Positions 1 to 64,000 of a DNA stretch of 64,000 bases are shown piece after piece. The stretch is taken from IMG/VR virus record IMGVR_UViG_3300021963_000021, positions 62,001 to 126,000 of that record. One strand, 5' to 3'. Within the stretch, counting starts at the first letter, position 1. Each line of letters opens with the position of its first letter. The position numbers and the translations under genes were made by a program. The notes under the pieces are model-generated. The model saw nothing but the letters and a program-made list of their open reading frames with translations. It did no database searches and was not told the origin of the DNA.

Positions 1-482
1 GTACCGCAGAAGCTGCCTGCTATAAAGCAGCAATAAGGAGCAGTACCTGTAGTACAATAACTTGTACCACCGCGGCCACCTTGAGCACACATACAACCGT
101 TAGTTGTACTGCTAAACCAACAGGCCTGTGTAGGATCCGAACAACCACGGAAACATAATCCGTCTGTGTTACCGCAGCTAAATCCCACTGTTCCACAGAT
201 TTTACAGCCAGTGGCCACGGCGAAAGAACGTTTAGCATAAGCGCCAGGATTACCCGGAAGTCCAGCGCCGCAGCAGCACATACGAGCACCACTACCACCA
301 GCACCCCATAATTCTAATGTTACACAACCTGCGCTAGGCGCTGTCCAGCAAAATCCTGTACAGAAATTTGTTCTTACGTTACCTGGGCTCCATGCCCAAA
401 CACGACCTTGTTCGAGGTTTTCCTCTTCATCTGCGATGAAGTTTAATTTTGTTCTTATTAATCCTCTAAAACTTGTAGGCAT
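1..482 (-). CDS. Cys/Gly-rich protein, paralogue of 484..1458 (runs off the window edge); putative fibre-tip/adhesin
   Basis: Not in ORF track (no stop in window). Hand translation from ATG at 482: MPTSFRGLIRTKLNFIADEEENLEQGRVWAWSPGN...LELWGAGGSGARMCCCGAGLPGN...GCMCAQGG, colinear with 484..1458. Confidence 0.85.
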   Translation of the reverse strand, partial: MPTSFRGLIRTKLNFIADEEENLEQGRVWAWSPGNVRTNFCTGFCWTAPSAGCVTLELWGAGGSGARMCCCGAGLPGNPGAYAKRSFAVATGCKICGTVGFSCGNTDGLCFRGCSDPTQACWFSSTTNGCMCAQGGRGGTSYCTTGTAPYCCFIAGSFCG

Positions 483-483
483 C

Positions 484-1458
484 TTAGAATCCCTCGATAA
501 ATTTAATTCTGATCATACCGTGTCCGCCTCGGCGTCCTTGATCTCTAACACCTGGACACGGAGCTCCTGCTGATCCTGGATGTCCTGGAGGTATATGTCC
601 AGAACAACCTTCGTTTTCATAACAGCCGCAACCACCACCGAAGCCCCAGTTATATGCGAACGGAATACCTGAGTTTGGTTTTTTACTTGCTGCTGACAGC
701 GCAGAAACGTGTTGGTGTGCGCCTTGACCGGACCAGTTTGAGAATTCGTTACCATCTTCTGTGGTAAACACAGCAACACCACCGCATTTAGCATATTGTC
801 CCGGTGGAATGGCTACATGATAGTGGAAGGAACATGGACATTGTGGTAAGCACCCAGCAAATAGCGTACAGCTAAAACCACCGCAGCGATTAACGTCACC
901 GCCAAAACCACAGCCAATCCAAGCACCGCCGAAGTAGTTACAGATCAAACCACAGTTATCGTTGTATGGACCACTGAAACAGAACCCTTGGTTGACAAAG
1001 CAACAGAACAAGGATGTGCCTGTAGAACACATCTGTCTACCGCCCAAACCACCTTGAGCACACATACAACCGCTTGCTCCGCAGTTTCCGTACCAATATA
1101 ACCCTGAGGCATCCGAACAGCCTTTAAAACATAGTCCTTCGTTACCACAGGCATAACCCACTGAACCGCAGATAAAGCAACCTGCGTTCATTCTTATTGT
1201 TTTCTTAGCATAGCCGCCTGCGTTACCTGGCAATCCGCCACCGCAGCAGCACATACGAGCACCACTACCACCAGCACCCCATAGCTCAATCACAGCAGTA
1301 CCGCAGGTAGGGGCAATCCAGCACATGGTAAACTGTGAAAAGTCGTTGCCTGGTGTATAAACCCAAACTCTTCCTCTTTCTAAATTTTCTTCAGCGCCTG
1401 CTGAGGTATAGAAAGAGTTAGTCTTGGTTCCTATCAGGCTTTTAAATGATGTTGGCAT
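484..1458 (-). CDS. Cys/Gly-rich protein (about 30 Cys in 324 aa), putative virion fibre-tip/adhesin
   Basis: WGAGGSG and C-terminal GGHGMIRIKF motifs of phage glycine-rich fibre domains; CCC motif; lies at the end of the fibre operon. Confidence 0.6.
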   Translation of the reverse strand: MPTSFKSLIGTKTNSFYTSAGAEENLERGRVWVYTPGNDFSQFTMCWIAPTCGTAVIELWGAGGSGARMCCCGGGLPGNAGGYAKKTIRMNAGCFICGSVGYACGNEGLCFKGCSDASGLYWYGNCGASGCMCAQGGLGGRQMCSTGTSLFCCFVNQGFCFSGPYNDNCGLICNYFGGAWIGCGFGGDVNRCGGFSCTLFAGCLPQCPCSFHYHVAIPPGQYAKCGGVAVFTTEDGNEFSNWSGQGAHQHVSALSAASKKPNSGIPFAYNWGFGGGCGCYENEGCSGHIPPGHPGSAGAPCPGVRDQGRRGGHGMIRIKFIEGF

Positions 1459-1500
1459 ATTGTTCTCGCTTCCTGTAAGTTGTGAATATCGCTCGCATCA

Positions 1501-1833
1501 TTAAGCCGATGATACAATCCATCCGTAGTTTGATCCTGTGTACACTAGTGTGATAATAGATCCGTTAATGTCTATTGTTAGATCGTCAGCAATATTCTGT
1601 ATCTTAGCACCATTTCTAGCAACAGTGATGTTGTTAGTAGCTGCTGATGCGCCAATATCAATGATCTGAATAGTGTCATTCAAAAACAGTGTGTTTGATG
1701 CCGGCAGCGTTATGGTAAATGCTGTGCTTGAAGAATTTGCTAAAATTCTGTCGTTTACTGAAGCGTTGAAGGTATTACTAACTTCACGTATAGTAGTACC
1801 TGCTGTTCCAGTTGTTGTGATATATCTTCCCAT
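1501..1833 (-). CDS. Small virion protein, stand-alone copy of a common tail-fibre/gp9-gp10-like domain
   Basis: AFTITLPAS...IQIID...TNNITVARNG...TLVY...GW pattern is common in phage fibre proteins; TAAATA upstream. Confidence 0.55.
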   Translation of the reverse strand: MGRYITTTGTAGTTIREVSNTFNASVNDRILANSSSTAFTITLPASNTLFLNDTIQIIDIGASAATNNITVARNGAKIQNIADDLTIDINGSIITLVYTGSNYGWIVSSA

Positions 1834-1858
1834 TTAAGTCCCCTATGGAATATTTATT

Positions 1859-2179
1859 TTATAACGTAGATGTTTCAAGTCCGAACGCTACGGCACTTAT
1901 GTTTGCTTGGTTACTGTAAACCACCAAAACTTTGCCTGCGTCCATGACTATACCAGTTCTTTCAAGCACACCTTTACCTAAAAGTTCTGTGTCGTATTCT
2001 ATCCATTCAGCGTTTCCTGGTGTTGCTGTAGTAGCAATCGCCATCCTGATGTTTGTAGCTTGGTTAGCTCTGTTACAGAGCGATACCGAAACCACCGCAA
2101 AAGTATCTGCCGGGCAGGTATACAACGTTGTGTTTGTTGCTGCTGCTAGGTCTTGAGCTCCTAATCTTCCTGTTGCCAT
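1859..2179 (-). CDS. Small beta-rich virion protein (fibre partner family, paralogue 1)
   Basis: LYTCP...VSLCN...ERTGIVM pattern shared with 14987..15316 and 27036..27398; AGGAG-like SD. Confidence 0.6.
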   Translation of the reverse strand: MATGRLGAQDLAAATNTTLYTCPADTFAVVSVSLCNRANQATNIRMAIATTATPGNAEWIEYDTELLGKGVLERTGIVMDAGKVLVVYSNQANISAVAFGLETSTL

Positions 2180-2190
2180 TTAAATCTCCA

Positions 2191-5100
2191 TTATCCTTGT
2201 AAGAACAAATTCATTGCTACTGGGTAGCCATCAATACCACGAGTAAATTCAAGTTTTGTGTTAACCGTAATTTTGAACCCAGTAGTTGTTGTGATCGTAG
2301 ACCCCGATACAAATACCGAACCTGCGGTAAGTGTATTTACGTTCAAAGTACTCGAACCAGAACCAATTTGTGAAGCAATATACGCTTTAATAGCTCTCTG
2401 TGTCGGGATCACTGTATCCGAATCAGCTGTAAAGAACGGATCTGTACTGAATTCAGTGATTGTCGCACCACCTGTGCCCAATTCTACCGATCCTAGCTGC
2501 AGTTCCTGTAGACCAGCTAGGTTAAACGCACTGGCATTCAAGCTAGCTGTACCAGTTGCCTGTTCAATGGTAAACAGATCGCCAACACGGAAATTACCGT
2601 CTTGGTCGGTTGATGTAAAGAACACACGTCCACCGCCACTTTCCACTGTTTCTGAGTCTTGATCTGGGTCAGTGTATGGTAGCCCCGGATAGTTTGTGCT
2701 GGTAAAGTTCCCAGTACCAATGTCCAAAAAGTCGTGTCCAGTTAAACGACACTGTGAATATCTGATTCTAGTTTCAAAACTTTCTTCATGTGCTGGTGCT
2801 TCGCTGATCGTCAACGCCGGGCTAATTTGTAATCTAGCAGTATATGGGCCTGTTCCAGCTAGGTTAGTAACTGTAACCAGCTTGTAATAGTTATTAGGCA
2901 AGCTGGAAAATACTACGTTAGACCCTGCTACAGGCACGCTGTAAAGATCTTTAACATCAACATAACCACCAGGTTGGTAGAAATCAGCATATCCGTCGCC
3001 GGCTACTGTTGATGTAGCAGTAACCCATAGTGTACCTCTGTTGTTGAATGTCGGATTACCCAACGCACCTCTGCCTGTTCTAACAGTATGCGGTGCTTCA
3101 ACGGTGTTGTTAGGATCTGTGATTGTCATTGTTGGAGCACTTGCATAACCGCTACCTGGCTCTACAATTCTAATCTGTGTGATTTTTCCATCAGTTATAG
3201 AACATCTTGCCTGTGTAGTAGCACCGGCTACTACATATCTTCCTGTTGTTCCTGTTGTATTGCTGATCAGTGCCCAACGAGGTGTCCAGTTTGTGTTTCC
3301 TAGAGCAGGTTTAGCGTAACGTCCACTGGTTACAGTTCTAGTAGACCAAACTATACCGTCTGGTGAAGTCCAAATTGAAGTACCTGCGGAATCTATACGT
3401 GTTCCCAAGAACACACCTTGACCATAAGAAACTCTGTTTGCGCCCGGAGGGCTAGAAACTGTGGTCCAAGTAGTACCATTAATACTATAAGCAGCCGCAG
3501 TACCTGTTGAGTTTACCGCAACAAATCTATTATTTCCAAATGTCACGCTAGACCATGTTGTGCTTGCTGGCATAGTAGCAGTGACCCAAGTAATACCGTC
3601 TAAACTGTAACCTGCTCCGTTTGTACCAGTAGCTACAGCAACAAACTTGCCTGCGCCATAAGTGATAGAAGTCCATGTAGTCACAGAGTTTGGCAACGGA
3701 TTAGCACCGTTTGCCCATGTAGTTCCGTTTGTAGAAATCACCGGAGTAGCAGAATCGCCCCTGACCCCAATAAATCTACCATTACCAAACGCCACAGCAT
3801 TGTAGGTTCCAGTCTGTGGCAACGAAGCAGTTGTCCATGTTTCACCACCGTTTGTTGAGTATGCTGCTGTCGTTGAACCTGTATTTGGCAATGCTACTGT
3901 ATACACAGTAGTTGATATCGTTCCACTAGCTACACTGGACCATGCCTGAGCAGCTGGCAATGTGGCGCTGGTCCATGTCACAGCATCTCGACTGTACATA
4001 CCCGAGCTTCCGCTTACTGGTACAGCAACATAGTTGCCACCACGGCCGTAGCCAGTATAGGTAAATCCTGTAATCACTCCGGCAGGCGATGTGACATTTG
4101 TAACTTTAATAGTTAGATTGTTAGTTGTAGCAGTACCATTTAAGCTGGTACCTGCGATTGTTAAAGTATTTCCGACGGCATAACCAGTACCACCGGCATT
4201 TAATGTAACAGTATATACTAGCCCAACCCTAACAACATCAAAAGTCGCCAGTGTGCCTGCACCGCCGGTGGCTGCTACTGCGCTATGACTAGATCTTGTC
4301 TGTACATACGCTACTTCGTTTACCCCAACAGTCACAGGTAGTGTTCCGGTTACAGTGTCAGTTAATGTAGGAGCAGTAAATGTTAATCTTGGCTCTATTA
4401 CATATTGTGTAGAAGCGTCAGGTGCTGTAATTGTTGTGCCAGGGACACTGTGATCCCAGCCTGCTGTACCTGTCGATTCTTTGTAGACCTGTGCTACTTT
4501 GGTACCACTGTTATAAGAGTTAATATATCCAAACTGTGATTGACCAGTACCTGATGTTAGGAATATTCTCATTCCAACATATGCTGAACTGGTATTTCCA
4601 TCTGTGGCTGCTAGTGTGATTGAAGTAGAAGATCCAGTTTGTGCTACGTTTTCAACGCTGATATAATCTGCGCCACCGTAGTTATCTGCTGGGTCGGTTA
4701 GTCTTACTTCAAATACAGCATTGTCACGTACTTCGTTGCCTGTAGTATCAGCATTGATACCAGCACCGTTGAACGTGTACGTTGCGCTGGTATAGTCACT
4801 GCCAGCATTCAAGAACTCAACACGCTGTATTGCGCTGTTATTGGTGATAACTTTTGCGATTGCTGCTTCTTCAAATCTGTTGTTTACTGTGCCTGTGACT
4901 GCTGTTTCTGTAGGATCAACGCCTTCGGACACACAACCAAATGTACCATAAGAACTGTTACCATTGGTAGCACGTATCTTACCACCGTTTTCAGCTAGGT
5001 AACCAATGTGTCCATAATATGAGAACACAGAAACAAGCTCTGTTCTTGCTAGGTTGGTACACCATACACCAATACCATCACTTAGTACCTGTGTAAAGTC

Positions 5101-8100
5101 GTTGGCAACTACTGATTTATTACCGCCACCATGTAGATTTCCATCGATCATTAGACCAACGCAGGCAGTACCAAAAGTCGTAACGTTCTGTACATAACAA
5201 GATCTTGTGGTAATCCATGCTCTAGTGTCGCCTGTGCCCCATCCTGGGTCAAGAGATACATAAGCACCTGCGGTAGGACGTTTTGTACCATACGCATTAA
5301 CCGCACCTAGTGTGCCTGTTAATCCCTGTACTGTGCAGTTACGTAAGCCAGTGCTGTTTCTAACCAAGAACATGTTCTGTAATAGAGAACCAGTTACACC
5401 GTTGACATACAATTTTGCTGCTGTCAGTGTTGCGTAATTGCCTGTGTATATCAAATCATATTTGAGAGCGTCGATATACTCACTGACATCACGAGCGCAG
5501 GCTGCTAGAGTATATGTGTAACTAGGATACGCATTCGCGATGTAAGCGTGTATTTCAGCTATGATAAATGATCTATTCAATTCTAACTGTCTTACCGCAG
5601 CATAGACATCGTAAGCCGACACAGGAGCAACTGTTCCTGACATACTAGGAGCAGAACCAGAAGAATTAACATAGTAATTGATGTAGTCGTATGCGTTCTG
5701 TACTAATCCCTGTGCTAATGTGCCTTGTGTGGCTGTGGCAAACGGTTTAGTTTGACTCTGTGTCAACGTATTAGGATTAGAACCTGTGGTTGTTTTGGTT
5801 ACTGTCGAACCTTGTATTATTGTTGTAACTATTGCTTTCAGTCTTGTTAACGCATCAAGACTCTTGGCAACATCACCTACTCCAATTTGACTCGGCGCTG
5901 GTCTAATATTTGTAGATCTTAATTCGTCTCCGACTACTGCTGTATTGATAGGTACAACAATAGGCAGTGTTTCGTAGAATACACCAGTCTTAACCAGTAT
6001 TGTTCTTTGAGGTAATACTTCAACTGGAATATTTGTAGAAGTTCCGGCCAGTACGTTTACATATACTATGTCTTTTAAATCAGCTAACTGATCTAACGCA
6101 TCTTGTTCGGCAGTATAGCTAATATCTTGTATTTGTAATATTCTATTGCCAACAGTTATACCATTCAATGTTTGATAGTTTGCTGCCGGAGGAGTATTAG
6201 TCAACACCGCAGCAATAGCCACTGTGTTAATCGCATATTGTAATGCCGCTACAGTTTCCTGTTCTTGGCCTAGAGAATAAACGTTAGGAGCATTATTAAT
6301 GTATTCTAATGTAGCTCTTCTTGTGTTTGCGTTGCCGCCTTGACGAACGTCTTTGATCAACGCATCAATGATATATCCTACATCTCGTTCGCATTTAGTT
6401 TTGTCATAGGTAAATCCAGACACGAACGGTGAGATATTATTTGTTCTTTGGTAATCGATCCATTCAACAGTTTCACGTTGTATAAATTGTCTATTGATTT
6501 CTAATAGATATGCTGCCTGTGGATTTCTAGCACCTTTTTCTATTTGCTGGCAGGCGTATTGTATGGTATTCCATGGCTTGTCTAAGGTTATGCCCCAAGT
6601 TGGAGCAGGACTGTCAGTGCCAGCAGTATCAACATAGTACAGCTGATCAATTAATCCCCAATACTTCCACTGCGGAGCACTGGCGTTACTGACTACTAGT
6701 ACCTGACCATCAGATCCGATTGGCAGTCTTGTTGGTCCTGCGCCACCATAATAAACGATATCGCCTTGTGTAGTTAAAACGTTAACTTCACTACCGACTG
6801 ATAATACATTCCAATAAGTGCCAGTAACATCAACATCTGGTCTTGTTACTAGAGTTCCTACAGTTAATGTCGAACCATCATCACCCTCTGAATGGTGAGC
6901 ATTTACACAGATATAGCTGTTAGGACCGTATCTAACAGCATCTCCTAGCATGTAATCGTAGTCATCTCTCCATTGTCCTAACCAACGGATACCGCTGTTT
7001 AGTCTTGACCAGTAGCTTGGATTCGCTGGGTGGGCAGTAACTGTTACAGTCATTGACCCTGATGATGTCTGTACATCAACTGGTGTAGACCCATTTTCTA
7101 AAACACGAACGGTAAATTGCGTACTGCTAGGTACACTGTTTACATAATAGGTAACGTTATTTTGTATGTTACCAAATGTTGTGCCACCGAAGCGCACACT
7201 CATTCCTACTACAAAACCAGTAGTATCGCCTACAGTTATTCTTTTTGTAGCAACATCTGTGGCTGTAGCAGTTGCGGTAATATTAGGTACATCAACAACA
7301 GCGATGTAGGTATATCCGTTTAGTCTTACTACATCTCCGACTTTATAGTCTAATGTGTAATCCCAATCGTTTTGTAATTTGAAACCAGTAGTAAACAGAT
7401 CCCAATTCTGTGATCCTGTCACTGCTGTTGTAGGTTTAATATTGCTGTGGTTAGTCTTTGCTATGTAAGCATAGCCACCGTAGGTAATGACGTCACCTGG
7501 TTGATAAATTGTTGCCGAATTCCATGAGCTCTCAAACTCAAGACCTTCAACAAATCTAGCCCAGTATCCAGAATCTTCGTCATCTTCGAATGTAGTTGTC
7601 TGAGATGATGTGTGCTTTGCTGTACAGATCCACAAACTAGCACCGTATTTGACAACATCGTTGATTTTGTAGTCGACGTTATAGTCATCCCAGTCACCAA
7701 GATATTCGATACCTTGGTTAAAATAATCCCATTTTCCTTGATCATCTTCAAGACCTAGAGTAAATGTAGCTGCTGATGTATGACCTTCGTTACAGACATA
7801 TGTTGTACCACCAAACTTAACTACGTCATTGATTTTATATCGATAGCTAGTAGTCCAATCAGTTTTCCAATCAAACGCCTCTGAATAGATATCCCATTTA
7901 GCTAAATCTTCTGCTATTCCAGGAGTTACTCTGCCTAGCCCCTCTAGACCTTGTGTGATAGTAGAAGCTGATGAATGTCCTAGATTACATAGGTAAAGAT
8001 TACCGCCGTATTTGACGATATCGTTTAATTTGTATCTCGTTGAAGTAGTCCAGTCGCCCTTCCAGTCAAATGACTCGGCAAATTGATCCCACTTTGAAAG

Positions 8101-8451
8101 TGTGCTATCGCCTAGATCTAGATCTGCTTCAAGCCCAAGTGCTAGCGTGGCAGCGGAGGTGTGCCCAACTGTACAAAGATAGACTTGCCCACCGTATTTT
8201 ACTATGTCATTTTTATAGTAAACTTCTCCAGTGACCCAATCGCCTCTCCACTTTGTTCCGTCCGAGATTTGATTCCATCTTGCTGGTACGTTTTCAGCGT
8301 CTACATAAAAGTCCGTATCTGCTACGTGACCGATAACGCAGATGAAAACTTTACCGTTGACTCGTACTACGTCATCTTTGACGTAGGTGGTCCCGGCAAC
8401 CCATTCGCCTTTCCAAATAAAGCGTATTCTACCTAATTTAAACTCAGCCAT
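2191..8451 (-). CDS. Giant virion fibre/structural protein (~2086 aa): W-x-G-x-W/DxVKYGG repeats, beta-helix region, Asp-box propeller
   Basis: N-terminal CBM5/12-like repeats (WKGDW...NDIVKYGG..Y.C...HTS), S-x-D/N-G-x-T-W Asp-boxes, C-terminal GHDFLDIGTG...STDQDGNFRVG. ATG at 8451 (TTG at 8454 is an alternative). Confidence 0.7.
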   Translation of the reverse strand: MAEFKLGRIRFIWKGEWVAGTTYVKDDVVRVNGKVFICVIGHVADTDFYVDAENVPARWNQISDGTKWRGDWVTGEVYYKNDIVKYGGQVYLCTVGHTSAATLALGLEADLDLGDSTLSKWDQFAESFDWKGDWTTSTRYKLNDIVKYGGNLYLCNLGHSSASTITQGLEGLGRVTPGIAEDLAKWDIYSEAFDWKTDWTTSYRYKINDVVKFGGTTYVCNEGHTSAATFTLGLEDDQGKWDYFNQGIEYLGDWDDYNVDYKINDVVKYGASLWICTAKHTSSQTTTFEDDEDSGYWARFVEGLEFESSWNSATIYQPGDVITYGGYAYIAKTNHSNIKPTTAVTGSQNWDLFTTGFKLQNDWDYTLDYKVGDVVRLNGYTYIAVVDVPNITATATATDVATKRITVGDTTGFVVGMSVRFGGTTFGNIQNNVTYYVNSVPSSTQFTVRVLENGSTPVDVQTSSGSMTVTVTAHPANPSYWSRLNSGIRWLGQWRDDYDYMLGDAVRYGPNSYICVNAHHSEGDDGSTLTVGTLVTRPDVDVTGTYWNVLSVGSEVNVLTTQGDIVYYGGAGPTRLPIGSDGQVLVVSNASAPQWKYWGLIDQLYYVDTAGTDSPAPTWGITLDKPWNTIQYACQQIEKGARNPQAAYLLEINRQFIQRETVEWIDYQRTNNISPFVSGFTYDKTKCERDVGYIIDALIKDVRQGGNANTRRATLEYINNAPNVYSLGQEQETVAALQYAINTVAIAAVLTNTPPAANYQTLNGITVGNRILQIQDISYTAEQDALDQLADLKDIVYVNVLAGTSTNIPVEVLPQRTILVKTGVFYETLPIVVPINTAVVGDELRSTNIRPAPSQIGVGDVAKSLDALTRLKAIVTTIIQGSTVTKTTTGSNPNTLTQSQTKPFATATQGTLAQGLVQNAYDYINYYVNSSGSAPSMSGTVAPVSAYDVYAAVRQLELNRSFIIAEIHAYIANAYPSYTYTLAACARDVSEYIDALKYDLIYTGNYATLTAAKLYVNGVTGSLLQNMFLVRNSTGLRNCTVQGLTGTLGAVNAYGTKRPTAGAYVSLDPGWGTGDTRAWITTRSCYVQNVTTFGTACVGLMIDGNLHGGGNKSVVANDFTQVLSDGIGVWCTNLARTELVSVFSYYGHIGYLAENGGKIRATNGNSSYGTFGCVSEGVDPTETAVTGTVNNRFEEAAIAKVITNNSAIQRVEFLNAGSDYTSATYTFNGAGINADTTGNEVRDNAVFEVRLTDPADNYGGADYISVENVAQTGSSTSITLAATDGNTSSAYVGMRIFLTSGTGQSQFGYINSYNSGTKVAQVYKESTGTAGWDHSVPGTTITAPDASTQYVIEPRLTFTAPTLTDTVTGTLPVTVGVNEVAYVQTRSSHSAVAATGGAGTLATFDVVRVGLVYTVTLNAGGTGYAVGNTLTIAGTSLNGTATTNNLTIKVTNVTSPAGVITGFTYTGYGRGGNYVAVPVSGSSGMYSRDAVTWTSATLPAAQAWSSVASGTISTTVYTVALPNTGSTTAAYSTNGGETWTTASLPQTGTYNAVAFGNGRFIGVRGDSATPVISTNGTTWANGANPLPNSVTTWTSITYGAGKFVAVATGTNGAGYSLDGITWVTATMPASTTWSSVTFGNNRFVAVNSTGTAAAYSINGTTWTTVSSPPGANRVSYGQGVFLGTRIDSAGTSIWTSPDGIVWSTRTVTSGRYAKPALGNTNWTPRWALISNTTGTTGRYVVAGATTQARCSITDGKITQIRIVEPGSGYASAPTMTITDPNNTVEAPHTVRTGRGALGNPTFNNRGTLWVTATSTVAGDGYADFYQPGGYVDVKDLYSVPVAGSNVVFSSLPNNYYKLVTVTNLAGTGPYTARLQISPALTISEAPAHEESFETRIRYSQCRLTGHDFLDIGTGNFTSTNYPGLPYTDPDQDSETVESGGGRVFFTSTDQDGNFRVGDLFTIEQATGTASLNASAFNLAGLQELQLGSVELGTGGATITEFSTDPFFTADSDTVIPTQRAIKAYIASQIGSGSSTLNVNTLTAGSVFVSGSTITTTTGFKITVNTKLEFTRGIDGYPVAMNLFLQG

Positions 8452-8503
8452 CAATCACTCCGCATATGATGTTAGTATATTTATCCATACCCAAAAACTG
8501 TCC

Positions 8504-11500
8504 TTAACCCAAATCTCTACCAGTTTCTTGCCAATCTAGCTGCGAATTAAAGCTATCTGCAAACATACTCCATGCTGTCATATATCCACCCGCACCCTTT
8601 TTAAACAATACTGGCACTGTAATTTGATCCCTAATACCTGTGGTATTTCCGATACTGTCTGGCCCTATTGATACTGTACCAGCTATCAAACGACCTGTAG
8701 CAGCATCAGATCCACCTCCCGAAATACGTCTACCAATATAGGCTTTGATCGCTTTCTGCGTCGGCACTATATTGTTTGAATCTGCGGTAAATGTAGCATC
8801 TGTAGAAAATTCTCGGATAACTACACCAGTACCGCCCACTCTAATACCACCTAATCTAATTTCTGATAAACCGCTTAGGTCAAAATAATCAGCACTAATA
8901 GTAATAACACCCGTGGCCTGTTCAACCGCAAACAATTCTCCTACTCGGAAATTACCATCTTGGTCGGTCGATGTATAGAAACAGCGACCACCGCCTCTGT
9001 AATAAATTTCTTTGTCTGGTTGGAAATTGTTAACAGCAGTGTAAGGATAATTTGTATCTATAAAATTACCAGTACCAATTTCCAAAAAGTCGTGTCCAGT
9101 TAATCGAACTTGACTGTATTTTTCACGTATCAATACCTCAGTGCCGTTTACAGGCGCATTGGTTCTTGTAAATGCTGGACTTACTGTAACTGCTATTCTA
9201 GCATTTGGAACTGAACCGCTCACAAGGGCAACAGTTAACACCCTGTAAACAGTGTCGGTGGATCCGTCTGGGGCTACAATTGAAGTTGTTCCGGTGCCAA
9301 CTGACACATAAACGTTAGCACCACCTATAATGCTAGTGCCAGCCGTTAACGGATAAGGTCTTTCTTTCCATATTAGACCGTCCGTTGATGTAACAAATTC
9401 ATCAACGTTATTGCCAACTACAATAAATTTTTTGTTGGCAAATGTAGCAGATCTCCAATCACCAACAATAGGCAATGTACCTTCAGTCCAGGTAGTTCCA
9501 GCATCGTCAGTCCACGCATAGGTATCACTACCAGATGCAAAGACTACAAACAAATTTTTACCATATGTAACTGCGGTCCATGATTGTGTTGATGACAGTG
9601 CTATGCCGTTCCAATTTATACCGTCGTTTGATGTAGCTCCGACTGTGCCTCCTGATGCTACGGCCATAAACAGACCGCTGCCATAAGTTACTGCTTCCCA
9701 GTTTGCTGACGAAGGCATAGAAGATTCTAGCCAGGTTGCGCCACCGTCGATAGAATATGCTGCTTTGTTAGATCCAGAAGCAACAGCAACAAATGTACCG
9801 CCGCCAAATGCTAAAGAAGTCCATGTTCTTCCTGCTGGTAATGTTGAAGACGACCAAGTAATTCCAGTTGTACTGTAGGCTGCGTTAGTTGATGATTTAG
9901 CTATTGCCGCATAGTATCCGTTGCCGTAGGCCACGCTAGTCCATGCTGCCGATGTTGGCATTGTAGCTGATGACCATGAAGTACCGTCTGTAGAATATGC
10001 TGCCTGTGTAGTTGGTGCTCCGGTAGTGCCTGCTACTGCAACAAATCTAGTACCATAGGTTACTCCTGACCAATTATTGTTAGACGGCATATTGTTTTCC
10101 ACCCAACTGATTAAATCTAATGTAAGGTTAGCACCTGTTCTTGGCAGTCTTGTTACGTTATCTAATATCAAAGCCTTTCCTACAGGATATATGTCAGCGT
10201 AACCATCACCGCTGACTGTTACAATAGTTGTAGAAGTTTTATATCCAAGACCTCTATTGGTAAATGTTGGGTTTCCTAACACACCTACACCGACACGACA
10301 TTCTATATTCACCTCTGAGGTGTTGTTTGGGTCTGTGAGGACCGCTGTGGGCGTTGTTAGATATCCGCTACCTGGCTCCCATAGTTTTATTCTAGATACT
10401 CTACCGCCATTAATTTCCACACGGCCTTTGGCTGTAGCACCATAGTTAATGAGATTACCATTGGTTCCTGTGCTAGGTATAGTAATCCAAGCACCATTAT
10501 TATTTGGATTACCAAATGCTGCCGATACTCGTCCTAAATTACCAGTAACTGTTTTTGCTACCCAATAATTACCATCATCGGAAAATGCCACCGTAGCTGT
10601 TGTAGATGTTGATACTGCTAAAAACTGTCCCTGTCCGTAGGATACATGATTCCAGTTGCTTGATACCGGCATCACTGTAGCATACCAATTAATACCGTTG
10701 GTACTTACTGCTGCTGCGCCAGTTCCTGAAGCTACGGCTACAAATGCTCCGTTACCAAATGTTATAGATGTCCATGTTGCTGTTGCTGGCAGTGTTGTTG
10801 CTGTCCATGTCTGGCCGCCATCTGTTGAATAGGCCGCAGCGTTGCTGGTAGTTCTTATAGCTACAAATTTTCCGGCACCGTAGGCTACTGATGCCCATAT
10901 TCCGGTACTTGACAGCGTCGATGAATTCCAACTTAATCCGTCTGCGCTGTATGCTGCTGTTGTTCCTGAAGATGCTGATATAGCAACATAAGCGCCGCCA
11001 CCATAGGCCACCGAAGACCAGTTAGTGGTTGTGCCAGGCATCGATCCTGTACTCCAAGAAGTTCCGTTAGCACTCACTGATACCTGTGCTGGACTTCCTA
11101 CGTTTGTTGCGTTTGTAGCTACTGCTACAAAGTTTCCACCGCCATATGTTATAGAACTGTATGCGCCACCAGCAGGAACTGGCAGAGTTGCTGTTAATAG
11201 CGATGACCCGTTATAGACTGACGCAGTACCAGATGCTCCTAACAGCACCCATACTCCTGCCCCAAACGCTGAGTCTACCCAAGTTTGACTAGGTACTGTC
11301 AACACTGTGTTAGAATAATCTGGTGTGGTAAATGTTATTCTAGGTTCAATACGATATACAGATGTAGTATCTAGTAATGCTATATTTTGTGTGGCACCGT
11401 TAACATGCTGGAATCCTGCCTTGTGGACGTACATTAACCCTAAGCTGGTTGTTATGGATTCCGCAGAACCCCCTGGTAGTGTACTCACAGCAAACTGTGT

Positions 11501-14500
11501 GCTTGAAAAATTAGCAGCAATAACGTAATATAGTTGTCCTGTAGATACACCGCCAAACACACCACCAGCAGTTCCGTTAACTGTGATATTAGCCGTAGTC
11601 AGTGAATATGTAGATCCAGTTGGAGTTTGTCTTAATTTGATTTTTGTTTGACTAACAATCTCGTCAACATAATAGGTAGTAGCACCTGAAATATTACCAA
11701 TCGACACTTCAAACTGTATAGGCATACCTACAGCCAAGCCAGTTGTGCTGTATAATGTCACAGTGTTAGCACCGACTAATGAACCGGTAGCAGTTACAAC
11801 AATCGTTTCATAACTGAAATAAACTGGCATACCAACATATAGACTTGATGTGTCAGCTACTGTAATTAGATTATTTGTAGAACTAGAAACTGTGGCATTT
11901 AATCTTGTAAAATTTTCACAGGCTATAGCTACTTCTTTTGATACTGTATTATAAGCGACTATCTGTCCATACTGACCAGTTCCTGTACCACTTTGTATAA
12001 TCAATCTTAGACCATAATAAATGTCTATGTCGTTTTGATCACCTGTGGCAATAGTGATAGAATAAGGATTTCCTGCTTGAGCATTGTTACCAGTTGATAT
12101 GTAACTACCACCGCCAATACTGCCTGTGGAATCAGCAGGATCTAAAACTCGAGCTTCAAAAATAGCGTTGTCTCGGAATTCGTCACCGATTACTGCTGCG
12201 TTAACACCTGATCCTGAAAACGCATAAGAAGCTGTTGTATAATTTTCGCCAGCATTTGAAAATTCTAGTTTTAAAATTTCATCATTGGCTTCGCCGGAGA
12301 ATGCGCTAACTACCTGTGCTTCTCTAGTTCGGTTATTAATAGTTCCAGGCACTGGTAATTCGTCGTCATCAACACCTTCTGCTACACAACCGTATGTACC
12401 ATAAGAACTGTTACCGTTAGTAGCACGTATCTTGCCACCATTCTCAGCTAGATAACCAATGTGTCCATAGTATGAGAACACTGAAACAAGTTCTGTTAGA
12501 CCTTTATTAGTACACCATACACCAATGCCGTCTGATAAGACCTGTGTAAAGTCGTTGGCAACGATAGATCTATTGCCCCCATTATGTCTAGCACCGTCAA
12601 TTTTAAGACCAGTACAGCCGTTACCAAAAGTTGTAACGTTCTGTACATAACAGGATTTTGTATTAATCCATACAGATGTATCGTCAGGACCATACCCAGG
12701 ATCTAGAGATACATAGGCACCTGCGGTAGGACGTTGAGTTAGGTACTCATTGAACGGGCCCAACGTACCATTGAGACCTCGCAATGTCATGTTACGAATA
12801 CCTGTTCCGTTGTTTACATGGAACATGTCTTCAGTTTGTGTGCTGATAGTTGGTTGTATAATAGTACTGCGTAGTTCTTCACCTACTAGAGCAACATCTC
12901 TAGGAACTTTGATAGGTAATATTTCTGTATAAACACCTACCTTAATAAAAATAGTAGCAGGACCAGATATACTGCCACAGGCATATTTTACAGTTCTCCA
13001 AGGAGCATTAATAGTTGTTCCGTTTCCGGGCTGATCAACACCATCTGGACCTACATAATATATTTTTTCAATGAACTGGAAAGTGTCCCAATCAATTGAA
13101 TTAGATGAATTAATTTTTAAAGCCTGGCCTTCTGTACCAATAGGCAACCGTGTGTTACCTATAGAACTACCATCTTCTTTGATTCCAAATAGTTTTATAT
13201 CGCCTTGCTCTCTCAATGATCCCCATTGATCGCCTAGAGCAACTAGTGTCCAAATTCCGCCGGCACTGGTATCTGGTCTAGTTGACGGTGAAGAAAGATG
13301 CTGAGTTAAGCAACGATAGGTGTTACTTTCAAATGTCAGCATATCACCGATGGCATATTCAAAATTATCTTGCCAACGCCCCTGCCATTTTTCTCCAGGA
13401 ACTAAGAGTTCCCAATTAATAGAATCAATGTTAGGATCGCTGGCTACATCGGCTGTAGCTACATATAATTGACCCTGACGTCTTAGTACATCGCCTACCT
13501 GATAAGAAGTCGCGGCGGTCCATTCGCCTTGTATCTTAAATCCCTTAGTCAACAGTTCCCAAGAATCAACGGAACTATCGCCTAACGCAGTTGACGGAAT
13601 AACATTTATGTTATTGATTAACGCATAGTATGAATAGCCGCCGTACTTGACTACATCACCTTTTTGATATATTGTAGTGCTGTTCCATGTATTTTCATAT
13701 TCAAACCCTGGAACATAAATGATCCATTTTGTAAGATCAAAATCAACAGCAGAAGTATGATGCTGCGAGCAGATCCATATACCTGCTCCCCATTTCACAA
13801 CATCGTTTACTTTGTATCGATAGCCGTCAATAGGTGTAGGTGAGGTTACTTCAGGTACCCAATTGCCTTTGTAATCTATACCATCATTTACAATTTCCCA
13901 ACTGCTTTGATCGTCTTCTAATCCTGCTTCGGCATCAGGTGCTGAAGTATGTGCTACTATACAACGATAAACAATTCCACCGTACTTGACAATGTCATTT
14001 AATTTATATTTTGTATCAGTGGTCCAATCACCTTTCCACTTTTCAGATAATACTACAGTTTCCCAAGAACCAAAGTTGCCTTCGAGACCAGCAGTTGACG
14101 CAGCACTGGTATGAGCAATTATACAGCGATAGACAATACCTCCCCACTTGACTACATCATTTTCAGAGTATTTGGTATTTTGTGTCCAATTACCTTTCCA
14201 TTCTTGACCTCTAGCATAAGATGCCCATTTAGGTTGGTCAGATTCTAGTCCGGAAAGAGCGTTATTCGATGTGTGTCTTAGCACACAGATATAAACAATG
14301 CCGTTGTATTTTACAAGATCACCAGTGTTATAAAAAGTAGTCGGTTGCCAATCACCTTTCCACTCGTAGCCGTCGAACATCAATTCCCACTGAGGGTCTG
14401 CTGTAATAGGTACTGTGGTAAGATCCTGTTTTTCTAAATCGGTATAAAAATTAACATCCGATGTATGACCGTGTAGACAAACATAGCTTTTACCGCCATA

Positions 14501-14590
14501 TCTAACTATGTCGTCTTTTACATAATTGTGACCAGCAGCCCAGTCACCTAACCATGTAAATTTTATTCTACTTAATTTAAATTCAGCCAT
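8504..14590 (-). CDS. Giant virion fibre/structural protein (2028 aa), paralogue of 2191..8451 with two Asp-box propeller regions
   Basis: Same MAEFKL.RI.F.W start, same repeats, near-identical VANDFTQVLSDGIGVWCTN...GHIGYLAENGGKIRATNGNSSYG block. Confidence 0.7.
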   Translation of the reverse strand: MAEFKLSRIKFTWLGDWAAGHNYVKDDIVRYGGKSYVCLHGHTSDVNFYTDLEKQDLTTVPITADPQWELMFDGYEWKGDWQPTTFYNTGDLVKYNGIVYICVLRHTSNNALSGLESDQPKWASYARGQEWKGNWTQNTKYSENDVVKWGGIVYRCIIAHTSAASTAGLEGNFGSWETVVLSEKWKGDWTTDTKYKLNDIVKYGGIVYRCIVAHTSAPDAEAGLEDDQSSWEIVNDGIDYKGNWVPEVTSPTPIDGYRYKVNDVVKWGAGIWICSQHHTSAVDFDLTKWIIYVPGFEYENTWNSTTIYQKGDVVKYGGYSYYALINNINVIPSTALGDSSVDSWELLTKGFKIQGEWTAATSYQVGDVLRRQGQLYVATADVASDPNIDSINWELLVPGEKWQGRWQDNFEYAIGDMLTFESNTYRCLTQHLSSPSTRPDTSAGGIWTLVALGDQWGSLREQGDIKLFGIKEDGSSIGNTRLPIGTEGQALKINSSNSIDWDTFQFIEKIYYVGPDGVDQPGNGTTINAPWRTVKYACGSISGPATIFIKVGVYTEILPIKVPRDVALVGEELRSTIIQPTISTQTEDMFHVNNGTGIRNMTLRGLNGTLGPFNEYLTQRPTAGAYVSLDPGYGPDDTSVWINTKSCYVQNVTTFGNGCTGLKIDGARHNGGNRSIVANDFTQVLSDGIGVWCTNKGLTELVSVFSYYGHIGYLAENGGKIRATNGNSSYGTYGCVAEGVDDDELPVPGTINNRTREAQVVSAFSGEANDEILKLEFSNAGENYTTASYAFSGSGVNAAVIGDEFRDNAIFEARVLDPADSTGSIGGGSYISTGNNAQAGNPYSITIATGDQNDIDIYYGLRLIIQSGTGTGQYGQIVAYNTVSKEVAIACENFTRLNATVSSSTNNLITVADTSSLYVGMPVYFSYETIVVTATGSLVGANTVTLYSTTGLAVGMPIQFEVSIGNISGATTYYVDEIVSQTKIKLRQTPTGSTYSLTTANITVNGTAGGVFGGVSTGQLYYVIAANFSSTQFAVSTLPGGSAESITTSLGLMYVHKAGFQHVNGATQNIALLDTTSVYRIEPRITFTTPDYSNTVLTVPSQTWVDSAFGAGVWVLLGASGTASVYNGSSLLTATLPVPAGGAYSSITYGGGNFVAVATNATNVGSPAQVSVSANGTSWSTGSMPGTTTNWSSVAYGGGAYVAISASSGTTAAYSADGLSWNSSTLSSTGIWASVAYGAGKFVAIRTTSNAAAYSTDGGQTWTATTLPATATWTSITFGNGAFVAVASGTGAAAVSTNGINWYATVMPVSSNWNHVSYGQGQFLAVSTSTTATVAFSDDGNYWVAKTVTGNLGRVSAAFGNPNNNGAWITIPSTGTNGNLINYGATAKGRVEINGGRVSRIKLWEPGSGYLTTPTAVLTDPNNTSEVNIECRVGVGVLGNPTFTNRGLGYKTSTTIVTVSGDGYADIYPVGKALILDNVTRLPRTGANLTLDLISWVENNMPSNNNWSGVTYGTRFVAVAGTTGAPTTQAAYSTDGTSWSSATMPTSAAWTSVAYGNGYYAAIAKSSTNAAYSTTGITWSSSTLPAGRTWTSLAFGGGTFVAVASGSNKAAYSIDGGATWLESSMPSSANWEAVTYGSGLFMAVASGGTVGATSNDGINWNGIALSSTQSWTAVTYGKNLFVVFASGSDTYAWTDDAGTTWTEGTLPIVGDWRSATFANKKFIVVGNNVDEFVTSTDGLIWKERPYPLTAGTSIIGGANVYVSVGTGTTSIVAPDGSTDTVYRVLTVALVSGSVPNARIAVTVSPAFTRTNAPVNGTEVLIREKYSQVRLTGHDFLEIGTGNFIDTNYPYTAVNNFQPDKEIYYRGGGRCFYTSTDQDGNFRVGELFAVEQATGVITISADYFDLSGLSEIRLGGIRVGGTGVVIREFSTDATFTADSNNIVPTQKAIKAYIGRRISGGGSDAATGRLIAGTVSIGPDSIGNTTGIRDQITVPVLFKKGAGGYMTAWSMFADSFNSQLDWQETGRDLG

Positions 14591-14613
14591 TGTTTATCTC
14601 TTAAATTCCAAAA

Positions 14614-14621
14614 TATTTATA
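14614..14621 (-). promoter_or_regulatory. T4-type late promoter TATAAATA
   Basis: Exact T4 late consensus upstream of the 2028-aa gene. Related TAAATA sites lie at 1851, 8478, 21297, 26175, 29584, 29862, 33779, 34687 and 44073 (-), and 41626, 48942 and 54645 (+). Confidence 0.75.
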
Positions 14622-14976
14622 TACCAGTTGGATAGTTATAGTTTTCGTTGATCCTAACAACCAACTGTCCGTCATCGTCTATGTAATAAAATAGATCTCT
14701 GCCATCCCATCTGTATTGCTCGTACTTGATATTAGCATACACTAACTCGTGTTGTACGCTACGGCCTTCTGTGAAATCTATCCCAGTTTCAAAATCATTA
14801 TAATTGTCTTCAGATGCTCCTGGGTTATTAACGGTTATAGCATCATCAGCTCTTAACTGATCTAATTTACCCATGTAGATCTCGCCGTTGTCTGTTCTTC
14901 TCAGGCCATAGAAATATCTAGGAGTTCCTTGTCCTAACAAATTTTGTAAATCTACATCACCAACATAATAGGTCAT
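14617..14976 (-). CDS. Hypothetical virion-associated protein (119 aa)
   Basis: ORF tightly packed in the structural operon with AGGA SD. Confidence 0.6.
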   Translation of the reverse strand: MTYYVGDVDLQNLLGQGTPRYFYGLRRTDNGEIYMGKLDQLRADDAITVNNPGASEDNYNDFETGIDFTEGRSVQHELVYANIKYEQYRWDGRDLFYYIDDDGQLVVRINENYNYPTGI

Positions 14977-14986
14977 GATATTTTCC

Positions 14987-15316
14987 TTATACTAACTCGA
15001 CATAACTGACAACAACATCTACAGAAGAAGCAGTATCTGCTTGTGCGTATATGGCATTGTTTTCTGCCAATACTAATTTTTCTCCGCCGTTGACTATTCG
15101 TGCGCTCTGAAAAGGCGGCAGTGTGATATCTTTGATATAATATCCCATAGTAGAACTAGCATCTTCTATCAAAACACTAACACGAACTGTAGCAGTAGTT
15201 AGATTACATAAACTAAAACCAATTACAGTAATGCGACTGGTAGGAGTAGTTTCTATAACCTGCGTTCTAGTTGTGCCTAGCTCATTAATAATCTTATTTC
15301 TAAAAAACGTTGCCAT
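14987..15316 (-). CDS. Small beta-rich virion protein (fibre partner family, paralogue 2)
   Basis: MATFFRNK...GFSLCN...GGEKLVL...DVVVSYVE pattern; directly follows a giant fibre gene. Confidence 0.6.
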   Translation of the reverse strand: MATFFRNKIINELGTTRTQVIETTPTSRITVIGFSLCNLTTATVRVSVLIEDASSTMGYYIKDITLPPFQSARIVNGGEKLVLAENNAIYAQADTASSVDVVVSYVELV

Positions 15317-15321
15317 ATCTT

Positions 15322-18300
15322 TTATCCAAATATAAGTGCGTTTCTAATAGCGATATCTTCCGCTTCAGTTATAGTTACGCCGCCTCCGGAGCCCGCCGCC
15401 GATATCCACTGTGTGCCGTCATATATTTCAACACGATTATCTGTGGTGTTGAAACGGATCATTCCAGTTTCTAAAAATGCGCCGCGCTGTGTGTCTAAAC
15501 CTGTAGGTATTACAAAACCCGTAGTACCTGAAATTTTAAAATAGCCGCTACCTGTTTGATTAAAATAGGTAATACTATCATTTACTATATTAGTTATCGT
15601 ATTTTGTTTGAAGGCAAAATTACCAATAACTGTAGATCCTGTGCCGTTTGGACTGAATACTAAATTAGTATCTGGAGTAGTAGTCGATATAGTGTTTCCG
15701 CTGATGTTTATATCGTCAACTTGTACTTCTGCGATATCCAATCGGCTAGCAGTCAAAGACCCAGTTAGTGCCCCGTTATTATAAAATCTAATAGTGTTGT
15801 CGTTAGCACCAGGAGTTAGCTCTGCTGTTATATAGGTATTCTGATCAATATCCCAAACACCATCAAGCCTTCGCCAGTTAGTTCCGTCAAATCCTTCATA
15901 CCCAACTATGTCAGTGTTAAACCGAATCATACCAGCTTGGCCAGTTGGACGTTGTACATTTGTACCTACAGGTATTCTCAAACTTTGGGTAGAATTGATA
16001 CTTACTATACCTGTGCCGTTGGGCTGTATAACGATGTCATCATTGTTCTGTGTGCTAATTGTATTTTGATTTACATAAATCTGCTCAATCTCAATAGCAC
16101 CTGTGCCGTTAGCACGTAATTCTAAGTTGGCATTAGAAACCGTAGTTTCTATTAAATTGCCATTGATTCTTATTGCGCTGGTTCTTATAGTCGGCGCTGT
16201 TACTTCTGCTGACGCAGTTAGGTTTGAAGTTGTAGTATTTCCTGTAACATATAGATCGTTGGTTACTTCTAGATCATTGTTTGGTACATAGACTCTTCCT
16301 GACCCAGTAGCCTGTAATGTTAAATCATTGTTGCCTACAGTAGTGGTAATAACATTACCGTCAATTCTAATATCAGAGAATTGAGCAGCGCCGTTTACTG
16401 TTAATATACCGGTTAAGTTGTAAGCACCTGTTTGATTCACAGTGCCTGTTTGTGTAGTGTTGCCAGTTTGTGTTAATGTTCCTACAAGATTAGTAGCTGC
16501 TAGTGTTGTAGAATTTGTAACAGTTAAGTTTTGTCCCAGTGTAACATTGTTGCTGGGAATTAATACTTTGCCTGCGCCATGTGCTCTAAGTTCTAGATTG
16601 CTGTTGCTTAGAGTAGTCTGTATTAAATTACCTTCAATGACTATATCACCGTCACTGAACGCATCTGTGTTCAATGTTTGATTTACAGTCAGTGTACTGG
16701 CAGTTATGTTTCCAGTAACTGTTAGATTTTGCTCAACAACGACGTTGTCATTTGGAACATAGATCCTACCTGTGCCTGCTGCTTCTAGTATGAGATCATT
16801 GTTACCAATTGTAGTAGTGATAACGTTGTTGTCTATGTTTATGTCATAGAATTGTGTTTCACCTGTTACTGATAAATTTCCGTTAAGTGTAACGTTACCA
16901 GTCTGTGTAAATGTGCCAGTCTGGTTGAAATTACCAACCTGTGTAATCGTTCCGGTTACTGTGGCGTTATTAAGGTTAGTAGTTCCGTTTACTGTAAGGT
17001 CGTTATCAATCTGTACATTGTTTGTTGGAACTAATACTTTTCCTGTACCGTTAGCACGTAGTTCTAAATTACTGTTGCTCAGTGTAGTTCTAATTAAGTT
17101 ACCAGCTAGCTCTATATCGCCATTGCTCAACACAGGAGCAGTCATGGTACCTATGGTATTGATATTATAAGCTGTGAGATCACCTAGCACAGTAAGATTT
17201 TGATCTATCTGTACATTGTTGTTTGGTATCGAAATTTTACCAGACCCGCTGGCATCTAATACTAGGTCAGTTCCTAGCGTAGTGCTGACTGTGTTGTCAT
17301 TGATTCGAACGTCTTTGAACTGCGCCACTTCACTGATGTCAATTGACCCAGTTAGGGTATAGTTACCAGTCTGATTCGTATCACCGGTTTGATTTAAAGT
17401 TCCGGTATGTGTTAAGGTACCATCAATCTGCGTATCGTCTAATGTAGTAGTTCCTAACACTGTGAGATTGTTAGCTACCTGTAGATTGTTTGATGGTATG
17501 TTAACAACGCCAGTGCCATTAGCAGACAGTTCTAAATCACTGTTGCTCAGTGTTGTTTTTATTAGGTTTCCGGAGACAACAATGTCACCTGTACCAAATT
17601 CCGGAGCAGTGATAGAACCAGTTAACTGTAATTGATTTAATGTAGTAACTCCAAGCACAGTCAAGTCTTGCGACATAACAACATCATTGGTAGGAATAAC
17701 AATATTACCAGTGCCGCTGGCCTGTAACTGTAGATCGCTGTTAGAATTTGTAGTTCTAATATTATTGTCTTGTACAGCAATGCCTTCTAGCAATAGACTG
17801 TTAACAGTTAGTAAACCATTTAATGTATAATTGCCAGTCTGTGTAGTGTTACCAGTCTGCGTTAGGTCGCCTGTTTGTGTGACATTACCAGTTATGGTCG
17901 TGCCTTTGAGATTTGTAGCACCTAGCACTGTTAGATTTTGATCTAACAAAACATTATCTTCAGGAACGTACACACGGCCTGTACCGTTGGCAGCAAGCTC
18001 TAAGTCTGAATTTGATACAGTCGTGGAAATTCTGTTGTCATCGATTACAATATTATCTAGTGTAACCTTAGTTGTGAACAGTTCTTTCCAACGTAGGCTA
18101 TTGGATCCTAGATTATATGTGTCAGTGATTTTAGGAACGATGTCACTGTCGACTCTAGCAGAAATCGTCACAGTGTCGGTGGTCTGATCACCGATAGTTA
18201 TGTTTCCGCCAATAGTTACATTGCCTGTGACATCAAGATTACCTGTGATAAATGTATCACTTTGTAGATTAATCTGATTGTTGAAAGCAGTTATGTTGAC

Positions 18301-21177
18301 TTCACCCGATAGGCTTTCGATAGTATTGCCGGATATTCTTAAATTACCAGTGTCGATACCTGTAGCCTGTATCGTTGTAGTGTTTACGCCATCTGTTAAA
18401 ACGATAGATCCAGTAACACTTAGATTACTGTTTGAAAATTCTACTTCACCGGTGTCTTGATTGATGTAAAAATATTCACCTACACGGAAATTACCACGAG
18501 CATCTACAGATGAGTAGTAAAGTTTTGCTCGATTAAGTTGTACAATTTCGTTAGCCTGTATAACTGACGAAGCATCATTGTCAGTGCGTTTACCTAAACC
18601 AATGTAGGCTAAATTCTGTCCGATAAGATACGCGATAACACCGTCACCATCGCCGTATGCGCCATAGTTACCATAGACACAAGCAGAACCGATGCTGCGC
18701 ACCTCGGCACCAAAGTCTGAATAATCAGCAAAATCTATGGCTGTAGCTGCTCCGCCCGATGTGGTCCTAATATCTTGTGTAGTTATTCCATCGTCTAAAA
18801 TAATAGTCGAATTGTTTGCGCCATTAAAATGTAACAACAATACAGTGTCAATGTCGCTGGTAAATGCTGATGTTGGAGGAACAAAGTTTGATGAGTACCT
18901 CGATAGGCCTTTAGATATCCTTACATCATCTAAGTAACCGTTTAAGAATTGAGTTGCACCAGTATAAGATGCTCCAATAGTTAACGGTGATTGAATGTAG
19001 TTAGTAGTATCGGTCCAAGTTGAACCAACTTGACTACCATTTACAAACATTTTAGTATTAGTACCTGATCGAGAAACAGCAATGTGATACCATTGACTAA
19101 TATTTGGTACTACTGCTGCAACGTTTATTGTTGCAACTCCTGCTACATAATAAACTAAATTAGTACCGTTAAAATATAACCAAGGAGCATCTGTTGGTGT
19201 TGTTGATCTAAAATCAAATATTGTTTGTACGCCAGTAGTATTGTTTCGATATACCCAAGTTTCTATTGTAAAGTCGCCTGTTCCAAACGCAAAATCTGGC
19301 TGGCTGGCATACACGATATAATCGCCAGTGCCATCTAATGCTAAACTAGCTGTACCAAATTTCTTTTGAGCTGTTGATAATTTTGCGTCACCTGACAGCG
19401 AAGCCGTTTTGCCGGCACGATCGCCCAGTGTTTCAAATCCTATTATTTTGCCATCGATTGTGAAATTATCACCACTGGCGCTGTCAATCACACCGGATGC
19501 TATAACTGTTGAGCCGTCAGTGTCGTAGTAAGTTAATGTATCACCGACATTAAATGCGCCGGTTCTTGAGCTGATCTTAAGTCTTGTTTTACCGTTGCCA
19601 GCAAACCCGTCATTGCTGCTGAATAGGTACATGCCTTTGTTGGCATAATATGTAAATGAGTTAAGCCACTCAATCCGTACGCCGTTGGTTGCTGTTAAAG
19701 CATCAACACCGGGAGTGATAAAAGTCACTGAGTGGAACAACATACTAGCTTCATTTGAGCTAGCAGTGGCATACGCACCGTCTACATAAGCACCTTTACC
19801 AGCGTCACCTTGATCAAATCCCAATGGATCTGTTGGTGAAGTTACACTGCCTCTGGTTATTACAGAGATATTTCTTACATATGGCGAGCGTGTAGTTACT
19901 TCAAAATCTGTAGTAAAACGGAAAGCATAACCGTTGTCAGGAAATACTCGTGTACCTCCATTACAGCTAAATGTTAGACTTTTAACAAATACTGTGTCGC
20001 CTAAACTAGCAGTACCACCAGTGTGTGTTAACACAAGCTCGCCATTAGCATAATTGTAAACAGCATTGGTTACAACATAATCAGTACCACTGATATTAAC
20101 AACACCACCACTTACATACGTATGAGCAAATGTTGTTGTGCCTACGTTAACTGTGGTAGATCCAGCAGAAGCTGCTGTTACTTCAAAAAAGTTTCCGCCG
20201 CTGAAAAAATCTTTAACTGTTAGATCTTCAACAGTAGTTTCACCGTTGAGTAAGAAAGCATCGTTGTATCGAGTAGCTGTTGTAGGACTTATAGATACTG
20301 ATCGTATACCTGTACCTCTAACAGTTACTCCAACCGGTACAGTTAATGGAAACGCTTCTTGATAGTCACCCGGATATATGTATACAGTATCGCCACTCAC
20401 TGCCTGTGAAAGAGCCTGTGTTATTGTTCTTACAGGATCAGATGGATGTGTACCAGTGTAGGTGTCATCTCCGTTCTCTGACACATAGATAATATTAACT
20501 GGGCGGAATGATAAATTGATGCCATCAATGATAACGTTGGCTGTGTAAACAGCGTCCGCATACAGATCTCTAACCCATGTATCTGCCCAACGTTTGCCGC
20601 CTAGCGCAGGATTGCTACCTAGCGTATATGTTTCATTGAAATTAGGTATAATGTCGCTGGCAATGTCTGCGTTGAATACAACATTATCAGTGTTAGCATC
20701 GCCTAGCTGGATGTCGCCATCAGCAGTAATGTTTCCAGTTACATGTAGATTACCGTCGATCAGCGCATCAGAATATATTTCTACTTGACCAGTACCGTTT
20801 GGTCTTAATTCTATGTTTGCGTTTGAGGAATTTGTCTGTATGACATTGTCAAATATATTGAAATCGCCCACCAAAAACTTTGGTGCTACAAATGCTGATT
20901 CAGTATTTGTTACAATGTTTATATCACCAGTTGAACTGGTAATAGTATTGTTTTCTATTGTGATGTTGCCAACGTCTAATCTGTTTTCTAGTTCTAGATT
21001 AGTTGTTCTTGTTGTGCCGTTGACATGTAGATCGTGCGTAGGAGAAGCTGTTTTTATCCCAACTCGGAGATTGTTAACATCAAGATAAAGTAGGTCGGTC
21101 TCAAAGGCCAGATCTACCCCGTTACGAAGCAGGTTTGCCTTTAAGAGCGGACCGCTAATACGACCAAGCTGGCTCAT
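15322..21177 (-). CDS. Giant repetitive fibre protein (1951 aa) with LamG/ConA-like domain
   Basis: Many SNSDLEL.A.GTG repeats; KFGTASLALDGTGDY...FGTGDFTIETWVY...WYHIAV...GYLDDVRISKG LamG signature; G.IRFNT...EG/IYDG C-terminal motifs. Confidence 0.7.
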   Translation of the reverse strand: MSQLGRISGPLLKANLLRNGVDLAFETDLLYLDVNNLRVGIKTASPTHDLHVNGTTRTTNLELENRLDVGNITIENNTITSSTGDINIVTNTESAFVAPKFLVGDFNIFDNVIQTNSSNANIELRPNGTGQVEIYSDALIDGNLHVTGNITADGDIQLGDANTDNVVFNADIASDIIPNFNETYTLGSNPALGGKRWADTWVRDLYADAVYTANVIIDGINLSFRPVNIIYVSENGDDTYTGTHPSDPVRTITQALSQAVSGDTVYIYPGDYQEAFPLTVPVGVTVRGTGIRSVSISPTTATRYNDAFLLNGETTVEDLTVKDFFSGGNFFEVTAASAGSTTVNVGTTTFAHTYVSGGVVNISGTDYVVTNAVYNYANGELVLTHTGGTASLGDTVFVKSLTFSCNGGTRVFPDNGYAFRFTTDFEVTTRSPYVRNISVITRGSVTSPTDPLGFDQGDAGKGAYVDGAYATASSNEASMLFHSVTFITPGVDALTATNGVRIEWLNSFTYYANKGMYLFSSNDGFAGNGKTRLKISSRTGAFNVGDTLTYYDTDGSTVIASGVIDSASGDNFTIDGKIIGFETLGDRAGKTASLSGDAKLSTAQKKFGTASLALDGTGDYIVYASQPDFAFGTGDFTIETWVYRNNTTGVQTIFDFRSTTPTDAPWLYFNGTNLVYYVAGVATINVAAVVPNISQWYHIAVSRSGTNTKMFVNGSQVGSTWTDTTNYIQSPLTIGASYTGATQFLNGYLDDVRISKGLSRYSSNFVPPTSAFTSDIDTVLLLHFNGANNSTIILDDGITTQDIRTTSGGAATAIDFADYSDFGAEVRSIGSACVYGNYGAYGDGDGVIAYLIGQNLAYIGLGKRTDNDASSVIQANEIVQLNRAKLYYSSVDARGNFRVGEYFYINQDTGEVEFSNSNLSVTGSIVLTDGVNTTTIQATGIDTGNLRISGNTIESLSGEVNITAFNNQINLQSDTFITGNLDVTGNVTIGGNITIGDQTTDTVTISARVDSDIVPKITDTYNLGSNSLRWKELFTTKVTLDNIVIDDNRISTTVSNSDLELAANGTGRVYVPEDNVLLDQNLTVLGATNLKGTTITGNVTQTGDLTQTGNTTQTGNYTLNGLLTVNSLLLEGIAVQDNNIRTTNSNSDLQLQASGTGNIVIPTNDVVMSQDLTVLGVTTLNQLQLTGSITAPEFGTGDIVVSGNLIKTTLSNSDLELSANGTGVVNIPSNNLQVANNLTVLGTTTLDDTQIDGTLTHTGTLNQTGDTNQTGNYTLTGSIDISEVAQFKDVRINDNTVSTTLGTDLVLDASGSGKISIPNNNVQIDQNLTVLGDLTAYNINTIGTMTAPVLSNGDIELAGNLIRTTLSNSNLELRANGTGKVLVPTNNVQIDNDLTVNGTTNLNNATVTGTITQVGNFNQTGTFTQTGNVTLNGNLSVTGETQFYDINIDNNVITTTIGNNDLILEAAGTGRIYVPNDNVVVEQNLTVTGNITASTLTVNQTLNTDAFSDGDIVIEGNLIQTTLSNSNLELRAHGAGKVLIPSNNVTLGQNLTVTNSTTLAATNLVGTLTQTGNTTQTGTVNQTGAYNLTGILTVNGAAQFSDIRIDGNVITTTVGNNDLTLQATGSGRVYVPNNDLEVTNDLYVTGNTTTSNLTASAEVTAPTIRTSAIRINGNLIETTVSNANLELRANGTGAIEIEQIYVNQNTISTQNNDDIVIQPNGTGIVSINSTQSLRIPVGTNVQRPTGQAGMIRFNTDIVGYEGFDGTNWRRLDGVWDIDQNTYITAELTPGANDNTIRFYNNGALTGSLTASRLDIAEVQVDDINISGNTISTTTPDTNLVFSPNGTGSTVIGNFAFKQNTITNIVNDSITYFNQTGSGYFKISGTTGFVIPTGLDTQRGAFLETGMIRFNTTDNRVEIYDGTQWISAAGSGGGVTITEAEDIAIRNALIFG

Positions 21178-21296
21178 TCGCTCTCCTTATACCCCGTGTT
21201 TCACGGTTAACCACTTTCTCAGCCGCTTTTACGGCTCTTTGCGGGTTTACCACAGTTTAACCATACAGAGAATTGGTCGTTCTCTGTAATCATTAG
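21178..21296 (-). promoter_or_regulatory. Structured 5' leader between a late promoter and the 1951-aa fibre gene
   Basis: Hairpins TACAGAGAA/TTCTCTGTA (21264-21288), AGCCG/CGGCT and CCGTG/CACGG, three TGGT(T)AA repeats, then AAGGAG SD. Confidence 0.55.
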
Positions 21297-21314
21297 TATT
21301 TATCGTTTGGGCTT

Positions 21315-24300
21315 TTATCCGAGCAGTATGCTAAACAGCTGACCTAGGTCATCTATTTCTGCTTCTGTGGCTGTGACAGACTGTCCAGCTAAAGATGTGT
21401 ATTCTATTCCATTAAAAATTTCAGGAACAGAAAGTTGAGTGTTGTATCTAAGATCACCGGTTTCTGGATTCAAAGGTCTTGACGCAGTATTACCGCTAGG
21501 GATTACTAGTGCTGTAGTTGAATTAAATTTAACATAACCAAAGCCTGTGCTGTCAAAACTCATAGGCAAACTGTTGCTTAGATTTATAAACGCATTGTCT
21601 ACAACTGTGGTTTGATCTAAAACAGGAATACCTGCGCCGTTTGGTGTAATATTGATATTTCCGTTTGACTGTGTGGTAAACTGATTGTTGTTTAAATCTA
21701 TATTATTGCCCAAACGTAATCCGTTAGCTCTTAACCCTGCGGAAGTTATTTCCATTGCGGCTGTTCCGCCCGCAACAAAGTTTAATATGTTTGAGCTGTT
21801 AGTAGCAGTTACTGAGGTGAGTTTGTTGGCTGAATAAACTCCATTGAAAGGTTTAGTTGCGGCTGCTGACCAGCCTTCTACCCTAGCTGTAGTAGAATTG
21901 TATCTAAGGTCACCATTTAATCCAACAATGCGCTGTGCTGTAGTGCCGTTGGGCAATTTTACAGCATTTGTTTTATCGACGATTAAATTTTTTCCACTAG
22001 CAGGAGTTATCGTGATATTAGCATTAGTAGTGTTTGCTATAATACTATTATTTCTAAACAGTATTTCTTCAGCTAGTACACCGCCTGTACCATCACCTTT
22101 TAGATTTAGATTACTGTTTGATAGCGTAGTAGAGATAAAATTATCCCGAACTCTGATATCTCCGTCAAAGAAAACATCTGCTGTCAGCGTGTTATTAACA
22201 GTCAATCGACCAGTGACTATATCTCCGTAGACATTTAAATTCTGTAGAATATCTGCTCTATCATTGAACTTAACTCGGCCAGTGCCTGCTGCTCTAAGCT
22301 CAACATCGCTGCTTGATAATGTAGTAAAAATTCTATTGTCAGTGAAATTGTAGTTTTCAAATCTAGCTTCAGAGCTGGCAGTAAGTGTTCCAGTTAGATC
22401 ATAGGAACCTGTGGCCGTGTAGTTGCCAGTTCTGTTTATAGTACCTGTAACAGACAACAATCCGTTAACTGCTGTTGCTTTAAGAGCAGTAGTTCCTTGT
22501 ACTGTTAGATCATATGTTTCAAAATTATTAACAGGTACAGAAATAATTCCGGCACCGTTGGCTCTAAGTTCTAGATCAGCATTTGAAATAGTTGTTGTGA
22601 TAAAATTATCGTCAACTAAAACAGTGCCTGTGCTGATAGCATTGAAATTAACTCTGCCGACTGTGATATCCTGTGTAGTTAATGTACCAGTTACTGATAA
22701 ATTTTGACCAAACACCACAGGGTTAGTGGCCATTACTATGTTGCCGCTGCCAGCAGCACGTAGTTCTAGATCGCTGTTGCTGTCAACTGTGGTTATCCTA
22801 TTGGCCCGTAATCTAACGTTGGCTAGATCCACTGGCTGAGTGATACCATTACTCTGTGTTAATGTTCCTGTGAGATCAAAATCTCCAGTTTGTGTTCTAT
22901 TACCAGTTTGTGTTATCAACGCATTGGCTAGATTTTGTACAGTTACATCGCCATTTATATTTGTATTAAGAAGGTCAGTGGTATCGTTTACAGTTAAATT
23001 ATTAGAAATTGTTACGCTGTCAGCGATTAATATTTTACCAGTGCCATGCGCAGCAAGTTCTAGGTCAGCATTTGAAGTAGTAGTGTAAATGCTGTTGTCG
23101 TCTACTAATATTTCACCGTTAGTTAGGCGGTCCATTGATAAACGATTAACAATGGTTATGTCATCTACAGTCAGCGTGTTAGCGACTGTTAGATTTTTTG
23201 TTATTTGAACATTGTCGATCATCTCAACAATGTTGCCTGTGCCAGCAACTAGTTCTAAATCTGCGTTTGATGTAGTTGTACGTACAACGTTATCTGTAAT
23301 ATTGATTTCTGTAAATTGAGCAACTTCTGTAACTGTTAGATCCCCAACAAGATTTAGATTACCAGTCTGGAATGTGTTGCCAGTGCGTGTTGTTAACCCG
23401 TTATCTGTTATTGTTCCGTTGACTACCGTTGACTCGAGATCAGTGAATCCATCTACATTTAGATCTTGTCCAGATTGTAGAGAATCCTGTACTACTATCT
23501 TACCTGTGGCCGCAGCCGCAAGATCTAAATCACTGTTAGATAAAGTAGTCTTAACCTGATTACCTTGGATCTGTATATTGCCATCATATAAAGAATCTGC
23601 GCTGACTTGATTATCTACTGTTAGTGTTGGCGTTGAAAACTGGCCACCAATGAACAGATCGTTTGTGATAACAACATTGTTAGTTGGTACTGCTACTAGG
23701 CCTGCGCCCGCAGCGATAAAGTTTAAATCACTGTTAGAAGTAGTAGTCGAAAGTGTGTTACCAACTATAGATATATCGCCTAGATTTATACTTAGGTTGT
23801 TGAGATAAAAATCTCCGTTAAGATCAACATCGCCGGTCTGTGTTTTATTTCCAGTCTGTGTGATATTTCCAGTAATTGATAAGGCACCAACATTGTTAAC
23901 TGACGTTACGTTGCTAGATCCATTAACTGTTAGATTGTTATCAATTGCCAATGGACTTATAGCATGTACAGTGCCTGCTCCGGCTGAAGTTAACTCTATA
24001 TCAGAATTTGATACGGTTGTAGTGATTCTATTTCCGCTGACCTTGACATTATCTAATGTAAGATCAACCGCTGATAGATTCAACCATTTTAATAAGTTTG
24101 ATCCAAGACTGCTAGTGTCAGTTACTTTAGGAAGTAGGTCGCTGCTGATCTCGGCATCAAACTGAACTTGATCTATGGTTTGATTTCCAACTGCTAGTGT
24201 TCCTTCGATATTAAAATCACCAGTCATTGATAGATTAGCATTAACTGTTATGTCTTGATCTAGATTTAAAATATTATTAATAGCATTGATGTTTACACTA

Positions 24301-26156
24301 CCGCTGATACTTGATATGGTATTATCTTTGAATTTAATATTGTTAGCATCGACTTCTGTAGGTAATATTTTAATAATGTTAGTACCGTCAGAAATTATTA
24401 TTTGATTAATGCCACCAACGTTTTGACCAATACCGTTCAATGTAACAAAACCTGTGGCTTGATCGACAAAGAATGCTTCTCCTACACGGAAGTTACCCTG
24501 TGCGTCATCGCTTTGATAATATATTTTTGCGGAGTTTAAAGGAACAACTTCATTATCTTGTATAGTTAATGTGGGATCGTTGGTTTTGATTAATCCCGAT
24601 CCTATGTAACCAAAGTTGTGCTGTATCAAATACATGATAACAGCATCACCGTTGCCTTCTGCGCCTACATCTCCGTACACAGAAGCAGATCCGATACTTC
24701 TTAGTTCAGCACCAAATTTTACACCTTGGCTGGCAAACCCTAATGTTCCATTGGTAGCATATAGACCTTTGCTGGCAAAATATGTAAATGAGTTTAACCA
24801 TTCAACTCGAACACCATTGGTCATGAACAATGCTATCGAACCTGGTACTATAAAAGTCACAGAGTGGAACAGCATTGTCGCTTGATTAGATGTTGACAGG
24901 ACAACAGCCCCATCTACTAAGGCGCCGCGGCCCGCTTCTATCAAAGGAAGATTAGGTTCTGTTATTACTGTGATATTTTGCACATATGGCGATCTTGAAA
25001 CTACATTAAACCCGGGAGCAAATCTAAAAGCATATCCTGTGCCTGTGCCGCTGTTGTAATAAAATCCAGAGACTGTTAAATCTGTAACTGTAGTTTCACC
25101 ATTGAGCAAGAAAGCATCTTTGTCATTAGTTGCGGGCGTTGGGGTTATTTTTACAGCTCGTAAGCCTGTGCCTTTTACGGTTACACCCTGTGGCACAGTC
25201 ATTGGGAATATTTCTTGATACTCGCCTGGTAAAATATAAACAGTATCGCCGCTGACACACTGTGACAGCGCATATTTTACAGAAGCAAATGGTCCACTAG
25301 GATGATCACCAACGTTGCTATTGTCTCCATTTTCAGCAACATAATATGTGTTACCTGGACGTGTGGCAATATTTGTAATACCGGGAAACGATAACGTAGG
25401 TGATGTTAGATAAAGACTGTTAACAAATTTAGTATGTAACTCTTTCCATTTTTTAGCCTGCGATTCGCTGGAGCCGCCGTCTACAAGTCCAGTGAATGTT
25501 ATAGTAGATGCGCTGCCGGCATCTACGAAAGTCACAGGTGGAGAGTTGGCATATTCTCCATCTAATACCAGTGTATTGAAATTTGAACCAAGATTGTATG
25601 CGTCAGAAACATCTGGGATCAGGTCACTGTTGACATCAACATTAAATGACACAGAATCAGTATTTTGATTTCCAAATGTTATAGTTCCGTCAAAGGTTAC
25701 ATCGCCAGTTGAATGTAAATTTCCTCTAACATCAAAATTAGAAACAGTTGTAACTATTCCTGTACCATGAGGTCTAAGTTCTATACTAGCGTTTGAAACT
25801 ACTGTGGATATAGAATTATCGTTGAACTGTAAACCGCTGGTTGTTTTTAAAGTGTCTGTGTTAATAACACTATTTGTAAAAACATCGCTGGGTAGATATG
25901 TAAACGTGTTAGCTACACCATCTATAACCCAATCATCTATTTGGAAGTAATTGTCAACTATGAGGTTTATAGTCCTCATAGAATTATTAACCGTGAGCTC
26001 ACGTGTTACAGCATCGGTATTGACACCGAGTTTTCCTGTAATTACATCAAGATAAAGATTATTATCGCCTAGCTCGTTTTCAAAAACAAGATCAACCCCG
26101 TCTCTGACGAGATTGTCTTTGAGCATTGGCCCGGATATTCTACCTAGTTCTGACAA
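21315..26156 (-). CDS. Giant repetitive fibre protein (1613 aa), paralogue of 15322..21177 lacking LamG
   Basis: MS.LGRISGP.LK.NL.R.GVDL.FE start, shared DAFLLNGETTV and NGVR.EWLNSFTY blocks; TTG start with AAGGAG SD. Confidence 0.7.
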   Translation of the reverse strand: MSELGRISGPMLKDNLVRDGVDLVFENELGDNNLYLDVITGKLGVNTDAVTRELTVNNSMRTINLIVDNYFQIDDWVIDGVANTFTYLPSDVFTNSVINTDTLKTTSGLQFNDNSISTVVSNASIELRPHGTGIVTTVSNFDVRGNLHSTGDVTFDGTITFGNQNTDSVSFNVDVNSDLIPDVSDAYNLGSNFNTLVLDGEYANSPPVTFVDAGSASTITFTGLVDGGSSESQAKKWKELHTKFVNSLYLTSPTLSFPGITNIATRPGNTYYVAENGDNSNVGDHPSGPFASVKYALSQCVSGDTVYILPGEYQEIFPMTVPQGVTVKGTGLRAVKITPTPATNDKDAFLLNGETTVTDLTVSGFYYNSGTGTGYAFRFAPGFNVVSRSPYVQNITVITEPNLPLIEAGRGALVDGAVVLSTSNQATMLFHSVTFIVPGSIALFMTNGVRVEWLNSFTYFASKGLYATNGTLGFASQGVKFGAELRSIGSASVYGDVGAEGNGDAVIMYLIQHNFGYIGSGLIKTNDPTLTIQDNEVVPLNSAKIYYQSDDAQGNFRVGEAFFVDQATGFVTLNGIGQNVGGINQIIISDGTNIIKILPTEVDANNIKFKDNTISSISGSVNINAINNILNLDQDITVNANLSMTGDFNIEGTLAVGNQTIDQVQFDAEISSDLLPKVTDTSSLGSNLLKWLNLSAVDLTLDNVKVSGNRITTTVSNSDIELTSAGAGTVHAISPLAIDNNLTVNGSSNVTSVNNVGALSITGNITQTGNKTQTGDVDLNGDFYLNNLSINLGDISIVGNTLSTTTSNSDLNFIAAGAGLVAVPTNNVVITNDLFIGGQFSTPTLTVDNQVSADSLYDGNIQIQGNQVKTTLSNSDLDLAAAATGKIVVQDSLQSGQDLNVDGFTDLESTVVNGTITDNGLTTRTGNTFQTGNLNLVGDLTVTEVAQFTEINITDNVVRTTTSNADLELVAGTGNIVEMIDNVQITKNLTVANTLTVDDITIVNRLSMDRLTNGEILVDDNSIYTTTSNADLELAAHGTGKILIADSVTISNNLTVNDTTDLLNTNINGDVTVQNLANALITQTGNRTQTGDFDLTGTLTQSNGITQPVDLANVRLRANRITTVDSNSDLELRAAGSGNIVMATNPVVFGQNLSVTGTLTTQDITVGRVNFNAISTGTVLVDDNFITTTISNADLELRANGAGIISVPVNNFETYDLTVQGTTALKATAVNGLLSVTGTINRTGNYTATGSYDLTGTLTASSEARFENYNFTDNRIFTTLSSSDVELRAAGTGRVKFNDRADILQNLNVYGDIVTGRLTVNNTLTADVFFDGDIRVRDNFISTTLSNSNLNLKGDGTGGVLAEEILFRNNSIIANTTNANITITPASGKNLIVDKTNAVKLPNGTTAQRIVGLNGDLRYNSTTARVEGWSAAATKPFNGVYSANKLTSVTATNSSNILNFVAGGTAAMEITSAGLRANGLRLGNNIDLNNNQFTTQSNGNINITPNGAGIPVLDQTTVVDNAFINLSNSLPMSFDSTGFGYVKFNSTTALVIPSGNTASRPLNPETGDLRYNTQLSVPEIFNGIEYTSLAGQSVTATEAEIDDLGQLFSILLG

Positions 26157-26164
26157 GATGCGCT

Positions 26165-26188
26165 CCTTACAACGTATTTATTGTAAGG
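26165..26188 (-). promoter_or_regulatory. Late promoter (TAAATA) in the loop of an 8-bp hairpin that overlaps the SD
   Basis: Minus strand reads CCTTACAA-TAAATACG-TTGTAAGG-AG; the 3' arm includes the AAGG of the AAGGAG SD. Confidence 0.65.
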
Positions 26189-26196
26189 GCTGATGC

Positions 26197-27039
26197 TTAT
26201 TGATCGTAGCCCGTGTATACGGTTACTGGTTTTGTGTTTGGAACAGCTGAAAGGAATTTCAAATGCCATCCTGGTTTAGCGATCTTAACAGTGTAAGATC
26301 CGCCTGTTGCTCCTGGTACTGTTACAGTATAAGATTCTGAACCATCATACCCAGAACCCGGAGTGTTTATAGAAATGTAAGTCACTACGCCGCCACCATC
26401 TACTGTAGCTGTGCCTGTAGCTGCTACACCTCCCGAAGGAGTGGTAAATGTTACAGCAACGGGTGTCGATGGAGTTAGCCCTGTACCACCCGAATTAACC
26501 TGTACACCAACTACTATACCGGCCGATTCTATTAGATCAAAGTTAGTTCCGGAAATTTGTACTACATTTTCTACTAGAACCATCATGTTATCTACATAGT
26601 CTAAAGGATTTAGCCCTTGTGCTAGCCCAGGAACATAAGTTAATGGTTCACCGCTGATTGGAAAATATTTGCTGATGTCTTGATTAGTTTGTGTAATAGC
26701 ATCCCAGTTGCCAACACCAAGGTCGTCCTTAATGACTTTCGCAGGACCTTGTAATCTTATTGGAAACCATTGTCCTTCAAAGAATGCTTCTAGACCAACA
26801 GCACGATTTGGCCAGTACACTGGAGTATCGGCAAACTCGTGATCAGCAGTATCGTTGGTAGTAAAACGCAACATCCCAGTCTCTTCGCTGCCTGTAAATG
26901 GTCTATTATCTATATCCCCTTTAGGCAAACGCACACTGTCCTGCGATGAAAATATCGCACGACCTGTTGGATATTTGACAATAAATTTAGAATCAGTGAT
27001 GCTAAACTTACTAAGATTTTGTGTTTTAAGAAATTTCAT
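26197..27039 (-). CDS. Virion structural protein
   Basis: Likely start MKFLKTQ at 27039 (ATGA overlap with the upstream stop); G.LRF and V..GGTG/PGSGY repeats typical of fibre/baseplate proteins. Confidence 0.6.
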   Translation of the reverse strand: MKFLKTQNLSKFSITDSKFIVKYPTGRAIFSSQDSVRLPKGDIDNRPFTGSEETGMLRFTTNDTADHEFADTPVYWPNRAVGLEAFFEGQWFPIRLQGPAKVIKDDLGVGNWDAITQTNQDISKYFPISGEPLTYVPGLAQGLNPLDYVDNMMVLVENVVQISGTNFDLIESAGIVVGVQVNSGGTGLTPSTPVAVTFTTPSGGVAATGTATVDGGGVVTYISINTPGSGYDGSESYTVTVPGATGGSYTVKIAKPGWHLKFLSAVPNTKPVTVYTGYDQ

Positions 27040-27398
27040 ACTGGTAATACGCTCACTGTACACACGATAGCACTATTCTGAGATGCTGATGCTTGTATAC
27101 TATCGCCTGGGCCTAATACAACTCGTTCTGTATCAAAAAATACTGTTTCTCCACCTGGAATTGATAATTCTTTTATAATTGCGTTAACGCCAGCCGATGG
27201 AGAATCTCCAGCTTTTACTAGGTATACGTTTATAGAAACAGAATTTGTAGTTTCGTCAATAGGCGGTGTTGAATCTGGGCTCAGTATGTTACAGAAAATC
27301 ATAGTAGTAATTGCGCTCTGTACGTTTAAATCGCCGGCATTGCCTGGGGCAGTAAACACCACTCCGTCACTTGTTGTTAATGTATAATTCTCAATCAT
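27036..27398 (-). CDS. Small beta-rich virion protein (fibre partner family, paralogue 3)
   Basis: AITTMIFCN...IPGGETVFFDTERVVLGPGD pattern like the other two small proteins. Confidence 0.55.
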   Translation of the reverse strand: MIENYTLTTSDGVVFTAPGNAGDLNVQSAITTMIFCNILSPDSTPPIDETTNSVSINVYLVKAGDSPSAGVNAIIKELSIPGGETVFFDTERVVLGPGDSIQASASQNSAIVCTVSVLPV

Positions 27399-27407
27399 TG
27401 CTGTTCC

Positions 27408-28973
27408 TTAAAATAAAATACTGTAGACCAGTGCTTTATGTTTACTTATTAGTTCATTTTTTACAGGATATGAAACAAGATCACCTGCGTTAAATTGAGT
27501 ATTGTTAACTACCCATTGCTCCCACGCTATAGTCTGTGACTCACTGTTATAATATAAACCTGTTCCACCAGGAGTTAGCACGTCTACATTAGATGTTAAC
27601 TCTCCTGCTGGGTTTTTGTATTCTATAGTTTCATCGTTACCAAAAATTATCGAACTGCCAGGTATGGCCGCCACTGGATCTAACGTACCAGTAGCATTAA
27701 AAATAGCAGCACGACTAAACTCAACACCTGCTGTGCCAAAAGTTCTTAGCTGTATATTTCCGTTAGTGTTGTTATTGGTAATTGCGTTATTTTGTACTTC
27801 AAGATCACCTAGTTCTATTCTATTGCTATAGAATGTTGTGATATCTTGATTGTCAATTACTACACGAACACGGCTTTCAGTTAATGCTAGGCTTCCGCCA
27901 GCTATCAACGAAACTGTAGGAATGCTGCTGTAAGCAGAACCAGCATCGACCATGTTAATGCCAGTGATCTGTTGGTAAGTATCATTCAGCGGATCAAGGT
28001 CAACTACTGCTACTGCTGAAGCAGTTATAGATCCTAATACAGAACCAAATGCCACTGACGCAGATTCGTAGTCATTACCAGAATTTAATACTTCAACTCC
28101 GTAGACACTCCATAGGATGTCAAAGGTTGCGTTTTCACCTAGTGCGTTTGCAGCTGTAGAGATATTGTTATTAGAGAGCGGCAATGTAACAAACTGTCCG
28201 CTGTTTATAACAGTGAAATCATCTATACCACCACCCGGCAATATAGCTTCAACTCGTATCACAGCATCGACCGCAGTTACGCCATCAGTGATAACCAACA
28301 GTTCACCAACAGCATAATCATTACCAGCTTGATTAATCTGAATATCTTGTATCTGCATCACAGCACGGCCAGTTGCGCCACCTGCGGTATCTTGTACGAT
28401 CACAAACGTGTCGTCACGTCTAATTTCGTTGTCTGGTTCTCTGTTTCTAATAGCAAGGTCTACATAACGTTTGTTTGGAATATCGTCATCTGCGTTTACC
28501 TGTGCTTCGTAGTCTGTGGTACCTAGCACTTTAACTACGCCGGTGCCTGTACCAATAAGTGTTAAGTCGCCACCGTCAGTGGTTGCGTTTGTTGTTATCT
28601 GTCTAATTCTTAACGAACTGTTGTTATAGGAAATGTTTGTTCCTATACGTTCGATAATTTCCCAACCGTTTGAAAGCTCGTCAAATCTAATGCTTGGGTA
28701 CGGATTCTCAAGACCAGGGGCATAGAAGCCCCTGTCTATTTCGATACCGGAGTAACCTTCAGTTACTCCGTCACCAGTTTCACCTTTGTTTAAAAGTATG
28801 ATATTGTCTTCGATTTCAAGATTTGTGGCCTGTATATAAACTGTTTCACCTTCGACTACTAGGTCGCCAGTGACACGAACTGCCCCAATGCCAGCACCAG
28901 TGTCTAAAACAACTGTGCCGCCTCGGGAAGTTTTAATCTTATAATCACCACTGGTCTGTAGGACTTGACTCAT
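27408..28973 (-). CDS. Virion structural/fibre protein (521 aa)
   Basis: GDLVVEG...IEDNIILLNKGE...SGIEIDRG motif and G.DY repeats common in large-phage structural proteins. Confidence 0.6.
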   Translation of the reverse strand: MSQVLQTSGDYKIKTSRGGTVVLDTGAGIGAVRVTGDLVVEGETVYIQATNLEIEDNIILLNKGETGDGVTEGYSGIEIDRGFYAPGLENPYPSIRFDELSNGWEIIERIGTNISYNNSSLRIRQITTNATTDGGDLTLIGTGTGVVKVLGTTDYEAQVNADDDIPNKRYVDLAIRNREPDNEIRRDDTFVIVQDTAGGATGRAVMQIQDIQINQAGNDYAVGELLVITDGVTAVDAVIRVEAILPGGGIDDFTVINSGQFVTLPLSNNNISTAANALGENATFDILWSVYGVEVLNSGNDYESASVAFGSVLGSITASAVAVVDLDPLNDTYQQITGINMVDAGSAYSSIPTVSLIAGGSLALTESRVRVVIDNQDITTFYSNRIELGDLEVQNNAITNNNTNGNIQLRTFGTAGVEFSRAAIFNATGTLDPVAAIPGSSIIFGNDETIEYKNPAGELTSNVDVLTPGGTGLYYNSESQTIAWEQWVVNNTQFNAGDLVSYPVKNELISKHKALVYSILF

Positions 28974-28987
28974 ACTTTAATTCCAAA

Positions 28988-29518
28988 TTAGATAGCTGTT
29001 AGGATGATTTGATCACCTGATGAATCGTTGTCTAAGAACCAAGTGTATCTGTTACCACTGAAGTCGATAGCAGTACGCTTGTTTAAGTGAGCGATTCTTG
29101 TAGCAGAAGCATCTGGACCACCTGCTGTGTAACCTGTTAGTCTCATTTCGCCTGCTGCTGCTGGTGTGCCGCTTACTAGTTTAGCAACTTGAACAAGTCT
29201 CACAGTTCCGTCTGTTGTTAGACCCGATCCTGATACTGTAGCTTTGAATATTTTGCCAACATAGGCATTGTCAACACCAAGTGCTGCCCAATTTGTTGTG
29301 CCTAATGAAAGTATAACGTATGTTGAACCTACCGCGATATTTTCGTCTGCTACTGTTGATACATCAGCAACTAGATAACGGTGAGCACCTTTTTGTTTGA
29401 TAATATATACATCGGTTTGATTTGAAGCAAAATATGCTTCGCAGCGGATGCCTGCTGCACTTACGTAAGTACCGAATACTTCAGTACCACGTACATCTCT
29501 TCGTACTGGACGTCCCAT
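28988..29518 (-). CDS. Structural protein, possibly head decoration (176 aa)
   Basis: Start MGRPV at 29518 follows AAGGAG SD; own late promoter; close to the major capsid gene. Confidence 0.55.
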   Translation of the reverse strand: MGRPVRRDVRGTEVFGTYVSAAGIRCEAYFASNQTDVYIIKQKGAHRYLVADVSTVADENIAVGSTYVILSLGTTNWAALGVDNAYVGKIFKATVSGSGLTTDGTVRLVQVAKLVSGTPAAAGEMRLTGYTAGGPDASATRIAHLNKRTAIDFSGNRYTWFLDNDSSGDQIILTAI

Positions 29519-29586
29519 TGTTTTCTCCTTAATTGACGTTCTAGGTCTACGCGGTGGGTACCGCATAATTAACTTAGATACTTTAT

Positions 29587-29856
29587 TTATCCGCGGCTTA
29601 ACAATGACATTAGCTCAATCTTTTCCACAGTCTTTATAACTCTGTTTATTTCATCTAGCTCGTGTTGTGCCTTTTCAATATACCTACGCTGTTTGGTTTG
29701 TCTGTAGAATATTCCAGCTATTGAATAATTTTGAATATGTGTTTCTATGATGTTTTCTATTTGATTAACATCGTGTGAAAACATAGGAAAGCGTTTGCGC
29801 CATTCGCTGAATTTTTTTCTAAGTTCTGGAAAATCTTTATCGCTGGTTACTTCCAT
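29587..29856 (-). CDS. Hypothetical protein (89 aa), probably leaderless
   Basis: ATG at 29856 is 5 nt after TAAATA; the longer track start lies across the capsid terminator. Confidence 0.6.
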   Translation of the reverse strand: MEVTSDKDFPELRKKFSEWRKRFPMFSHDVNQIENIIETHIQNYSIAGIFYRQTKQRRYIEKAQHELDEINRVIKTVEKIELMSLLSRG

Positions 29857-29874
29857 AGCGATATTTAAGTCAAA

Positions 29875-29900
29875 CAAAAAGGCTCCGAAGAGCCTTTTTG
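29875..29900 (-). terminator. Intrinsic terminator after the major capsid gene (cUUCGg loop, symmetric A/T tails)
   Basis: Minus strand CAAAAAGGCTC-TTCG-GAGCCTTTTTG. Confidence 0.9.
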
Positions 29901-29916
29901 CCAATCAACTAAATGA

Positions 29917-31095
29917 TTACTTGAATGATACGCTAGTATCAGTGATCTCAACACGAGCCAAGTAGTCAGCAGCATTGCCAAGAGATGATGCAGTGTTTGT
30001 TAACTCTACATAACCGTATCTTGTCATGAAGCTTACGACTGGTTCGAATGTTGCTGGATCTAGCACAACACCGCTTGACATCAATGGGATGTATGGGCAG
30101 TAGAATGCTGGAGCATCGCTTTCGCTTGAGCCTTTGTAGCCAATTAGCACTGGGGCATCGTTTGTTGCGTATGCGTCAACATATACCTTCATTGCGCTGT
30201 TCAATGTACCAACAAACTTAGTGTTTGTAGGTGCTTCGAATGTACCTTCTGTTGTTCTTGCGAACGCAGAAGTTGTAGCACTTTGTAGGATTGTTAGGGC
30301 GAATGGGCTAACTACAGCGTAGTTACCTGCGCCACGACGTGTACGCTGAGCGATTAGGTTAGACTGACGATTGATTAGAACAGCTAGAGCAGCGTGTTCG
30401 TCACCAACGAAAGTAGCAGTACCTGAAACAGCAGTTTGATCATAAGTTTCAGTTCCTGTACCAGCTAGGGTACGTAGGGAACCAAGAACTTCTTGGTCAA
30501 TTTCAGCTGTAATTTCTTGAGCTAAAGCAGCCATAATTTCTGCTTCAATGTCAATGCCTTGTTGAGCTTGAGCATCCTGAGCAGCTTCGAATGTCCAGCG
30601 AGCTGATAGCTTTCTGGTCTTAGCTTCTACAGTTTGTTTCAAGATTTGGATTGACATACGCTTACCAGCTACACCTTCTAGAGCAGCAGTTGTAGCCGCA
30701 GCAGCTAGAGTAGATGAGCTACCTGGAGCATTACCAGAGTAAGCAGAAGCGATCTTGAATGGGCTGAATGCCTCATCACCAGCTGTCACACCAGCAGCAG
30801 TGTCAGCATAGCGAACACGTAGGGTGTGGATCTGTCCAACTGGGCCTGTCATTGGTTGTACACCAACTAGTTCATTAGCAATGACTGTTGGCATTACACG
30901 TCTGATCACAGGGAGGATCACACGATTTAGGGTTGCAACGTTACCGGCAGAAGTAGCACCAGCAGTGGCACTCTCCGAAAGATACTTGCGGGTATTTTCA
31001 AGAGTTGTGGCCATCACTGTACGACGAGTTCCATTTAGGCCTTCTAAAAGTGCCTCTTTGGTTTCCTGCCAGCGTGACTCGAGTAGTTCTGACAT
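29917..31095 (-). CDS. gp23: Major capsid protein, T4 gp23-like
   Basis: IRRVMP..IANELVGVQPMTGPVGQIHTLR, VEAKTRKL.ARWT.E..QD, EI..EIDQE, FYCPYIPL, FMTRYG motifs. Confidence 0.97.
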   Translation of the reverse strand: MSELLESRWQETKEALLEGLNGTRRTVMATTLENTRKYLSESATAGATSAGNVATLNRVILPVIRRVMPTVIANELVGVQPMTGPVGQIHTLRVRYADTAAGVTAGDEAFSPFKIASAYSGNAPGSSSTLAAAATTAALEGVAGKRMSIQILKQTVEAKTRKLSARWTFEAAQDAQAQQGIDIEAEIMAALAQEITAEIDQEVLGSLRTLAGTGTETYDQTAVSGTATFVGDEHAALAVLINRQSNLIAQRTRRGAGNYAVVSPFALTILQSATTSAFARTTEGTFEAPTNTKFVGTLNSAMKVYVDAYATNDAPVLIGYKGSSESDAPAFYCPYIPLMSSGVVLDPATFEPVVSFMTRYGYVELTNTASSLGNAADYLARVEITDTSVSFK

Positions 31096-31106
31096 ATTAG
31101 TTCTCC

Positions 31107-32198
31107 TTAAACTTTAAGTCCCGCGAGCTTGCGGATTGTAAAAATCTCAGCGGTTTTTTCCTCTCCGCTGGGTTGTTGGGCCTGCTTGTTGCCTGTAATT
31201 TCTGTGCCTTCTGTTAGTGCCTTCTTTTTAGGAGCCTCGCCGGCCATTACGGCAGGCAAATATTTGTCGAATGAACCACGTAGTTTATCTGTTGAAACGG
31301 ATTCCAACAAATCACTCATAACTGTTTTCTTATCTCCAGTTAGTGGGTTCAACAATTCGCTCATAATTTCTTTGCGTTCCATCACATCTTTAGCGATGCG
31401 GATTTCGCGCTCTTTGCTTTCAACAATGCGATCTTTTTGCTCTAGAGCTTTAGCAGCTTCTTCGAGTTCAGCTTCTTTGATCTTAACTACTTTTAATAGT
31501 TTAGATGTTTCGCTTTTTTCATTGAGCAAGCTGGATGCATATTCGCTAGCGAAAGATTCAAAAATTCTACGACCAAAGTCATTCTTGCGAGCCTGTTCAA
31601 TGTCTTCTTTAAGCTGTGTCATTTCTGTTGTTAGCTTGTTGATAACAACACCTTCGATTAGCTTAGAAGCTTTTGTGATGAACTGTGCTTTTACTGCTTC
31701 GAATTTCGCTTTGCTTTCACGAACAAGTTTAACTTTTGTATCTACTAGGTCTTTCTTGTCAGTGTGGAATTCTGCGATTTCTTTAGCTAGAGCGCCTACA
31801 ATGAAGCTCTCTAGTTTACCGAAATTCTCAGCAACTTTCTTGCGGTCTTCGTGTAGTTCTGAAAGTTCTGATGCTAGTTGACTTAGAACGAATTCTTCCA
31901 TCTTCTTAGCGTCGCCTTTCATTTTCTTAGCGTATTTGGCTTTAGCTTCAACAAGCTGATTGCGATCTTCTGCTAGTTCAGCTAATTCAGCTGACAGGCG
32001 ATCAGAAACCATTTTATCAAGAGCTTCTACCATTACGTTTTTGTCATGCTCATATTTCTGAGCAAATTCTTCACGAAGTTCAGCAGTAACTAGGTCACGG
32101 TTTTCTTGAATTCTGCTTTGCCAAGCGGATTCAATTTCCGATTTGATTTCTTCGGAAATCACATTGTTTTCAAATAGTTGTTTAACGATATCTAGCAT
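31107..32198 (-). CDS. gp22: Prohead core scaffold protein, gp22-like
   Basis: Long acidic/basic coiled coil with FGRRIFESF motif, between protease and capsid genes. Confidence 0.85.
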   Translation of the reverse strand: MLDIVKQLFENNVISEEIKSEIESAWQSRIQENRDLVTAELREEFAQKYEHDKNVMVEALDKMVSDRLSAELAELAEDRNQLVEAKAKYAKKMKGDAKKMEEFVLSQLASELSELHEDRKKVAENFGKLESFIVGALAKEIAEFHTDKKDLVDTKVKLVRESKAKFEAVKAQFITKASKLIEGVVINKLTTEMTQLKEDIEQARKNDFGRRIFESFASEYASSLLNEKSETSKLLKVVKIKEAELEEAAKALEQKDRIVESKEREIRIAKDVMERKEIMSELLNPLTGDKKTVMSDLLESVSTDKLRGSFDKYLPAVMAGEAPKKKALTEGTEITGNKQAQQPSGEEKTAEIFTIRKLAGLKV

Positions 32199-32213
32199 GT
32201 GATTCTCCTACTG

Positions 32214-32846
32214 TTAATTGAGACCCTTGATGATTCTCATCAAGCCCTCTGCTATGTATTTCTGTGCCTTTGGATCGCCTTGGACTTCCCTTGCTATATT
32301 AAATGCCTTGTATCCACCTACTGTATTCATTAGATGTTCATAAACTGGTGTAGGATATGCTCCCGGGGCTGATGGTTGGGCAACGATATCCACTGTGATA
32401 ATTTCAAAGTCGGAAACTTTACCGCTTCCGTCTTCGGCCACGTTACCGGAACCCCTGCTTGATACGCCTAATTTTACTCCGCTCTCCAACATGGTTTGTA
32501 TTAACTGTCCCATAGGAGTTGGAAGTACTTTTAATTTTCCATATCCATTTGGACCTTCCATCCACATTTTTGTTATCATGTGGCTGACACGGTCCAAATT
32601 AATGCGTAAGTCAGCAGGATGATCAACCTCTCCCAGACATGAGTAGCCGCCGCCGATCTGTTCATTGATGGTTTTGACAGCCTTAGCAATTTCGGAGGAA
32701 GGATAGATTCTCTGATTAGCATTACGAATGTCACCTTGGATACAGATGCCATTCAAATGCAGAGTCTTCTTATCCCCTTCTTCTGTGCTTTCAAGGACTA
32801 GACCTGCTTGGTCAAAACTCAAGTGTTCACTGAGATAGTTTTTCAC
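32214..32846 (-). CDS. gp21: Prohead protease, gp21-like
   Basis: NANQRIY, LGEVDHP, VSH, TPMG, LGVSSRGSG, DIVAQPSAP.A motifs; GTG start. Confidence 0.95.
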   Translation of the reverse strand: MKNYLSEHLSFDQAGLVLESTEEGDKKTLHLNGICIQGDIRNANQRIYPSSEIAKAVKTINEQIGGGYSCLGEVDHPADLRINLDRVSHMITKMWMEGPNGYGKLKVLPTPMGQLIQTMLESGVKLGVSSRGSGNVAEDGSGKVSDFEIITVDIVAQPSAPGAYPTPVYEHLMNTVGGYKAFNIAREVQGDPKAQKYIAEGLMRIIKGLN

Positions 32847-32859
32847 CTAAGGGCTCCGA

Positions 32860-33741
32860 TTACTTGCCGCGGAATAAACTGGCTGTATTAGTTCCAGTTT
32901 CACCTGCGCCTTTCTTCTCTGCGCCATGTCCAGGTACTTTAGCTTTGAAAGCGCCTTTAGCAGCTTCCTTTGGACCGTTTACGCCGAGATCTTTTGTAGC
33001 TTTGTTTAATAGACCTTTGTCTGAACCGCCACCTTCGCCACCTTTAGCGATGTTAGCAGTTGTGCCGCCCATGTCGTTCTTGCCAGCTACGATTGACTTG
33101 GTGTTTTGACCATTGTCGCCGCCTTTAGCAAACTTGTCGTATGTTGCGCCACCGACTTTTTCTGTGTATTCACGTACTGTTGATAGGTCTTGGATTTGGT
33201 CAACGCCAGCATCTAGACTGTCGCCCATGCCCATTTCGTCGCCCATGTCGCCCATGTCATCGTGTTCTGGCTCGCCAGCTTCGTCTGACATAAATGCGTC
33301 AAATGCTGCTTGTAGTGATTGGATTTCTTGGCTTAGGTCTTGTACGTCGCCTTTAGTAGCAGGCTCATCGTTGTCGCCTTCTTCTTCGCCGTCTTCTACA
33401 TCACCCATGAAGTCGTCTGTTGCGTCACCGCCTTCGTCTTCTTCACCTTCTTCTTCTTCACCTTCTTCTTCTTCACCTTCTTCTTCAGCTTCTTCGTCGA
33501 TGTCTACGAAGCTTTCATCCATTTCTTCGTCATCTTCTTCTTCACTTTTAGAAGCTTCGTCTAACTCTTCGTCATCTTCTTCTTCTTCTTTAGAAGCTTC
33601 GTCGATTTCTGAGTCGATTAGGTTTTCGTAAATTTCACGTGATTTTTCTACCACGTAATCATGGAAAAGCTCTTCAGCTTTTGCTTGTTCGTTGTTGAGC
33701 AAAGACTCTAACATCTCTGCAATCTTGTTCTTGTCTGACAT
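32860..33741 (-). CDS. Highly acidic prohead core/internal protein
   Basis: Start MSDKNKIAE after GGAGG SD and TAAATA; AEELFH..VVEKSREIYE motif, E/D tracts, repeated (I/L/M)DE-A/S putative gp21 cleavage sites. Confidence 0.7.
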   Translation of the reverse strand: MSDKNKIAEMLESLLNNEQAKAEELFHDYVVEKSREIYENLIDSEIDEASKEEEEDDEELDEASKSEEEDDEEMDESFVDIDEEAEEEGEEEEGEEEEGEEDEGGDATDDFMGDVEDGEEEGDNDEPATKGDVQDLSQEIQSLQAAFDAFMSDEAGEPEHDDMGDMGDEMGMGDSLDAGVDQIQDLSTVREYTEKVGGATYDKFAKGGDNGQNTKSIVAGKNDMGGTTANIAKGGEGGGSDKGLLNKATKDLGVNGPKEAAKGAFKAKVPGHGAEKKGAGETGTNTASLFRGK

Positions 33742-33835
33742 AATTAACCCTCCTAAATTGTATACAGGCTGTCGAATATATTTACTGCTAAGATAATATT
33801 TCGGTATTAAATGGTAGTTTTTTGAAGGTTTTTGA

Positions 33836-34471
33836 TCAAATAAGTATCGACCCTGGAAATTCCTCTTGAATTTCCTCAAAAACCTTATGCTGAAAGTTCT
33901 GCGTTAAATTTCTTATATTATCAGGTACAAATGTATTTTTTTCTATTACTCTATGATAGTTAATATGCGGGAACTCTCTAATTACTTTTTCTGTTTGATT
34001 AGCCCAATTTCCATAGTAGGTAGCTGGTTCGCTGCTGCGTCTATAGTTTGGTGTGTCAGCGTAGACATTGTTAAATTTTCCTTCTACACCCGCATAATCA
34101 AAGCCAAAAATATAGATATCTGTGTATTGATGTGTGCTGGCTAACCAAAGTGCTGTGGGGCCAGAACTCCAGCCTTTATGTGGATTAAAGAATCTAAATC
34201 CCTGGAATTTTAACACTCCTTTATTAGGATTTGTCCACACCTCATGCTGCATCTGCCAGTGTGTTTTTTCTATTTCTTTGACCATTTTTTCGTCTACAGC
34301 GACCAAATAGTCAGGATCAAATTCTCTATACAGCGCATTACAGCCGTAGATTTTGCCAAACTTTCTTAGCTCATGTAGATTCAATCGCTGTCTTGTGCGA
34401 CCGTTTCCTAATACAAATGCTACGGATTTAGGCTGCTGGAGCTGCTTCTTGGCCGGCTGGTGGTTGTCCAT
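33836..34471 (-). CDS. Glycosyltransferase-like protein (Maf/DUF115/sialyltransferase-type Rossmann fold)
   Basis: AFVLGNG.S/T, YGCNALYR, PDYLVAVD, WSSG..A, IYIFGFD motifs. Confidence 0.6.
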   Translation of the reverse strand: MDNHQPAKKQLQQPKSVAFVLGNGRTRQRLNLHELRKFGKIYGCNALYREFDPDYLVAVDEKMVKEIEKTHWQMQHEVWTNPNKGVLKFQGFRFFNPHKGWSSGPTALWLASTHQYTDIYIFGFDYAGVEGKFNNVYADTPNYRRSSEPATYYGNWANQTEKVIREFPHINYHRVIEKNTFVPDNIRNLTQNFQHKVFEEIQEEFPGSILI

Positions 34472-34682
34472 ACATCAACTGTATAAATTCACGTTCAGCA
34501 GCCTGCTCGAACTCATGTGCTTCGGTTTGTTTGCGAAGCTGATTGATTTGACGCAGTGTTAGACGTACTTTTCTTGTGTCATCTTTTTCTAGGACCGACG
34601 TGTCTTTACGAGCATCATAACGTTTGTTATCTGTGTACTCGTTGTGTTGGTCGCTAAAATAAAAGAATTCTAAAAGTTTCAT
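34428..34682 (-). CDS. Small prohead-associated protein (84 aa)
   Basis: Start MKLLEFF 4 nt after TATAAATA; DTRK.RLTLRQIN.LRK motif; directly downstream of the portal gene. Confidence 0.65.
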   Translation of the reverse strand: MKLLEFFYFSDQHNEYTDNKRYDARKDTSVLEKDDTRKVRLTLRQINQLRKQTEAHEFEQAAEREFIQLMYGQPPAGQEAAPAA

Positions 34683-34695
34683 CTTGTATTTATAT

Positions 34696-36414
34696 TTAGG
34701 CTGCTGGGCCAGCTGGTGCTGGTGCTGCTGCGTCAATGGCTCCTTCTTCTGGAGCAGCCGGAGCCTGTGCTGCTAGATCGTCCGGTGCCTCGGCATCCTG
34801 TGATGCTGCTTCTGCTGAGATATCGTTAGGTGTAACTCCCACTGAACGCATTTCTGTAGAAGCGTTCATAGCGATGCCTACAGCTGAACCATTTTCTTCT
34901 TTCCACATACGTTCGTTTTCTGTGATTTCTTCTTGGCTTAGTCCTAGGAATCGTTTTAGAGCAAAACGTTTGCTCATATAAGGAACTTCTTGTAGTGCTG
35001 CGAATGTCTGTACACGAGCGTTATCAAGTTCACTTTGACGATATGCTGCGAAGTTTTGTGGAGGATTAAATTTCAACTCAAACAACGAGTTATCAATGCT
35101 CACACCTGATTTAATTAACCAACGCTTGAATTCTAGATCAAACTCTGTAATTAAGTTAGTCTGTAAACGCTTACAGTATTCGTTAAATCTAAGTTCTTGT
35201 ATGTAAGCAGTGCCTACTTTTCCGTCCGAGAAAGCTGCTTGACTATCATCAGGCATAGTAGGAAGGTAACTGCTTGGAATACGCAGAGCACGGAATAATT
35301 TGTTGGTAAAGTAACGTAGATCATCAATCTCGCCTAGATTTGTACCGCCTGGCAGTGTGTCAACTTTAGATCCACGACCTTCTGCTGTCTGCGGGAAGAA
35401 GTAGTCTTCTGATATGCTGAGAGGATTATAACTAGCGTCAATGACGTTTGCCCCGCCGCCTGTTGAGCTAGGAATACGTCTTTGATTTATTTCGTTTTTA
35501 ACACGTTCAACAAAGCTCATGGCCATGTGTGCGGGCATGTTGCCAACGTCTACATAAAACACTCTGCGCTCTGGAGCACGTTGTACACGGTAGATAATAA
35601 TAGCATCTTCAAGCAGTTCTTTCTGCTTGTAGACTTTGAATACTGATTCTAATAAACTGTTACCAAATGGATAGTTGTTGTCTAAACCTTCTGATAAACT
35701 TAGGTGTAAAACATGTTCTGCGTCTACAGCTAATTCATTTTGCTGTGTGCCAAATCTGCTGCCTGTCTGTTGCGGAGCAGATCCAACCATACCTCGTCCA
35801 AGTGATCCACCACTAACATAAGAAGCAGTGCCTGCCGGTGTGTTATGTGTATTAGGGTGCATGGTTGTTGCCACAAGATGCTGGAAGTTGATGTTTAAAT
35901 CACGAATAACATACTGCTCGGGCTTTTTACCTTCGCTTTCGTTTACAATAATTTTAACTAACTTAGCGGTATCTATGTAAAACAATTTCTGTGTTTCTGG
36001 ATCACGTATAAAGAAACAGTCACCGTATTTGAAGGCATTTCTAACTATACGGAACATTCTAGTTTCAAATTTTTGGAATCTAGACCATTTTTGTAGACCG
36101 TCTTTTAACAGCTTGACTTCTGTAGCTGTTGGCTGTCCTTTGAAATTAATTTGAAAAGATGTGTTGTTTTCTCTGTTGGCCTGTGTACAGAATTCGGCTA
36201 GAATATCTAACGCAGCATTAACTTCACTGTCCATGTCCATTGTGTCGTACTGCATGTAGCGTTCAACACGATTTGGTGTCCCTGCGTATACATCAGGCAA
36301 GAAACTTGAGTAGTTAGACTTAGCTGGGCCGGGACGAGAACCGTTGCCTAGAGGGCTAAAACTGCCGCCTTGTTTTCCAGTTGGTACCGGTGTAAAATAT
36401 TTTTTCCAGCTCAA
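34696..36414 (-). CDS. gp20: Portal protein, gp20-like
   Basis: LLEDAIIIYRVQRAPERRVFYVDVGNMP, EDYFFP...GRGS.V.TLPGG.NLGEIDD..YF motifs; TTG start with AGGAG SD. Confidence 0.97.
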   Translation of the reverse strand: MSWKKYFTPVPTGKQGGSFSPLGNGSRPGPAKSNYSSFLPDVYAGTPNRVERYMQYDTMDMDSEVNAALDILAEFCTQANRENNTSFQINFKGQPTATEVKLLKDGLQKWSRFQKFETRMFRIVRNAFKYGDCFFIRDPETQKLFYIDTAKLVKIIVNESEGKKPEQYVIRDLNINFQHLVATTMHPNTHNTPAGTASYVSGGSLGRGMVGSAPQQTGSRFGTQQNELAVDAEHVLHLSLSEGLDNNYPFGNSLLESVFKVYKQKELLEDAIIIYRVQRAPERRVFYVDVGNMPAHMAMSFVERVKNEINQRRIPSSTGGGANVIDASYNPLSISEDYFFPQTAEGRGSKVDTLPGGTNLGEIDDLRYFTNKLFRALRIPSSYLPTMPDDSQAAFSDGKVGTAYIQELRFNEYCKRLQTNLITEFDLEFKRWLIKSGVSIDNSLFELKFNPPQNFAAYRQSELDNARVQTFAALQEVPYMSKRFALKRFLGLSQEEITENERMWKEENGSAVGIAMNASTEMRSVGVTPNDISAEAASQDAEAPDDLAAQAPAAPEEGAIDAAAPAPAGPAA

Positions 36415-36430
36415 AATCTATCTCCTGTCC

Positions 36431-38968
36431 TTAGACACGGGCGGATGCCAGTGCTCTGACCTTAGCTCTTTCAAGATCTAATTCATCTTTGGTCAGAGAT
36501 ATAAGGGTCTTTACATTACTATTTAAGTTAACTACAAATTCTGCTGCGATAAATTGACCCGCTTTCATCATTAAACTGCTCTGTTGGGCAGGTGTTGTAA
36601 CAGCTTCTTCGTTGTGTAGAACAGCAAGGGTTCCTGAACCAAATTGACGGAATAGATTTCCATATTCGCCCAGTGTACCTTTACTAAACGATTCACCGTT
36701 TATATCAAGAACTGGTCTAGTAGGCGGTAATGGTATTCTTGCGCCTTCTAGCCATGTGTCTGCGTAGGCACCGATTAGATCACCAGTCATAACTTTACTA
36801 TCTTTAAGAGTTTCCATCAGTTGACGATTAGACTGTGGAGGGTTAGTTCCTGAAGCGATAGCATTTCCTGGACCCATAATACGATACACTGCTTTTACTG
36901 TGCCATCTTCATTTTCAATTTCAGCAGAGATATAATCATACGGATAAGCGCCATGGGATTTGTATCTGATTATACCGCTTATAGCAGCACGAATAGGATC
37001 ACCTTGTTTTACATTAGGTTGATTATATTGCCCAGTCCTTGTCATCCTGTCAACAATACCAGGTTTTTTCCTCATACTGATAGTAAGTAGTCCATCAACT
37101 ACAACAATACTGTCAATTTCCATACCATCTTTGTCAGCAGCCCGTAGATTTTTATAAAGATCTCCTCTGGCAATAGTTTTTCTTCCACCATTTATGTCTA
37201 TCATTTCTACAAGATTTGATTTAGCTGGATCAGCGTTGCTTAACGCAGCCATACTTGGTAGTGCTTCTCTACGTCTTTCTAACGCATTAATATCTCTATT
37301 AATTCTGTCTGCCCAAACATTCCCCATAACACTATCGCCAAACGCTAATCTCACACCAGCTAATTTCACATATAGATACAATCGTTGGGCTAACATTTCC
37401 ATTTGTCTTTTCATTATACTATTAGTGCTGTCATCGGAGAATACACTTAATATTGTGCTTATAGTATTGAAAACATTTAGAAAAAGTTTATTAAGACCTT
37501 TGCTGTAAGTTTCAATTTTTTCGTTAAATTTATATTTTGAAAGCATTACTCCTATCTGCTCAAAGTACGGAGTTAGGCGAATCATTACTTCGTCTTTGAA
37601 TTTCCTAATAGTCACAGTCATTTCATTCATTGCTGCTGTAAATGCTTCTTGTTTATTCATTTCTGCGAGTATTTTTGCTATGCGATCTTTAACCTGTTGA
37701 GAGGTCATCCCGTTTACTGCGCCAAAATTATTAAGGAATGCTCTAACTCCTTCTGTCGATTTGACCATATCGTCTAGACCTTCATAATTTGTCGACGTAG
37801 CGTTAAGCTGATTTTTTAATGCTTCAATGTCTTTGTTGATTCCCGGTATATATTTTGCCATTATAACTTCAGAAGCCTTAGAAAACTCTGCTGGCGGTGT
37901 AGATGAATCTGCTAGAGCTAACAGCTCTTCTAACATCGCTTTACTGTTTGGAGAAAAAGTGCCCAGCTGGCGACCCAACACAGACATTTCTTTTTGTCCC
38001 AGACCAGCAGATACTACATAGTCTCTACCAGCTTCGCCAAAGACTGCGTCGGCTAGTGTTAATGCTTTTAACATTTTATTACGTCTGCTTTCGCTGCCTT
38101 GTTCCAGGCTCAATCTAAACGCATCATTTTTCATAGATTCCATGACGCCCTGTTGTTGCTGCTCATTGTTTTTACCGGTCATCATGGTTATCATTTGCTG
38201 ATACTTTGTGTACTCAGCAAATGATTCTGTTTGTTTTTTATAAGCCATCTTGCTGCTGTCAGTGCTTCTAATGACATTAGTGTAATAGAACATGAATCGT
38301 TGACCAACATCGTCTACTGATAGTCCTAGATTTAATAAGTCCGATGCTAATGAATTTTTTCCTTCCCAGAGTACTTTGGTATATCTATTAAAGATTTTAG
38401 CACCTTGTGTTACAGTTCCTCCAACTTCGGCAAGTTTACGACTGTTTTGTGCTAACAGCGCAGCATAAGAATCTAAATCCATATGTGCTTCAGCTGCTGA
38501 CCTTCTTAGTTCTGTTATGCTATTTCCAAAAGAAGCACCCACTTTAGAAGTCTGCTGTAGTACATCGTTCCATCCTTCAAATACCTGTACAGCAGTTATC
38601 AGTGCGCCAGCAAGTTCGCCCATAGTTTCTCCAACTATAGGTACTTTTTTTACAAAATTATTATTAAGTGCCGATGCCCATTCTGAAGTCTTGTTAGACC
38701 CTTTTTCCATCAAGTTCGCAAAGTCTCTGGCTGTGGTCCTTCCCCACTTTTCAACTTTGTTAGAAAGATTTTTTATCTTGTTGGATTCTTTTTTAATACC
38801 AGAAACAAAAGAATTTCCTGGACCAGCTCCGCCTCCACCATCATTTATTTCGTCTTCTAGATCACTAAATGCGTTCATTAGATCACGCATTGTAGATTCG
38901 CTAGCAGCGTTGGCAAAAATCATTTTGCCATATTGATCTGAAATAAATTCTACGGTTCTATTAGCCAT
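36431..38968 (-). CDS. Tape-measure-like protein, paralogue B, with degenerate M23-like region
   Basis: Helical body similar to 38972..41584; GTL.VLHNEEAV C-terminal motif; PIRAAISG and GDLIG remnants without HxxxD/HxH. Confidence 0.65.
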   Translation of the reverse strand: MANRTVEFISDQYGKMIFANAASESTMRDLMNAFSDLEDEINDGGGGAGPGNSFVSGIKKESNKIKNLSNKVEKWGRTTARDFANLMEKGSNKTSEWASALNNNFVKKVPIVGETMGELAGALITAVQVFEGWNDVLQQTSKVGASFGNSITELRRSAAEAHMDLDSYAALLAQNSRKLAEVGGTVTQGAKIFNRYTKVLWEGKNSLASDLLNLGLSVDDVGQRFMFYYTNVIRSTDSSKMAYKKQTESFAEYTKYQQMITMMTGKNNEQQQQGVMESMKNDAFRLSLEQGSESRRNKMLKALTLADAVFGEAGRDYVVSAGLGQKEMSVLGRQLGTFSPNSKAMLEELLALADSSTPPAEFSKASEVIMAKYIPGINKDIEALKNQLNATSTNYEGLDDMVKSTEGVRAFLNNFGAVNGMTSQQVKDRIAKILAEMNKQEAFTAAMNEMTVTIRKFKDEVMIRLTPYFEQIGVMLSKYKFNEKIETYSKGLNKLFLNVFNTISTILSVFSDDSTNSIMKRQMEMLAQRLYLYVKLAGVRLAFGDSVMGNVWADRINRDINALERRREALPSMAALSNADPAKSNLVEMIDINGGRKTIARGDLYKNLRAADKDGMEIDSIVVVDGLLTISMRKKPGIVDRMTRTGQYNQPNVKQGDPIRAAISGIIRYKSHGAYPYDYISAEIENEDGTVKAVYRIMGPGNAIASGTNPPQSNRQLMETLKDSKVMTGDLIGAYADTWLEGARIPLPPTRPVLDINGESFSKGTLGEYGNLFRQFGSGTLAVLHNEEAVTTPAQQSSLMMKAGQFIAAEFVVNLNSNVKTLISLTKDELDLERAKVRALASARV

Positions 38969-38971
38969 GTA

Positions 38972-41584
38972 TTACCCTATTAGATTACCTGAAAGTTTTC
39001 TAGTATAGTCTATTTGTTCTCTATGTAAAGATTGACGGTCTTGGGTCAGTTGTATTAGTGTTGCCATGTTAGTGTTAAATTCAGAAATCAAATCTTGTAG
39101 ATTTACATTAGCGCCATTTTTAGCAATATTTTCCATTTGACTGATATCTAACTGAGCAGTGTCAGAAGGTGCTGCTCCCATGGTTCCTTTATTATATTTG
39201 TATATTTGTCTAGGATCTAAAACATTTTCATTAAATTCAAAACCTTTTGCTCTATAATCACCTTTGGTCATTTGGAAATGAAGATGTTTAGGAATAGCAG
39301 ATCCGTCTTTGTTAGTTCCAGTGTTACCCATGAAACCAATCATTTGATCTTTTGTTACCTTCTGTCCATTGATAGCTTCCATGGTATCTTTGCCTCGATC
39401 AGAAAGATGCATATAGATCGAAGTTAGATCAGCGTCGGGGTGATATATCTTAACCATATTTCCCTGAGGTTTACCTGTATCATAGCTGGAAGATGCTATA
39501 CCTGCAGCAATCGACCTAATAGGAATATCTGTGTCAGATTTATCTTTTGGTACTATGTCATTGCCATAGTGGTAATTGCCATTAGGGCCGTTTCTAGGTC
39601 CTACTCCGGATGTCATAACATAGTTTTCCATGTTAGCCATTGGAGTGCTTAGTCCTTCAAGTTTGCCTGAGCTGACTACTGTTGCTGTATCAGTTGTGAC
39701 ATTTCTACCCGAAGGAGTTACTACATTTCCTCCCGGCGCAGGAGCTGCCTGGGGTTTGCCTCCCGGTCCTGATACTATTCCGCCTTGAATCGGCAAGGCT
39801 TTTGCTCCTAGGAAATTAGAATCGCCTGTTATGCCTGTGACACCTAATGATTCTGCCCGTTGGACTCGTCTTGCTTTTGCCTGATTAACTTCAGCTCTTT
39901 CATCTTCAGGAGTTATTTTTCTGTCTTTATACTCACCTTCTTTGCTAAATGCTCTCATAAAAGCATATTTTGAAGTTATCATCATTCGTTCAAAAAAGTA
40001 TTCTATCTCACTTTTAATAAACTCTGTGCCTTTTTCTGATTGTAGATTAGTGAAAAAAGAATCTATAGTTGGTAGTGTTATAGCTGCTAGTTTAACTAAT
40101 GATTCGCCAAATTTTCCTAGCATTCCGGGAATATCGTATTTGCCTATCGCATCACTGAGTTTTCTAAAATAAGGAAGTAGTGCTATAATAAATTCTTTCT
40201 TAAACTCATCAAAGGCCAACGCCATGTCATTCAACAATTTTGTCAATGGACTTCGTTTCTTTGCTTCAGCATCTGCTGCGTCATAGGCATCAAGAGCATT
40301 GGCCACAGATGTTTTTCCATCTCTAGTAAATCTTATAAAACTTCCTGTAGCACCCGATAACGCTCTATTCAGTTCGTTGTTGCCGCCATCCATTTGAGAA
40401 TAGACCTTTAGAATCCTGTCATTGGCCTTGACAAAATCTATAATCCCTGCTGCGTTATCTCCGTAGGCTTTTCTTAGTATAGGTTCAAATTGTTCTACAG
40501 TCACAGTAGCATCTTTGGCTTTTGCCAGAATCTCTTGCATAGATATACCTGACTTGGCGATGCTTTGTTTTAGTATTTGAGCCTCCATGCCAAACGGTTC
40601 CATGCCTAGTGCGTTGGCTTTATAGAGTTCTGCTCCTGCTTTTCCGTACAAACCTGTGAACATAGCCAACGCTGCGTCCATTTTAGCTGCTCCAAGTGGA
40701 CCTTGTTTGATTTTTTCTCGTTGGTACTGTAGATCCTGTGTAGCCACAGCCATTTGTTCTTCAAGCTGAGCTGCTGTTACACCAGTGATCTTTGTTAATC
40801 TTTCTAGATTTAATTGATAAAATCCAAACTGTTTATTAAAATCAGCGTCAGATAATTTTTTTCTATCGGCTCCTCTCATAGTATTCTTCATGAAATTCAT
40901 TTGAGCTTCAGAAACGTCCTTGGCACTGTAACCAATCTGTCTAAAGATTTCTCGACCAACACCGCCTTGCTTGTTTATAACTTCATTGTAGTGCGCAAAG
41001 TCTTCAGCACCTTGTGTAACTGTGCCGCCAAATCCTGCTAGAAATTCTGAGTTTTTGTTTATAATGCCTACAAAATCATCCAACGACAAGTAAGTCCTTG
41101 CCGCTGCTAATCTCATTTCTAAAATGCTGTTGTTAAATGTTGCGCCCGATCTGCTGGATTTTTTAAGACTTTCGTTCCAAGATTCAAATTGCTCTATGGT
41201 GTAAGATATCGTATCGCCAAATATGCCCAGCACTCTACCAAATATTGGTATTTCTTTTAAAACTTGATTGCTTAGTACACTGGTATACGAACTGATTTTA
41301 TCATTACCCGCAGCCATAAGCCCAGCAAATGAACCCATAGCACCTACAACGTTACCTATCTGATCTGCTACAGCACCTGCGGCTTTGCCTAGTACCGAAG
41401 CCGGACTTACTGAGCTGCCCGGAGCTTCGGCGGGTCCGGAACTTGAAGAAGCATTAGACCTCTTCATTCCTTTGTTCATATTGTTTACACTACGAACTAT
41501 TTCCTGTAAGGTAGCCTCACTGGCAGCATTCATGATTGTGCCGGATAATTGATTACCTAATATTTCAACTTTTGTATTAGCCAT
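38972..41584 (-). CDS. Tape-measure-like protein, paralogue A, with M23 metallopeptidase domain
   Basis: Long helical region; YHYGND (HxxxD), GNMVKIYH, YMHL, IGFMGNTG and PKHLHFQ (HxH) M23 motifs. Confidence 0.8.
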   Translation of the reverse strand: MANTKVEILGNQLSGTIMNAASEATLQEIVRSVNNMNKGMKRSNASSSSGPAEAPGSSVSPASVLGKAAGAVADQIGNVVGAMGSFAGLMAAGNDKISSYTSVLSNQVLKEIPIFGRVLGIFGDTISYTIEQFESWNESLKKSSRSGATFNNSILEMRLAAARTYLSLDDFVGIINKNSEFLAGFGGTVTQGAEDFAHYNEVINKQGGVGREIFRQIGYSAKDVSEAQMNFMKNTMRGADRKKLSDADFNKQFGFYQLNLERLTKITGVTAAQLEEQMAVATQDLQYQREKIKQGPLGAAKMDAALAMFTGLYGKAGAELYKANALGMEPFGMEAQILKQSIAKSGISMQEILAKAKDATVTVEQFEPILRKAYGDNAAGIIDFVKANDRILKVYSQMDGGNNELNRALSGATGSFIRFTRDGKTSVANALDAYDAADAEAKKRSPLTKLLNDMALAFDEFKKEFIIALLPYFRKLSDAIGKYDIPGMLGKFGESLVKLAAITLPTIDSFFTNLQSEKGTEFIKSEIEYFFERMMITSKYAFMRAFSKEGEYKDRKITPEDERAEVNQAKARRVQRAESLGVTGITGDSNFLGAKALPIQGGIVSGPGGKPQAAPAPGGNVVTPSGRNVTTDTATVVSSGKLEGLSTPMANMENYVMTSGVGPRNGPNGNYHYGNDIVPKDKSDTDIPIRSIAAGIASSSYDTGKPQGNMVKIYHPDADLTSIYMHLSDRGKDTMEAINGQKVTKDQMIGFMGNTGTNKDGSAIPKHLHFQMTKGDYRAKGFEFNENVLDPRQIYKYNKGTMGAAPSDTAQLDISQMENIAKNGANVNLQDLISEFNTNMATLIQLTQDRQSLHREQIDYTRKLSGNLIG

Positions 41585-41625
41585 TGTGCTCTACCAATAT
41601 TAAAAACACCAGAAATCTGCGTACA

Positions 41626-41652
41626 TAAATAATTCTGATACTACTATTTATA
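41626..41652. promoter_or_regulatory. Face-to-face late promoters for the divergent gp26-like and tape-measure genes
   Basis: TAAATA on + at 41626-41631; TATAAATA on - at 41645-41652. Confidence 0.65.
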
Positions 41653-41663
41653 GGTGTAAAAAC

Positions 41664-42584
41664 ATGCCAGATTTTGATCCAACTAATTCAGGAATTAGAC
41701 AGAAGCTAGGAGAGGCCGTGCCCACGCAAGCTGCTGCCACTAATCCGTTGGCTTCGTTTTTTAGACAGCCAAAACTTTTTATTTCGTTGCCTAGCAAAGG
41801 CAGATACTACCCAGCAGGTTCTCTAGACACTACAGAAACAGGAGAACATGCGGTATTTGCTATGACAGCCAGAGACGAGTTAATTTTTAAAACTCCAGAT
41901 GCTCTAATGAACGGTCAAGCTACTATAGAAGTAATCAAAAGTTGTATTCCAACTATCAAAAATCCATGGGTAATACCTAGCATTGACGTTGACGCTATTC
42001 TAGTAGCTATCAGAATGGCTACCTACGGCACAGAAATGGATGTAACCACAGGCTGTCCCAAGTGCGGAAACAGCAACGATTTTGCTGTGGACCTTAGAAC
42101 AGTTTTAGATAAGCTAAATCAAATCACTATCACAGAACAGGTAGAGATTGGCACAGACATGCTGATTCATCTAAGACCGTTAGACTACAGTCAAATGACA
42201 AAGACAGCTTTAAAAACTTTTGAACATCAAAGAATTTTTAACATCGTCAATGACGAATCCATGACTGAGGAAGATAAACTTAAGATGTTCCAAGAAAGTT
42301 TTATCAAACTCACAGACATCACTATCGATTCGGCTGTAAACTGTATCAGTAAAATTGAAAGCTCAGCTGGCAGCACAGACAATCCAGTTTACATCAAAGA
42401 GTTTTTACAGAAAGCTGATAAGTCAGTGTTCCAAAAAATCAATGAAGCTATCAACAAGTCCGCTGAAAAAGGTACAATGAGCTCGTTTTCAGCTACCTGT
42501 CAAAATGCCGAATGTAAACATGAGTGGAATGTGAACCTTACTATGGATCAATCGGATTTTTTCGGTCAAGGCTTTCGCAACTAA
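41664..42584 (+). CDS. gp26: Baseplate hub assembly protein / tail assembly chaperone, gp26-like
   Basis: LPSKG..Y, MTARDE, D.DAILVAIR.ATYG, CPKC and C..C motifs, ends DFF. Confidence 0.75.
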   Translation: MPDFDPTNSGIRQKLGEAVPTQAAATNPLASFFRQPKLFISLPSKGRYYPAGSLDTTETGEHAVFAMTARDELIFKTPDALMNGQATIEVIKSCIPTIKNPWVIPSIDVDAILVAIRMATYGTEMDVTTGCPKCGNSNDFAVDLRTVLDKLNQITITEQVEIGTDMLIHLRPLDYSQMTKTALKTFEHQRIFNIVNDESMTEEDKLKMFQESFIKLTDITIDSAVNCISKIESSAGSTDNPVYIKEFLQKADKSVFQKINEAINKSAEKGTMSSFSATCQNAECKHEWNVNLTMDQSDFFGQGFRN

Positions 42585-42634
42585 CAATCCCCGAAGTCCT
42601 AGCGGAGACGAAAGCCCTTGATGATCAAGCTAGG
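42557..42634 (+). other. Putative programmed -1 ribosomal frameshift signal (slippery heptamer plus pseudoknot)
   Basis: T TTT TTC at 42557-42563 in the gp26 frame; stem 1 GGCTTTCG/CGAAAGCC (42570-77/42609-16); stem 2 CCTAGC/GCTAGG (42598-603/42629-34). Confidence 0.7.
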
Positions 42635-42793
42635 TCGATCAAACTTGAAGCTATGAGAACTGTTTGGTATATGCGTGGCGGTATTAGTTTTGCTGAAAGC
42701 ATGAACCTCAGCCACGATGAACGTCAGTTAGTCAGTGATATAGTCAAAGACAACATGGACATAACCAAGCAAAGTGGCTTGCCCTTCTTCTAA
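42563..42793 (+). CDS. gp51-like baseplate hub assembly domain, probably expressed as a -1 frameshift extension of gp26
   Basis: WYMRGGISF.E.MNLS..ER motif; lies in the -1 frame overlapping the gp26 end; no convincing SD/start of its own. Confidence 0.65.
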   Translation, partial: RSRLSQLTIPEVLAETKALDDQARSIKLEAMRTVWYMRGGISFAESMNLSHDERQLVSDIVKDNMDITKQSGLPFF

Positions 42794-44047
42794 TTATCCA
42801 GCAGCGCCTGGAGCAGAAACCTTCTTCAGCATGTTCATGACCTTAGTTGTTGTCTGAGGATCAGCTTTTATCAATGCTGTGAACGCAGTTGCCAATGCCT
42901 GCTGTTGTTTCATAGATAGATTGCCACCGGTCATAACAGCTTTAACAGAAGTCTGTAGTAGACTTGGATCAACACCTGGTAACAGTTGAGCCATTTGTCT
43001 AGCATTTAGAGAACCTTCAACATCGCCACTGCCACCATCAGCTCCGCCGAGGCTTCCTGTGTTACCGCCAGCTGCCTGTGAAAAGCCCTGAGCAAATTTG
43101 CCCATCATGCCTTGTTTTGGTTTGTCTTGATCTAGACCCGGAGTTGTGCCTGAAGCACCTGTGTTGATGTTCTGACCTGCGCCTAGCTTGTAACTATCTT
43201 GTACAGCACGTAACAGTGCTTGGTCAATGATAGAACTTGGTAATACTTTTACATCGCCTTCTTCATCTAGTTCCATGTTTTCTAGATCTAGATTTTCAAA
43301 TGCTTTACCAAACTTGGCTTTAGCTGCTTTAAACCCACCACCTGTGGTTGCGCCTACGCCCTGTTTGGCTTTGAGTTTAGCTTTAAGATCAGCTTGTGGA
43401 TTTGCCGGCGCAGCAGCAGCTGGCTCAGCAGCAGTAGCGGCAGTTGAACCGCCAACACCTGCCAGTGATTTGATCCTTGCCAATGGATCAGTTGTTGTGC
43501 TTGGTACACCTGTTGGCACTGGATTTCCACTAGGATCAGTAACGCTGACATTGGCTTTGGGCGCAAATCCAGCAGGAGTATCTGCGGCTCCGCCGCCCGC
43601 GGCAGGAGTTTCTCCACCTGGTGGTACTTCGATATTACCAGTAGGTTCGATTTTTTGTTGAGCATCGCCACCGGCAGCAGCTTTTTTCTGTGCCATCCTG
43701 TCGCGGAATGCTGAAATGTTTGAAGAACCTTTGCCTAGAACTCCTGTTGGAGCACCAGCGTCATGACCTGCTATAATCTTTTCTACGCCCTGTGTAGGAT
43801 ATCCACTTTGTTGTAAGAACATCATCAACGCTTCGGAATTAGGTTGTTGTCCTGTTTTACCTAGGTACCTATTAAACTCTTTTCTAAGAGCAATAGCATC
43901 GTTACCAGCATCTAATACACCAGTTGATTTACTGTGTCCTAGCTTAGACGCTATTTTGCGTCCAGCACGACCAAATACTCCCATACCTGCGGGTGCTTCG
44001 TCAAGTTGTTGTAATTCAGATTCTGTTATAACGTCGTGGATTTTCAT
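42794..44047 (-). CDS. Low-complexity Ala/Gly-rich putative internal head (ejected) protein
   Basis: N-terminus MKIHDVITESELQQLDEA with I/L-x-E sites; internal RIKSLAGV resembles the scaffold C-terminus; TAAATA at 44073-44078. Confidence 0.55.
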   Translation of the reverse strand: MKIHDVITESELQQLDEAPAGMGVFGRAGRKIASKLGHSKSTGVLDAGNDAIALRKEFNRYLGKTGQQPNSEALMMFLQQSGYPTQGVEKIIAGHDAGAPTGVLGKGSSNISAFRDRMAQKKAAAGGDAQQKIEPTGNIEVPPGGETPAAGGGAADTPAGFAPKANVSVTDPSGNPVPTGVPSTTTDPLARIKSLAGVGGSTAATAAEPAAAAPANPQADLKAKLKAKQGVGATTGGGFKAAKAKFGKAFENLDLENMELDEEGDVKVLPSSIIDQALLRAVQDSYKLGAGQNINTGASGTTPGLDQDKPKQGMMGKFAQGFSQAAGGNTGSLGGADGGSGDVEGSLNARQMAQLLPGVDPSLLQTSVKAVMTGGNLSMKQQQALATAFTALIKADPQTTTKVMNMLKKVSAPGAAG

Positions 44048-44087
44048 TTGTCAATTCCTAAAAGCGATATCTTATTTATTCTTATAA

Positions 44088-44543
44088 GAGCGAGACAAGC
44101 TCGCTCGTGTTTTTCGCTTTCGCTCAAACACTTTTTTATTTCTTAATATTATTTAATCTTAGATGCGAAGCATTAAGTATTATCTAGATTGTTCAGTCAC
44201 ACTTAGCCCGTTGCCGGGCTAAAAAAACTGAGCATTATCTGAGTTGCACAGTCACACAGCAGTAGAGCATTACAGAGGCGGTTGTCCGGTACCTCGAGCT
44301 CCGTCTTATCACAACGGCGGTATACGCAAATCTGCTATCACTAGCGTATACGTAGGGTTTTTCTCCCTTCTTTTTGCCTATATTAACTCCGTTCAAACAG
44401 CAAAACCGCAGGCGAATTTGCGATCGTGGTCCTGTTAAGGATACTTGCTGAGCACTTTTAGCGGCGAAAAGATTTCCGTCCCTCTTGTTATCGAGTTGTC
44501 ACTGGGCGCACGATGTTAGCCTGCGCTAGCTAAAAATCCGCTT
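44088..44543 (-). ncRNA. Candidate large structured non-coding RNA (~460 nt) immediately 3' of the GIY-YIG gene
   Basis: Longest non-coding gap in the window; about ten hairpins; GNRA loops (GCAA, GAAA) on the minus strand; duplicated 24-nt module. Confidence 0.6.
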
Positions 44544-44978
44544 TTATTTTGCCTTTTTATGTTCTTCTAGACGCTGTCTAAGTATGTTTGAGCCGCCAAC
44601 TCTGACGTTTATAATGCCATTATAATAGTCATCTGTTTCTAAAACTCTGCGCTCGAACTGCTCTCTAGCTTCAAGATAGCTCATTTCTGCCTTGGATTTA
44701 CAAAGATAAAGTATTTCTCTAGTGAAGTTTTCCGGACCTAATGCTTGGACGTCTGCGTTTAACCTATCAGATGAGCCGAAATAGTCGCGCCAATCGCTTT
44801 CTACTACAGATCTTCTTTTAAGTTTTTTGCCTTTGAGTGGAGGTTTAGTACGTTTGAATTGTGCTAGTTTCTTGCCTATGTACTTTTGCCCGGATTTAAG
44901 ATTCGTGATGAGATAAACAAAGCCAATGTAGCCTTCGGGTATTTCTTCTACGGGTTGATTTTGATATGTCCAAAGCAC
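44544..44978 (-). CDS. Stand-alone GIY-YIG (Seg-like) nuclease, catalytic domain only
   Basis: GFVYLITN...KYIGKK, YFGSS, FTREIL, conserved E (YLEAREQ) and YYN; 144 aa; GTG start 5 nt after TAACTA. Confidence 0.85.
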   Translation of the reverse strand: MLWTYQNQPVEEIPEGYIGFVYLITNLKSGQKYIGKKLAQFKRTKPPLKGKKLKRRSVVESDWRDYFGSSDRLNADVQALGPENFTREILYLCKSKAEMSYLEAREQFERRVLETDDYYNGIINVRVGGSNILRQRLEEHKKAK

Positions 44979-45209
44979 TCACTTAGTTATTTTTGGTGGT
45001 CTGCCTAGTTTGCCTTTTCTGGCTGCTTTACGTTCTTGCCTTTTGTTTTGTATCTCTACTCGCCTTGTGCTTGCCTCATTGCGTATTTCTGAAAGCCAAT
45101 ATCGTGCCTTAATAGCTGCTTCGTCTGAGCCTCTGTATTCAAAGCGTTCCTGCCACTTAAAGTATTCTTGGAACGCTTTGATCATTCGATCGTGTGTTTC
45201 TGTGGTCAT
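44979..45209 (-). CDS. Small basic protein, Hc1/histone-H1-like with AT-hook-like tail
   Basis: F...G...AA.KAR..L.EI......RR.EI pattern; C-terminal RKGKLGRPPK. Confidence 0.5.
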   Translation of the reverse strand: MTTETHDRMIKAFQEYFKWQERFEYRGSDEAAIKARYWLSEIRNEASTRRVEIQNKRQERKAARKGKLGRPPKITK

Positions 45210-46984
45210 CCTACGATATCAATGTCATTACTGTAACTAGTAAAGCCATTTTCCTTGATAACTTTAAGAACTTGATTTACACGGCTGGTCAAATCATCTC
45301 TATGTGAAATCAAGAACACATTCTTATCACGCTCACGTGTCATTTTCTTAAGAACCGCAATAGAACTTTCAACACCGCTGGCATCCATGCCTGAATCAAC
45401 AAGCTCGTCGATAAACAACAGATTAATACTTTGGTATAGATTCTCCCAAACATCGCGGAATGCCCAGCTCATGCTTAGGATCAATCTATTGCGCTCACCT
45501 CTTGACAGATTATCAAAGTCTAGATCTTGTCCTAGCTGTGTGATTATCACAGTTAGATCGTTTTGGAACTCTACAGTATGTGGCAATCCGATGCGATCTA
45601 GATAGTAGGTTAATCTAGTATTGAGATAATTTAAGTTTTGATCAATAATACGTTTACGAACAAAACTGTCTTTACTGGTTAACAGCTTATGAAGGAACTC
45701 TTGGTGATCCTTAACACGGGTTAACTCATTGATTCTACCCCAATCAAGTTCCTGTACTGCTGTGTTTTTAAGTTCTTCTATCTGATCTTCGTAGGGATCA
45801 GCTTCAGCTATCTTGTTTGCCAGTTCTTTTTCAAGACCGCTAAGAGTATTCTTGTGATTATAAGCATCATCGATGCTGTCATAATGTACAACTGGCTGAT
45901 CTCCTACTTCGCCTAATAGGTCTAGTGCTTCTTTAAACGCAGTAATTTCGTCTTGATGCTCAGTAATACTTTCAGCGCAGTCACTGACCTGCTTGTTTTT
46001 AACAGTCAGCATCTCTTCGTGCTTGGTATCGTGTATGTCTTGACCGCAGCTATGGCACTTGTGTTCGGCCAATAGTGCTAGTTCTTTGTTAAGCTTCTCA
46101 AAGTTCTTTTGATCTTTATCTAACACAGCATTGCTCTTAGCGATTAATGCTAGAATGTTGTCTACTTCTTTCTTTTTCTTAGTCCATTCACTGAGATCTT
46201 TTTGTTTTGCGATCTCACTGTCAATATCAATAGTGCTTAGAACACGTATATTTTTTTCTAACTGTAGAATAACATCGCCTTTGGTAGATTGCCACAGGCG
46301 CTGTTTACGTTCTAGACTTTCGATGCTCTGTTGTACTTTTTCGTTTGATATCTTTACAGTTTCTAATCTAGTAGTTTCTGTTTGGATAAGATCTTTAGAA
46401 ATACGAATAGAATCTTTTAGCAGTTCTGCTTTTTCGCTTAGGATAGTTATACCTAGTAGCTGTTCTATGATAGCACGTTGATCGTTGGCTTTCATAGACA
46501 AAAACGGTTCAGTATACGTGTTTAGTGCCACAAGATGTTTAAACATTTCGTGACTCATACCAAACAGACGTTCTATTTCTTTTTGCGTTTCTCTGCTATC
46601 GCCCTGACTTTCGTCCTGATCGTCAGTTTCCATAGTTTCGCCGTTGACAGCAAACTTCAATAGGTTGGGCTTGCGTCCACGTTCGATATGATATTCTACA
46701 CCGTCCTTTTCAAAGGTCACGGTACACAGCATGCCTTTGCCGTTGATCTTGTTAACAAGATTATCTTTTTTGATGTTAGTTAACGCTGTGCCGTAGATAG
46801 CATAGCTCAACCCGTTAATGATAGTAGTTTTACCTGTGCCATTACGAGCTCCGCTGTCATCTCCGCCTAGATCTAGGTTTTCGCCTAGCACTAACGTTAG
46901 TTGCCCCTTGTCAAAGTCTATGGCTTGGGTCTGATTGCCCACACTCATAAAGTTTTTAACTGTTAGATTTTTAATTTTTATCAT
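45206..46984 (-). CDS. gp46: Recombination endonuclease ATPase subunit (gp46/SbcC/Rad50)
   Basis: KNFMSVG, Walker A NGTGKTT, zinc hook CHSC, signature LSRGE, Walker B LLFIDE, ISH. Confidence 0.95.
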   Translation of the reverse strand: MIKIKNLTVKNFMSVGNQTQAIDFDKGQLTLVLGENLDLGGDDSGARNGTGKTTIINGLSYAIYGTALTNIKKDNLVNKINGKGMLCTVTFEKDGVEYHIERGRKPNLLKFAVNGETMETDDQDESQGDSRETQKEIERLFGMSHEMFKHLVALNTYTEPFLSMKANDQRAIIEQLLGITILSEKAELLKDSIRISKDLIQTETTRLETVKISNEKVQQSIESLERKQRLWQSTKGDVILQLEKNIRVLSTIDIDSEIAKQKDLSEWTKKKKEVDNILALIAKSNAVLDKDQKNFEKLNKELALLAEHKCHSCGQDIHDTKHEEMLTVKNKQVSDCAESITEHQDEITAFKEALDLLGEVGDQPVVHYDSIDDAYNHKNTLSGLEKELANKIAEADPYEDQIEELKNTAVQELDWGRINELTRVKDHQEFLHKLLTSKDSFVRKRIIDQNLNYLNTRLTYYLDRIGLPHTVEFQNDLTVIITQLGQDLDFDNLSRGERNRLILSMSWAFRDVWENLYQSINLLFIDELVDSGMDASGVESSIAVLKKMTRERDKNVFLISHRDDLTSRVNQVLKVIKENGFTSYSNDIDIVG

Positions 46985-47994
46985 AGATGATTATAGATCT
47001 CCAACAATAGATTCTTGTCGTAGGTTTCTGAGTCAATAGATGTGATTTGATTGACTACGATAGTGTCAACACTTTCAAATTTAATATCTATAGGCTGTGC
47101 TGTAGTTGCGTCAATCTCTGCTTTCTCTGGGATTAACATCAATTCTCGCAGATTATACTGCGGCATAAATGTTTCTTTGATGAAGTTTGCTTCTTCAAAT
47201 GTAATGGGCAGGTCGATCGTAACACGACAATGCATCTTTTCACGTAACAATTGATCCGGCTTGTCGATGATTTGACTGAGTCTATAGGTTCTATAAACAG
47301 GCTGACCTGGCCATGTCTTGTATTCTGGAGTACCGCCCCATTCTAAAATCATCATACCTCGATCATCATCGCTGGCATCTGCGTAGTTGTGCGGAAACGC
47401 ATTACCGATATAGGTAATGTTGCCTTTGGTTTGGCGCTTATGGAAATGACCGCTGAACACATACTCTTGATTTACAAAGTGTTCTGATTGTAATTGTCCA
47501 TGATCGGGCATCTGTACCATTGCGTTCATATAGAACAACGGTAGTTCTAAGTGTGCGAACACATAGCGACTTTTAATCTTAGGTACAGTTTTCCACTCAT
47601 CACCTACTAGCCAAGGCATGATAGTAACATCGCCTTCTGTAAGCGTTTCTTTGATAGGAACCACGTTTGGAAACAGGCGCATAAACTCGACAGAGTTGAT
47701 TTCACGTTTGTCTTTATAGAACAAATCGTGATTGCCTAGTATAAAATATACTTTTTCAAAGCTCTGACTTAACCGTTCTAGATTTGAAACAGTATAGTTC
47801 ATAGTACTAACATCGGTGGTCGCACGATTATGATGCCAATCTCCTAGGAAAATGGCAGTTTCGCAACCTTCTGCTTTGGCTGTGTCACAGAACCAATTTA
47901 CAAAATCTTCACAGTCCTGATTGTGTGTTCGGCTTCCTGACTTAAGACCAAAGTGTATATCTGTAAAACACGCAACTTTTTTGAATAACGGCAT
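46981..47994 (-). CDS. gp47: Recombination endonuclease nuclease subunit (gp47/SbcD/Mre11)
   Basis: DIHFG, GDWHH, GNHD and SGHFH metallophosphoesterase motifs. Confidence 0.95.
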   Translation of the reverse strand: MPLFKKVACFTDIHFGLKSGSRTHNQDCEDFVNWFCDTAKAEGCETAIFLGDWHHNRATTDVSTMNYTVSNLERLSQSFEKVYFILGNHDLFYKDKREINSVEFMRLFPNVVPIKETLTEGDVTIMPWLVGDEWKTVPKIKSRYVFAHLELPLFYMNAMVQMPDHGQLQSEHFVNQEYVFSGHFHKRQTKGNITYIGNAFPHNYADASDDDRGMMILEWGGTPEYKTWPGQPVYRTYRLSQIIDKPDQLLREKMHCRVTIDLPITFEEANFIKETFMPQYNLRELMLIPEKAEIDATTAQPIDIKFESVDTIVVNQITSIDSETYDKNLLLEIYNHL

Positions 47995-48011
47995 TATGAG
48001 TCTCCATGATT

Positions 48012-48041
48012 ATTATAGGCATATTTCATATGCTGTGTCAA
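48012..48041 (-). promoter_or_regulatory. Consensus sigma70-type promoter for gp47/gp46 with a palindrome in the spacer
   Basis: TTGACA-18 nt-TATAAT; the spacer contains GCATAT-N3-ATATGC (48019-48033). Confidence 0.75.
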
Positions 48042-48895
48042 TCATCAGTTCCCCATTCTGTAGCAGCTGGCAGCGTTGTTATTACTGCGGTTGCGTTAGG
48101 ATCCTTGCCACTGTTCTGACGAGTCCAACTTGGATTCATACCGTTCATTTCAAGGATATCGTCTCGAATGTTTTGATTGCGTTTTTCGATGTTGATGATG
48201 CGAACAAAACTATTGGTAACAGCAGCGGTATAGTAGGCAAAAGGATTATTAGATTTGCTTTCATCAAACTGTAGACCAATTTGTGTCAGCTGTAGAATAG
48301 CCTGCCCCTTCATCTCGTCGTTATAGGTGTAGCCACGGACGTTGCCACGAGTGGCATATCGTTCGCACAGCTTGATAAACATCCTAGCTAGGTTATCGGT
48401 CATTCGCCCGTGATCCTTGCTAAAGTGTCCATTTTGTAATCCGCCCTTCCAATGACTCTTTCCTACACAGATCAAGTTGTCATTCTCGTCAAACTTCCAA
48501 TGCTGGAATGGAGGAAAGTTAACTTTCTCGTGACTGTCAGCTGTGCTTTTGACAGTCTTCTTGCGCCCAGGTGCTAATGGAATATGTTCCCAACTGATAA
48601 TTCTAAAAACTAAATCAGTTTTGGCAACTTTTTTATAATCAACTTCGTAGTCTTTAGCAGAAGGTTTCTTTTCAGTTAGCTGTGCTCTTTGGTGTGCTTC
48701 TTTGCTGAGTTTGGCAGCTTTGTTACGTTTAGCTTCTGCCACAGTCCTGATGTTAATTTTTTCTAAACTAGGCAGAATTATGTCATAATCAGCGTATTCT
48801 GGCTGTGTATAAGAACAATAAGTGTTCTTGCTGCGGTGTATTTCTAGTAATAAATCTTTGTTAGTTAGGTACTTTATTTTCGGTTGTATGGTCAT
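48038..48895 (-). CDS. gp55: Late-transcription sigma factor, gp55-like
   Basis: YLTNKDLL, YTYNDEM, FDESKSNNPFAYYT...NSFVRIINIEK motifs; start MTIQPK after GAGG. Confidence 0.9.
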   Translation of the reverse strand: MTIQPKIKYLTNKDLLLEIHRSKNTYCSYTQPEYADYDIILPSLEKINIRTVAEAKRNKAAKLSKEAHQRAQLTEKKPSAKDYEVDYKKVAKTDLVFRIISWEHIPLAPGRKKTVKSTADSHEKVNFPPFQHWKFDENDNLICVGKSHWKGGLQNGHFSKDHGRMTDNLARMFIKLCERYATRGNVRGYTYNDEMKGQAILQLTQIGLQFDESKSNNPFAYYTAAVTNSFVRIINIEKRNQNIRDDILEMNGMNPSWTRQNSGKDPNATAVITTLPAATEWGTDD

Positions 48896-48966
48896 TAATG
48901 GTTCCTCAGAATACTTATATAATAGCACATTTTTAAGGAAATAAATAGACTAAAGGATACCAAAAT

Positions 48967-50049
48967 ATGCCATTACCGACCAGTGCGCCGTCAGCGGCAG
49001 GCACAACAACAGTGATAAACAATGTTCCTGGAACCTCAGGTTACACGGGTTCCTATACCTTTATTGATCCGGGAGGCAATTATCCTCAAGCAGCTCTTGA
49101 AGCACAGGTCAATAAAACTGCCGGAGGTATCGGCAGTAATAATTTGCAAAAACCAAAGAAAGGCAGTGGCTTTGGAGTTAATTTACCAGACTTTTCTGGA
49201 TTAGATAGAGCACTAGGTGCGCTCGGTGCGGCTATCGCTATTGGACAGACAATAATGAGTATTCCATCTATTGTCATGGGTACCATTAATAATTTTAAAG
49301 CAATAGGAAATAATCTTTATAGAACACTTGAGGGTGTTTTATCGATACCTAGTCAGCTAGGACAATCAGCTAAAAACGCATTTAACCCAGAGTATTATAC
49401 ATTTTCTGATAAAAATAATCAAGATTGGCGTGTGAGAATTAACACGAACTTTAGTATATTGTCAGGTGGCAGACTGGACCATCCTTTCGAACTGCTGAAA
49501 AAAACAAATGGTATGGTATTTCCACTAACACCGAATATCACAGTAACACATAAGGCATCTTATACAACAGTTGAACCAGTTCACAACAATTTTGCTTTTC
49601 AAGGATATAAATCCAGTAACGTAGATGACATCACAATCAGCTGCGACTTTCCAGTTAACTCGTATTATGATGGACGATATTGGATAGCTGCTACAAACTT
49701 TTTAAAAAGCGCAACAAAAATGTTCTACGGCCAAAGTTCTCCTCAGGGTAATCCGCCTATAGTCTGCCAACTGAGCGGATACGGAGCACACGTTTTCAAT
49801 GACATCCCCGTAGTGATAAAAAGCTATCAAGTTGAACTCAAAGATAATGTTCAATATAAGATGATCGGAGCAACAGAAGCTATGGGACTTTCAAAGGACA
49901 TGGGAAATTTTGTAGCAGATAAGAATGTCACATGGGTTCCTATGAACAGCACAATAACTGTAGTTGTTTCTCCAGTTTACAATAGAGAAAAACTAAGACA
50001 GTTTAGTTTACAAGATTATTCCGCTGGCGGCACCAAAGGAGTTCTATAA
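48967..50049 (+). CDS. Baseplate tail-tube initiator-like protein (gp48/gp54-type)
   Basis: FPLTPNI...H.N......Y..S....I.I...F and PP..C.LSGYG..VF..IPVVI motifs of tube-fold proteins; first gene of the baseplate operon after TAAATA (48942-48947). Confidence 0.6.
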   Translation: MPLPTSAPSAAGTTTVINNVPGTSGYTGSYTFIDPGGNYPQAALEAQVNKTAGGIGSNNLQKPKKGSGFGVNLPDFSGLDRALGALGAAIAIGQTIMSIPSIVMGTINNFKAIGNNLYRTLEGVLSIPSQLGQSAKNAFNPEYYTFSDKNNQDWRVRINTNFSILSGGRLDHPFELLKKTNGMVFPLTPNITVTHKASYTTVEPVHNNFAFQGYKSSNVDDITISCDFPVNSYYDGRYWIAATNFLKSATKMFYGQSSPQGNPPIVCQLSGYGAHVFNDIPVVIKSYQVELKDNVQYKMIGATEAMGLSKDMGNFVADKNVTWVPMNSTITVVVSPVYNREKLRQFSLQDYSAGGTKGVL

Positions 50050-50357
50050 TGGCAATAACTGAGTACGGAGTATTATCACCTTGGTACACTACTAAGATGA
50101 ACAGAAATTATCTAGAAGAATTAAATGTACGCTCTATACCTTTCTATGAATCAGATGAGGACTATGTTATAGAACCTCAGTATAAACATCGTCCGGATCT
50201 AGTTTCTTTTGATGCCTATGGTGATACCAAACTATGGTGGGTCATAGTTCAACGCAACATAGATATTTTAAAAGACCCTATCTATGATTTTGAGCCAGGA
50301 GTTACTATAAAAATCCCTAGGAAAGAAAATGTTCTACTAGCGTTAGGATTAACATAA
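50049..50357 (+). CDS. gp53: Baseplate wedge LysM-like protein, gp53-like
   Basis: RPDL.S...YG...LWWVI..RN...DPI.DF.PG..I.IP motif. Confidence 0.8.
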   Translation: MAITEYGVLSPWYTTKMNRNYLEELNVRSIPFYESDEDYVIEPQYKHRPDLVSFDAYGDTKLWWVIVQRNIDILKDPIYDFEPGVTIKIPRKENVLLALGLT

Positions 50358-50358
50358 T

Positions 50359-52554
50359 ATGCCAGTAATATCTTCTACCCCAAATGTTCTTTACGACAAC
50401 GCATTGTTAGCACAGGCAAAAAGCCTTAATGCTCAAATCCAGGGAAAATTTCCTAACGTCAAGGAAAATGTATTAAAGAAGTCCCCGTCGTATACACCAT
50501 TATTTTCTATATCGGCATTGACCAAAGCGCAGGCTTCTAGTCAACAATACAATTCTGCGACAGAAAACATAGTACTAGGTGAAGCAGGGTATGTAGGAGC
50601 AAAAGATCCTAGGGGTAGAGGAAATCGAGTATCCACTGCCTATGGCATACCCGAATATTACATCAACAATTTTGAAATGACTTCCTTCGGCACTGTAAGC
50701 CAAGGGTCGGGTCCGCAGACCGCAGCAATTTTTAAATTCGAAGTTTTCGAACCATACAGCATGGGATTATTTTTACAGAGTCTACAAAAGGCTGCTCTTA
50801 AAGCTGGCTGGGCCCAGTATCTAGACTGTGTATTCCTTTTGAGAATCGACTTTGTTGGCTGGACAGAATCTACCGATGGAGCAACTCTTGGAAGGTTTGG
50901 TAGTAACTTGCCGTTCTCGTCTGGTCTATTGGCACAACGAGTTTTTCCGTTCAAGCTGAGTTTTGCGAAATTTAAAACCAACGAGTCAGGAACAACCTAT
51001 CAAGTAGAAGCTTACCCAAGCGGCCTTACTGCCAGCACAGACAACGTAAAAGCACTAGTTAGTTCGGCGTCACTATCTGGAAGAACAGTTGGCGAAGTGT
51101 TAAAAACTGGCGAACACTCTTTAGAAAAATGGTTAAAAACACAACAAAAAACAATAGAGACACAGGGGCAAGAAGCCAAACCCGACGAATTTATAATCGA
51201 GTTTACTGATGGTCGAGGACCAAGCACAGACTTAGCAAATTCGTTTTTTCCTAAAGGTAATCGAGACACGTCTACATTTACTCCAGTACAGATACGTAAT
51301 CAAAGTTTTCAAAATGATCCTATAGCAATAACTCCGCTTTCATTTAATTTTCCATACAAAGAAAAAAATCCTCATGATATTATTAAAGTAATAGAAGAGG
51401 TGATGTTAAATTCTGACTATTGTATAAACAATCTAACCAAACCAGATGCGGATGGATTTATAAACTGGTTTAAAGTTAATCTTGAAACTAGGTATGGAGA
51501 TCTCGATCCAGTTAGAAACACACATAAAAAAACTTTCGTCTATTGGATTACAGAATACAGAGTTCACTCAGATCACTTCCGGCCAGCAAACGCAACTCCG
51601 CCGAGTACAACGGAGTTATGTAAAAAAATTGTCAAGAAGTATGATTTTTATTACACCGGACAGAACGATGATGTATTGAAATGGGATTTAGATTTCAACA
51701 TGGCATTTTTTAAAGCAGTGCTAACAAAACCTGCTGAGGCTACAATAGCCAGTGATCCTGCTAAGGCTTCTGCTGCTGATACTGTTGAAGTATATAGAAA
51801 CGTTCCTGGTGAAAATTTTGATCAACTGTTTAGAGTGACAGGCGCAGCAAGAGTTATGAGATCAAAAGACGCTTACAAATCCTCAGGTAGCGGAGTAGGA
51901 GCAGATATTGAATCTGTTAAAATAGCCAAGAGTTTCCAGGAGTCTTGGAAAGACAGTACAGATCAAAATATGATCAAGTTAGACATAGAAATAATAGGCG
52001 ATCCTTATTGGTTAGCATATTCTGGAGTTAGAAATCAAAATTCTATACCCACTGAAAAAGGATCAATGATCAACATTGACGGAACTATGGCGGTGGATAG
52101 TTCAGAGATTTTAACATTTGTGGGATTTAGAACACCTATAGATGCTCCTGCTAACGGTAGTTTATTTGAATTTCCTAACAGCAGCTATAGTCCCTTTAGT
52201 GGAATCTATAGAATAGTCAAAGTAGTTAACACTATTAAGGACGGTCATTTTACACAAAAACTAACAGGATTTAGATTAATGACGCAGGAAGCATTGACTG
52301 ATCCGGTGATAAACTCTCTTACATCAGATCAAAATCTTTCAATGTATAAAGATACAGGCGATGCTAAAGCTAAAACTGACGAAGTCGACAAATCAAATGC
52401 ATCTACTCCTACTGCTACAGTTACATTGAATCCTGTACCGGCACCGACCGTGATAACAGGAACTCCTATAGAGCCAATGAATGGTCCGCAAAATTCTAAC
52501 TTTAAAGTCCAACCAGTACCAACAGCAAAGGTAGTCCCAACGACTCCGAATTGA
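50359..52554 (+). CDS. Baseplate hub protein (gp27-type position)
   Basis: L.IIGDPYW and SGIYRIVKVVNTIKDGHFTQKL hub motifs; between gp53 and gp5. Confidence 0.6.
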   Translation: MPVISSTPNVLYDNALLAQAKSLNAQIQGKFPNVKENVLKKSPSYTPLFSISALTKAQASSQQYNSATENIVLGEAGYVGAKDPRGRGNRVSTAYGIPEYYINNFEMTSFGTVSQGSGPQTAAIFKFEVFEPYSMGLFLQSLQKAALKAGWAQYLDCVFLLRIDFVGWTESTDGATLGRFGSNLPFSSGLLAQRVFPFKLSFAKFKTNESGTTYQVEAYPSGLTASTDNVKALVSSASLSGRTVGEVLKTGEHSLEKWLKTQQKTIETQGQEAKPDEFIIEFTDGRGPSTDLANSFFPKGNRDTSTFTPVQIRNQSFQNDPIAITPLSFNFPYKEKNPHDIIKVIEEVMLNSDYCINNLTKPDADGFINWFKVNLETRYGDLDPVRNTHKKTFVYWITEYRVHSDHFRPANATPPSTTELCKKIVKKYDFYYTGQNDDVLKWDLDFNMAFFKAVLTKPAEATIASDPAKASAADTVEVYRNVPGENFDQLFRVTGAARVMRSKDAYKSSGSGVGADIESVKIAKSFQESWKDSTDQNMIKLDIEIIGDPYWLAYSGVRNQNSIPTEKGSMINIDGTMAVDSSEILTFVGFRTPIDAPANGSLFEFPNSSYSPFSGIYRIVKVVNTIKDGHFTQKLTGFRLMTQEALTDPVINSLTSDQNLSMYKDTGDAKAKTDEVDKSNASTPTATVTLNPVPAPTVITGTPIEPMNGPQNSNFKVQPVPTAKVVPTTPN

Positions 52555-52563
52555 GAATAACAC

Positions 52564-54171
52564 ATGTCAATTGAAAAAATATCTAGACGACAAGACAGCG
52601 ATACTAAAGTTTCCGGGCTTAAACTGGCTAAGGTTGTTGGCCACGGTGACAACAACTATATGGGGACTTTGTTTGTTTCTTTAAAAGGAAACGTCAACGA
52701 CGACTTTGGTCAGCAATCTCAGGCTATACCTGCTTACTATTGTCCTCCATTCTTTGGAGCAACTAACATTGCCTATAATGGAAACAATACAGGCAATGAT
52801 GCTGCGTTTAACGACACACAAAAATCTTATGGAATGTCTTTTGTTCCTCCTGATGTAGGAGTAACTGTACTAGTGGGATTTTTAGAAGACACTGGACAAT
52901 GTTTTTGGCTGGGGTGTGTGCCTGATATTAACACTAACCATATGGTTCCTGCTATCGGTCTATCGGAAGCAGTTGACGCTTCGTCGAAGGTAAGAAGCGA
53001 GTACGGTGCTGGTTTACCTTTACCAACCGCAGAATATAATAAGAATATCAATGCGGCAAAAACCACAGGCGTCAAAGATAATATTAAAAAACCTGTCCAT
53101 CCTATCGCTGGATTTATGTTGGCACAGGGACTGATAAGAGACTACGTTAGAGGTCCAGTTACGTCTAGTATGCGTAGAAATTTTATTTCTAATGTCTATG
53201 GAATTTTAACCCCTGGCCCGTTAGACAAAAGAGCAAACGCTACAAAAAAACCCGCAGGCAGTGCTGAAAATCCCACAGAACCTGTAGCAGTAAGTAGAGT
53301 AGGCGGAACACAGTTTGTCATGGACGATGGCGATGATCGATTCGTTAGAAAAACTCCCGCTGGAGATGGCCCCCCAGAATATGTACCCGCCGGTTCTGGA
53401 GATTCTAGAATTCCAATCAGTGAATACTTCCGTGTTCGTACAAGAACAGGACATCAAATTCTTTTACATAATACAGAAGATCTAATCTATATAGGTAACA
53501 GCAAAGGCACTGCGTGGATCGAATTAACCAGTAATGGTAAAATAGATATCTATGCCGCAGACAGTGTTAGCATACATTCAGAAGGCGATTTTAATTTACG
53601 TGCTGATAGAGATTTTAATATTGAAGCTGGAAGAAATGTTAATATTCGATCAGAGAAAAGTCTGTATGTAGAGTCGGGAGAAGACTATTCTTTGTTGATA
53701 GAAAAAGACAGCAAACTAAATTACAAAGGAAAGTTAGATCAAATAATAGCCAAAGATATTACCATGTCTTATCAGGGAAATTATGCGGTCAAGGTCACTG
53801 GAGATCACAAAATAATTGCCACTGGTGATATCCACACCAAGGGTAAAAATACTTTTATACAGTCCACAAACGACAGCAGTATGTTAACAGGTGCTAACCA
53901 TAAAACCACAGCAGCTAAGATATACATGAACAGTAGCATGGCAGCGGAACCTGCGAATTCCGCAGTGTCTGACCCAGATGAACCAACAAAACTAGAGCTT
54001 AGAGAGAATGATGTTGTTGATGCTACTCAGTCGTGGTCCGGGTCTGGATATCAAGCAACGGCACCTTTAAAGAGTATAATGAAACGCATACCTATGCACG
54101 AGCCATGGTATGGTCACGAAAACACAGATCCTGAAAAAGCAGGTCTGGAATCTACAGACAGAGATGTCTAA
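52564..54171 (+). CDS. gp5: Central spike, gp5/VgrG-like (OB fold plus beta-helix), no lysozyme domain
   Basis: SYGM.FVPPDVG..VLV.F, RTRTGHQIL, WIELTSNGKIDIY, beta-helix repeats, RIP.HEPW..HE tip. Confidence 0.8.
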   Translation: MSIEKISRRQDSDTKVSGLKLAKVVGHGDNNYMGTLFVSLKGNVNDDFGQQSQAIPAYYCPPFFGATNIAYNGNNTGNDAAFNDTQKSYGMSFVPPDVGVTVLVGFLEDTGQCFWLGCVPDINTNHMVPAIGLSEAVDASSKVRSEYGAGLPLPTAEYNKNINAAKTTGVKDNIKKPVHPIAGFMLAQGLIRDYVRGPVTSSMRRNFISNVYGILTPGPLDKRANATKKPAGSAENPTEPVAVSRVGGTQFVMDDGDDRFVRKTPAGDGPPEYVPAGSGDSRIPISEYFRVRTRTGHQILLHNTEDLIYIGNSKGTAWIELTSNGKIDIYAADSVSIHSEGDFNLRADRDFNIEAGRNVNIRSEKSLYVESGEDYSLLIEKDSKLNYKGKLDQIIAKDITMSYQGNYAVKVTGDHKIIATGDIHTKGKNTFIQSTNDSSMLTGANHKTTAAKIYMNSSMAAEPANSAVSDPDEPTKLELRENDVVDATQSWSGSGYQATAPLKSIMKRIPMHEPWYGHENTDPEKAGLESTDRDV

Positions 54172-54181
54172 GGAGTAATAA

Positions 54182-54622
54182 ATGGCTAATAGAATCTATA
54201 ACATAAAACAAGTCGACACAATAAAAAATTCTGAAGGGCAGTCAAATGTTGGACCTTTTCTTTATAAAGGATTTAACTCTAGACGAATCAAAAGCAAGTT
54301 CAAAGAATACGATGTAGACCTAGTCAAGCAAGATCTTCTAAATCATTTCAACATCAAGCGAGGAGAAAAATTAGAAAATCCTTCCTTTGGTACTTCGATA
54401 TGGAACCTGTTGTATGAGCCAATGAACGATGACAATTTAAGGTTAATTAGGGAAGATGTTGAAGCAGTATTAAACAGAGATCCTAGAATCTCTATAAACA
54501 ACATCAAGGTTGATCCTTTAGAAAATGGGGTCCGAGTTGAAGCTGATCTAGTTTACAAATCAATAAACCTACGAGAGAAAATAGCGTTTGATTTTGACAA
54601 CAAACAGCTACCGCAGAAATAA
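54182..54622 (+). CDS. gp25: Baseplate wedge/sheath initiator, gp25-like
   Basis: D.DLVKQDLLNHFNI.RGE.L.NP.FG..IW.LLYEP...DPR motif. Confidence 0.9.
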   Translation: MANRIYNIKQVDTIKNSEGQSNVGPFLYKGFNSRRIKSKFKEYDVDLVKQDLLNHFNIKRGEKLENPSFGTSIWNLLYEPMNDDNLRLIREDVEAVLNRDPRISINNIKVDPLENGVRVEADLVYKSINLREKIAFDFDNKQLPQK

Positions 54623-54666
54623 ATGCGCACATTATAAAACCAAATAAATAGTGTACAGGAAAGAAA

Positions 54667-57600
54667 ATGACCACAACGACTAGACAAAATAATTTAATAT
54701 TAGCAGAAGATTGGACTAGGATCTATCAGACTTTTAAGAATGCTGATTTCAAATCCTACGACTTTGAGAATCTTCGCCGTGTAATGATTGAGTATCTAAA
54801 GGAAAACTATCCTGAAGATTTCAACGATTATATTGAAAGTTCTGAGTATGTGGCTCTAATCGATCTGATAGCTTTCTTAGGTCAGAGTTTAGCTTTCCGC
54901 ATTGATCTTAACAGTCGCGAAAATTTTATAGAACTTGCTAGCAGAAAAGAATCTGTGCTAAGACTAGCACGTATGCTCAGCTACAATTCTAAAAGAAACA
55001 TTGCTGCGTCTGGACTTTTAAAATTTGATTCTGTTAGCACTACTGAAAATCTCTATGACAGTAACGGAATAAACCTAGCCAAGCAGACTATTCAATGGAA
55101 CGACCCTACAAACACTAATTGGTACGAGCAATTTATTGCGGTGTTAAATTCTGCTATGGTTCCATCAGTGGAGTTTGGAAAAAATCAAGGCGAAAACACA
55201 GTTGATGGAATAAACACAGAGCAGTACAGATTTAATTCTCTTACAACAGTAACTCCGGTATTTTCTATATCGAAAACAGTAGCTGCTAGGGGAATGAAGT
55301 TTGAAGTAGTTAGCACTTCTATCATTGGTTCGGAGGATATCTATGAAGAATCGCCGATACCTGGAAATCAACTAGGGTTTTTATACAGACAAGATGGTAA
55401 GGGAAATTCTAGTAATAATACAGGGTTTTTCTTGATGTTCAAGCAAGGCTCGTTAGAATCTGCTGAATTTACTATGACTCAGCCAACTACTAATGAAATC
55501 ATTGGTATTTCAACACTTAACATTAACAACGATGATTTTTGGTTGTACACATTAGATGGTAATTCTTCACCTTCTATTGAATGGAAAAAAGTTAGTTCGG
55601 TGTATGGTAACAATATCATATACAACAGTATTTCTAGCAACGACAGAAATGTCTACTCAGTGATAACAAAAGCCAACGATGCGGTTGATCTTTTATTCTC
55701 TGATGGAGTTTATGGAAATCTTCCTCAAGGTTCATTTAGAGCATATTACAGAGTTTCTAATGGTCTAGACTATACTATAAACCCTACAGAAATGAAAGGA
55801 GTAACCATTGAAATTCCTTATACAAATTCTGTAGGAGCACAGCATACTCTGTTTGTGACGTTGAGTTTGAATTATACAATTGATAATTCGTCTCCATCGG
55901 AAACTGTCGAATCAATAAGAGCAAAAGCACCGGCGCTGTATTATACACAGAATCGTATGATCACTGGAGAAGATTATAATCTTGCTCCGCTTGGCAGCAG
56001 TCAAGATATATTAAAAGTCAAAGCAGTGAATAGAACTTCTAGCGGAATTAGTCGCAACTTTGACATTGTGGATGCCAGTGGAAAATATTCTAAAGTAAAT
56101 GTTTTTGCTGACGACGGGTATGTCTACAGAACAGATAAAGAAAATGTCTTTACATTTAGATACACTAACAAAAATACAGTATTAAATTTTATTAGAAAAG
56201 TTGTTGAGCCAGCACTAGAAAGTTTTTCTACCTATAATTTTTACGTAACTAATTTTGACAAAATTGTCACGTCAGATGTTAACGTAAAGTGGTTACAGGC
56301 CACAAAGGATGTTAACGCTTCGACTGGATATTTTGGAAACTTCTTTGATAGCTTTCCTATTAAGGTAGGTAGCTCATACACTACCAGCAACTTAAAATAT
56401 GCCGAAGTTGGAGCACTAGTTAAATTTGTTACAGACCCTAATCTATCTCTAGCATTTAAGAATGGAGAGATAGTAGATTATGATCCTGCTGATCTAGAAC
56501 AAACACGATATATTTGGTCTAAGATAGTTAATATTGTTGGCGATGGTACTAATGCGGGTAAAGGAAATTTATCATCAGGTGTAGGACCAATTACATTCAG
56601 CGATGTTATTCCAACAGGATCTAGACCTTCTCAGGTAATTCCTAAATTTACTACAAATTTAAACTCTGACATTGAAGCAGAAATATTAAATCTAACATTT
56701 GCTTCTGAGACGTTTGGTCTAAGATACGACGTGTTATCTAGAGATTGGAAGATTGTAACATCTACAAATATTGATCTAAACAATGATTTCAGCTTGGGAC
56801 AAGCAGGAAGTACCACAAACAAGGCTCTTGATGCTTCGTGGATGATAGCATTTGTTTTTGACGGCACTGACTATGACGTAAGAGTCCGTATCACAGATTA
56901 TATTTTTAGCAGTGTAAGTCAAAATAGATTTTATTTTGACAGCAACGAAAAAATATACGACAGCAAAAATAGAACGGTGATCAAAGATCAAATAAAGATC
57001 TTAGGTATCAACACAACACCTGTAGGACGTGACAAGGGCTATATTGATGTAGCCAAAGAAATCATGGCACTAAAAGCTAGTAACATTGATTTTACTCTTG
57101 CGGATGTGCTTGATATTGTTGATCAGAAACAGGTACTCAAACAGGATATTCCTTTTGAAGTAGCAGACTCTGTTAGATTCGATGACGGATATCAAAGTTA
57201 TGAAAGTATTAAGGTAGCATTCTTTGACAGTGACGACGATGGTACTGTGGATAACCCTGATGCTTTTGACGAAGTTGTGGGCACAGATATCAATGACAAA
57301 TATTTGTTTTTTAGAAAAACAGTAGATGAATTTGGCTTCCAAAAATTAGAATATATCCCAAATGTCAACGGTAAAATTTTAATTAAAGACAAAGAAGTCA
57401 ACACCAGTGTTAACGATTATGATCATAATCAGTTGATATTCTTTTACGATCAGGAAGAAAATTTTATCAAGCGAGTTGACCTTGTAACAAGAACATTTAT
57501 ACTTGAGCCTAGCTATTCTGCCTTTATTGGTCGAGACAATCTCAAATTCCAATATATACACAATGCTAGTGCTGATAGAAGAATTGATCCTAGTGTAAGC

Positions 57601-58182
57601 AATATCATAGATGTGTATCTTTTAGAAAGACAATATGATATCAGTTACAGAAATTGGTTGTTGGGTTACAGCGCCACGGCTCCTGAAGTTCCAACACCAG
57701 AAGCATTAAGAATATCTTATGGGGCAGCATTGACAGAAATCAAAGCTATCAGCGATGAAATTGTATATCATCCTGTGAGATACTTTCCATTGTTTGGTGA
57801 CAGAGCACCTGTTGAATTCCAAGCAACATTTAAGGTTGTAAAAAATCCTTCAGAAACAATCAATGACAATGATCTCAAAGTCAAAATAATTAATTCCATT
57901 AATGAATTTTTTACCATAGACAATTGGGACTTTGGTGACAAATTTTATGCCAGCGAATTAATCACATACATCATAAAACAAAATGCTCCAGATATTAGTA
58001 ATATAGCATTGGTTCCGAAGCAACAAAATCAAGCGTATGGTAGCTTGATAGAAATCCAAGCAAGGCCGGATGAGATATTGGTTAGCGCAGCAACAGTTGA
58101 CAACATTTTGATATTATCAAACATCACAGCAGGTGAGTTAAATCTTTTAACTTCGCAGGTTGTTAGTAAAACAAGTGAATAA
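54667..58182 (+). CDS. gp6: Baseplate wedge protein, gp6-like (1171 aa)
   Basis: YDFE.LR, FNDYIESSE, ENF...A.R.ESVLRLA..L.Y, FSDGVYG.LP, TQNRMITGEDY motifs; TAAATA at 54645-54650. Confidence 0.85.
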   Translation: MTTTTRQNNLILAEDWTRIYQTFKNADFKSYDFENLRRVMIEYLKENYPEDFNDYIESSEYVALIDLIAFLGQSLAFRIDLNSRENFIELASRKESVLRLARMLSYNSKRNIAASGLLKFDSVSTTENLYDSNGINLAKQTIQWNDPTNTNWYEQFIAVLNSAMVPSVEFGKNQGENTVDGINTEQYRFNSLTTVTPVFSISKTVAARGMKFEVVSTSIIGSEDIYEESPIPGNQLGFLYRQDGKGNSSNNTGFFLMFKQGSLESAEFTMTQPTTNEIIGISTLNINNDDFWLYTLDGNSSPSIEWKKVSSVYGNNIIYNSISSNDRNVYSVITKANDAVDLLFSDGVYGNLPQGSFRAYYRVSNGLDYTINPTEMKGVTIEIPYTNSVGAQHTLFVTLSLNYTIDNSSPSETVESIRAKAPALYYTQNRMITGEDYNLAPLGSSQDILKVKAVNRTSSGISRNFDIVDASGKYSKVNVFADDGYVYRTDKENVFTFRYTNKNTVLNFIRKVVEPALESFSTYNFYVTNFDKIVTSDVNVKWLQATKDVNASTGYFGNFFDSFPIKVGSSYTTSNLKYAEVGALVKFVTDPNLSLAFKNGEIVDYDPADLEQTRYIWSKIVNIVGDGTNAGKGNLSSGVGPITFSDVIPTGSRPSQVIPKFTTNLNSDIEAEILNLTFASETFGLRYDVLSRDWKIVTSTNIDLNNDFSLGQAGSTTNKALDASWMIAFVFDGTDYDVRVRITDYIFSSVSQNRFYFDSNEKIYDSKNRTVIKDQIKILGINTTPVGRDKGYIDVAKEIMALKASNIDFTLADVLDIVDQKQVLKQDIPFEVADSVRFDDGYQSYESIKVAFFDSDDDGTVDNPDAFDEVVGTDINDKYLFFRKTVDEFGFQKLEYIPNVNGKILIKDKEVNTSVNDYDHNQLIFFYDQEENFIKRVDLVTRTFILEPSYSAFIGRDNLKFQYIHNASADRRIDPSVSNIIDVYLLERQYDISYRNWLLGYSATAPEVPTPEALRISYGAALTEIKAISDEIVYHPVRYFPLFGDRAPVEFQATFKVVKNPSETINDNDLKVKIINSINEFFTIDNWDFGDKFYASELITYIIKQNAPDISNIALVPKQQNQAYGSLIEIQARPDEILVSAATVDNILILSNITAGELNLLTSQVVSKTSE

Positions 58183-58184
58183 CA

Positions 58185-61100
58185 ATGGATAAAAAAGTTT
58201 TCAAACAAAGTGGATTACCAGTTAGAAAAACCGTAGATCTCTTACCAGAGATTTTTAAATCGCCTTCAAACGATAAATTTTTAGGTGCTACTTTAGATGC
58301 TTTGGTACAACCAGGATCACTGGAAAGATTAACTGGCTACATAGGACGAACCTATGGCAAGACATATAATTCTAAAGATGTTTATCTAGATATCACTCCG
58401 TCTTTAAGACATTCCTATCAACTTGAACCTGGCGTAACTGTTGATAAAAATAATAGAACTAATAGATTCTATGATTATATTGATTTTAAAAATCAACAAA
58501 AATATTTTGGCAGTAAACAAGAAAGAGATGATTTAGTCACAGGTCAAGAACACTACACTTGGAATCCTCCTATCGATTGGGATAAGTTTGTTAACTATCG
58601 AGAATACTATTGGTTGCCTCAAGGTCCTGATGCTGTACAAGTTCTGGGACAAGGCCAAGAAGTTGTAAGTTCTTACAGAGTTAGATCAGATGGCCAAAAC
58701 GAATGGCTGTTTATTCCGGACGGGTTATCAAGAAATCCTAACATTATATTATATAGAGGACAAACCTACGAGTTCAATGTAAATGCTCCTGGGGATCCTT
58801 TTTATATTAGAACAAGCAATGTATTAGGTGGTCAGTCAGACTTTAATAGAGGTGTGACTAACAATGGTGCTGAAGTTGGAAAAATTATTTTTACAGTGCC
58901 AAACGATGCTCCAGACCTGCTCTATTATCAAAGCTCAAATAACATTAATAGAGTCGGCACTTTTAGAATTTTTAATGTCACTGACAACACATACCTTGAT
59001 GTTGAAAAAGAAATTCTAGGCAAAGACAAATATACCAGCACCAACGGTGTTGTGTTTTCTAATGGTCTAAAGGTAGAATTTACTGGAAAAACAACTCCTG
59101 AAAAATATGCTAACGGCTATTGGATAGTTGAGGGTGTTGGCACAGATATTAGGCTAGTTAAATTCTCTGATCTAGAATTGCCGCCGATTTCTAATCCAAA
59201 TCAAATAATTGTTTTTGACGACGGCGGGTTTGACGAACAACCTTTTGATGATGCTACATCATATCCTTCGACTAAGGACTACATAACCATTAATAGATCA
59301 AGTAAAGATAAAAATCCTTGGTCTAGATATAATCGTTGGTTCCACAGATCTGTAGTTGAGTATGCTGCTCAGTTAAATGACAGTGTTGCTCAGGTATCAG
59401 AGAGTAATCGAGCAAAGAGACCTATTATTGAATTTTCGTCTGGACTCCAGATGTTTAATCATGGTACAGTTGCCAAAGATTCTGTTGATCTAATAGATGA
59501 CTTTACAACAGATGTATTTTCAAATATCGAAGGAACTGCGGGTTACAATATTGACGGTATTGATCTTGCTGACGGTATGCGTGTGTTGTTTACTGCTGAC
59601 ACAGATTCTTTAGTAAAAAATAAAATATATGTGGTCAATTTTATTACAGTACAAACTAGCACAAACGTCACGAATAGAAAACAAATAAGTTTAGTTGAAG
59701 CAGAGGATTCTAACACACAACCTGGCGAAGGTCTAATAGTTAGACTAGGTAAAACCAATGCTGGCCGCATGTACCACTTTGATGGGTCTGACTGGAATAA
59801 GAGTCAAACAAAAACAGCCATCAACCAATCACCTCTATTTGATGTTTATGACAGCGATGGAATTTCTTTATCAGATAGTTCTAAGTATGGAACATCTAGC
59901 TTTGAAGGAACAAAAATAGTCAACTATAAAGTTGGCACAGGTGTAGTTGACAGTGAATTAGGGTTCCCTATCAGTTATTTGAATATCGAAAACTCTGGAG
60001 ATATCGTATTTGAGGTGTCTTGGGAAACTGATAAATTTGTTAGCCGAATTGGTACAACGTCGACTTCTTACGAAATTGCCGCAAACTTTTATAGAGTAAA
60101 CAAAAGTCTTTCGGACTATTCATATGGCAACGGCTGGGCACTGTTTGACAACGAATACTATCAGCCTATCGTACAGGTAAAAACTATATCTGAATCTACA
60201 GATAGAATTGTTTTTGAAACCTGTTTCTGGAAAACAGCAACTAGAGAAGAAATCTTTTTTTACCTTAATGGTAAAAAAATAAACGATGCGTGGACTTCTG
60301 AAATTAATACAACACGAACTTTTGTTTTTAATAAAACTTTCGCTGTTGGTGATGTGTTAACAATTAAGGTATACACAGACGCAGAACCAGATCAAGGATT
60401 CTACGAGTTTCCAGTTGGTTTAGAAAAAAATCCTTTGAACCAAGATGTAAAAGAATTTTCTCTAGGTCAAGTTAATGATCATCTTGGTTCTATGGTTGAG
60501 CTGTCAAAAGAATTTAACGGTATATTTCCTGGTTCAAGTAATTTGCGAGATATCTCGGACTATAGAAATTACGGTAGAAGATTTTTTAAACATTCGGGAA
60601 TATCGAGCATAGCATTACCGATGCTATGTGACAAGACATTTAACATTGTTAAGGCATTGAGATTTGCCTCTTACGAATACGAAAAATTTAAAAATACTTT
60701 GTTAATCAAAGTTTTAGATCTCCCGTATGACGATGGTAGTGTTGTGGATCTCATAGAAGCTGCTATTTCTAAATTAACTTCTGTTAAAACCAAAAATGCT
60801 CCGTTCGCTAATTCGGACATGATTGGTAGTGGAGCATTTAAATCTATAAAGTACACAGTAGAAGATGAAGGTATTACTACATTTGCTCTATCATCTAAGT
60901 TTGATTTAACAGTTCCATCTGACAAAGCGGTCTATGTTTATATCAATGATAATCAACTTTTACACGAAGTAGACTACGAGTTTGACTCGACTTTTGGTTT
61001 TATAAAAATTAAAAAACCGTTAGTTGAAGATGACGTAATTGAGATACGTGAGTACTATTCGACGTCATTTAACTTTATTCCTCAAACACCAACAAAGTTG

Positions 61101-64000
61101 GGACTGGCTAAAAAATATGTTCCTAGAATCTACATAGACGACACCTATGTCACTCCTACGAAAGTGATACAAGGCCATGACGGTAGTATCACTGTAGCCT
61201 ATGATGATTATAGAGATGATGTTCTTTTAGAACTTGAAAAAAGAATTTACAATAATATTAAAGAAGAATACAATCCTCAGATTTTAGATACGGATAAAAT
61301 CTATGGAGGGTATTATAGAAATTCTGTCTTTACAAAGAAAGATCTTGATAGTATTTTAGCTTCAGAGTTTTTAAAATGGTCTGCTGGTTTAACCAAAGAC
61401 ATATATGTCAACGACTACTTTGACCAAGACAATCCTTTCACATATACATATTCAAGAGCATCAGACGTAACAAGAACAGAGCAGCTACCTAAGCATTGGA
61501 GAGGTATTTACAAATACATCTACGAAACCGACAGACCCCATATCTGTCCTTGGGAAATGTTAGGCTTCAGCGAAAAACCTCTATGGTGGGAAGATGAATA
61601 CGGTCCTGCTCCTTACACCAGCGGAAATCTGTTGTTATGGGAAGATCTAAGAGATGGGGTTATACGAAAAGGTGCCAGCGCAGGCACACATCCAAGATAT
61701 GCTAGGCCCAACCTCTTACAGATAATACCAGTTGATGAAAATGGCCAACTAAAAGATCCTACAACTATTGGATGTATTGTTGACTATTCTAATAATAAAA
61801 TATCTGAAAGTTTTACATTTGGTGATATAGCACCTGTAGAAAACGCATGGAGGAAAAGCAGTTCTTATCCGTTTGCTGTACTAATCGCCCTTTGCGTACA
61901 ACGTCCAATGGAAGTAATTTCTACAAACTTTGATAGAAACAAAGTTAAAAGAAATATTATTAATCAATTAGTATCTACAGATACAAACCAGTTTATTGAT
62001 CTAGAAACGATTAAATCGTCAGTGGTTGACGGGTATACACCTGTTGGCCTATTCAGTTATGTTTTAGATTACATTAGATCTAATGCTGTTAACACAGAAT
62101 CATTATATGATTTCTTTAGTAACTATAATGTTAAGTTGTCTAGTCGCATTGGCGGGTTTGTTGATAAATCACAACAGAAATATCTATTAGACAGCAAGAG
62201 TCCGCAGAGTAAAACATCTGGAGTGTTTATTCCTCAAGAAGATTACGAGATATTTTTTAATGTAAGTTCACCATCTTCCGTGGTAACATATTCTGGTGTT
62301 ATCATAGAAAAAGTTCCTACAGGATTTAAACTATCAGGGTATGATAAGCTAGATGCTAGTTTTGTATATTATGATTATTTTGCCAGATTAGATGACCCTG
62401 CGATATCCGTTGGAGGCGTCAGCGAAAACTACTCTGATTGGACTACTGAAAAATTTTATAGCAAAGGGGCACTTGTAAAATACAATTCTAAATTTTACAG
62501 AGTCTCTCAAACACATACTAGTGGTCAAACATTTGACAGTAATCAATTTGTTGAAATTTCTACACTTCCACTTGTAGGCGCTGTTACAGCAGTTAAGAGA
62601 ACTTCTTTTGACAAGCAGACTGTGTTAACAACGCCCTATGGAACTGTTATTGAAAATATACAAGGGGTAGTCGATTTCTTGTTAGGCTATCAAGCATACA
62701 TGAAAGATCAAGGACTTGTATTTGATGATTATAATACAGATCTACAAGTTTCAAACGATTGGGAAACCAGTTGTAAAGAATTCATGTTCTGGACAACCCA
62801 TAACTGGGCCACTGGTGCTATCATATCGTTGAGCCCTGCTGCTCTAAAGATAAAAATAACAGCAGTTGGTAGCGTAGCAGATAACATATTAGATACATTC
62901 TACGACTACTCCATATTCAAAGCCGACGGAACAAAGTTATCTCCAGATGAAGTTGATGTATATAGAACCTATAATGAAATTATACTAGCACCTAGTAGTG
63001 TGACTACTGGTATCTATTATGCTAAGATTAGTTTTGTCTTAAAAGAACATGTGGTACTATTCAACGACAGAACTATATTCAATGATGTTATCTATGACAA
63101 AGGTCCTGGTTATAGACAGGAAAGAATTAAAGTTCTAGGTTTTAGAACCAGCGACTGGGACGGTGATTATACAAGTCCGGGATTTATCTATGATGTTGCT
63201 GATATTAATCCTTGGGAAAAATATACTGATTACAGACTAGGCGACATTGTACAATTTAAACAATTTAATTACGTCAGCAAGTATTTCCAGAAAGGTACTG
63301 CTGAGTTTGATAGGGCTGGATGGGAAAAACTTGATTCAGAACCGACGTCTGGTTTAGTAGCAAACTTTGATTATAAAATTAATCAAATTGAAGATTTCTA
63401 CGAAGTTGATTATCAAGGTATCAATAACGAGCAAAAAGTAATGGCTCGACATTCTATTGGTTATCAGAAACGAGAATTTTTACAAGACATGGCAGAAGAT
63501 GAAGTCAGTCAGTTTAGACTTTATCAAGGCTACATCAAAGAAAAAGGCACATACAACGCCATAACTAAGGTGTTTGATAAACTTAGTAGAATCCCCGAAG
63601 ACTCTGTAGAGCTTAAAGAAGAGTGGGCATTCTTGTTAGGAAGCATGGGCGGCACAGAGCAGTATAATGAAATAGAATTTTCTTTGAAACAAAATGCTCT
63701 TAAATTAAATCCTCAACCAGTGCTTTTAAATGAAAGAAACACATCAAAATCTGAATATCAAAATTATATTATTGTAAAGCAGAACGATTATACTGTAGGC
63801 AATAACTCTTATAAATTCCCAGTCAAGGATTATCCTGTAGGCAATTGGACTGCTGGATATGTTTACGCAGATGATGTTGATTATGTAGTTTCTTCATTCG
63901 CAGACATTTATCTACAAGATGTGACCACCTATAAAAACGGTCAAACAACTTGGGTGACATTTACAGATACTGGGTGGAATGTTTTAAGATATAGAATCAG
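58185..64000 (+). CDS. Giant baseplate wedge protein, gp7-like (>1930 aa, truncated by window end)
   Basis: Absent from the ORF track, consistent with no stop in the window. ATG at 58185 just after the gp6 stop: MDKKVFKQSGLPVRKTVDLLPEIF...YQLEPG...IDWDKFVNYREYYWLPQGP. Confidence 0.75.
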   Translation, partial: MDKKVFKQSGLPVRKTVDLLPEIFKSPSNDKFLGATLDALVQPGSLERLTGYIGRTYGKTYNSKDVYLDITPSLRHSYQLEPGVTVDKNNRTNRFYDYIDFKNQQKYFGSKQERDDLVTGQEHYTWNPPIDWDKFVNYREYYWLPQGPDAVQVLGQGQEVVSSYRVRSDGQNEWLFIPDGLSRNPNIILYRGQTYEFNVNAPGDPFYIRTSNVLGGQSDFNRGVTNNGAEVGKIIFTVPNDAPDLLYYQSSNNINRVGTFRIFNVTDNTYLDVEKEILGKDKYTSTNGVVFSNGLKVEFTGKTTPEKYANGYWIVEGVGTDIRLVKFSDLELPPISNPNQIIVFDDGGFDEQPFDDATSYPSTKDYITINRSSKDKNPWSRYNRWFHRSVVEYAAQLNDSVAQVSESNRAKRPIIEFSSGLQMFNHGTVAKDSVDLIDDFTTDVFSNIEGTAGYNIDGIDLADGMRVLFTADTDSLVKNKIYVVNFITVQTSTNVTNRKQISLVEAEDSNTQPGEGLIVRLGKTNAGRMYHFDGSDWNKSQTKTAINQSPLFDVYDSDGISLSDSSKYGTSSFEGTKIVNYKVGTGVVDSELGFPISYLNIENSGDIVFEVSWETDKFVSRIGTTSTSYEIAANFYRVNKSLSDYSYGNGWALFDNEYYQPIVQVKTISESTDRIVFETCFWKTATREEIFFYLNGKKINDAWTSEINTTRTFVFNKTFAVGDVLTIKVYTDAEPDQGFYEFPVGLEKNPLNQDVKEFSLGQVNDHLGSMVELSKEFNGIFPGSSNLRDISDYRNYGRRFFKHSGISSIALPMLCDKTFNIVKALRFASYEYEKFKNTLLIKVLDLPYDDGSVVDLIEAAISKLTSVKTKNAPFANSDMIGSGAFKSIKYTVEDEGITTFALSSKFDLTVPSDKAVYVYINDNQLLHEVDYEFDSTFGFIKIKKPLVEDDVIEIREYYSTSFNFIPQTPTKLGLAKKYVPRIYIDDTYVTPTKVIQGHDGSITVAYDDYRDDVLLELEKRIYNNIKEEYNPQILDTDKIYGGYYRNSVFTKKDLDSILASEFLKWSAGLTKDIYVNDYFDQDNPFTYTYSRASDVTRTEQLPKHWRGIYKYIYETDRPHICPWEMLGFSEKPLWWEDEYGPAPYTSGNLLLWEDLRDGVIRKGASAGTHPRYARPNLLQIIPVDENGQLKDPTTIGCIVDYSNNKISESFTFGDIAPVENAWRKSSSYPFAVLIALCVQRPMEVISTNFDRNKVKRNIINQLVSTDTNQFIDLETIKSSVVDGYTPVGLFSYVLDYIRSNAVNTESLYDFFSNYNVKLSSRIGGFVDKSQQKYLLDSKSPQSKTSGVFIPQEDYEIFFNVSSPSSVVTYSGVIIEKVPTGFKLSGYDKLDASFVYYDYFARLDDPAISVGGVSENYSDWTTEKFYSKGALVKYNSKFYRVSQTHTSGQTFDSNQFVEISTLPLVGAVTAVKRTSFDKQTVLTTPYGTVIENIQGVVDFLLGYQAYMKDQGLVFDDYNTDLQVSNDWETSCKEFMFWTTHNWATGAIISLSPAALKIKITAVGSVADNILDTFYDYSIFKADGTKLSPDEVDVYRTYNEIILAPSSVTTGIYYAKISFVLKEHVVLFNDRTIFNDVIYDKGPGYRQERIKVLGFRTSDWDGDYTSPGFIYDVADINPWEKYTDYRLGDIVQFKQFNYVSKYFQKGTAEFDRAGWEKLDSEPTSGLVANFDYKINQIEDFYEVDYQGINNEQKVMARHSIGYQKREFLQDMAEDEVSQFRLYQGYIKEKGTYNAITKVFDKLSRIPEDSVELKEEWAFLLGSMGGTEQYNEIEFSLKQNALKLNPQPVLLNERNTSKSEYQNYIIVKQNDYTVGNNSYKFPVKDYPVGNWTAGYVYADDVDYVVSSFADIYLQDVTTYKNGQTTWVTFTDTGWNVLRYRI

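What the first reader, a model, noticed from the sequence alone, without database searches (positions are those of the whole stretch)
1..1458. Tandem extremely Cys-rich glycine-rich proteins at the end of the fibre operon
Seen: about 30 Cys in 324 aa, including CCC, CC, CxC and CxxC, with positions largely conserved in the adjacent paralogue. Established: cytoplasm-assembled phage proteins are normally Cys-poor, and glycine-rich domains form adhesins such as T2-type gp38. Inference: a disulfide-locked or multi-metal-binding fibre tip, possibly needing phage-encoded redox or metal-loading enzymes outside this window.
Basis: partly seen in the sequence, partly recalled or inferred. Interest (0 to 1): 0.6.

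Follow-up and report, generated by a model that had tools for sequence, protein, structure and literature searches.

The report
Cysteine-packed fibre-head proteins, in triplicate
Three neighbouring genes of an uncultured 364-kb aquatic phage encode tail-fibre head proteins of a known fold that carry about 30 conserved cysteines each; relatives sit unstudied in cultured ocean cyanophages, where their chemistry could be tested.

Summary
Window 484-1458(-) encodes a 324-aa protein with 30 Cys (9.3%) and 65 Gly (20%). Window 3-482(-) is the start of a 332-aa paralogue with 32 Cys. A third paralogue (320 aa, 33 Cys) lies just outside the window. Long ORFs in the window average 0.7% Cys. All three paralogues share 25 Cys positions, and 24 Cys columns are at least 88% conserved in 152 homologues.

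The AlphaFold model (pLDDT 80.7) has the TNF-like plus glycine-rich fold of the Pam3 tail fibre (Z 15.4), the Bxb1 tail tip and ALK/LTK. It does not match gp38. The family is PHROG 4205, function unknown. The same module occurs in the cultured cyanophages S-CAM1 and P-SSM2: fibre, two small proteins, Cys-rich genes, a ~214-aa protein, a glycosyltransferase and a carbamoyltransferase.

In the jumbo-phage clade every complete locus (62 of 62) has exactly three copies in fixed order. They form three old orthologous groups, which suggests a heterotrimeric head.

Whether the cysteines form disulfides or bind metal is unresolved, because no model coordinates were available. No thioredoxin or DsbA was found; the Erv1 search was uninformative. 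This is a new variant of a known kind, of moderate interest.

The parts
484..1458 (-). Paralogue 1 (324 aa, 30 Cys, 65 Gly): TNF-like plus glycine-rich fibre-head protein, PHROG 4205
1..482 (-). Paralogue 2, first 160 of 332 aa (18 of its 32 Cys); the rest lies before the window start (genome 61484-62482). Paralogue 3 (320 aa, 33 Cys) is wholly outside the window at genome 60508-61470
1375..1458 (-). N-terminal about 28 residues of paralogue 1: conserved M-P-T-S-(F/L)-K-x-L motif and a low-confidence short helix. Candidate docking or trimerisation segment (inferred)
   Evidence: the same motif is in the S-CAM1 proteins
1210..1287 (-). Most conserved block, residues 58-83: E-(I/L)-W-G-A-G-G-S-G-A-x-M-C-C-C-G-x-G-x-P-G-N-x-G-x-Y. 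First glycine-rich motifs with the CCC triplet
   Evidence: also aligned in S-CAM1 and P-SSM2
649..798 (-). Residues 221-270: the longest of the most variable stretches and the region of lowest model confidence. Candidate receptor-contact loops (inferred). Other variable or insertion-prone loops lie at residues 121-130 and 161-180
499..534 (-). C-terminal R-G-G-H-G-x-(I/V)-R-I-(K/R)-F closing strand, a typical end of glycine-rich domains
480..495 (-). Junction of paralogues 1 and 2: GAGGG (495-491), stop TAA (486-484), one base, ATG (482-480). This layout fits translational coupling
1501..1833 (-). 110-aa protein resembling C-terminal pieces of tail-fibre proteins; 39% identical to its S-CAM1 counterpart. 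Part of the conserved module
1859..2179 (-). 106-aa protein resembling tail-fibre protein pieces; 49% identical to its S-CAM1 counterpart. Part of the conserved module
2191..8454 (-). 2087-aa giant fibre protein with five CBM5/12 repeats starting at its N-terminus, directly upstream of the module

Best explanation
The three tandem genes encode the distal, host-recognising head of a tail fibre. Each protein is a TNF-like beta-sandwich into which glycine-rich extended strands are woven, as in the Pam3 fibre gp24. A short conserved N-terminal segment would dock it to a fibre or bundle it with its partners. The three paralogues most likely assemble 1:1:1 into one heterotrimeric head, in the way C1q A, B and C chains do, having evolved from a homotrimer like that of Pam3. 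The roughly 24 conserved cysteines, many of which flank the glycine-rich motifs, most likely act as covalent staples. The protein would fold in the reducing cytoplasm, perhaps helped by the conserved 214-aa neighbour. Neighbouring thiols would then oxidise to disulfides once the virion is released into oxygenated water, locking a loop-rich domain that otherwise rests on backbone hydrogen bonds. Shown here: composition, conservation, fold, synteny and the fixed triplet. Inferred: virion location, heterotrimer, disulfide chemistry and the chaperone role.
For: Fold: AlphaFold model with pLDDT 80.7. It matches Pam3 fibre 7ypx_A at Z 15.4 over 202 residues and the Bxb1 tail tip at Z 12.5, both phage tail parts, and ALK/LTK at Z 8-9. 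No other chain scores Z 5 or more among 48,161, and the next tier is TNF/C1q/BAFF trimeric heads. Viral models: 157 matches with E <= 0.001; the listed top 50 are mostly 'glycine-rich domain' proteins, tail fibre proteins and giant-virus collagen-like proteins. The Atlas points to PF21722 Gly_rich_2. Context: the genes always lie between giant fibre genes, and the whole module is shared with cyanophages S-CAM1 and P-SSM2. Triplet: 62 loci have three copies, every two-copy locus is cut by a contig end, and positions 1, 2 and 3 form three old orthologous groups. A separate lineage has a single copy. Paralogues 1 and 2 are separated by one base. The closest solved relative is a trimer (PMC9608196). 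Cysteines: 24 columns are at least 88% conserved in 152 proteins. Cys columns are the best conserved residue class (0.82, against 0.55 for residues other than Cys and Gly). Variable Cys tend to appear in pairs (phi 0.66-0.76) or to move by 1-2 positions. Disulfide networks are known in cytoplasm-assembled phage tails (Pam3, PMC9942802; Milano, PMC10811340). The phage occurs in oxygenated marine, estuarine and fresh waters.
Against: There is no virion proteomics for any family member; I found none in Sullivan 2010 or its supplements. The N-terminal segment is far shorter than the helical bundle that drives Pam3 gp24 trimerisation. Cys counts are as often odd as even (75 against 77), which an all-disulfide protein would not show. 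The paired gains rest on few independent events and are not significant once the tree is taken into account. CC, CCC and CxC motifs also suit metal-thiolate clusters, and conserved Cys in cytoplasm-made proteins often bind metal. The 214-aa neighbour has no structural match to known fibre chaperones. No Pfam model matches the protein.
Confidence: 0.45

Rival explanations
1. Same fibre-head protein, but the cysteines are ligands of several metal ions (zinc, iron or copper thiolate sites or clusters). The metals would be loaded in the cytoplasm and would hold the loops together in place of disulfides.
For: The proteins have no signal peptide and would be made in a reducing cytoplasm, where conserved Cys commonly bind metal (general knowledge). 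CC, CCC, CxC and CxxC motifs are present. There is no parity preference in Cys number. 24 conserved Cys would make six four-Cys sites. Phage fibres are known to hold structural metal ions (T4 gp37 iron, gp12 zinc; my own knowledge).
Against: No metal-binding family matches in Pfam or NCBIfam. Few conserved His, Asp or Glu accompany the Cys. Lost Cys are replaced by Arg, Thr, Asn, Pro and the like, never by His; this is weak evidence, because Cys to His needs two base changes. Known fibre metal sites use His, not Cys. The virion lives in oxygenated water, where exposed thiolates tend to oxidise.
Confidence: 0.25
2. The three paralogues do not form one complex. Each is a separate receptor-binding head, homotrimeric or monomeric, that caps a different one of the several giant fibres and gives the phage three specificities.
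For: The module holds at least five giant fibre genes (2608, 2087, 2028, 1951 and 1613 aa). S16 gp38 binds its fibre as a monomer, as cited in PMC9942802. P-SSM2 has two copies rather than three, separated by another gene. Phages with several fibres and several receptor-binding proteins are common (my own knowledge).
Against: Independent receptor-binding genes usually vary in number and order. Here the number and order are fixed in 62 of 62 complete loci, at down to about 50% identity. All three keep the same N-terminal motif. Paralogues 1 and 2 appear translationally coupled. TNF/C1q-type heads are trimers, and the closest solved relative is one (PMC9608196).
Confidence: 0.35
3. The proteins are not virion parts. 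They would act inside or on the infected cell, for example as substrates or partners of the adjacent glycosyltransferase and carbamoyltransferase, or as cell-surface modifiers.
For: Sugar-modifying genes always follow the Cys-rich genes, and in cyanophages heptose-synthesis genes follow too. That cluster in P-SSM2 was read as lipopolysaccharide genes (PMC1079782). There is no proteomic proof of virion location.
Against: The fold's only strong solved phage matches are a tail fibre and a tail tip. The genes sit inside a row of fibre genes close to the major capsid gene. There is no signal peptide or membrane segment in the sequence.
Confidence: 0.07

Closest known systems
Tail fibre gp24 of freshwater cyanophage Pam3 (PDB 7YPX, 7YFW)
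   Same: Best structural match: Z 15.4, 202 aligned residues, rmsd 3.7 A, covering residues 18-324. Same TNF-like sandwich plus glycine-rich lattice. Similar size. A small conserved gene follows it; in Pam3 that gene is the chaperone gp25.
   Different: Only 17% identity and no sequence-level match. The Pam3 papers report disulfides through a single fibre cysteine, Cys28, whereas this protein has 30 Cys. Pam3 has a long N-terminal helical bundle and is a homotrimer from one gene that attaches directly to the baseplate. Here the N-terminus is about 28 residues, there are three paralogous genes, and giant fibre genes lie alongside.
PHROG 4205: hypothetical proteins of T4-like cyanophages (S-CAM1 SXBG_00224 to 00226; P-SSM2 PSSM2_304 and 306)
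   Same: True homologues: hhalign probability 98.3%, E 1.5e-14, and hmmscan E 8e-8. Same extreme composition (25-36 Cys, 8-12%). Same WGxGGxG...CC(C) and CAxGGxGG motifs. Same module order. Three tandem copies in S-CAM1.
   Different: Very divergent in sequence: S-CAM1 matches the PHROG model at E 1e-95 or better, the window's genome only at 5e-8. The hosts of those phages are cyanobacteria. The window's phage has no psbA, and its capsid protein is nearest to Vibrio phage 2.275.O and the PA5oct group. Neither set has a known function.
ALK/LTK extracellular TNF-like plus glycine-rich (TG) domain
   Same: Same overall fold: Z 8-9 over about 147 residues. It is a ligand-binding domain built on polyglycine-type strands.
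   Different: It is an animal receptor kinase domain that acts as a ligand-induced dimer. The resemblance is of fold only.
gp38 adhesin of S16/T2-type phages
   Same: A glycine-rich-motif lattice at a fibre tip that recognises the receptor. The Pam3 authors note a local likeness: rmsd 2.7 A over 52 residues (PMC9608196).
   Different: It is not among the best 50 solved matches in either search. It has a different middle domain and is a monomer on a gp37 trimer. It is not Cys-rich as far as I know.
C1q globular head (A, B and C chains) and other TNF-family trimers
   Same: The beta-sandwich core gives weak matches, Z 4-4.8. C1q is a heterotrimer of three paralogous chains encoded side by side, which is the arrangement proposed here. 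Giant-virus collagen-like proteins match the model.
   Different: This is an analogy, not membership. The scores are in the range of common arrangements, and the heterotrimer here is untested.
Disulfide networks in phage tails (Pam3 baseplate and fibres; Agrobacterium phage Milano)
   Same: Precedent that virions assembled in the cytoplasm end up with many structural disulfides that affect stability and triggering (PMC9942802, PMC10811340).
   Different: Those are mostly bonds between chains, in proteins with about 2% Cys. Here there is 9-10% Cys within one small domain.

Membership tests
TNF-like plus glycine-rich (TG) domain, as in Pam3 gp24, Bxb1 tail tip and ALK/LTK | Three-dimensional fold: a TNF-like beta-sandwich with interleaved glycine-rich extended strands | tested here: met
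   Z 15.4, 12.5 and 8-9. These are the only chains at Z 5 or more among 48,161. Foldseek E 2.5e-5.
TNF-like plus glycine-rich (TG) domain, as in Pam3 gp24, Bxb1 tail tip and ALK/LTK | Glycine-rich motifs, with a GGxGG-type first motif after a beta-strand and a closing GGxG-x-hydrophobic strand at the C-terminus | tested here: met
   E-I-W-G-A-G-G-S-G at residues 58-66 and R-G-G-H-G-x-I-R-I-K-F at 309-320; both are conserved.
TNF-like plus glycine-rich (TG) domain, as in Pam3 gp24, Bxb1 tail tip and ALK/LTK | Sequence match to the Pfam model of phage glycine-rich domains (PF21722 Gly_rich_2) | tested here: not met
   No Pfam family at E <= 1. Only a language-model neighbour cluster carries PF21722.
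TNF-like plus glycine-rich (TG) domain, as in Pam3 gp24, Bxb1 tail tip and ALK/LTK | Trimeric assembly at a fibre or tail tip in the virion | not testable with these tools
PHROG 4205 | Significant match to the family profile | tested here: met
   E 7.7e-8 and 5.5e-8 for the two window proteins. The same profile hits three S-CAM1 and two P-SSM2 proteins. hhalign probability 98.3% to S-CAM1.
PHROG 4205 | Conserved gene neighbourhood (fibre, 106 aa, about 110 aa, Cys-rich genes, about 214-240 aa, glycosyltransferase, carbamoyltransferase) | tested here: met
gp38-type adhesin (S16/T2) | Structural match to S16 gp38 (PDB 6F45) | tested here: not met
   Not among the best 50 rows of either structural comparison. 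The tools warn that an unlisted family is not excluded.
gp38-type adhesin (S16/T2) | Sequence match to a gp38 family model | tested here: not met
   No Pfam, NCBIfam or tail-annotated PHROG match for the Cys-rich proteins.
Disulfide-rich extracellular domain | Conserved Cys in even numbers that pair in space | tested here: inconclusive
   24 conserved Cys columns, an even number. Total counts are odd in 75 and even in 77 proteins. Paired gains are suggestive but not significant on the tree. No coordinates were available to measure distances.
Metal-thiolate (zinc, iron or metallothionein-like) protein | Match to a known metal-binding family, or groups of three or four ligands in space | tested here: inconclusive
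   No family match. The spatial grouping could not be measured.

The most novel reading that the evidence does not exclude
A phage receptor-binding head built as an obligate heterotrimer of three anciently triplicated chains. Each chain would be stapled by about a dozen disulfides, or by metal-thiolate sites, that form only after release, so that host recognition or fibre stability is gated by redox state. Such a head would be shared by a widespread clade of aquatic jumbo phages and, in a divergent form, by marine T4-like cyanophages.
Probability: 0.25. Interest if true: 0.75.

Novelty: new variant of a known kind. Interest (0 to 1): 0.55.

Why it matters
Tail-fibre heads decide which hosts a phage can infect. 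This family occurs in hundreds of aquatic phage contigs and in cultured Prochlorococcus and Synechococcus phages, yet it has no assigned function. A head domain with about 10% cysteine is far outside the norm: whole-proteome averages are 0.7-1.4% in T4, A511 and Milano (PMC10811340). It implies a stabilising or redox- or metal-dependent chemistry that has not been described for receptor-binding proteins. The fixed triplet offers a clean case of a homotrimer turning into a heterotrimer. S-CAM1 and P-SSM2 are in culture, so each of these ideas can be tested directly.

Tried and rejected
- **Complex prediction.** The heterotrimer is therefore untested; this is no verdict either way.
- **Model coordinates.** They are not available in the Python box, so Cys-Cys distances could not be measured.
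- **Searches of cultured phages.** Megablast and tblastn against cultured phages gave nothing at default thresholds. Only a loose tblastn (E up to 10) exposed the cyanophage relatives.
- **Nearest cultured relative by capsid.** Vibrio phage 2.275.O gave no match to the family profile; the tool warns that an empty answer alone shows nothing.
- **Profile search of PDB sequences.** It found nothing real.
- **Pfam and NCBIfam.** Neither gave a family for the Cys-rich proteins.
- **Tree-aware test of paired Cys gain.** It was underpowered: 2-7 independent events per pair. I do not claim covariation as proof of disulfides.
- **The 214-aa neighbour.** It folds with high confidence (pLDDT 95.7) but has no meaningful PDB match: Foldseek E at best 0.29, and VIA Z at most 6.4 on a helical hairpin only. 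The chaperone reading rests on gene position alone.
- **Redox enzymes.** There is no thioredoxin or DsbA family match. There is one glutaredoxin, probably the usual NrdC type (my inference). The Erv1 search was uninformative because its control was silent.
- **Promoter and terminator scans.** Counts were at the level of shuffled sequence.
- **Proteomics.** The supplements of Sullivan 2010 held no entry for the P-SSM2 genes.
- **RNA libraries.** Contigs from three RNA libraries cover the genes, but they cannot prove transcription.
Full report
**What is in the sequence**

On the minus strand, window 484-1458 is an open frame of 324 aa with 30 Cys (9.3%) and 65 Gly (20%). It contains CCC at 70-72, CC at 152-153, CxC at 131/133, 207/209 and 277/279, and CxxC at 94/97. 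Window 3-482 is the first 160 residues (18 Cys) of a second frame that runs off the window start.

The window is bases 62001-126000 of a 363,943-bp IMG/VR virus record that CheckV rates complete. In that record the second protein is 332 aa with 32 Cys. A third paralogue of 320 aa with 33 Cys follows at 60508-61470. The 31 long open frames of the window average 0.7% Cys.

The three paralogues are 53-59% identical overall but share 25 aligned Cys positions. Random placement gives about 3 shared positions for a pair. The nested frames on other phases are by-products of the main frames.

**Conservation**

A word-based protein search found 393 relatives, all about 320 aa, all from metagenomes and all unnamed. 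A scan of IMG/VR found 253 encoding stretches, of which 78 loci were fetched.

In 152 distinct family proteins taken from those loci, 24 Cys columns are at least 88% conserved. In paralogue 1 numbering these are 46, 70-72, 104, 110, 114, 131, 133, 144, 152, 153, 160, 169, 173, 197, 203, 207, 209, 270, 277, 279, 285 and 301. Position 270 is Asn in paralogue 1 itself.

Each protein has 21-48 Cys, with a median of 31. Cys columns are the best conserved residue class (0.82), ahead of Gly (0.78) and residues other than Cys and Gly (0.55).

**Fold**

AlphaFold2 with an 81-sequence alignment gave a confident model (mean pLDDT 80.7, pTM 0.78). Foldseek and two VIA-align comparisons agree:

| Match | Score |
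|---|---|
| Cyanophage Pam3 tail fibre gp24 (7ypx_A) | Z 15.4, 202 residues, rmsd 3.7 A |
| Mycobacteriophage Bxb1 tail tip | Z 12.5 |
| ALK/LTK ligand-binding domains | Z 8-9 |
| TNF, BAFF, C1q and collagen VIII NC1 heads | Z 4-4.8 |

The first three groups are the only chains with Z of 5 or more among 48,161 representatives.

Among predicted viral structures there are 157 matches with E <= 0.001. The best are uncharacterised proteins of Synechococcus phage S-CAM3 and Prochlorococcus phage P-SSM2. Most of the other listed rows are 'glycine-rich domain-containing' proteins, tail fibre proteins and giant-virus collagen-like proteins. The ESM Atlas points to PF21722 Gly_rich_2 as the nearest named family.

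The protein is therefore a TNF-like plus glycine-rich head domain. In Pam3 this domain forms the receptor-recognising end of a trimeric fibre (PMC9608196, PMC9942802).

No sequence model detects the relationship. Pfam and NCBIfam give nothing, and a profile search of PDB sequences gives nothing.

**Family and module**

The only sequence family that matches is PHROG 4205, function unknown (E 8e-8). A loose tblastn then led to cultured T4-like cyanophages.

In S-CAM1 the order of genes is as follows:

1. tail fibre protein
2. 106-aa protein
3. 109-aa protein
4. three tandem proteins of 311, 278 and 299 aa with 36, 31 and 25 Cys
5. 241-aa protein
6. 379-aa protein
7. carbamoyltransferase
8. heptose-synthesis genes

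P-SSM2 has two such proteins (356 and 355 aa, 36 Cys each) in the same setting. PHROG 4205 is exactly this set.

The relationship to the window's proteins is supported by several comparisons:

- hhalign probability is 98.3% to S-CAM1 and 92.9% to P-SSM2.
- The flanking 106-, 110- and 214-aa proteins are 49%, 39% and 24% identical to their S-CAM1 counterparts.
- The 314-aa GT9-like protein matches phrog_8954 at E 1e-136.

The window's phage itself is not an evident cyanophage. It has no psbA. Its Gp23-type capsid protein is closest to Vibrio phage 2.275.O (72.6%), Sinorhizobium phage Phosso, the PA5oct group and large Erwinia phages.

**The triplet**

Of 79 genomes or loci scanned (78 fetched loci plus the window's own genome), 62 have exactly three tandem copies. 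The four two-copy cases and several one-copy cases are cut by contig ends.

A tree of 149 proteins puts gene positions 1, 2 and 3 into three old groups. Position 2 is a supported clade of 47 rows, 44 of them position 2. Position 1 is a clade of 47 rows, 44 of them position 1. Labels are far more clustered than in shuffles.

A separate clade of eight loci has a single copy. Those loci are in another phage lineage, where the gene sits between the capsid region and two giant fibre genes.

Paralogues 1 and 2 are separated by one base, with a GAGGG nine bases before the second start codon. All three keep the same N-terminal motif.

A fixed number and order at about 50% divergence, apparent translational coupling and a trimeric closest relative together suggest one 1:1:1 head, as in C1q. 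This is an inference.

**What the cysteines do**

I could not obtain model coordinates, so the geometry is unknown.

In favour of disulfide staples:

- The conserved Cys number is even (24), and many of them flank the glycine-rich motifs.
- Variable Cys tend to appear together: columns 210/224 and 164/204 have phi 0.76, and 53/86 has phi 0.66.
- Variable Cys also hop by one or two positions, or to a nearby column: 121/123, 181/183, 41/42, 182/197 and 207/210.
- Structural disulfides are documented in cytoplasm-assembled phage tails (PMC9942802, PMC10811340).
- The phage lives in oxygenated waters: marine, estuary, river and lake metagenomes from 16 studies.

Against disulfide staples, or in favour of metal:

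- Total Cys counts are odd as often as even (75 against 77).
- The paired gains come from only 2-7 independent events and are not significant on the tree.
- CC, CCC and CxC motifs also suit thiolate clusters.
- The proteins are made in a reducing compartment.

The genome has no thioredoxin or DsbA family gene and one small glutaredoxin far away. The Erv1 search was uninformative. My estimate is roughly 0.5 for disulfides, 0.25 for metal, and the rest for a mixture or something else.

**Other evidence**

Contigs from three freshwater metatranscriptome libraries cover the genes at near identity. Contigs cannot prove transcription, and DNA may be present in such libraries.

The most variable and insertion-prone stretches are residues 121-130, 161-180 and 211-270. 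These are candidate receptor-contact loops. The blocks 51-80, 131-140, 271-280 and 301-320 are the conserved core.

The 214-aa protein encoded after the triplet folds with pLDDT 95.7 into a beta domain plus a helical hairpin. It has no meaningful solved match. Its position mirrors that of the Pam3 fibre chaperone gp25, but nothing more can be said.

**Verdict**

The fibre-head reading is well supported by fold and context. The gp38 label is not supported.

The cysteine chemistry and the oligomeric state remain open, and both are directly testable in cultured cyanophages. The family is catalogued but unstudied. I rate it a new variant of a known kind, with interest 0.55.

Noticed in passing
outside the window: genome 58818-59762(-) and 56995-58821(-), which are L004:14818-15762 and L004:12995-14821: A GT9-like (heptosyltransferase family) protein and a NodU/CmcH-type carbamoyltransferase always follow the Cys-rich genes. 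In S-CAM1 and P-SSM2, heptose-synthesis genes and a small 'cysteine dioxygenase' cupin follow as well. This suggests that a carbamoylated heptose is put on something in this module, possibly the fibres or heads. A cytidylyltransferase-like gene lies at genome 46641-46910, next to the 2608-aa fibre gene.
   Followed up: partly
outside the window: genome 59841-60485(-), which is L004:15841-16485: A 214-aa protein (3 Cys, 1.4%) is conserved after the triplet, lies between the two copies in P-SSM2, and is duplicated in some loci such as L083, L052 and L076. It folds very confidently (pLDDT 95.7) into a beta domain plus a helical hairpin with no solved match. It may be a fibre chaperone, but only its position supports this.
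   Followed up: partly
window 2191-8454(-), 8504-14590(-), 15322-21177(-), 21315-26156(-): There are four giant proteins of 2087, 2028, 1951 and 1613 aa in a row, plus a 2608-aa one outside the window. The first has five CBM5/12 carbohydrate-binding repeats starting at its N-terminus. That is an unusually large fibre set for one phage.
   Followed up: partly
window 14617-14976(-) and 14987-15316(-): A second pair of small proteins (119 and 109 aa; phrog_8997 and phrog_1276, function unknown) sits between two giant fibre genes. It echoes the 106- and 110-aa pair before the Cys-rich genes.
   Followed up: no
loci L022, L036, L039, L041, L051, L077, L081, L082: A different phage lineage carries a single Cys-rich copy (317-319 aa, 32-34 Cys). 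It lies between a capsid-region gene set and two giant fibre genes, without the glycosyltransferase and carbamoyltransferase. This may be the ancestral one-gene state.
   Followed up: partly
window 29917-31095(-): The Gp23-type major capsid protein is 72.6% identical to that of Vibrio phage 2.275.O and about 69% to the PA5oct group and large Erwinia phages. The genome has no psbA. The host is unknown and probably not a cyanobacterium, even though the fibre-head module is shared with cyanophages. That points to exchange of the module between distant phage groups.
   Followed up: partly
window 1-6000: Near-identical sequence occurs in marine, estuarine, riverine and freshwater metagenomes from 16 studies, and in contigs of three freshwater metatranscriptome libraries. 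The phage is widespread across salinities.
   Followed up: partly
outside the window: genome 301189-301362(-): The only thiol-redox gene found is a glutaredoxin in an 83-aa open frame. It is probably the NrdC type that serves ribonucleotide reductase in T4-like phages (my inference), and it is not linked to the fibre module.
   Followed up: no

What the first reader, a model, noticed from the sequence alone, without database searches (positions are those of the whole stretch)
36431..41584. Tandem tape-measure paralogues: one intact and one apparently dead M23 peptidase
Seen: two adjacent 870- and 845-aa genes share the N-terminus (MAN..VE...NAASE.T), G.TVTQGA and F.NSI.E.R..AA blocks, and C-terminal NxN..TLI.LT. 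Only the 870-aa copy has HxxxD and HxH zinc ligands; the other keeps PIRAAISG and GDLIG remnants. Established: phages usually have a single tape measure. Inference: a heteromeric tape measure with catalytic and non-catalytic chains, or alternative versions for different cell walls.
Basis: partly seen in the sequence, partly recalled or inferred. Interest (0 to 1): 0.62.

Follow-up and report, generated by a model that had tools for sequence, protein, structure and literature searches.

The report
Paired tape-measure genes, one enzyme-dead
A giant T4-like phage and at least eight uncultured relatives carry two old, co-expressed copies of the probable tail-length ruler protein, one with a working cell-wall-cutting domain and one with a conserved but dead version of it, which suggests a two-part ruler not described before.

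Summary
Two adjacent minus-strand genes, 38972-41584 (870 aa) and 36431-38968 (845 aa), are full-length paralogues (BLASTP 23% identity, E 3e-46). The 870-aa copy has an intact M23 peptidase: Pfam 48.9 bits, with H672, D676, H726, H767 and H769 all present. The 845-aa copy keeps a homologous domain (hhalign probability 97.9%; model matches LytM-type structures at Z 6.0-6.5) but has lost all five residues.

They lie between a T4 gp26-like hub gene and the portal gene of a 364-kb jumbo phage related to PA5oct, Serratia BF and Vibrio 2.275.O. Those cultured relatives have one gene here, and in PA5oct and BF it encodes a virion protein.

Tape-measure identity is likely but not proven. The evidence is sub-threshold TMP_3 hits found only in these two genes, tape-measure PHROG hits in homologues, language-model neighbours, swappable lytic domains and synteny.

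The pair is old and kept. The same hub, copy 1, copy 2, portal order occurs in eight or more metagenomic lineages, and the two positions form two sister clades. Segment lengths match between the copies. The genes are 3 nt apart behind one late-promoter-like site.

A mixed (heteromeric) ruler is the best reading, but it is untested. I rate it a new variant of a known kind, of moderate interest.

The parts
41645..41652 (-). TATAAATA, a T4-late-promoter-like site about 60 nt upstream of the copy-1 ATG
   Evidence: There are only 3 such sites in the window, which is not more than chance gives. The genome encodes a gp55-like late sigma factor at 48038-48928. Promoter function is inferred.
38972..41584 (-). 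Copy 1 (P0001, 870 aa): probable tape measure chain with an active M23 endopeptidase domain
40580..41311 (-). Copy 1 conserved N-terminal core (aa 92-335). This is the family-defining domain and includes GGTVTQGA and F.NSI.E.R..AA
   Evidence: A profile of it finds 5,766 clusters at 50% identity at E<=1e-3. There is a weak TMP_3 hit (E 4e-3) and a phrog_14121 hit (6e-3).
41306..41407 (-). Copy-1-specific Gly/Ala-rich uncharged segment (aa about 60-93, QIGNVVGAMGSFAGLMAAG). The matching stretch of copy 2 is polar and Lys-rich
   Evidence: the difference holds in 7 of 7 gene pairs.
39221..39619 (-). Copy 1 M23 peptidase domain (aa 656-788) with H672, D676, H726, H767 and H769
   Evidence: Pfam 48.9 bits. 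Profile matches to solved M23 chains. The five residues are invariant in the M23-bearing copy-1 relatives.
38975..39214 (-). Copy 1 conserved C-terminal tail (aa 791-870), ending in a long helix (N.N..TLI.LT)
36431..38968 (-). Copy 2 (P0002, 845 aa): paralogous chain with a dead LytM-type domain. Its ATG lies 3 nt after the copy-1 stop codon
37973..38704 (-). Copy 2 conserved N-terminal core (aa 89-332)
   Evidence: Weak TMP_3 hit (E 5.5e-4) and phrog_14121 hit (E 1.3e-6).
36746..37021 (-). Copy 2 degenerate M23 (dLytM) domain (aa about 650-741). All five catalytic positions are replaced
   Evidence: hhalign against the copy-1 M23 region: probability 97.9%, E 4e-13. HMM built from the copy-1 domain: E 4e-5. 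Alignment. AF2 pLDDT is 72-94 over this stretch. VIA-align Z 6.0-6.5 to SpoIIQ, EnvC, Csd3 and LytM.
36434..36706 (-). Copy 2 conserved C-terminal tail (aa 755-845: GTLG..GNLF..FG.GT...LH.EAV.TPAQ, then a terminal helix)
   Evidence: It is the most conserved part of copy 2 (41% mean identity between orthologues).
41664..42584 (+). Divergently transcribed baseplate hub gene (T4 gp26-like, PF12322 in relatives)
34696..36414 (-). Portal gene (T4 gp20-like) directly downstream, probably in the same late operon

Best explanation
These are two anciently duplicated, co-expressed copies of the tail tape measure (tail-length ruler) protein of a T4-like jumbo myophage.

Shown:
- They are full-length paralogues with the same segment plan. 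The plan is an N-terminal motif, a 244-aa core, a middle region of about 225 aa, a payload domain and a C-terminal tail of about 90 aa.
- Copy 1 carries a complete M23 zinc-endopeptidase site.
- Copy 2 carries a homologous domain in which all five catalytic residues are replaced. It is a LytM-type 'dead' domain like those of EnvC, NlpD and SpoIIQ.
- The pair is conserved in the same order in eight or more diverged lineages.

Inferred:
- Both chains use the same conserved ends to dock in the baseplate hub and at the tail terminator.
- They are therefore built side by side into the same helical bundle inside the tail tube, as a mixed oligomer such as 2+1 or 3+3, and together set tail length.
- On sheath contraction the bundle is expelled into the periplasm.
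- There the copy-1 M23 domain cuts peptidoglycan cross-links, and its Gly/Ala-rich segment may engage the membrane.
- Copy 2 supplies a non-catalytic role, such as cell-wall binding, holding or regulating the active domain, or a purely structural part.

My confidence in each layer:
- paralogy: 0.99
- dead M23 domain: 0.9
- pair retained by selection: 0.9
- tape measure identity: 0.8
- both chains in one tail (heteromer): about 0.5
For: Paralogy: BLASTP E 3e-46 over the full length.

Active versus dead domain:
- Pfam M23 is found in P0001 only.
- hhalign of the copy-2 C-terminal region against the copy-1 M23 region gives probability 97.9%, E 4e-13.
- All five catalytic positions are replaced in P0002, P0006, L005 copy 2, P0070, P0068 and P0062, while the G.P[IV].A...G.I and V..G.LIG strands are kept.
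- The P0002 model has pLDDT 72-94 over residues 650-740.
- Its best structural matches are LytM-family chains: SpoIIQ Z 6.5 (rmsd 3.0, 83 aa), EnvC 6.5 and 6.4, Csd3 6.3, LytM 6.0.

Tape measure identity:
- The genes sit beside a divergent gp26-like hub gene.
- The only TMP_3 matches in the whole 364-kb genome are in these two genes (5.5e-4 and 4e-3).
- Both match phrog_14121, the family of Serratia BF gp249 (virion structural protein, same locus), which itself hits three tape-measure PHROGs at about 3e-6.
- Distant family members hit six tape-measure PHROGs, down to 5e-16. They carry swappable lytic domains: GH19, SLT, CHAP, Phage_lysozyme2, Amidase_2 and VgrG3-like C.
- Language-model neighbours include PF10145 and PF20155 clusters.
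- hhalign links the family to PA5oct gp335, a mass-spectrometry-confirmed virion protein at the same locus (E 5e-5).
- No T4 gp29 homologue and no other tape-measure match exists in the genome.

Retention and co-expression:
- The order hub, copy 1, copy 2, portal is found in the window, a JGI 11-kb contig, L005, L006, L007, L017, L018 and L020. L019 is probable: its contig starts inside the upstream gene.
- In a tree of 99 sequences, 8 of 8 known position-1 proteins and 9 of 9 known position-2 proteins fall in two sister clades. Support for the joint clade is 0.956.
- Segment lengths are the same in both copies. Copy 1 and copy 2 of one genome are no more alike than copies from different genomes, so there is no sign of gene conversion.
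- The gap between the genes is 3 nt, and the only late-promoter-like site lies upstream of copy 1.
- A second paralogue-specific difference, Gly/Ala-rich versus polar at about aa 60-93, holds in 7 of 7 pairs.

Precedent: in myophage A-1(L) the tape measure is a six-fold helical bundle in which only three C-terminal helices form the distal tripod (PMC10966104).
Against: - No curated tape-measure model is passed: TMP_3 scores 13.8-17.4 bits against a 41-bit cut-off.
- There is no detectable similarity to T4 gp29.
- There are no virion data for this uncultured phage.
- The complex prediction gave no verdict.
- The successful fold used an alignment that included active M23 relatives, so it leans towards that fold. 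The Z scores are below 8, Foldseek found nothing at E<=0.001, and the fold from copy-2 sequences alone failed (pLDDT 36).
- The basal nodes of the two paralogue clades are weakly supported (0.23 and 0.30).
- 'One active plus one dead chain' is not universal. In L020 copy 2 has the intact M23, and copy 1 has a different domain that matches an endolysin-annotated PHROG. In L006 and L007 the copy-2 payload is unrecognisable.
Confidence: 0.5

Rival explanations
1. Alternative rulers. Each paralogue forms its own homo-oligomer, so a burst contains two kinds of virion: tails carrying the active peptidase and tails carrying the dead-domain chain. This would be bet-hedging or specialisation for different envelopes.
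For: Both copies keep the same N- and C-terminal docking motifs and the same length plan, so either could fill the tube alone. Payload domains differ between lineages. Other tail genes in the window are also duplicated: two tail fibres and two wedge-like giants.
Against: In this phage copy 2 has no catalytic residues, so tails containing only copy 2 would carry no active M23 domain. The 3-nt spacing behind one promoter-like site gives no means of choosing one copy over the other. Nothing prevents mixing of chains with the same ends.
Confidence: 0.15
2. Copy 2 is not a ruler chain in the finished tail. It would be a paralogue recruited as an assembly helper for copy 1 (a chaperone or scaffold, as lambda gpG/gpGT are for gpH), or a separately ejected periplasmic factor whose dead LytM domain binds or activates another wall enzyme, as EnvC and NlpD do for amidases.
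For: The closest structural matches of the dead domain include EnvC, SpoIIQ and DipM, all of which are non-catalytic partner-binding LytM domains. Copy 2 evolves faster and lacks the copy-1 Gly/Ala-rich segment.
Against: Copy 2 keeps the full 845-aa ruler plan with an indel-free core. Its most conserved part is the C-terminal tail shared with single-copy family members, which is unexpected for a mere chaperone. The Z scores of the LytM-type matches are tied within 1 unit, so a preference for dead members means nothing.
Confidence: 0.15
3. The family is not a tape measure at all. It would be another virion protein, for instance an ejected internal or inner-body protein carrying a wall hydrolase, encoded at the start of the head gene block.
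For: The genes lie directly upstream of portal, protease, scaffold and capsid genes. Curated tape-measure thresholds are not met. There is no gp29 similarity. The related phage phAPEC6 has a capsid inner body (PMC7247149).
Against: The only tape-measure-like signals in the genome are in these genes. Homologues match tape-measure PHROGs and language-model neighbours are tape-measure families. The neighbouring gene is the gp26-like hub gene, as in T4 where gp29 lies in the gp26/51/27/28/29 block. The phAPEC6 79.7-kDa protein encoded next to the portal was seen with a single peptide, which suggests a low-copy protein rather than a bulk inner-body protein. No other candidate ruler was found.
Confidence: 0.15
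4. Copy 2 is a redundant duplicate that is decaying and has no function.
For: It has lost all catalytic residues. It has long branches in the tree and few detectable relatives by word search.
Against: It is an intact ORF of about 835-925 aa in every one of nine or more lineages that are only 25-30% identical to one another. The core is indel-free. The C-terminal tail is more conserved than that of copy 1 (41% versus 32%). The dead domain keeps its structural strands in six proteins.
Confidence: 0.03

Closest known systems
Single-gene counterparts at the same locus: Serratia phage BF gp249 (phrog_14121), Pseudomonas phage PA5oct gp335, Vibrio phage 2.275.O NVP2275O_437
   Same: They occupy the same locus next to the gp26-like hub gene: between hub and portal in BF and PA5oct, and beside the hub with a different orientation in Vibrio 2.275.O. 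They are 619-798 aa long. BF gp249 and PA5oct gp335 are annotated as virion structural proteins. Profile-level homology is detectable: phrog_14121 hits P0002 at 1.3e-6, and hhalign of the family against gp335 gives E 5e-5.
   Different: Each of these phages has one gene, not two. None of the three is annotated with a lytic domain or named as a tape measure. Pairwise BLASTP against P0001 and P0002 is not significant.
Tape measure proteins with C-terminal wall-hydrolase domains (T5 Pb2; mycobacteriophage TMPs with Rpf- or M23-like motifs), from established knowledge, not tested here
   Same: A long ruler protein carries a peptidoglycan-cleaving domain near its C-terminus and is expelled into the envelope at infection. 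Within this family the lytic domain is modular: M23, Amidase_2, GH19, SLT, CHAP and lysozyme-like.
   Different: Those are single genes forming homo-oligomers. Here there are two diverged paralogues, and one has a conserved dead domain.
T4 gp29 (baseplate hub subunit and tail length determinator)
   Same: It belongs to a T4-like myophage and is encoded in the block that starts with a divergent gp26 hub gene. It would have the same expected role.
   Different: There is no detectable sequence similarity (hhalign probability 0.2%; no match in the genome). gp29 is 590 aa, has no lytic domain and is single-copy.
Degenerate LytM (dLytM) factors: EnvC, NlpD, SpoIIQ, DipM
   Same: They have the M23 fold with the zinc and catalytic residues lost, retained for a non-enzymatic role. 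They are among the top structural matches of the P0002 domain (Z 5.8-6.5).
   Different: Those are cellular division or sporulation proteins. No partner of the phage domain is known, and it sits inside a ruler-like protein of about 845 aa.

Membership tests
Phage tail tape measure protein (functional class) | Passes a curated tape-measure model (Pfam TMP_3 PF20155, PhageMin_Tail PF10145 or TMP_2 PF06791) above its threshold | tested here: not met
   Only sub-threshold hits. TMP_3 scores 13.8 bits in P0002, and 17.4 and 14.7 bits in the genome scan against a 41-bit cut-off. The best family member reaches E 3.2e-4.
Phage tail tape measure protein (functional class) | Encoded among tail or baseplate genes, and the only such candidate in the genome | tested here: met
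   The genes are adjacent to the gp26-like hub gene. No gp29 homologue, no phrog_794 or phrog_167 match and no other TMP_3 match occurs in the 364-kb genome.
Phage tail tape measure protein (functional class) | Homologues are recognised tape measures or virion tail proteins | tested here: inconclusive
   Two to three of 44 distant homologues hit each of six tape-measure PHROGs, best 5e-16, but outside the shared core. BF gp249 hits three tape-measure PHROGs at about 3e-6. BF gp249 and PA5oct gp335 are virion proteins, but their location in the virion is not known. Atlas neighbours include PF10145 and PF20155 clusters, which is a lead only.
Phage tail tape measure protein (functional class) | Long, mostly helical protein lying in the tube lumen, whose length sets tail length | not testable with these tools
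   No virion or tail measurements exist for this uncultured phage. Only the C-terminal helix (aa 793-844) was modelled.
Peptidase M23 (active LytM-type metallopeptidase) | HxxxD and HxH zinc ligands plus the catalytic histidines, and Pfam PF01551 above its threshold | tested here: met
   This row is for P0001: 48.9 bits against 28.7. H672, D676, H726, H767 and H769 are present, and they are invariant in the M23-bearing copy-1 relatives. For P0002 the feature is not met: there is no Pfam hit and all five positions are replaced.
Degenerate LytM (dLytM) domain | Homologous to M23 and adopts its fold, but lacks the metal and catalytic residues | tested here: met
   For P0002: hhalign probability 97.9%, E 4e-13. 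HMM E 4e-5. Residues replaced. The model has pLDDT 72-94, with Z 6.0-6.5 to SpoIIQ, EnvC, Csd3 and LytM. Caveats: the alignment used for the fold included active relatives, and Z is below 8.
Degenerate LytM (dLytM) domain | Binds or activates a partner enzyme, as EnvC and NlpD do with amidases | not testable with these tools
   No partner is known. The one complex job (copy-1 against copy-2 C-terminal regions) gave no verdict.
T4 gp29 family | Sequence or profile similarity to T4 gp29 | tested here: not met
   hhalign probability 0.2%. No match to gp29 in the genome at E<=10.

The most novel reading that the evidence does not exclude
The tail ruler of this jumbo-phage clade is an obligate two-component hetero-oligomer, for example three copy-1 plus three copy-2 chains in one lumen bundle, with a division of labour. 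One chain carries a membrane-active Gly/Ala-rich segment and a wall hydrolase. The other is a polar chain whose payload is a regulatory or binding dLytM domain, or in other lineages a second enzyme. This would be the first two-gene tape measure, and a system in which two different payloads are delivered through one tail.
Probability: 0.4. Interest if true: 0.7.

Novelty: new variant of a known kind. Interest (0 to 1): 0.55.

Why it matters
Tape measure proteins are treated as single-gene homo-oligomeric rulers, and I found no described case of a conserved two-gene ruler in four full-text searches. A stably inherited pair with matched lengths and different payloads bears on three things. First, it would show that the tail lumen can hold a mixed bundle. 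Second, it speaks to the unresolved three-versus-six chain question raised by structures such as A-1(L). Third, it would show how phages diversify the enzymes they inject without changing tail length. It also gives a name and a testable role to a very large unannotated family (5,766 clusters at 50% identity). That family includes the unnamed virion proteins next to the portal gene in BF and the Vibrio phage 2.275.O, and more weakly the one in PA5oct.

Tried and rejected
- tblastn of both proteins against 50,697 phage records found no hit at 1e-5.
- The viral-contig pattern scan with P0002 found nothing.
- Pairwise BLASTP of P0001 and P0002 against PA5oct gp335 and Vibrio 437 was not significant. 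Only profile methods link them.
- T4 gp29 showed no similarity by hhalign or by genome search.
- A profile of the whole family against PDB sequences matched M23 domains only, with no solved tape measure.
- The third word search, using P0002 residues 600-845, found nothing new.
- The first fold, from six copy-2 sequences only, failed with pLDDT 36.
- Foldseek of the second model against the PDB found nothing at E<=0.001. The top rows were RNA polymerase beta' sandwich-barrel inserts, with EnvC at rank 37.
- Complex prediction on P0001 645-870 with P0002 620-845 gave no verdict (score 0.07), so it is not evidence either way.
- phmmer of the gp5-like hub protein against PDB sequences found no hit, so I make no claim about whether it has a lysozyme domain.
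- I rejected the idea that the copies are homogenised by gene conversion: same-genome identity equals cross-genome identity.
- I rejected the pseudogene reading of copy 2 (see the rival explanations).
- The reads tools were not used, because expression of an uncultured phage would not settle the question.
Full report
**1. The observation**

Every quoted motif is in the translations.

BLASTP aligns the proteins end to end at 23% identity with E 3e-46. A 244-residue N-terminal core (P0001 92-335, P0002 89-332) aligns without any indel.

Pfam finds Peptidase_M23 in P0001 (residues 671-775, 48.9 bits, cut-off 28.7). In P0002 it finds nothing except a sub-threshold TMP_3 hit (E 0.049).

**2. The genome**

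The window is bases 62001-126000 of a 363,943-bp virus record that CheckV rates complete.

The genes around the pair are T4-like:
- Downstream on the same strand are the portal, the prohead protease, an unnamed 363-aa protein where BF has its scaffold gene, and the major capsid protein.
- Upstream and divergent is a gp26-like baseplate hub gene.
- Further on are gp46/47-like nuclease subunits, a gp55-like late sigma factor, a gp5-like hub protein and wedge subunits.

The capsid protein is about 70% identical to those of the jumbo phages Vibrio 2.275.O, Sinorhizobium Phosso, Pseudomonas PA5oct, Serratia BF, Yersinia fHe-Yen9-04 and the Erwinia SNUABM phages.

**3. Is it the tape measure?**

Direct sequence evidence is weak:
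- No phage record matches either protein by tblastn.
- T4 gp29 shows no similarity.
- No curated tape-measure model is passed.

The indirect evidence is consistent, however:
- (a) In the whole genome the only TMP_3 matches are at the homologous core position of these two genes (E 5.5e-4 and 4e-3).
- (b) Both genes match phrog_14121 (1.3e-6 and 6e-3). This is the family of Serratia BF gp249 and Vibrio 2.275.O protein 437.
- (c) BF gp249 lies between the hub and portal genes and is annotated as a virion structural protein. It also hits three tape-measure PHROGs at about 3e-6.
- (d) PA5oct gp335 is a mass-spectrometry-confirmed virion protein at the same locus. It aligns co-linearly with the family profile (hhalign E 5e-5, probability 67%).
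- (e) A profile of the core finds 5,766 representative clusters, in proteins of 700-1,500 aa with the core at about residues 100-340.
- (f) A sample of 44 distant members shows hits to six tape-measure PHROGs, down to 5e-16. It also shows a changing set of wall-hydrolase domains: GH19, SLT, CHAP, Phage_lysozyme2 and VgrG3-like C. Closer relatives carry M23 and Amidase_2. This is the modular architecture known from tape measures such as T5 Pb2 (established knowledge, not tested here).
- (g) Language-model neighbours of P0002 residues 1-600 include PF10145 and PF20155 clusters. This is a lead only.
- (h) In T4 itself gp29 lies in the block that begins with a divergent gp26.
- (i) In the related phage phAPEC6, the 79.7-kDa protein encoded next to the portal was detected in virions with a single peptide (PMC7247149). 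That suggests a low-copy component.

I put tape measure identity at about 0.8. The main alternative is another ejected virion protein.

**4. Is copy 2 a dead M23?**

In P0001 the HxxxD motif is H672/D676, the catalytic histidine is H726, and HxH is H767/H769. These are invariant in the M23-bearing copy-1 relatives.

The evidence that P0002 holds a degenerate homologue:
- A three-sequence profile of the copy-2 region matches the copy-1 M23 profile with probability 97.9%, E 4e-13, over 105 columns.
- An HMM built from the copy-1 domains hits P0070 (4e-10), P0068 (2e-6), P0002 (4e-5) and P0062 (1e-3).
- In the alignment all five catalytic positions are replaced in P0002, P0006, L005 copy 2, P0070, P0068 and P0062. 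The structural strands G.P[IV].A...G.I and V..G.LIG persist.

Folding gave mixed results:
- A fold from copy-2 sequences alone failed (pLDDT 36).
- With 23 sequences, including active relatives, the model has pLDDT 72-94 over P0002 residues 650-740.
- Foldseek gave nothing significant.
- The exhaustive aligner placed LytM-family chains at the top for this domain: SpoIIQ Z 6.5 (rmsd 3.0, 83 aa), EnvC 6.5 and 6.4, Csd3 6.3, StM23 6.0, LytM 6.0, then NMB0315, Csd1-Csd2, DipM and lysostaphin.
- The Z scores are middling and the alignment favours this fold, so I count the structure as supporting rather than independent evidence.

The conclusion that copy 2 holds a catalytically dead LytM-type domain rests mainly on the profile comparisons.

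**5. Is the pair kept by selection?**

The order hub, copy 1, copy 2, portal is found in the following places:

| Place | Copy 1 | Copy 2 |
|---|---|---|
| Window | 870 aa, M23 | 845 aa, dead M23 |
| JGI 11-kb contig | P0017, 863 aa, M23 | P0006, 838 aa, dead M23 |
| L005 | 867 aa, M23 | 854 aa, dead M23 |
| L006 | 867 aa, Amidase_2 | 835 aa, unrecognised |
| L007 | 876 aa, weak Phage_lysozyme2 | 924 aa, unrecognised |
| L017 | 847 aa, M23 | 854 aa, dead M23 |
| L018 | 858 aa, no domain found | 886 aa, dead M23 |
| L019 (probable) | cut by contig end | 855 aa, dead M23 |
| L020 | 837 aa, endolysin-PHROG-like | 851 aa, intact M23 |

Single-gene loci are L008 and L021 among the metagenomic contigs. 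PA5oct, BF and Vibrio 2.275.O also have one gene.

In a tree of 99 family members, 8 of 8 proteins known to be in position 1 and 9 of 9 known to be in position 2 fall in two sister clades of 35 and 20 leaves. The joint clade has support 0.956. The basal node of each clade is weak (0.23 and 0.30). The next outgroup is single-copy (an earlier quick IQ-TREE agrees). This fits one old duplication.

Other signs of retention:
- Both copies keep the same segment lengths: N-terminus 83-99 aa (88-91 in most), core 244-245, middle 218-257, tail 80-99.
- Copy 1 and copy 2 of one genome are no more alike than copies from different genomes (31.1% versus 31.0% in the core), so gene conversion is not the cause.
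- The C-terminal tail of copy 2 is its best-conserved part (41%).

A second systematic difference exists. At about residues 60-93, copy 1 has an uncharged Gly/Ala-rich stretch and copy 2 a polar, Lys-rich one, in 7 of 7 pairs. Copy 2 is therefore not a decaying duplicate.

**6. Expression**

The copy-1 stop codon and the copy-2 ATG are 3 nt apart, and relatives show 0-3 nt. The only TATAAATA near the pair lies about 60 nt upstream of copy 1. The motif count in the window is not above chance, so the promoter is an inference. The likely unit is a late operon of copy 1, copy 2 and the portal gene.

**7. Mechanism**

Both chains keep the N-terminal motif and the C-terminal helix. In solved myophage tails, the tape measure C-terminal helices form a tripod at the distal end of the tail, inside a lumen bundle that looks six-fold (A-1(L), PMC10966104).

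Three features point to co-assembly of both chains in one tail lumen: matched lengths, shared ends and coupled expression.

Expulsion into the periplasm at contraction would then deliver the active M23 domain of copy 1 to the wall. Copy 2 would bring a non-catalytic LytM-type domain whose role (binding, restraint or activation, structure) is open. These steps are inferred.

The only direct test I could run gave no verdict.

L020 shows that the active M23 can sit on copy 2 while copy 1 carries another domain that matches an endolysin-annotated PHROG. The general rule therefore seems to be two chains with two payloads, rather than one live and one dead.

**8. Novelty**

Full-text searches for two tape measures, heterotrimeric tape measures or tape-measure paralogues found no description of such a system. 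The papers on related jumbo phages that I read do not name this protein.

The elements are known kinds: a tape measure carrying a lytic domain, and a dead LytM domain. The conserved two-gene arrangement is a new variant. Interest is moderate: 0.55 now, and about 0.7 if a mixed ruler is shown.

Noticed in passing
window 2191-8454 and 8504-14590 (minus strand): Two adjacent giant tail-fibre genes (2087 and 2028 aa, both phrog_9851) are paralogues at 34-42% identity over most of their length. Tandem duplication of tail genes is therefore not limited to the ruler.
   Followed up: partly
window 15322-21177 and 21315-26156 (minus strand): A second adjacent pair of giant paralogues (1951 and 1613 aa, about 40% identity over 1,140 aa) matches baseplate-wedge PHROGs 13163, 1469, 32294 and 19601.
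   Followed up: partly
L020:3486-8556: In one relative the roles are reversed. The position-2 protein (P0049, 851 aa) has an intact M23 site. The position-1 protein (837 aa, 78% identical to P0007) carries a different C-terminal domain with a WRNNNPGNL motif that hits phrog_873 'endolysin' at 4e-8.
   Followed up: partly
window 14614-14621, 34687-34694, 41645-41652 (minus strand): The window holds only three TATAAATA sites, which is not more than chance. The sites at 14614-14621 and 41645-41652 lie just upstream of minus-strand gene starts (14590 and 41584). The site at 34687-34694 lies just downstream of the portal stop codon.
   Followed up: no
window 44544-44978 (minus strand): There is a SegE-like GIY-YIG homing endonuclease gene (listed under phrog_447 as 'NAD synthetase') between the hub region and the gp46/47-like genes. 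It sits at the same place in relatives L005, L006, L007, L018 and L020.
   Followed up: no
window 52564-54171 (plus strand): A gp5-like hub protein (535 aa, PHROG 'baseplate hub subunit and tail lysozyme') has no phmmer match to any PDB sequence, T4 gp5 included. Whether it keeps a lysozyme domain is open. If it does not, the M23 domain on copy 1 could be the main virion wall enzyme.
   Followed up: partly
window 42794-44047 (minus strand), 27408-28973 and 28988-29566 (minus strand): ORFs of 417, 521 and 192 aa inside the structural block have no PHROG match.
   Followed up: no
L003:6469-8592 (Vibrio phage 2.275.O NVP2275O_438): In the Vibrio phage the single ruler-like gene is followed by an unrelated 707-aa hypothetical protein, and both are co-oriented with the hub gene rather than with the portal. 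The locus has been rearranged relative to the window.
   Followed up: no

Follow-up and report, generated by a model that had tools for sequence, protein, structure and literature searches.

The window analyzed here, a stretch of 64,000 nucleotides (positions 62,001 to 126,000 of IMG/VR record IMGVR_UViG_3300021963_000021), contains a phage assembly gene whose reading very likely involves programmed −1 ribosomal frameshifting at a T TTT TTC heptamer. The slippage itself is inferred from sequence comparison, with no protein data at hand. The source genome, 364 kb in size, belongs to a jumbo phage of the RaK2/Atu_ph07 type, and no description of this frameshift in a PF12322 gene was found in the literature searched. 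TTTTTTC occurs 29 times in the window for 19 expected, and the nested fold of 42564-42640 (−21 kcal/mol, z = −1.46) is unremarkable. Such features of the window alone are within chance; the weight of the evidence rests on comparison with relatives. We compared 173 loci sharing 27-100% protein identity and representing 143 distinct junctions. The first open reading frame (ORF1) and the −1 frame piece (ORF2) were searched and folded separately, not as one read-through protein.

The zero-frame product of ORF1 (41664..42584, + strand; 306 aa) is a hub/tail assembly protein of the gp26/gp51 family that carries a four-Cys zinc ribbon as well as a C-terminal FF motif. We observed a match to Pfam PF12322 (E 9.8e-15, 55.3 bits for a gathering cutoff of 24.5), and the PHROG match was phrog_150, 'baseplate hub'. 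The AlphaFold2 model (pLDDT 82.5) had its best fold matches among viral BFVD models named 'baseplate hub assembly protein, T4-like' (E 2e-23, TM 0.80-0.86). In a comparison with 13 distant relatives, residues C131, C134, C279, C284, F299 and F300 were invariant.

At its 3' end, ORF1 reads ...GAT TTT TTC GGT CAA GGC TTT CGC AAC TAA. The heptamer T TTT TTC lies at 42557..42563 (+ strand), in the X XXY YYZ phase because 42555 is a first codon position of ORF1. As read across the relatives, it was exact in 172 of the 173 loci and in 142 of the 143 distinct junctions, the ORF1 stop following 1-11 codons downstream. The lone variant, RAS14, reads T TTT TTT and carries a longer run (T7). TTT is the preferred Phe codon (77%) and, from ORF1's own codon use, T TTT TTC is expected at only 0.066 (about 7%) of xFF contexts; among internal FF pairs, mostly TTT-TTT, only 1 of 22 was encoded TTT-TTC. 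The residue supplying position X varies (N, D, S, H, R or T), yet the X base is always T, so that the codon used (AAT, GAT, AGT, CAT, CGT or ACT) is always T-ending. The phase and the conservation of the heptamer are thereby shown.

The −1 frame runs without interruption through 76 codons to a stop (42563..42793, + strand; sense codons 42563-42790, stop 42791-93) and encodes a three-helix domain with a WYMRGG motif and a C-terminal GLPFF, a domain that ribosomes would reach only through the slip. After a slip, the reading would be FF RSRLSQL..., and the predicted long product would consist of ORF1 residues 1-300 plus 76, that is 376 aa with the junction ...DQSDFFRSR. ORF2 was found in the −1 frame without exception among the relatives, and its peptide (FF-R-x-[RK]-[LI]-L..PEEI) was conserved from the heptamer on, with or without an ATG. 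The AlphaFold2 model of this piece reached a pLDDT of 89, with helices at 9-37, 43-47 and 51-71. The ORF2 family profile gave 453 matches in the representative library; no match was found in Pfam or PHROGs, and all that the profile retrieved in a word-indexed search were hypothetical proteins without a name. The sole upstream start codon in the −1 frame of the window is GTG 42524, which arises from conserved Glu-Trp codons of ORF1 and has no Shine-Dalgarno-like sequence before it. The starts given to ORF2 are inconsistent among gene callers. The long product was absent from all the records inspected, ORF2 being either missing (it is unannotated in the RaK2, PA5oct and Cassandra records) or given arbitrary starts.

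Downstream of the heptamer, a spacer of 6 nt (42564..42569) leads to stem 1, whose 5' arm GGCTTTCG (42570..42577) is the exact complement of its 3' arm CGAAAGCC (42609..42616), all on the + strand. Within the loop of stem 1, CCTAGC (42598..42603, +) is complementary to GCTAGG (42629..42634, +), and the two are proposed as the 5' and 3' arms of a pseudoknot stem 2. Duplex energies were −11.3 kcal/mol for stem 1 and −8.1 kcal/mol for stem 2, and the loops of 20, 5 and 12 nt are long. In the relatives, the hairpin begins 3-6 nt past the heptamer; in Atu_ph07, a strong hairpin begins at 18 nt and a weaker outer helix at 6 nt. We named the helix by hand and then counted pairs with offset controls in 111 sequences. 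Hairpin cells were paired at 81%, compared to at most 54% with a slid partner, and none of 500 shuffles was as good. Pair 6-35 was AT in 48 sequences and GC in 39, and pair 7-34 was GC in 69, AT in 25 and GT in 14. RNAalifold found no consensus structure in the 111 ungapped sequences, and a search of Rfam matched no family. Within the clade of the window (9 sequences), stem 1 extends to 10 bp and is 92% paired, with double changes such as A-U/U-A and others. Part of the conservation of the stem arms is owed to the protein, because the arms lie in coding sequence. These counts show that stem 1 is supported by compensatory base changes; its stimulatory effect is inferred.

The evidence for stem 2 is thin, since it comes from those 9 sequences only. 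There, 83% of its cells were paired, compared to 69% for a nested inner stem considered as an alternative, which we rejected. Both sides had changed in 4 of the 6 pairs, and the pair at columns 45/75, which joins two synonymous third positions, was A-U, U-A, G-C or U-G in 8 of 9 sequences. For three of the six pairs, conserved Leu, Ala and Arg/Lys codons dictate the bases. Between an H-type pseudoknot and a plain hairpin, the data do not clearly favor either.

A first reading of the window from sequence alone had proposed most of these elements and, the pseudoknot apart, they held. The position and phase of the heptamer were confirmed and its conservation in homologues was verified; the translation bore out an open −1 frame of 76 codons with WYMRGG and predicted products of 306 and about 376 aa. 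The frame does lack a good start, GTG 42524 being the only candidate. The coordinates of the 8-bp stem and its 6-nt spacer were confirmed and the stem passed the covariation check, while for the pseudoknot we could confirm the arms and a pairing better than the nested one, but on a thin sample. Homologues lacking the heptamer and the overlap, with a conserved independent start for ORF2, would have refuted this reading; they were not seen among the relatives.

Head-to-head with ORF1 lies a gene for an 870-aa protein (38972..41584, − strand) with a C-terminal M23 peptidase domain (PF01551, E 8e-13), a putative tape-measure or hub protein, beyond which are portal and head genes. The same neighbor stands head-to-head in RaK2, PA5oct, BF, PBECO4, GAP32, XbC2 and SCTP-2. 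Its counterpart is annotated in RaK2 as similar to a tape-measure protein, and in PA5oct it is a virion protein by MS. The similarity of the 870-aa protein to the RaK2 counterpart is weak and colinear (E 0.004), and BLASTP against T4 gp29 found nothing. That this neighbor is the tape measure, and the client of the ORF1 body, is only presumed. A T4 late promoter motif, TATAAATA, was considered in the divergent intergenic region and set aside, as it is not enriched (3 copies in the window for 5.9 expected).

Other phages encode the ORF1 body and the ORF2 domain as one uninterrupted protein. About 20 of the top 150 profile matches were in-frame proteins of 319-351 aa made of a PF12322 body and ORF2, one of which aligned, in two pieces, over both ORFs of Atu_ph07. 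In each of the four places examined (L181, L186, L188 and L189), a short PF12322 paralogue directly precedes the fusion gene. Unlike the window, these uncultured tandem-pair phages have two genes and no frameshift: the long gene joins the ORF1 body to the ORF2 domain at a junction ..F-R-x-K-L-I.., and the short gene ends near FF, without the zinc-ribbon cysteines in three of the four. One of them, L189, is a 327-kb contig with the gene order of the window, namely portal, large divergent protein, short and long pair, GIY-YIG gene and gp46-like gene. These natural fusions and two-gene equivalents are shown directly.

The same short and long pattern is found in T4, where gp26 (215 bits) and gp51 (177 bits) both belong to PF12322. 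The T4 proteins are shorter than those of the window (208 and 249 aa) and come from two separate genes, paralogues that lie divergently in T4 and in tandem in RB16 and lack a slippery site. T4 gp26 ends at the FF motif, as does the short product of the window, with FF encoded TTC TTT and no ORF2 downstream. In T4 gp51, the chain goes on through ..F-K-L-L-x-N-P-D-E-I.. to a helix region at the C-terminus; the junction motifs resemble ORF2 by eye, the extension being about 48 aa compared to 76 aa for ORF2. Using a gp51 alignment assembled from GenBank records, hhalign gave only a weak match with the ORF2 profile (E 5.9e-4, probability 29%; ORF2 39-70 with gp51 222-253). The match of ORF2 to the single T4 sequence was also weak (E 0.06), and when the T4 gp51 C-terminus was used in a region-restricted search, no more than 3 close homologues came back. 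A 2010 review (PMC3004832) counts gp26 and gp51 among the chaperones of hub assembly and states that particles contain no gp51; in one GenBank record, gp26, gp51 and gp28 all bear the name 'tape measure protein assembly chaperone'.

We considered three other explanations. The best of them, that ORF2 is a separate small protein with its own initiation (by translational coupling to the ORF1 stop or re-initiation there, or from GTG 42524) and that the heptamer has no bearing on its expression, appears unlikely. In its favor, an ATG overlaps the ORF1 stop (ATGA) in Atu_ph07 and Phosso, where a separate ORF2 is also possible; an ATG stands right after FFR in 7 of 83 junctions and others about 12 codons in; the window has its GTG in the −1 frame; and annotators and gene callers treat ORF2 as a stand-alone gene. 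Against it, no ATG, GTG or TTG was present from the upstream −1-frame stop to codon +12 in 38 of the 83 junctions, nor any start codon up to codon +30 in 17 of them, and the existing starts are not conserved in position. L017 and L021, which are closely related to the window (67% identity), meet a −1 stop within 2-5 codons on the upstream side and have no start codon ahead of +42. The conserved Glu-Trp of ORF1 imposes the G/ATG that lies 11 codons upstream, and the −1 peptide from there to the heptamer is not conserved; peptide conservation begins at the slip site, ahead of most candidate starts. Independent initiation also leaves the invariant T at X and the spaced hairpin unexplained.

Transcriptional slippage, in which RNA polymerase would stutter on T6 and add an extra U to some mRNAs, seems to us very unlikely. 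The homopolymeric T6 run is invariant, the single variant RAS14 has T7, and bacteria and viruses are known to reach the −1 frame by transcriptional slippage on runs of T or A (PMC5009743). However, six residues are short for efficient slippage by bacterial-type polymerases, and the run is not lengthened in 172 of the 173 loci, though a longer one would slip more. The covarying hairpin lies downstream at 3-6 nt, a spacing typical of ribosomal frameshifting, whereas the stimulators of transcriptional slippage act from upstream RNA, and the codon phase is exactly X XXY YYZ. Finally, the absence of any recoding, with the heptamer a by-product of Phe-Phe in AT-rich genomes and ORF2 unrelated or decaying, can draw on the FF invariant in the protein (T4 gp26 included), the preference for TTT and the frequency of TTTTTTC in the window, but it is all but excluded by the gap between the roughly 7% predicted by codon usage and 142 of 143 junctions, by the single TTT-TTC among 22 internal FF pairs and the TTC TTT of T4, and by an ORF2 that is a well-conserved family with 453 matches and a confident fold and is fused in frame to a PF12322 body in other phages.

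Programmed −1 ribosomal frameshifting remains the explanation that we prefer. Most ribosomes would reach the ORF1 stop and release the 306-aa gp26-type protein. A fraction would be made to pause with Phe-tRNAs on U UUU UUC (42557-63) by an RNA structure that begins 6 nt downstream, namely a stem of 8-10 bp that may close into an H-type pseudoknot. The paused ribosomes would slip one base back and add 76 codons, giving the 376-aa protein, made of the ORF1 body and a small three-helix C-terminal domain. The efficiency of this slip is inferred only. The short and long forms would correspond to T4 gp26 and gp51, respectively, as non-virion hub and tail assembly chaperones; their absence from the virion is likewise an inference. 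By analogy with lambda G/GT, the common body may hold the product of the neighboring gene, a putative tape-measure or hub protein, and the extra domain of the rare long form may dock the chaperoned complex onto another tail or hub component. We consider this whole account, in which one gene yields a gp26-type short protein and an extended long one as a G/GT-like chaperone pair, likely. On the chaperone role taken by itself, which is drawn by analogy and with inferred binding partners, we lean only slightly toward acceptance.

Taken together, these results would extend a known recoding rule to an unrelated protein family carried by hundreds of jumbo and aquatic myoviruses, as a case of convergent logic. 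The tail-chaperone frameshift is a classic phage recoding event from which T4-type phages stood apart, and the roles of T4 gp26 and gp51 have been vague for decades, gp51 having long been called essential with an unknown 'catalytic' function. The two genes of T4 would then be the unfused version of the frameshift arrangement. Annotation would also be corrected, for both the long product and the start of ORF2, and the roles of gp26 and gp51 would be opened to genetic testing in cultured phages (PBECO4, RaK2, PA5oct). A bolder reading, which could as readily fail as hold, is that PF12322 is the counterpart of lambda G/GT in T4-type and jumbo contractile phages, independently evolved toward a like pairing of a short form with a rare long one, with interconvertible states (a single frameshifting gene or two paralogues, as in T4 26/51 and the tandem pairs) and with ORF2 as an adaptor. 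The ORF2/gp51-extension domain would bring the hub or tube to the tape measure in its chaperoned state and, if true, this would give T4 gp51 a concrete mechanism.

The claims of the sequence-only reading about kinship fared less evenly. The gp26-like assignment of ORF1 held, by Pfam score and fold, and the joining of gp26-like and gp51-like proteins was right in a specific sense, as both T4 proteins are PF12322, but the similarity of ORF2 to the gp51 extension is weak. The term T4-like phage fails in the strict sense for a genome of the RaK2/Atu_ph07 type. The head-to-head orientation with tape-measure genes held, with the identity of the 870-aa neighbor as a tape measure only putative. The G/GT equivalence is supported as a functional analogy by the natural fusions beside short paralogues; as homology it failed, the structure comparison with tail assembly chaperones revealing no similarity. 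PDB sequence searches with ORF1 and ORF2 gave no match below E 0.2, fold searches against solved structures gave nothing below E 0.8 (ORF1) or E 3 (ORF2), and neither ORF matched a chaperone Pfam family. With no fold or sequence match to solved chaperones, the gene is analogous rather than homologous to lambda G/GT.

The likeness to lambda gpG/gpGT, whose −1 frameshift is conserved in long-tailed phages (Levin, 1993; Xu, Hendrix and Duda, 2004; summarised in PMC5009743), lies in the predicted pair of a short abundant and a rare C-terminally extended product with a common N-terminal body, in a −1 slip at a heptamer of the X XXY YYZ form, a few codons ahead of the stop of the first ORF, in the adjoining putative tape-measure gene, and in the T4 homologue gp51, which is needed for assembly and absent from the particle. 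By contrast with lambda, the family of the window is PF12322, about 300 aa with a zinc ribbon, and thus another family and fold; the slip would take place on U UUU UUC, where lambda has G GGA AAG; there is a covarying hairpin or pseudoknot on the 3' side; and the gene stands head-to-head with the putative tape-measure gene instead of between the tube and tape-measure genes. In phage P2, a contractile-tailed myovirus, the E/E+E' −1 frameshift also yields a short and an extended chaperone. The P2 protein family is unrelated to that of the window and its genes lie between the tube and tape-measure genes; its slip site, too, is a U-run heptamer.

Direct reading of positions 41500-43000, together with the ORF listing, placed the zero-frame gene ORF1 at 41664-42584 (+ strand, 306 aa). 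ORF1 belongs to PF12322 ("T4_baseplate", E 1e-14; phrog_150, baseplate hub), and its 3' end reads ...GAT TTT TTC GGT CAA GGC TTT CGC AAC TAA. Because the codons are GAT TTT TTC GGT, the slippery heptamer T TTT TTC (42557-63, +) lies in the X XXY YYZ phase. Six nt further comes the 5' arm of stem 1 (GGCTTTCG, 42570-77, +), exactly complementary to its 3' arm (CGAAAGCC, 42609-16, +), and CCTAGC within the loop (42598-603, +) is complementary to GCTAGG (42629-34, +), forming stem 2 of a proposed H-type pseudoknot. ORF2, the -1 frame extension beginning at the slip site, runs for 76 codons (FF-RSRLSQL...) to 42793 (+) and has no family match in Pfam or PHROG; the predicted products are 306 aa (zero frame) and 376 aa (with the -1 frame). 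The coordinates and numbers first put forward in a sequence-only reading all held. By themselves, the window features are unremarkable: the window holds an excess of TTTTTTC, at 29 copies (19 expected; 0/100 shuffles reach 29), and the nested fold of the downstream region has z = -1.46. Many of these copies lie antisense to the genes. A GTG at 42524 in the -1 frame is a by-product of ORF1 Glu-Trp codons, and the -1 peptide from there to the heptamer is not conserved.

The window belongs to a 364-kb IMG/VR contig, whose isolated relatives are the jumbo myoviruses Atu_ph07, Phosso, RaK2, GAP32, PBECO4/121Q, BF, PA5oct and SCTP-2 (27-37% identity). The comparison drew on 173 loci, taken from phages in GenBank, from IMG/VR and from metagenomes, with 143 distinct ORF1/ORF2 junctions. 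An in-frame T TTT TTC was present in 172 of the 173 and T TTT TTT in one, against an expectation of 0.066 from ORF1 codon usage (TTT 77%, third-position T 37%); internal FF pairs were TTT-TTC in only 1/22. Six different amino acids (N, D, S, H, R, T) are specified by the codon that gives the heptamer its leading T, yet the third base of that codon is always T; selection is at the nucleotide and not the protein level. In every locus compared, ORF2 is in the -1 frame relative to ORF1; the ORF1 stop falls 1-11 codons past the heptamer, and a stop 1-13 codons before the junction usually closes the -1 frame upstream. Conservation of the -1 peptide (FF-R-x-[RK]-[LI]-L...P-E-E-I...WYMRGG...) begins at the slip site. 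No ATG, GTG or TTG was found up to codon +12 in 38/83 junctions, or up to codon +30 in 17/83; an ATG at the junction was seen in only 7/83, and two window-clade loci (L017, L021) have no usable ORF2 start. ORF2 starts from gene callers are mutually inconsistent, and among 11 GenBank records examined a join annotation was always absent and ORF2 was left out of three. Heptamer conservation, proposed earlier as a check, was therefore confirmed, and a conserved independent ORF2 start, named as a possible refutation, was not borne out. Taken together, these results make a programmed -1 frameshift between ORF1 and ORF2 very likely, the slippage itself being inferred without protein or efficiency data.

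We then considered the 75 nt after each heptamer, folded across the relatives. A hairpin starts 3-6 nt past the heptamer in most lineages, with differing sequences. In a large clade of 42-50% identity, the helix pairs R/K-I-L codons with E-I-L codons; over 111 sequences, pair 6-35 is AT in 48 and GC in 39, pair 7-34 is GC in 69, AT in 25 and GT in 14, and several covarying positions are synonymous sites. A formal count on 37 of the 111 gave 81% of cells paired, compared to at most 54% with the partner slid, and 0/500 shuffles reached 81%. In the window clade (nine distinct sequences), stem 1 is 92% paired, extends to 10 bp and shows an A-U/U-A exchange. In stem 2, pairing reaches 83% and 4/6 pairs show double changes, the pair joining Leu and Ala third codon positions being A-U, U-A, G-C or U-G in 8/9. 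A nested inner stem built from the stem 2 bases was less well paired, at only 69% versus 83%. No Rfam family matched the downstream structure. The expected stem covariation thus held in both clades, and the pairing and compensatory changes give strong support to a stem 3' of the heptamer. The pseudoknot held only in part: stem 2 is plausible, but the sequences are few and related and the loops long, leaving the case for and against it roughly balanced. Separately, Atu_ph07 (L001) carries at 3018-3043 a perfect 10-bp hairpin (TAGAACCGGA / TCCGGTTCTA) 18 nt past the heptamer, within a longer outer helix beginning at 6 nt (75-nt fold z = -5.7). This phage also has an ATGA start-stop overlap, and both routes of ORF2 expression are therefore possible there.

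Three other explanations were considered. ORF2 could be made by its own initiation, and this may contribute to expression in those few phages whose ORFs overlap by ATGA; as the sole account it is very unlikely, since it leaves unexplained the startless majority, the invariant X base and the spaced hairpin. Transcriptional slippage on the T6 run cannot be excluded by sequence alone, but is also very unlikely, as the run is short and never lengthens and the covarying structure lies downstream, not upstream. Chance or codon bias behind the heptamer is all but excluded by the conservation counts (172/173 versus 0.066 expected; internal FF 1/22). Overall, computational support for an ORF1/ORF2 frameshift in PF12322 is solid. 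The open-access literature searched yielded no account of frameshifting within the family; most subscription journals were outside scope, and a prior description is not excluded.

An ORF2 profile searched against 1.8 billion representative proteins recovered 453 relatives. About 20 of the best 150 are proteins of 319-351 aa with a C-terminal ORF2 in frame and the junction motif ..L-D-x-S-x-x-F-R-x-K-L-I..; one aligns with Atu_ph07 in two pieces covering both ORFs. In 4/4 genomic places examined, a short PF12322 paralogue (281-329 aa), terminating near the FF motif, immediately precedes the long gene, whose junction is non-slippery. Among these four fusion loci, absence of the frameshift thus goes with a gene pair made up of a short and a long member. 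On the 327-kb contig L189, the order (portal, large divergent protein, the pair, GIY-YIG gene, gp46-like gene) is that of the window. The short paralogue of L188 ends ..TCT TTT TTC AAT GAC TAA, keeping an in-frame T TTT TTC (1689-1695), with the -1 frame closing two codons later; this heptamer is possibly a relic of a frameshifting ancestor. Four zinc-ribbon cysteines, kept in the long copies, are all gone from the short copies of L181, L186 and L188, and are present in both copies of L189.

The divergent neighbour of ORF1 encodes 870 aa (38972-41584, -) with an M23 peptidase domain (residues 671-775), from which a tail-delivered wall-degrading activity may be inferred. In all isolates, the syntenic counterpart of its gene encodes a large virion protein, compared to a tape measure in the RaK2 record. 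Portal, protease and major head genes come next on the strand of the 870-aa gene; similarity of the 870-aa protein to T4 gp29 was not detectable. The head-to-head orientation claimed earlier was correct, and the tape-measure or hub identity of this neighbour remains putative. The 80-bp divergent intergenic region contains an exact T4 late-promoter-type TATAAATA (41645-41652, -) oriented toward the 870-aa gene; with 3 copies in the window versus 5.9 expected, the motif shows no enrichment, and its presence here may be due to chance. On the other side, an Ala/Gly/Pro-rich 417-aa ORF (42794-44047, -), without match in Pfam or PHROG, converges on ORF2 with abutting stops (42793/42794). A 144-aa ORF (44544-44978, -) resembling SegE-type GIY-YIG homing endonucleases separates the morphogenesis genes from the gp46-like recombination nuclease gene (45206-46984), and a SegE_GIY-YIG gene occupies the equivalent place in L189.

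T4 gp26 (208 aa) and gp51 (249 aa) fall in PF12322, the family of ORF1, each matching it across the full length that the two have in common. The gp26 C-terminus (..EFFELL) shares the FF with ORF1 but codes it TTC TTT, without ORF2 downstream, and gp51 goes on (..VFKLLVNPDEIF..) for ~48 further residues. This extension is weakly but colinearly similar to ORF2 residues 39-70 (hhalign E 5.9e-4, probability 29%). Naming the two ORFs gp26-like and gp51-like was thus right for the family and weakly supported for ORF2. RB16 carries genes 26 and 51 in tandem; in T4 the two are divergent. A 2010 review describes gp26 and gp51 as hub assembly chaperones, gp51 being essential yet not in the particle (PMC3004832), and the GenBank record of phage Octan gives the name "tape measure protein assembly chaperone" to gp26, gp51 and gp28. 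Precomputed Pfam annotation places a second family, PF28602, possibly the gp51 C-terminal extension, on the gp51-like proteins P0121-P0123 and on none of the ORF2 matches.

Under the frameshift model, ribosomes would decode ...GAU UUU UUC and hold Phe-tRNAs paired to UUU and UUC while the downstream structure sits at the mRNA entrance; some of them would re-pair one base back on UUU UUU and go on in the -1 frame with CGG.... By default the short form would be made, and the long form would add a three-helix domain to the short body; the ORF2 domain is confidently predicted as three helices (pLDDT 89), and in it WYMRGG is invariant and GLPFF is C-terminal. If lambda G/GT, a tail assembly chaperone pair (PMC5009743), is taken as an analogue, the body common to both forms would coat the tape-measure-like protein encoded next door, and the extension would link that protein to a further component of the tail or hub; binding partners, short:long ratio and absence from the virion are inferred. 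Equivalence to G/GT failed as family membership, as neither ORF1 nor ORF2 resembles solved chaperones in sequence or fold. The lambda genes lie between the tube and tape-measure genes, whereas ORF1 is head-to-head with its presumed client. The equivalence held as logic, the two predicted products matching lambda's short and extended forms.
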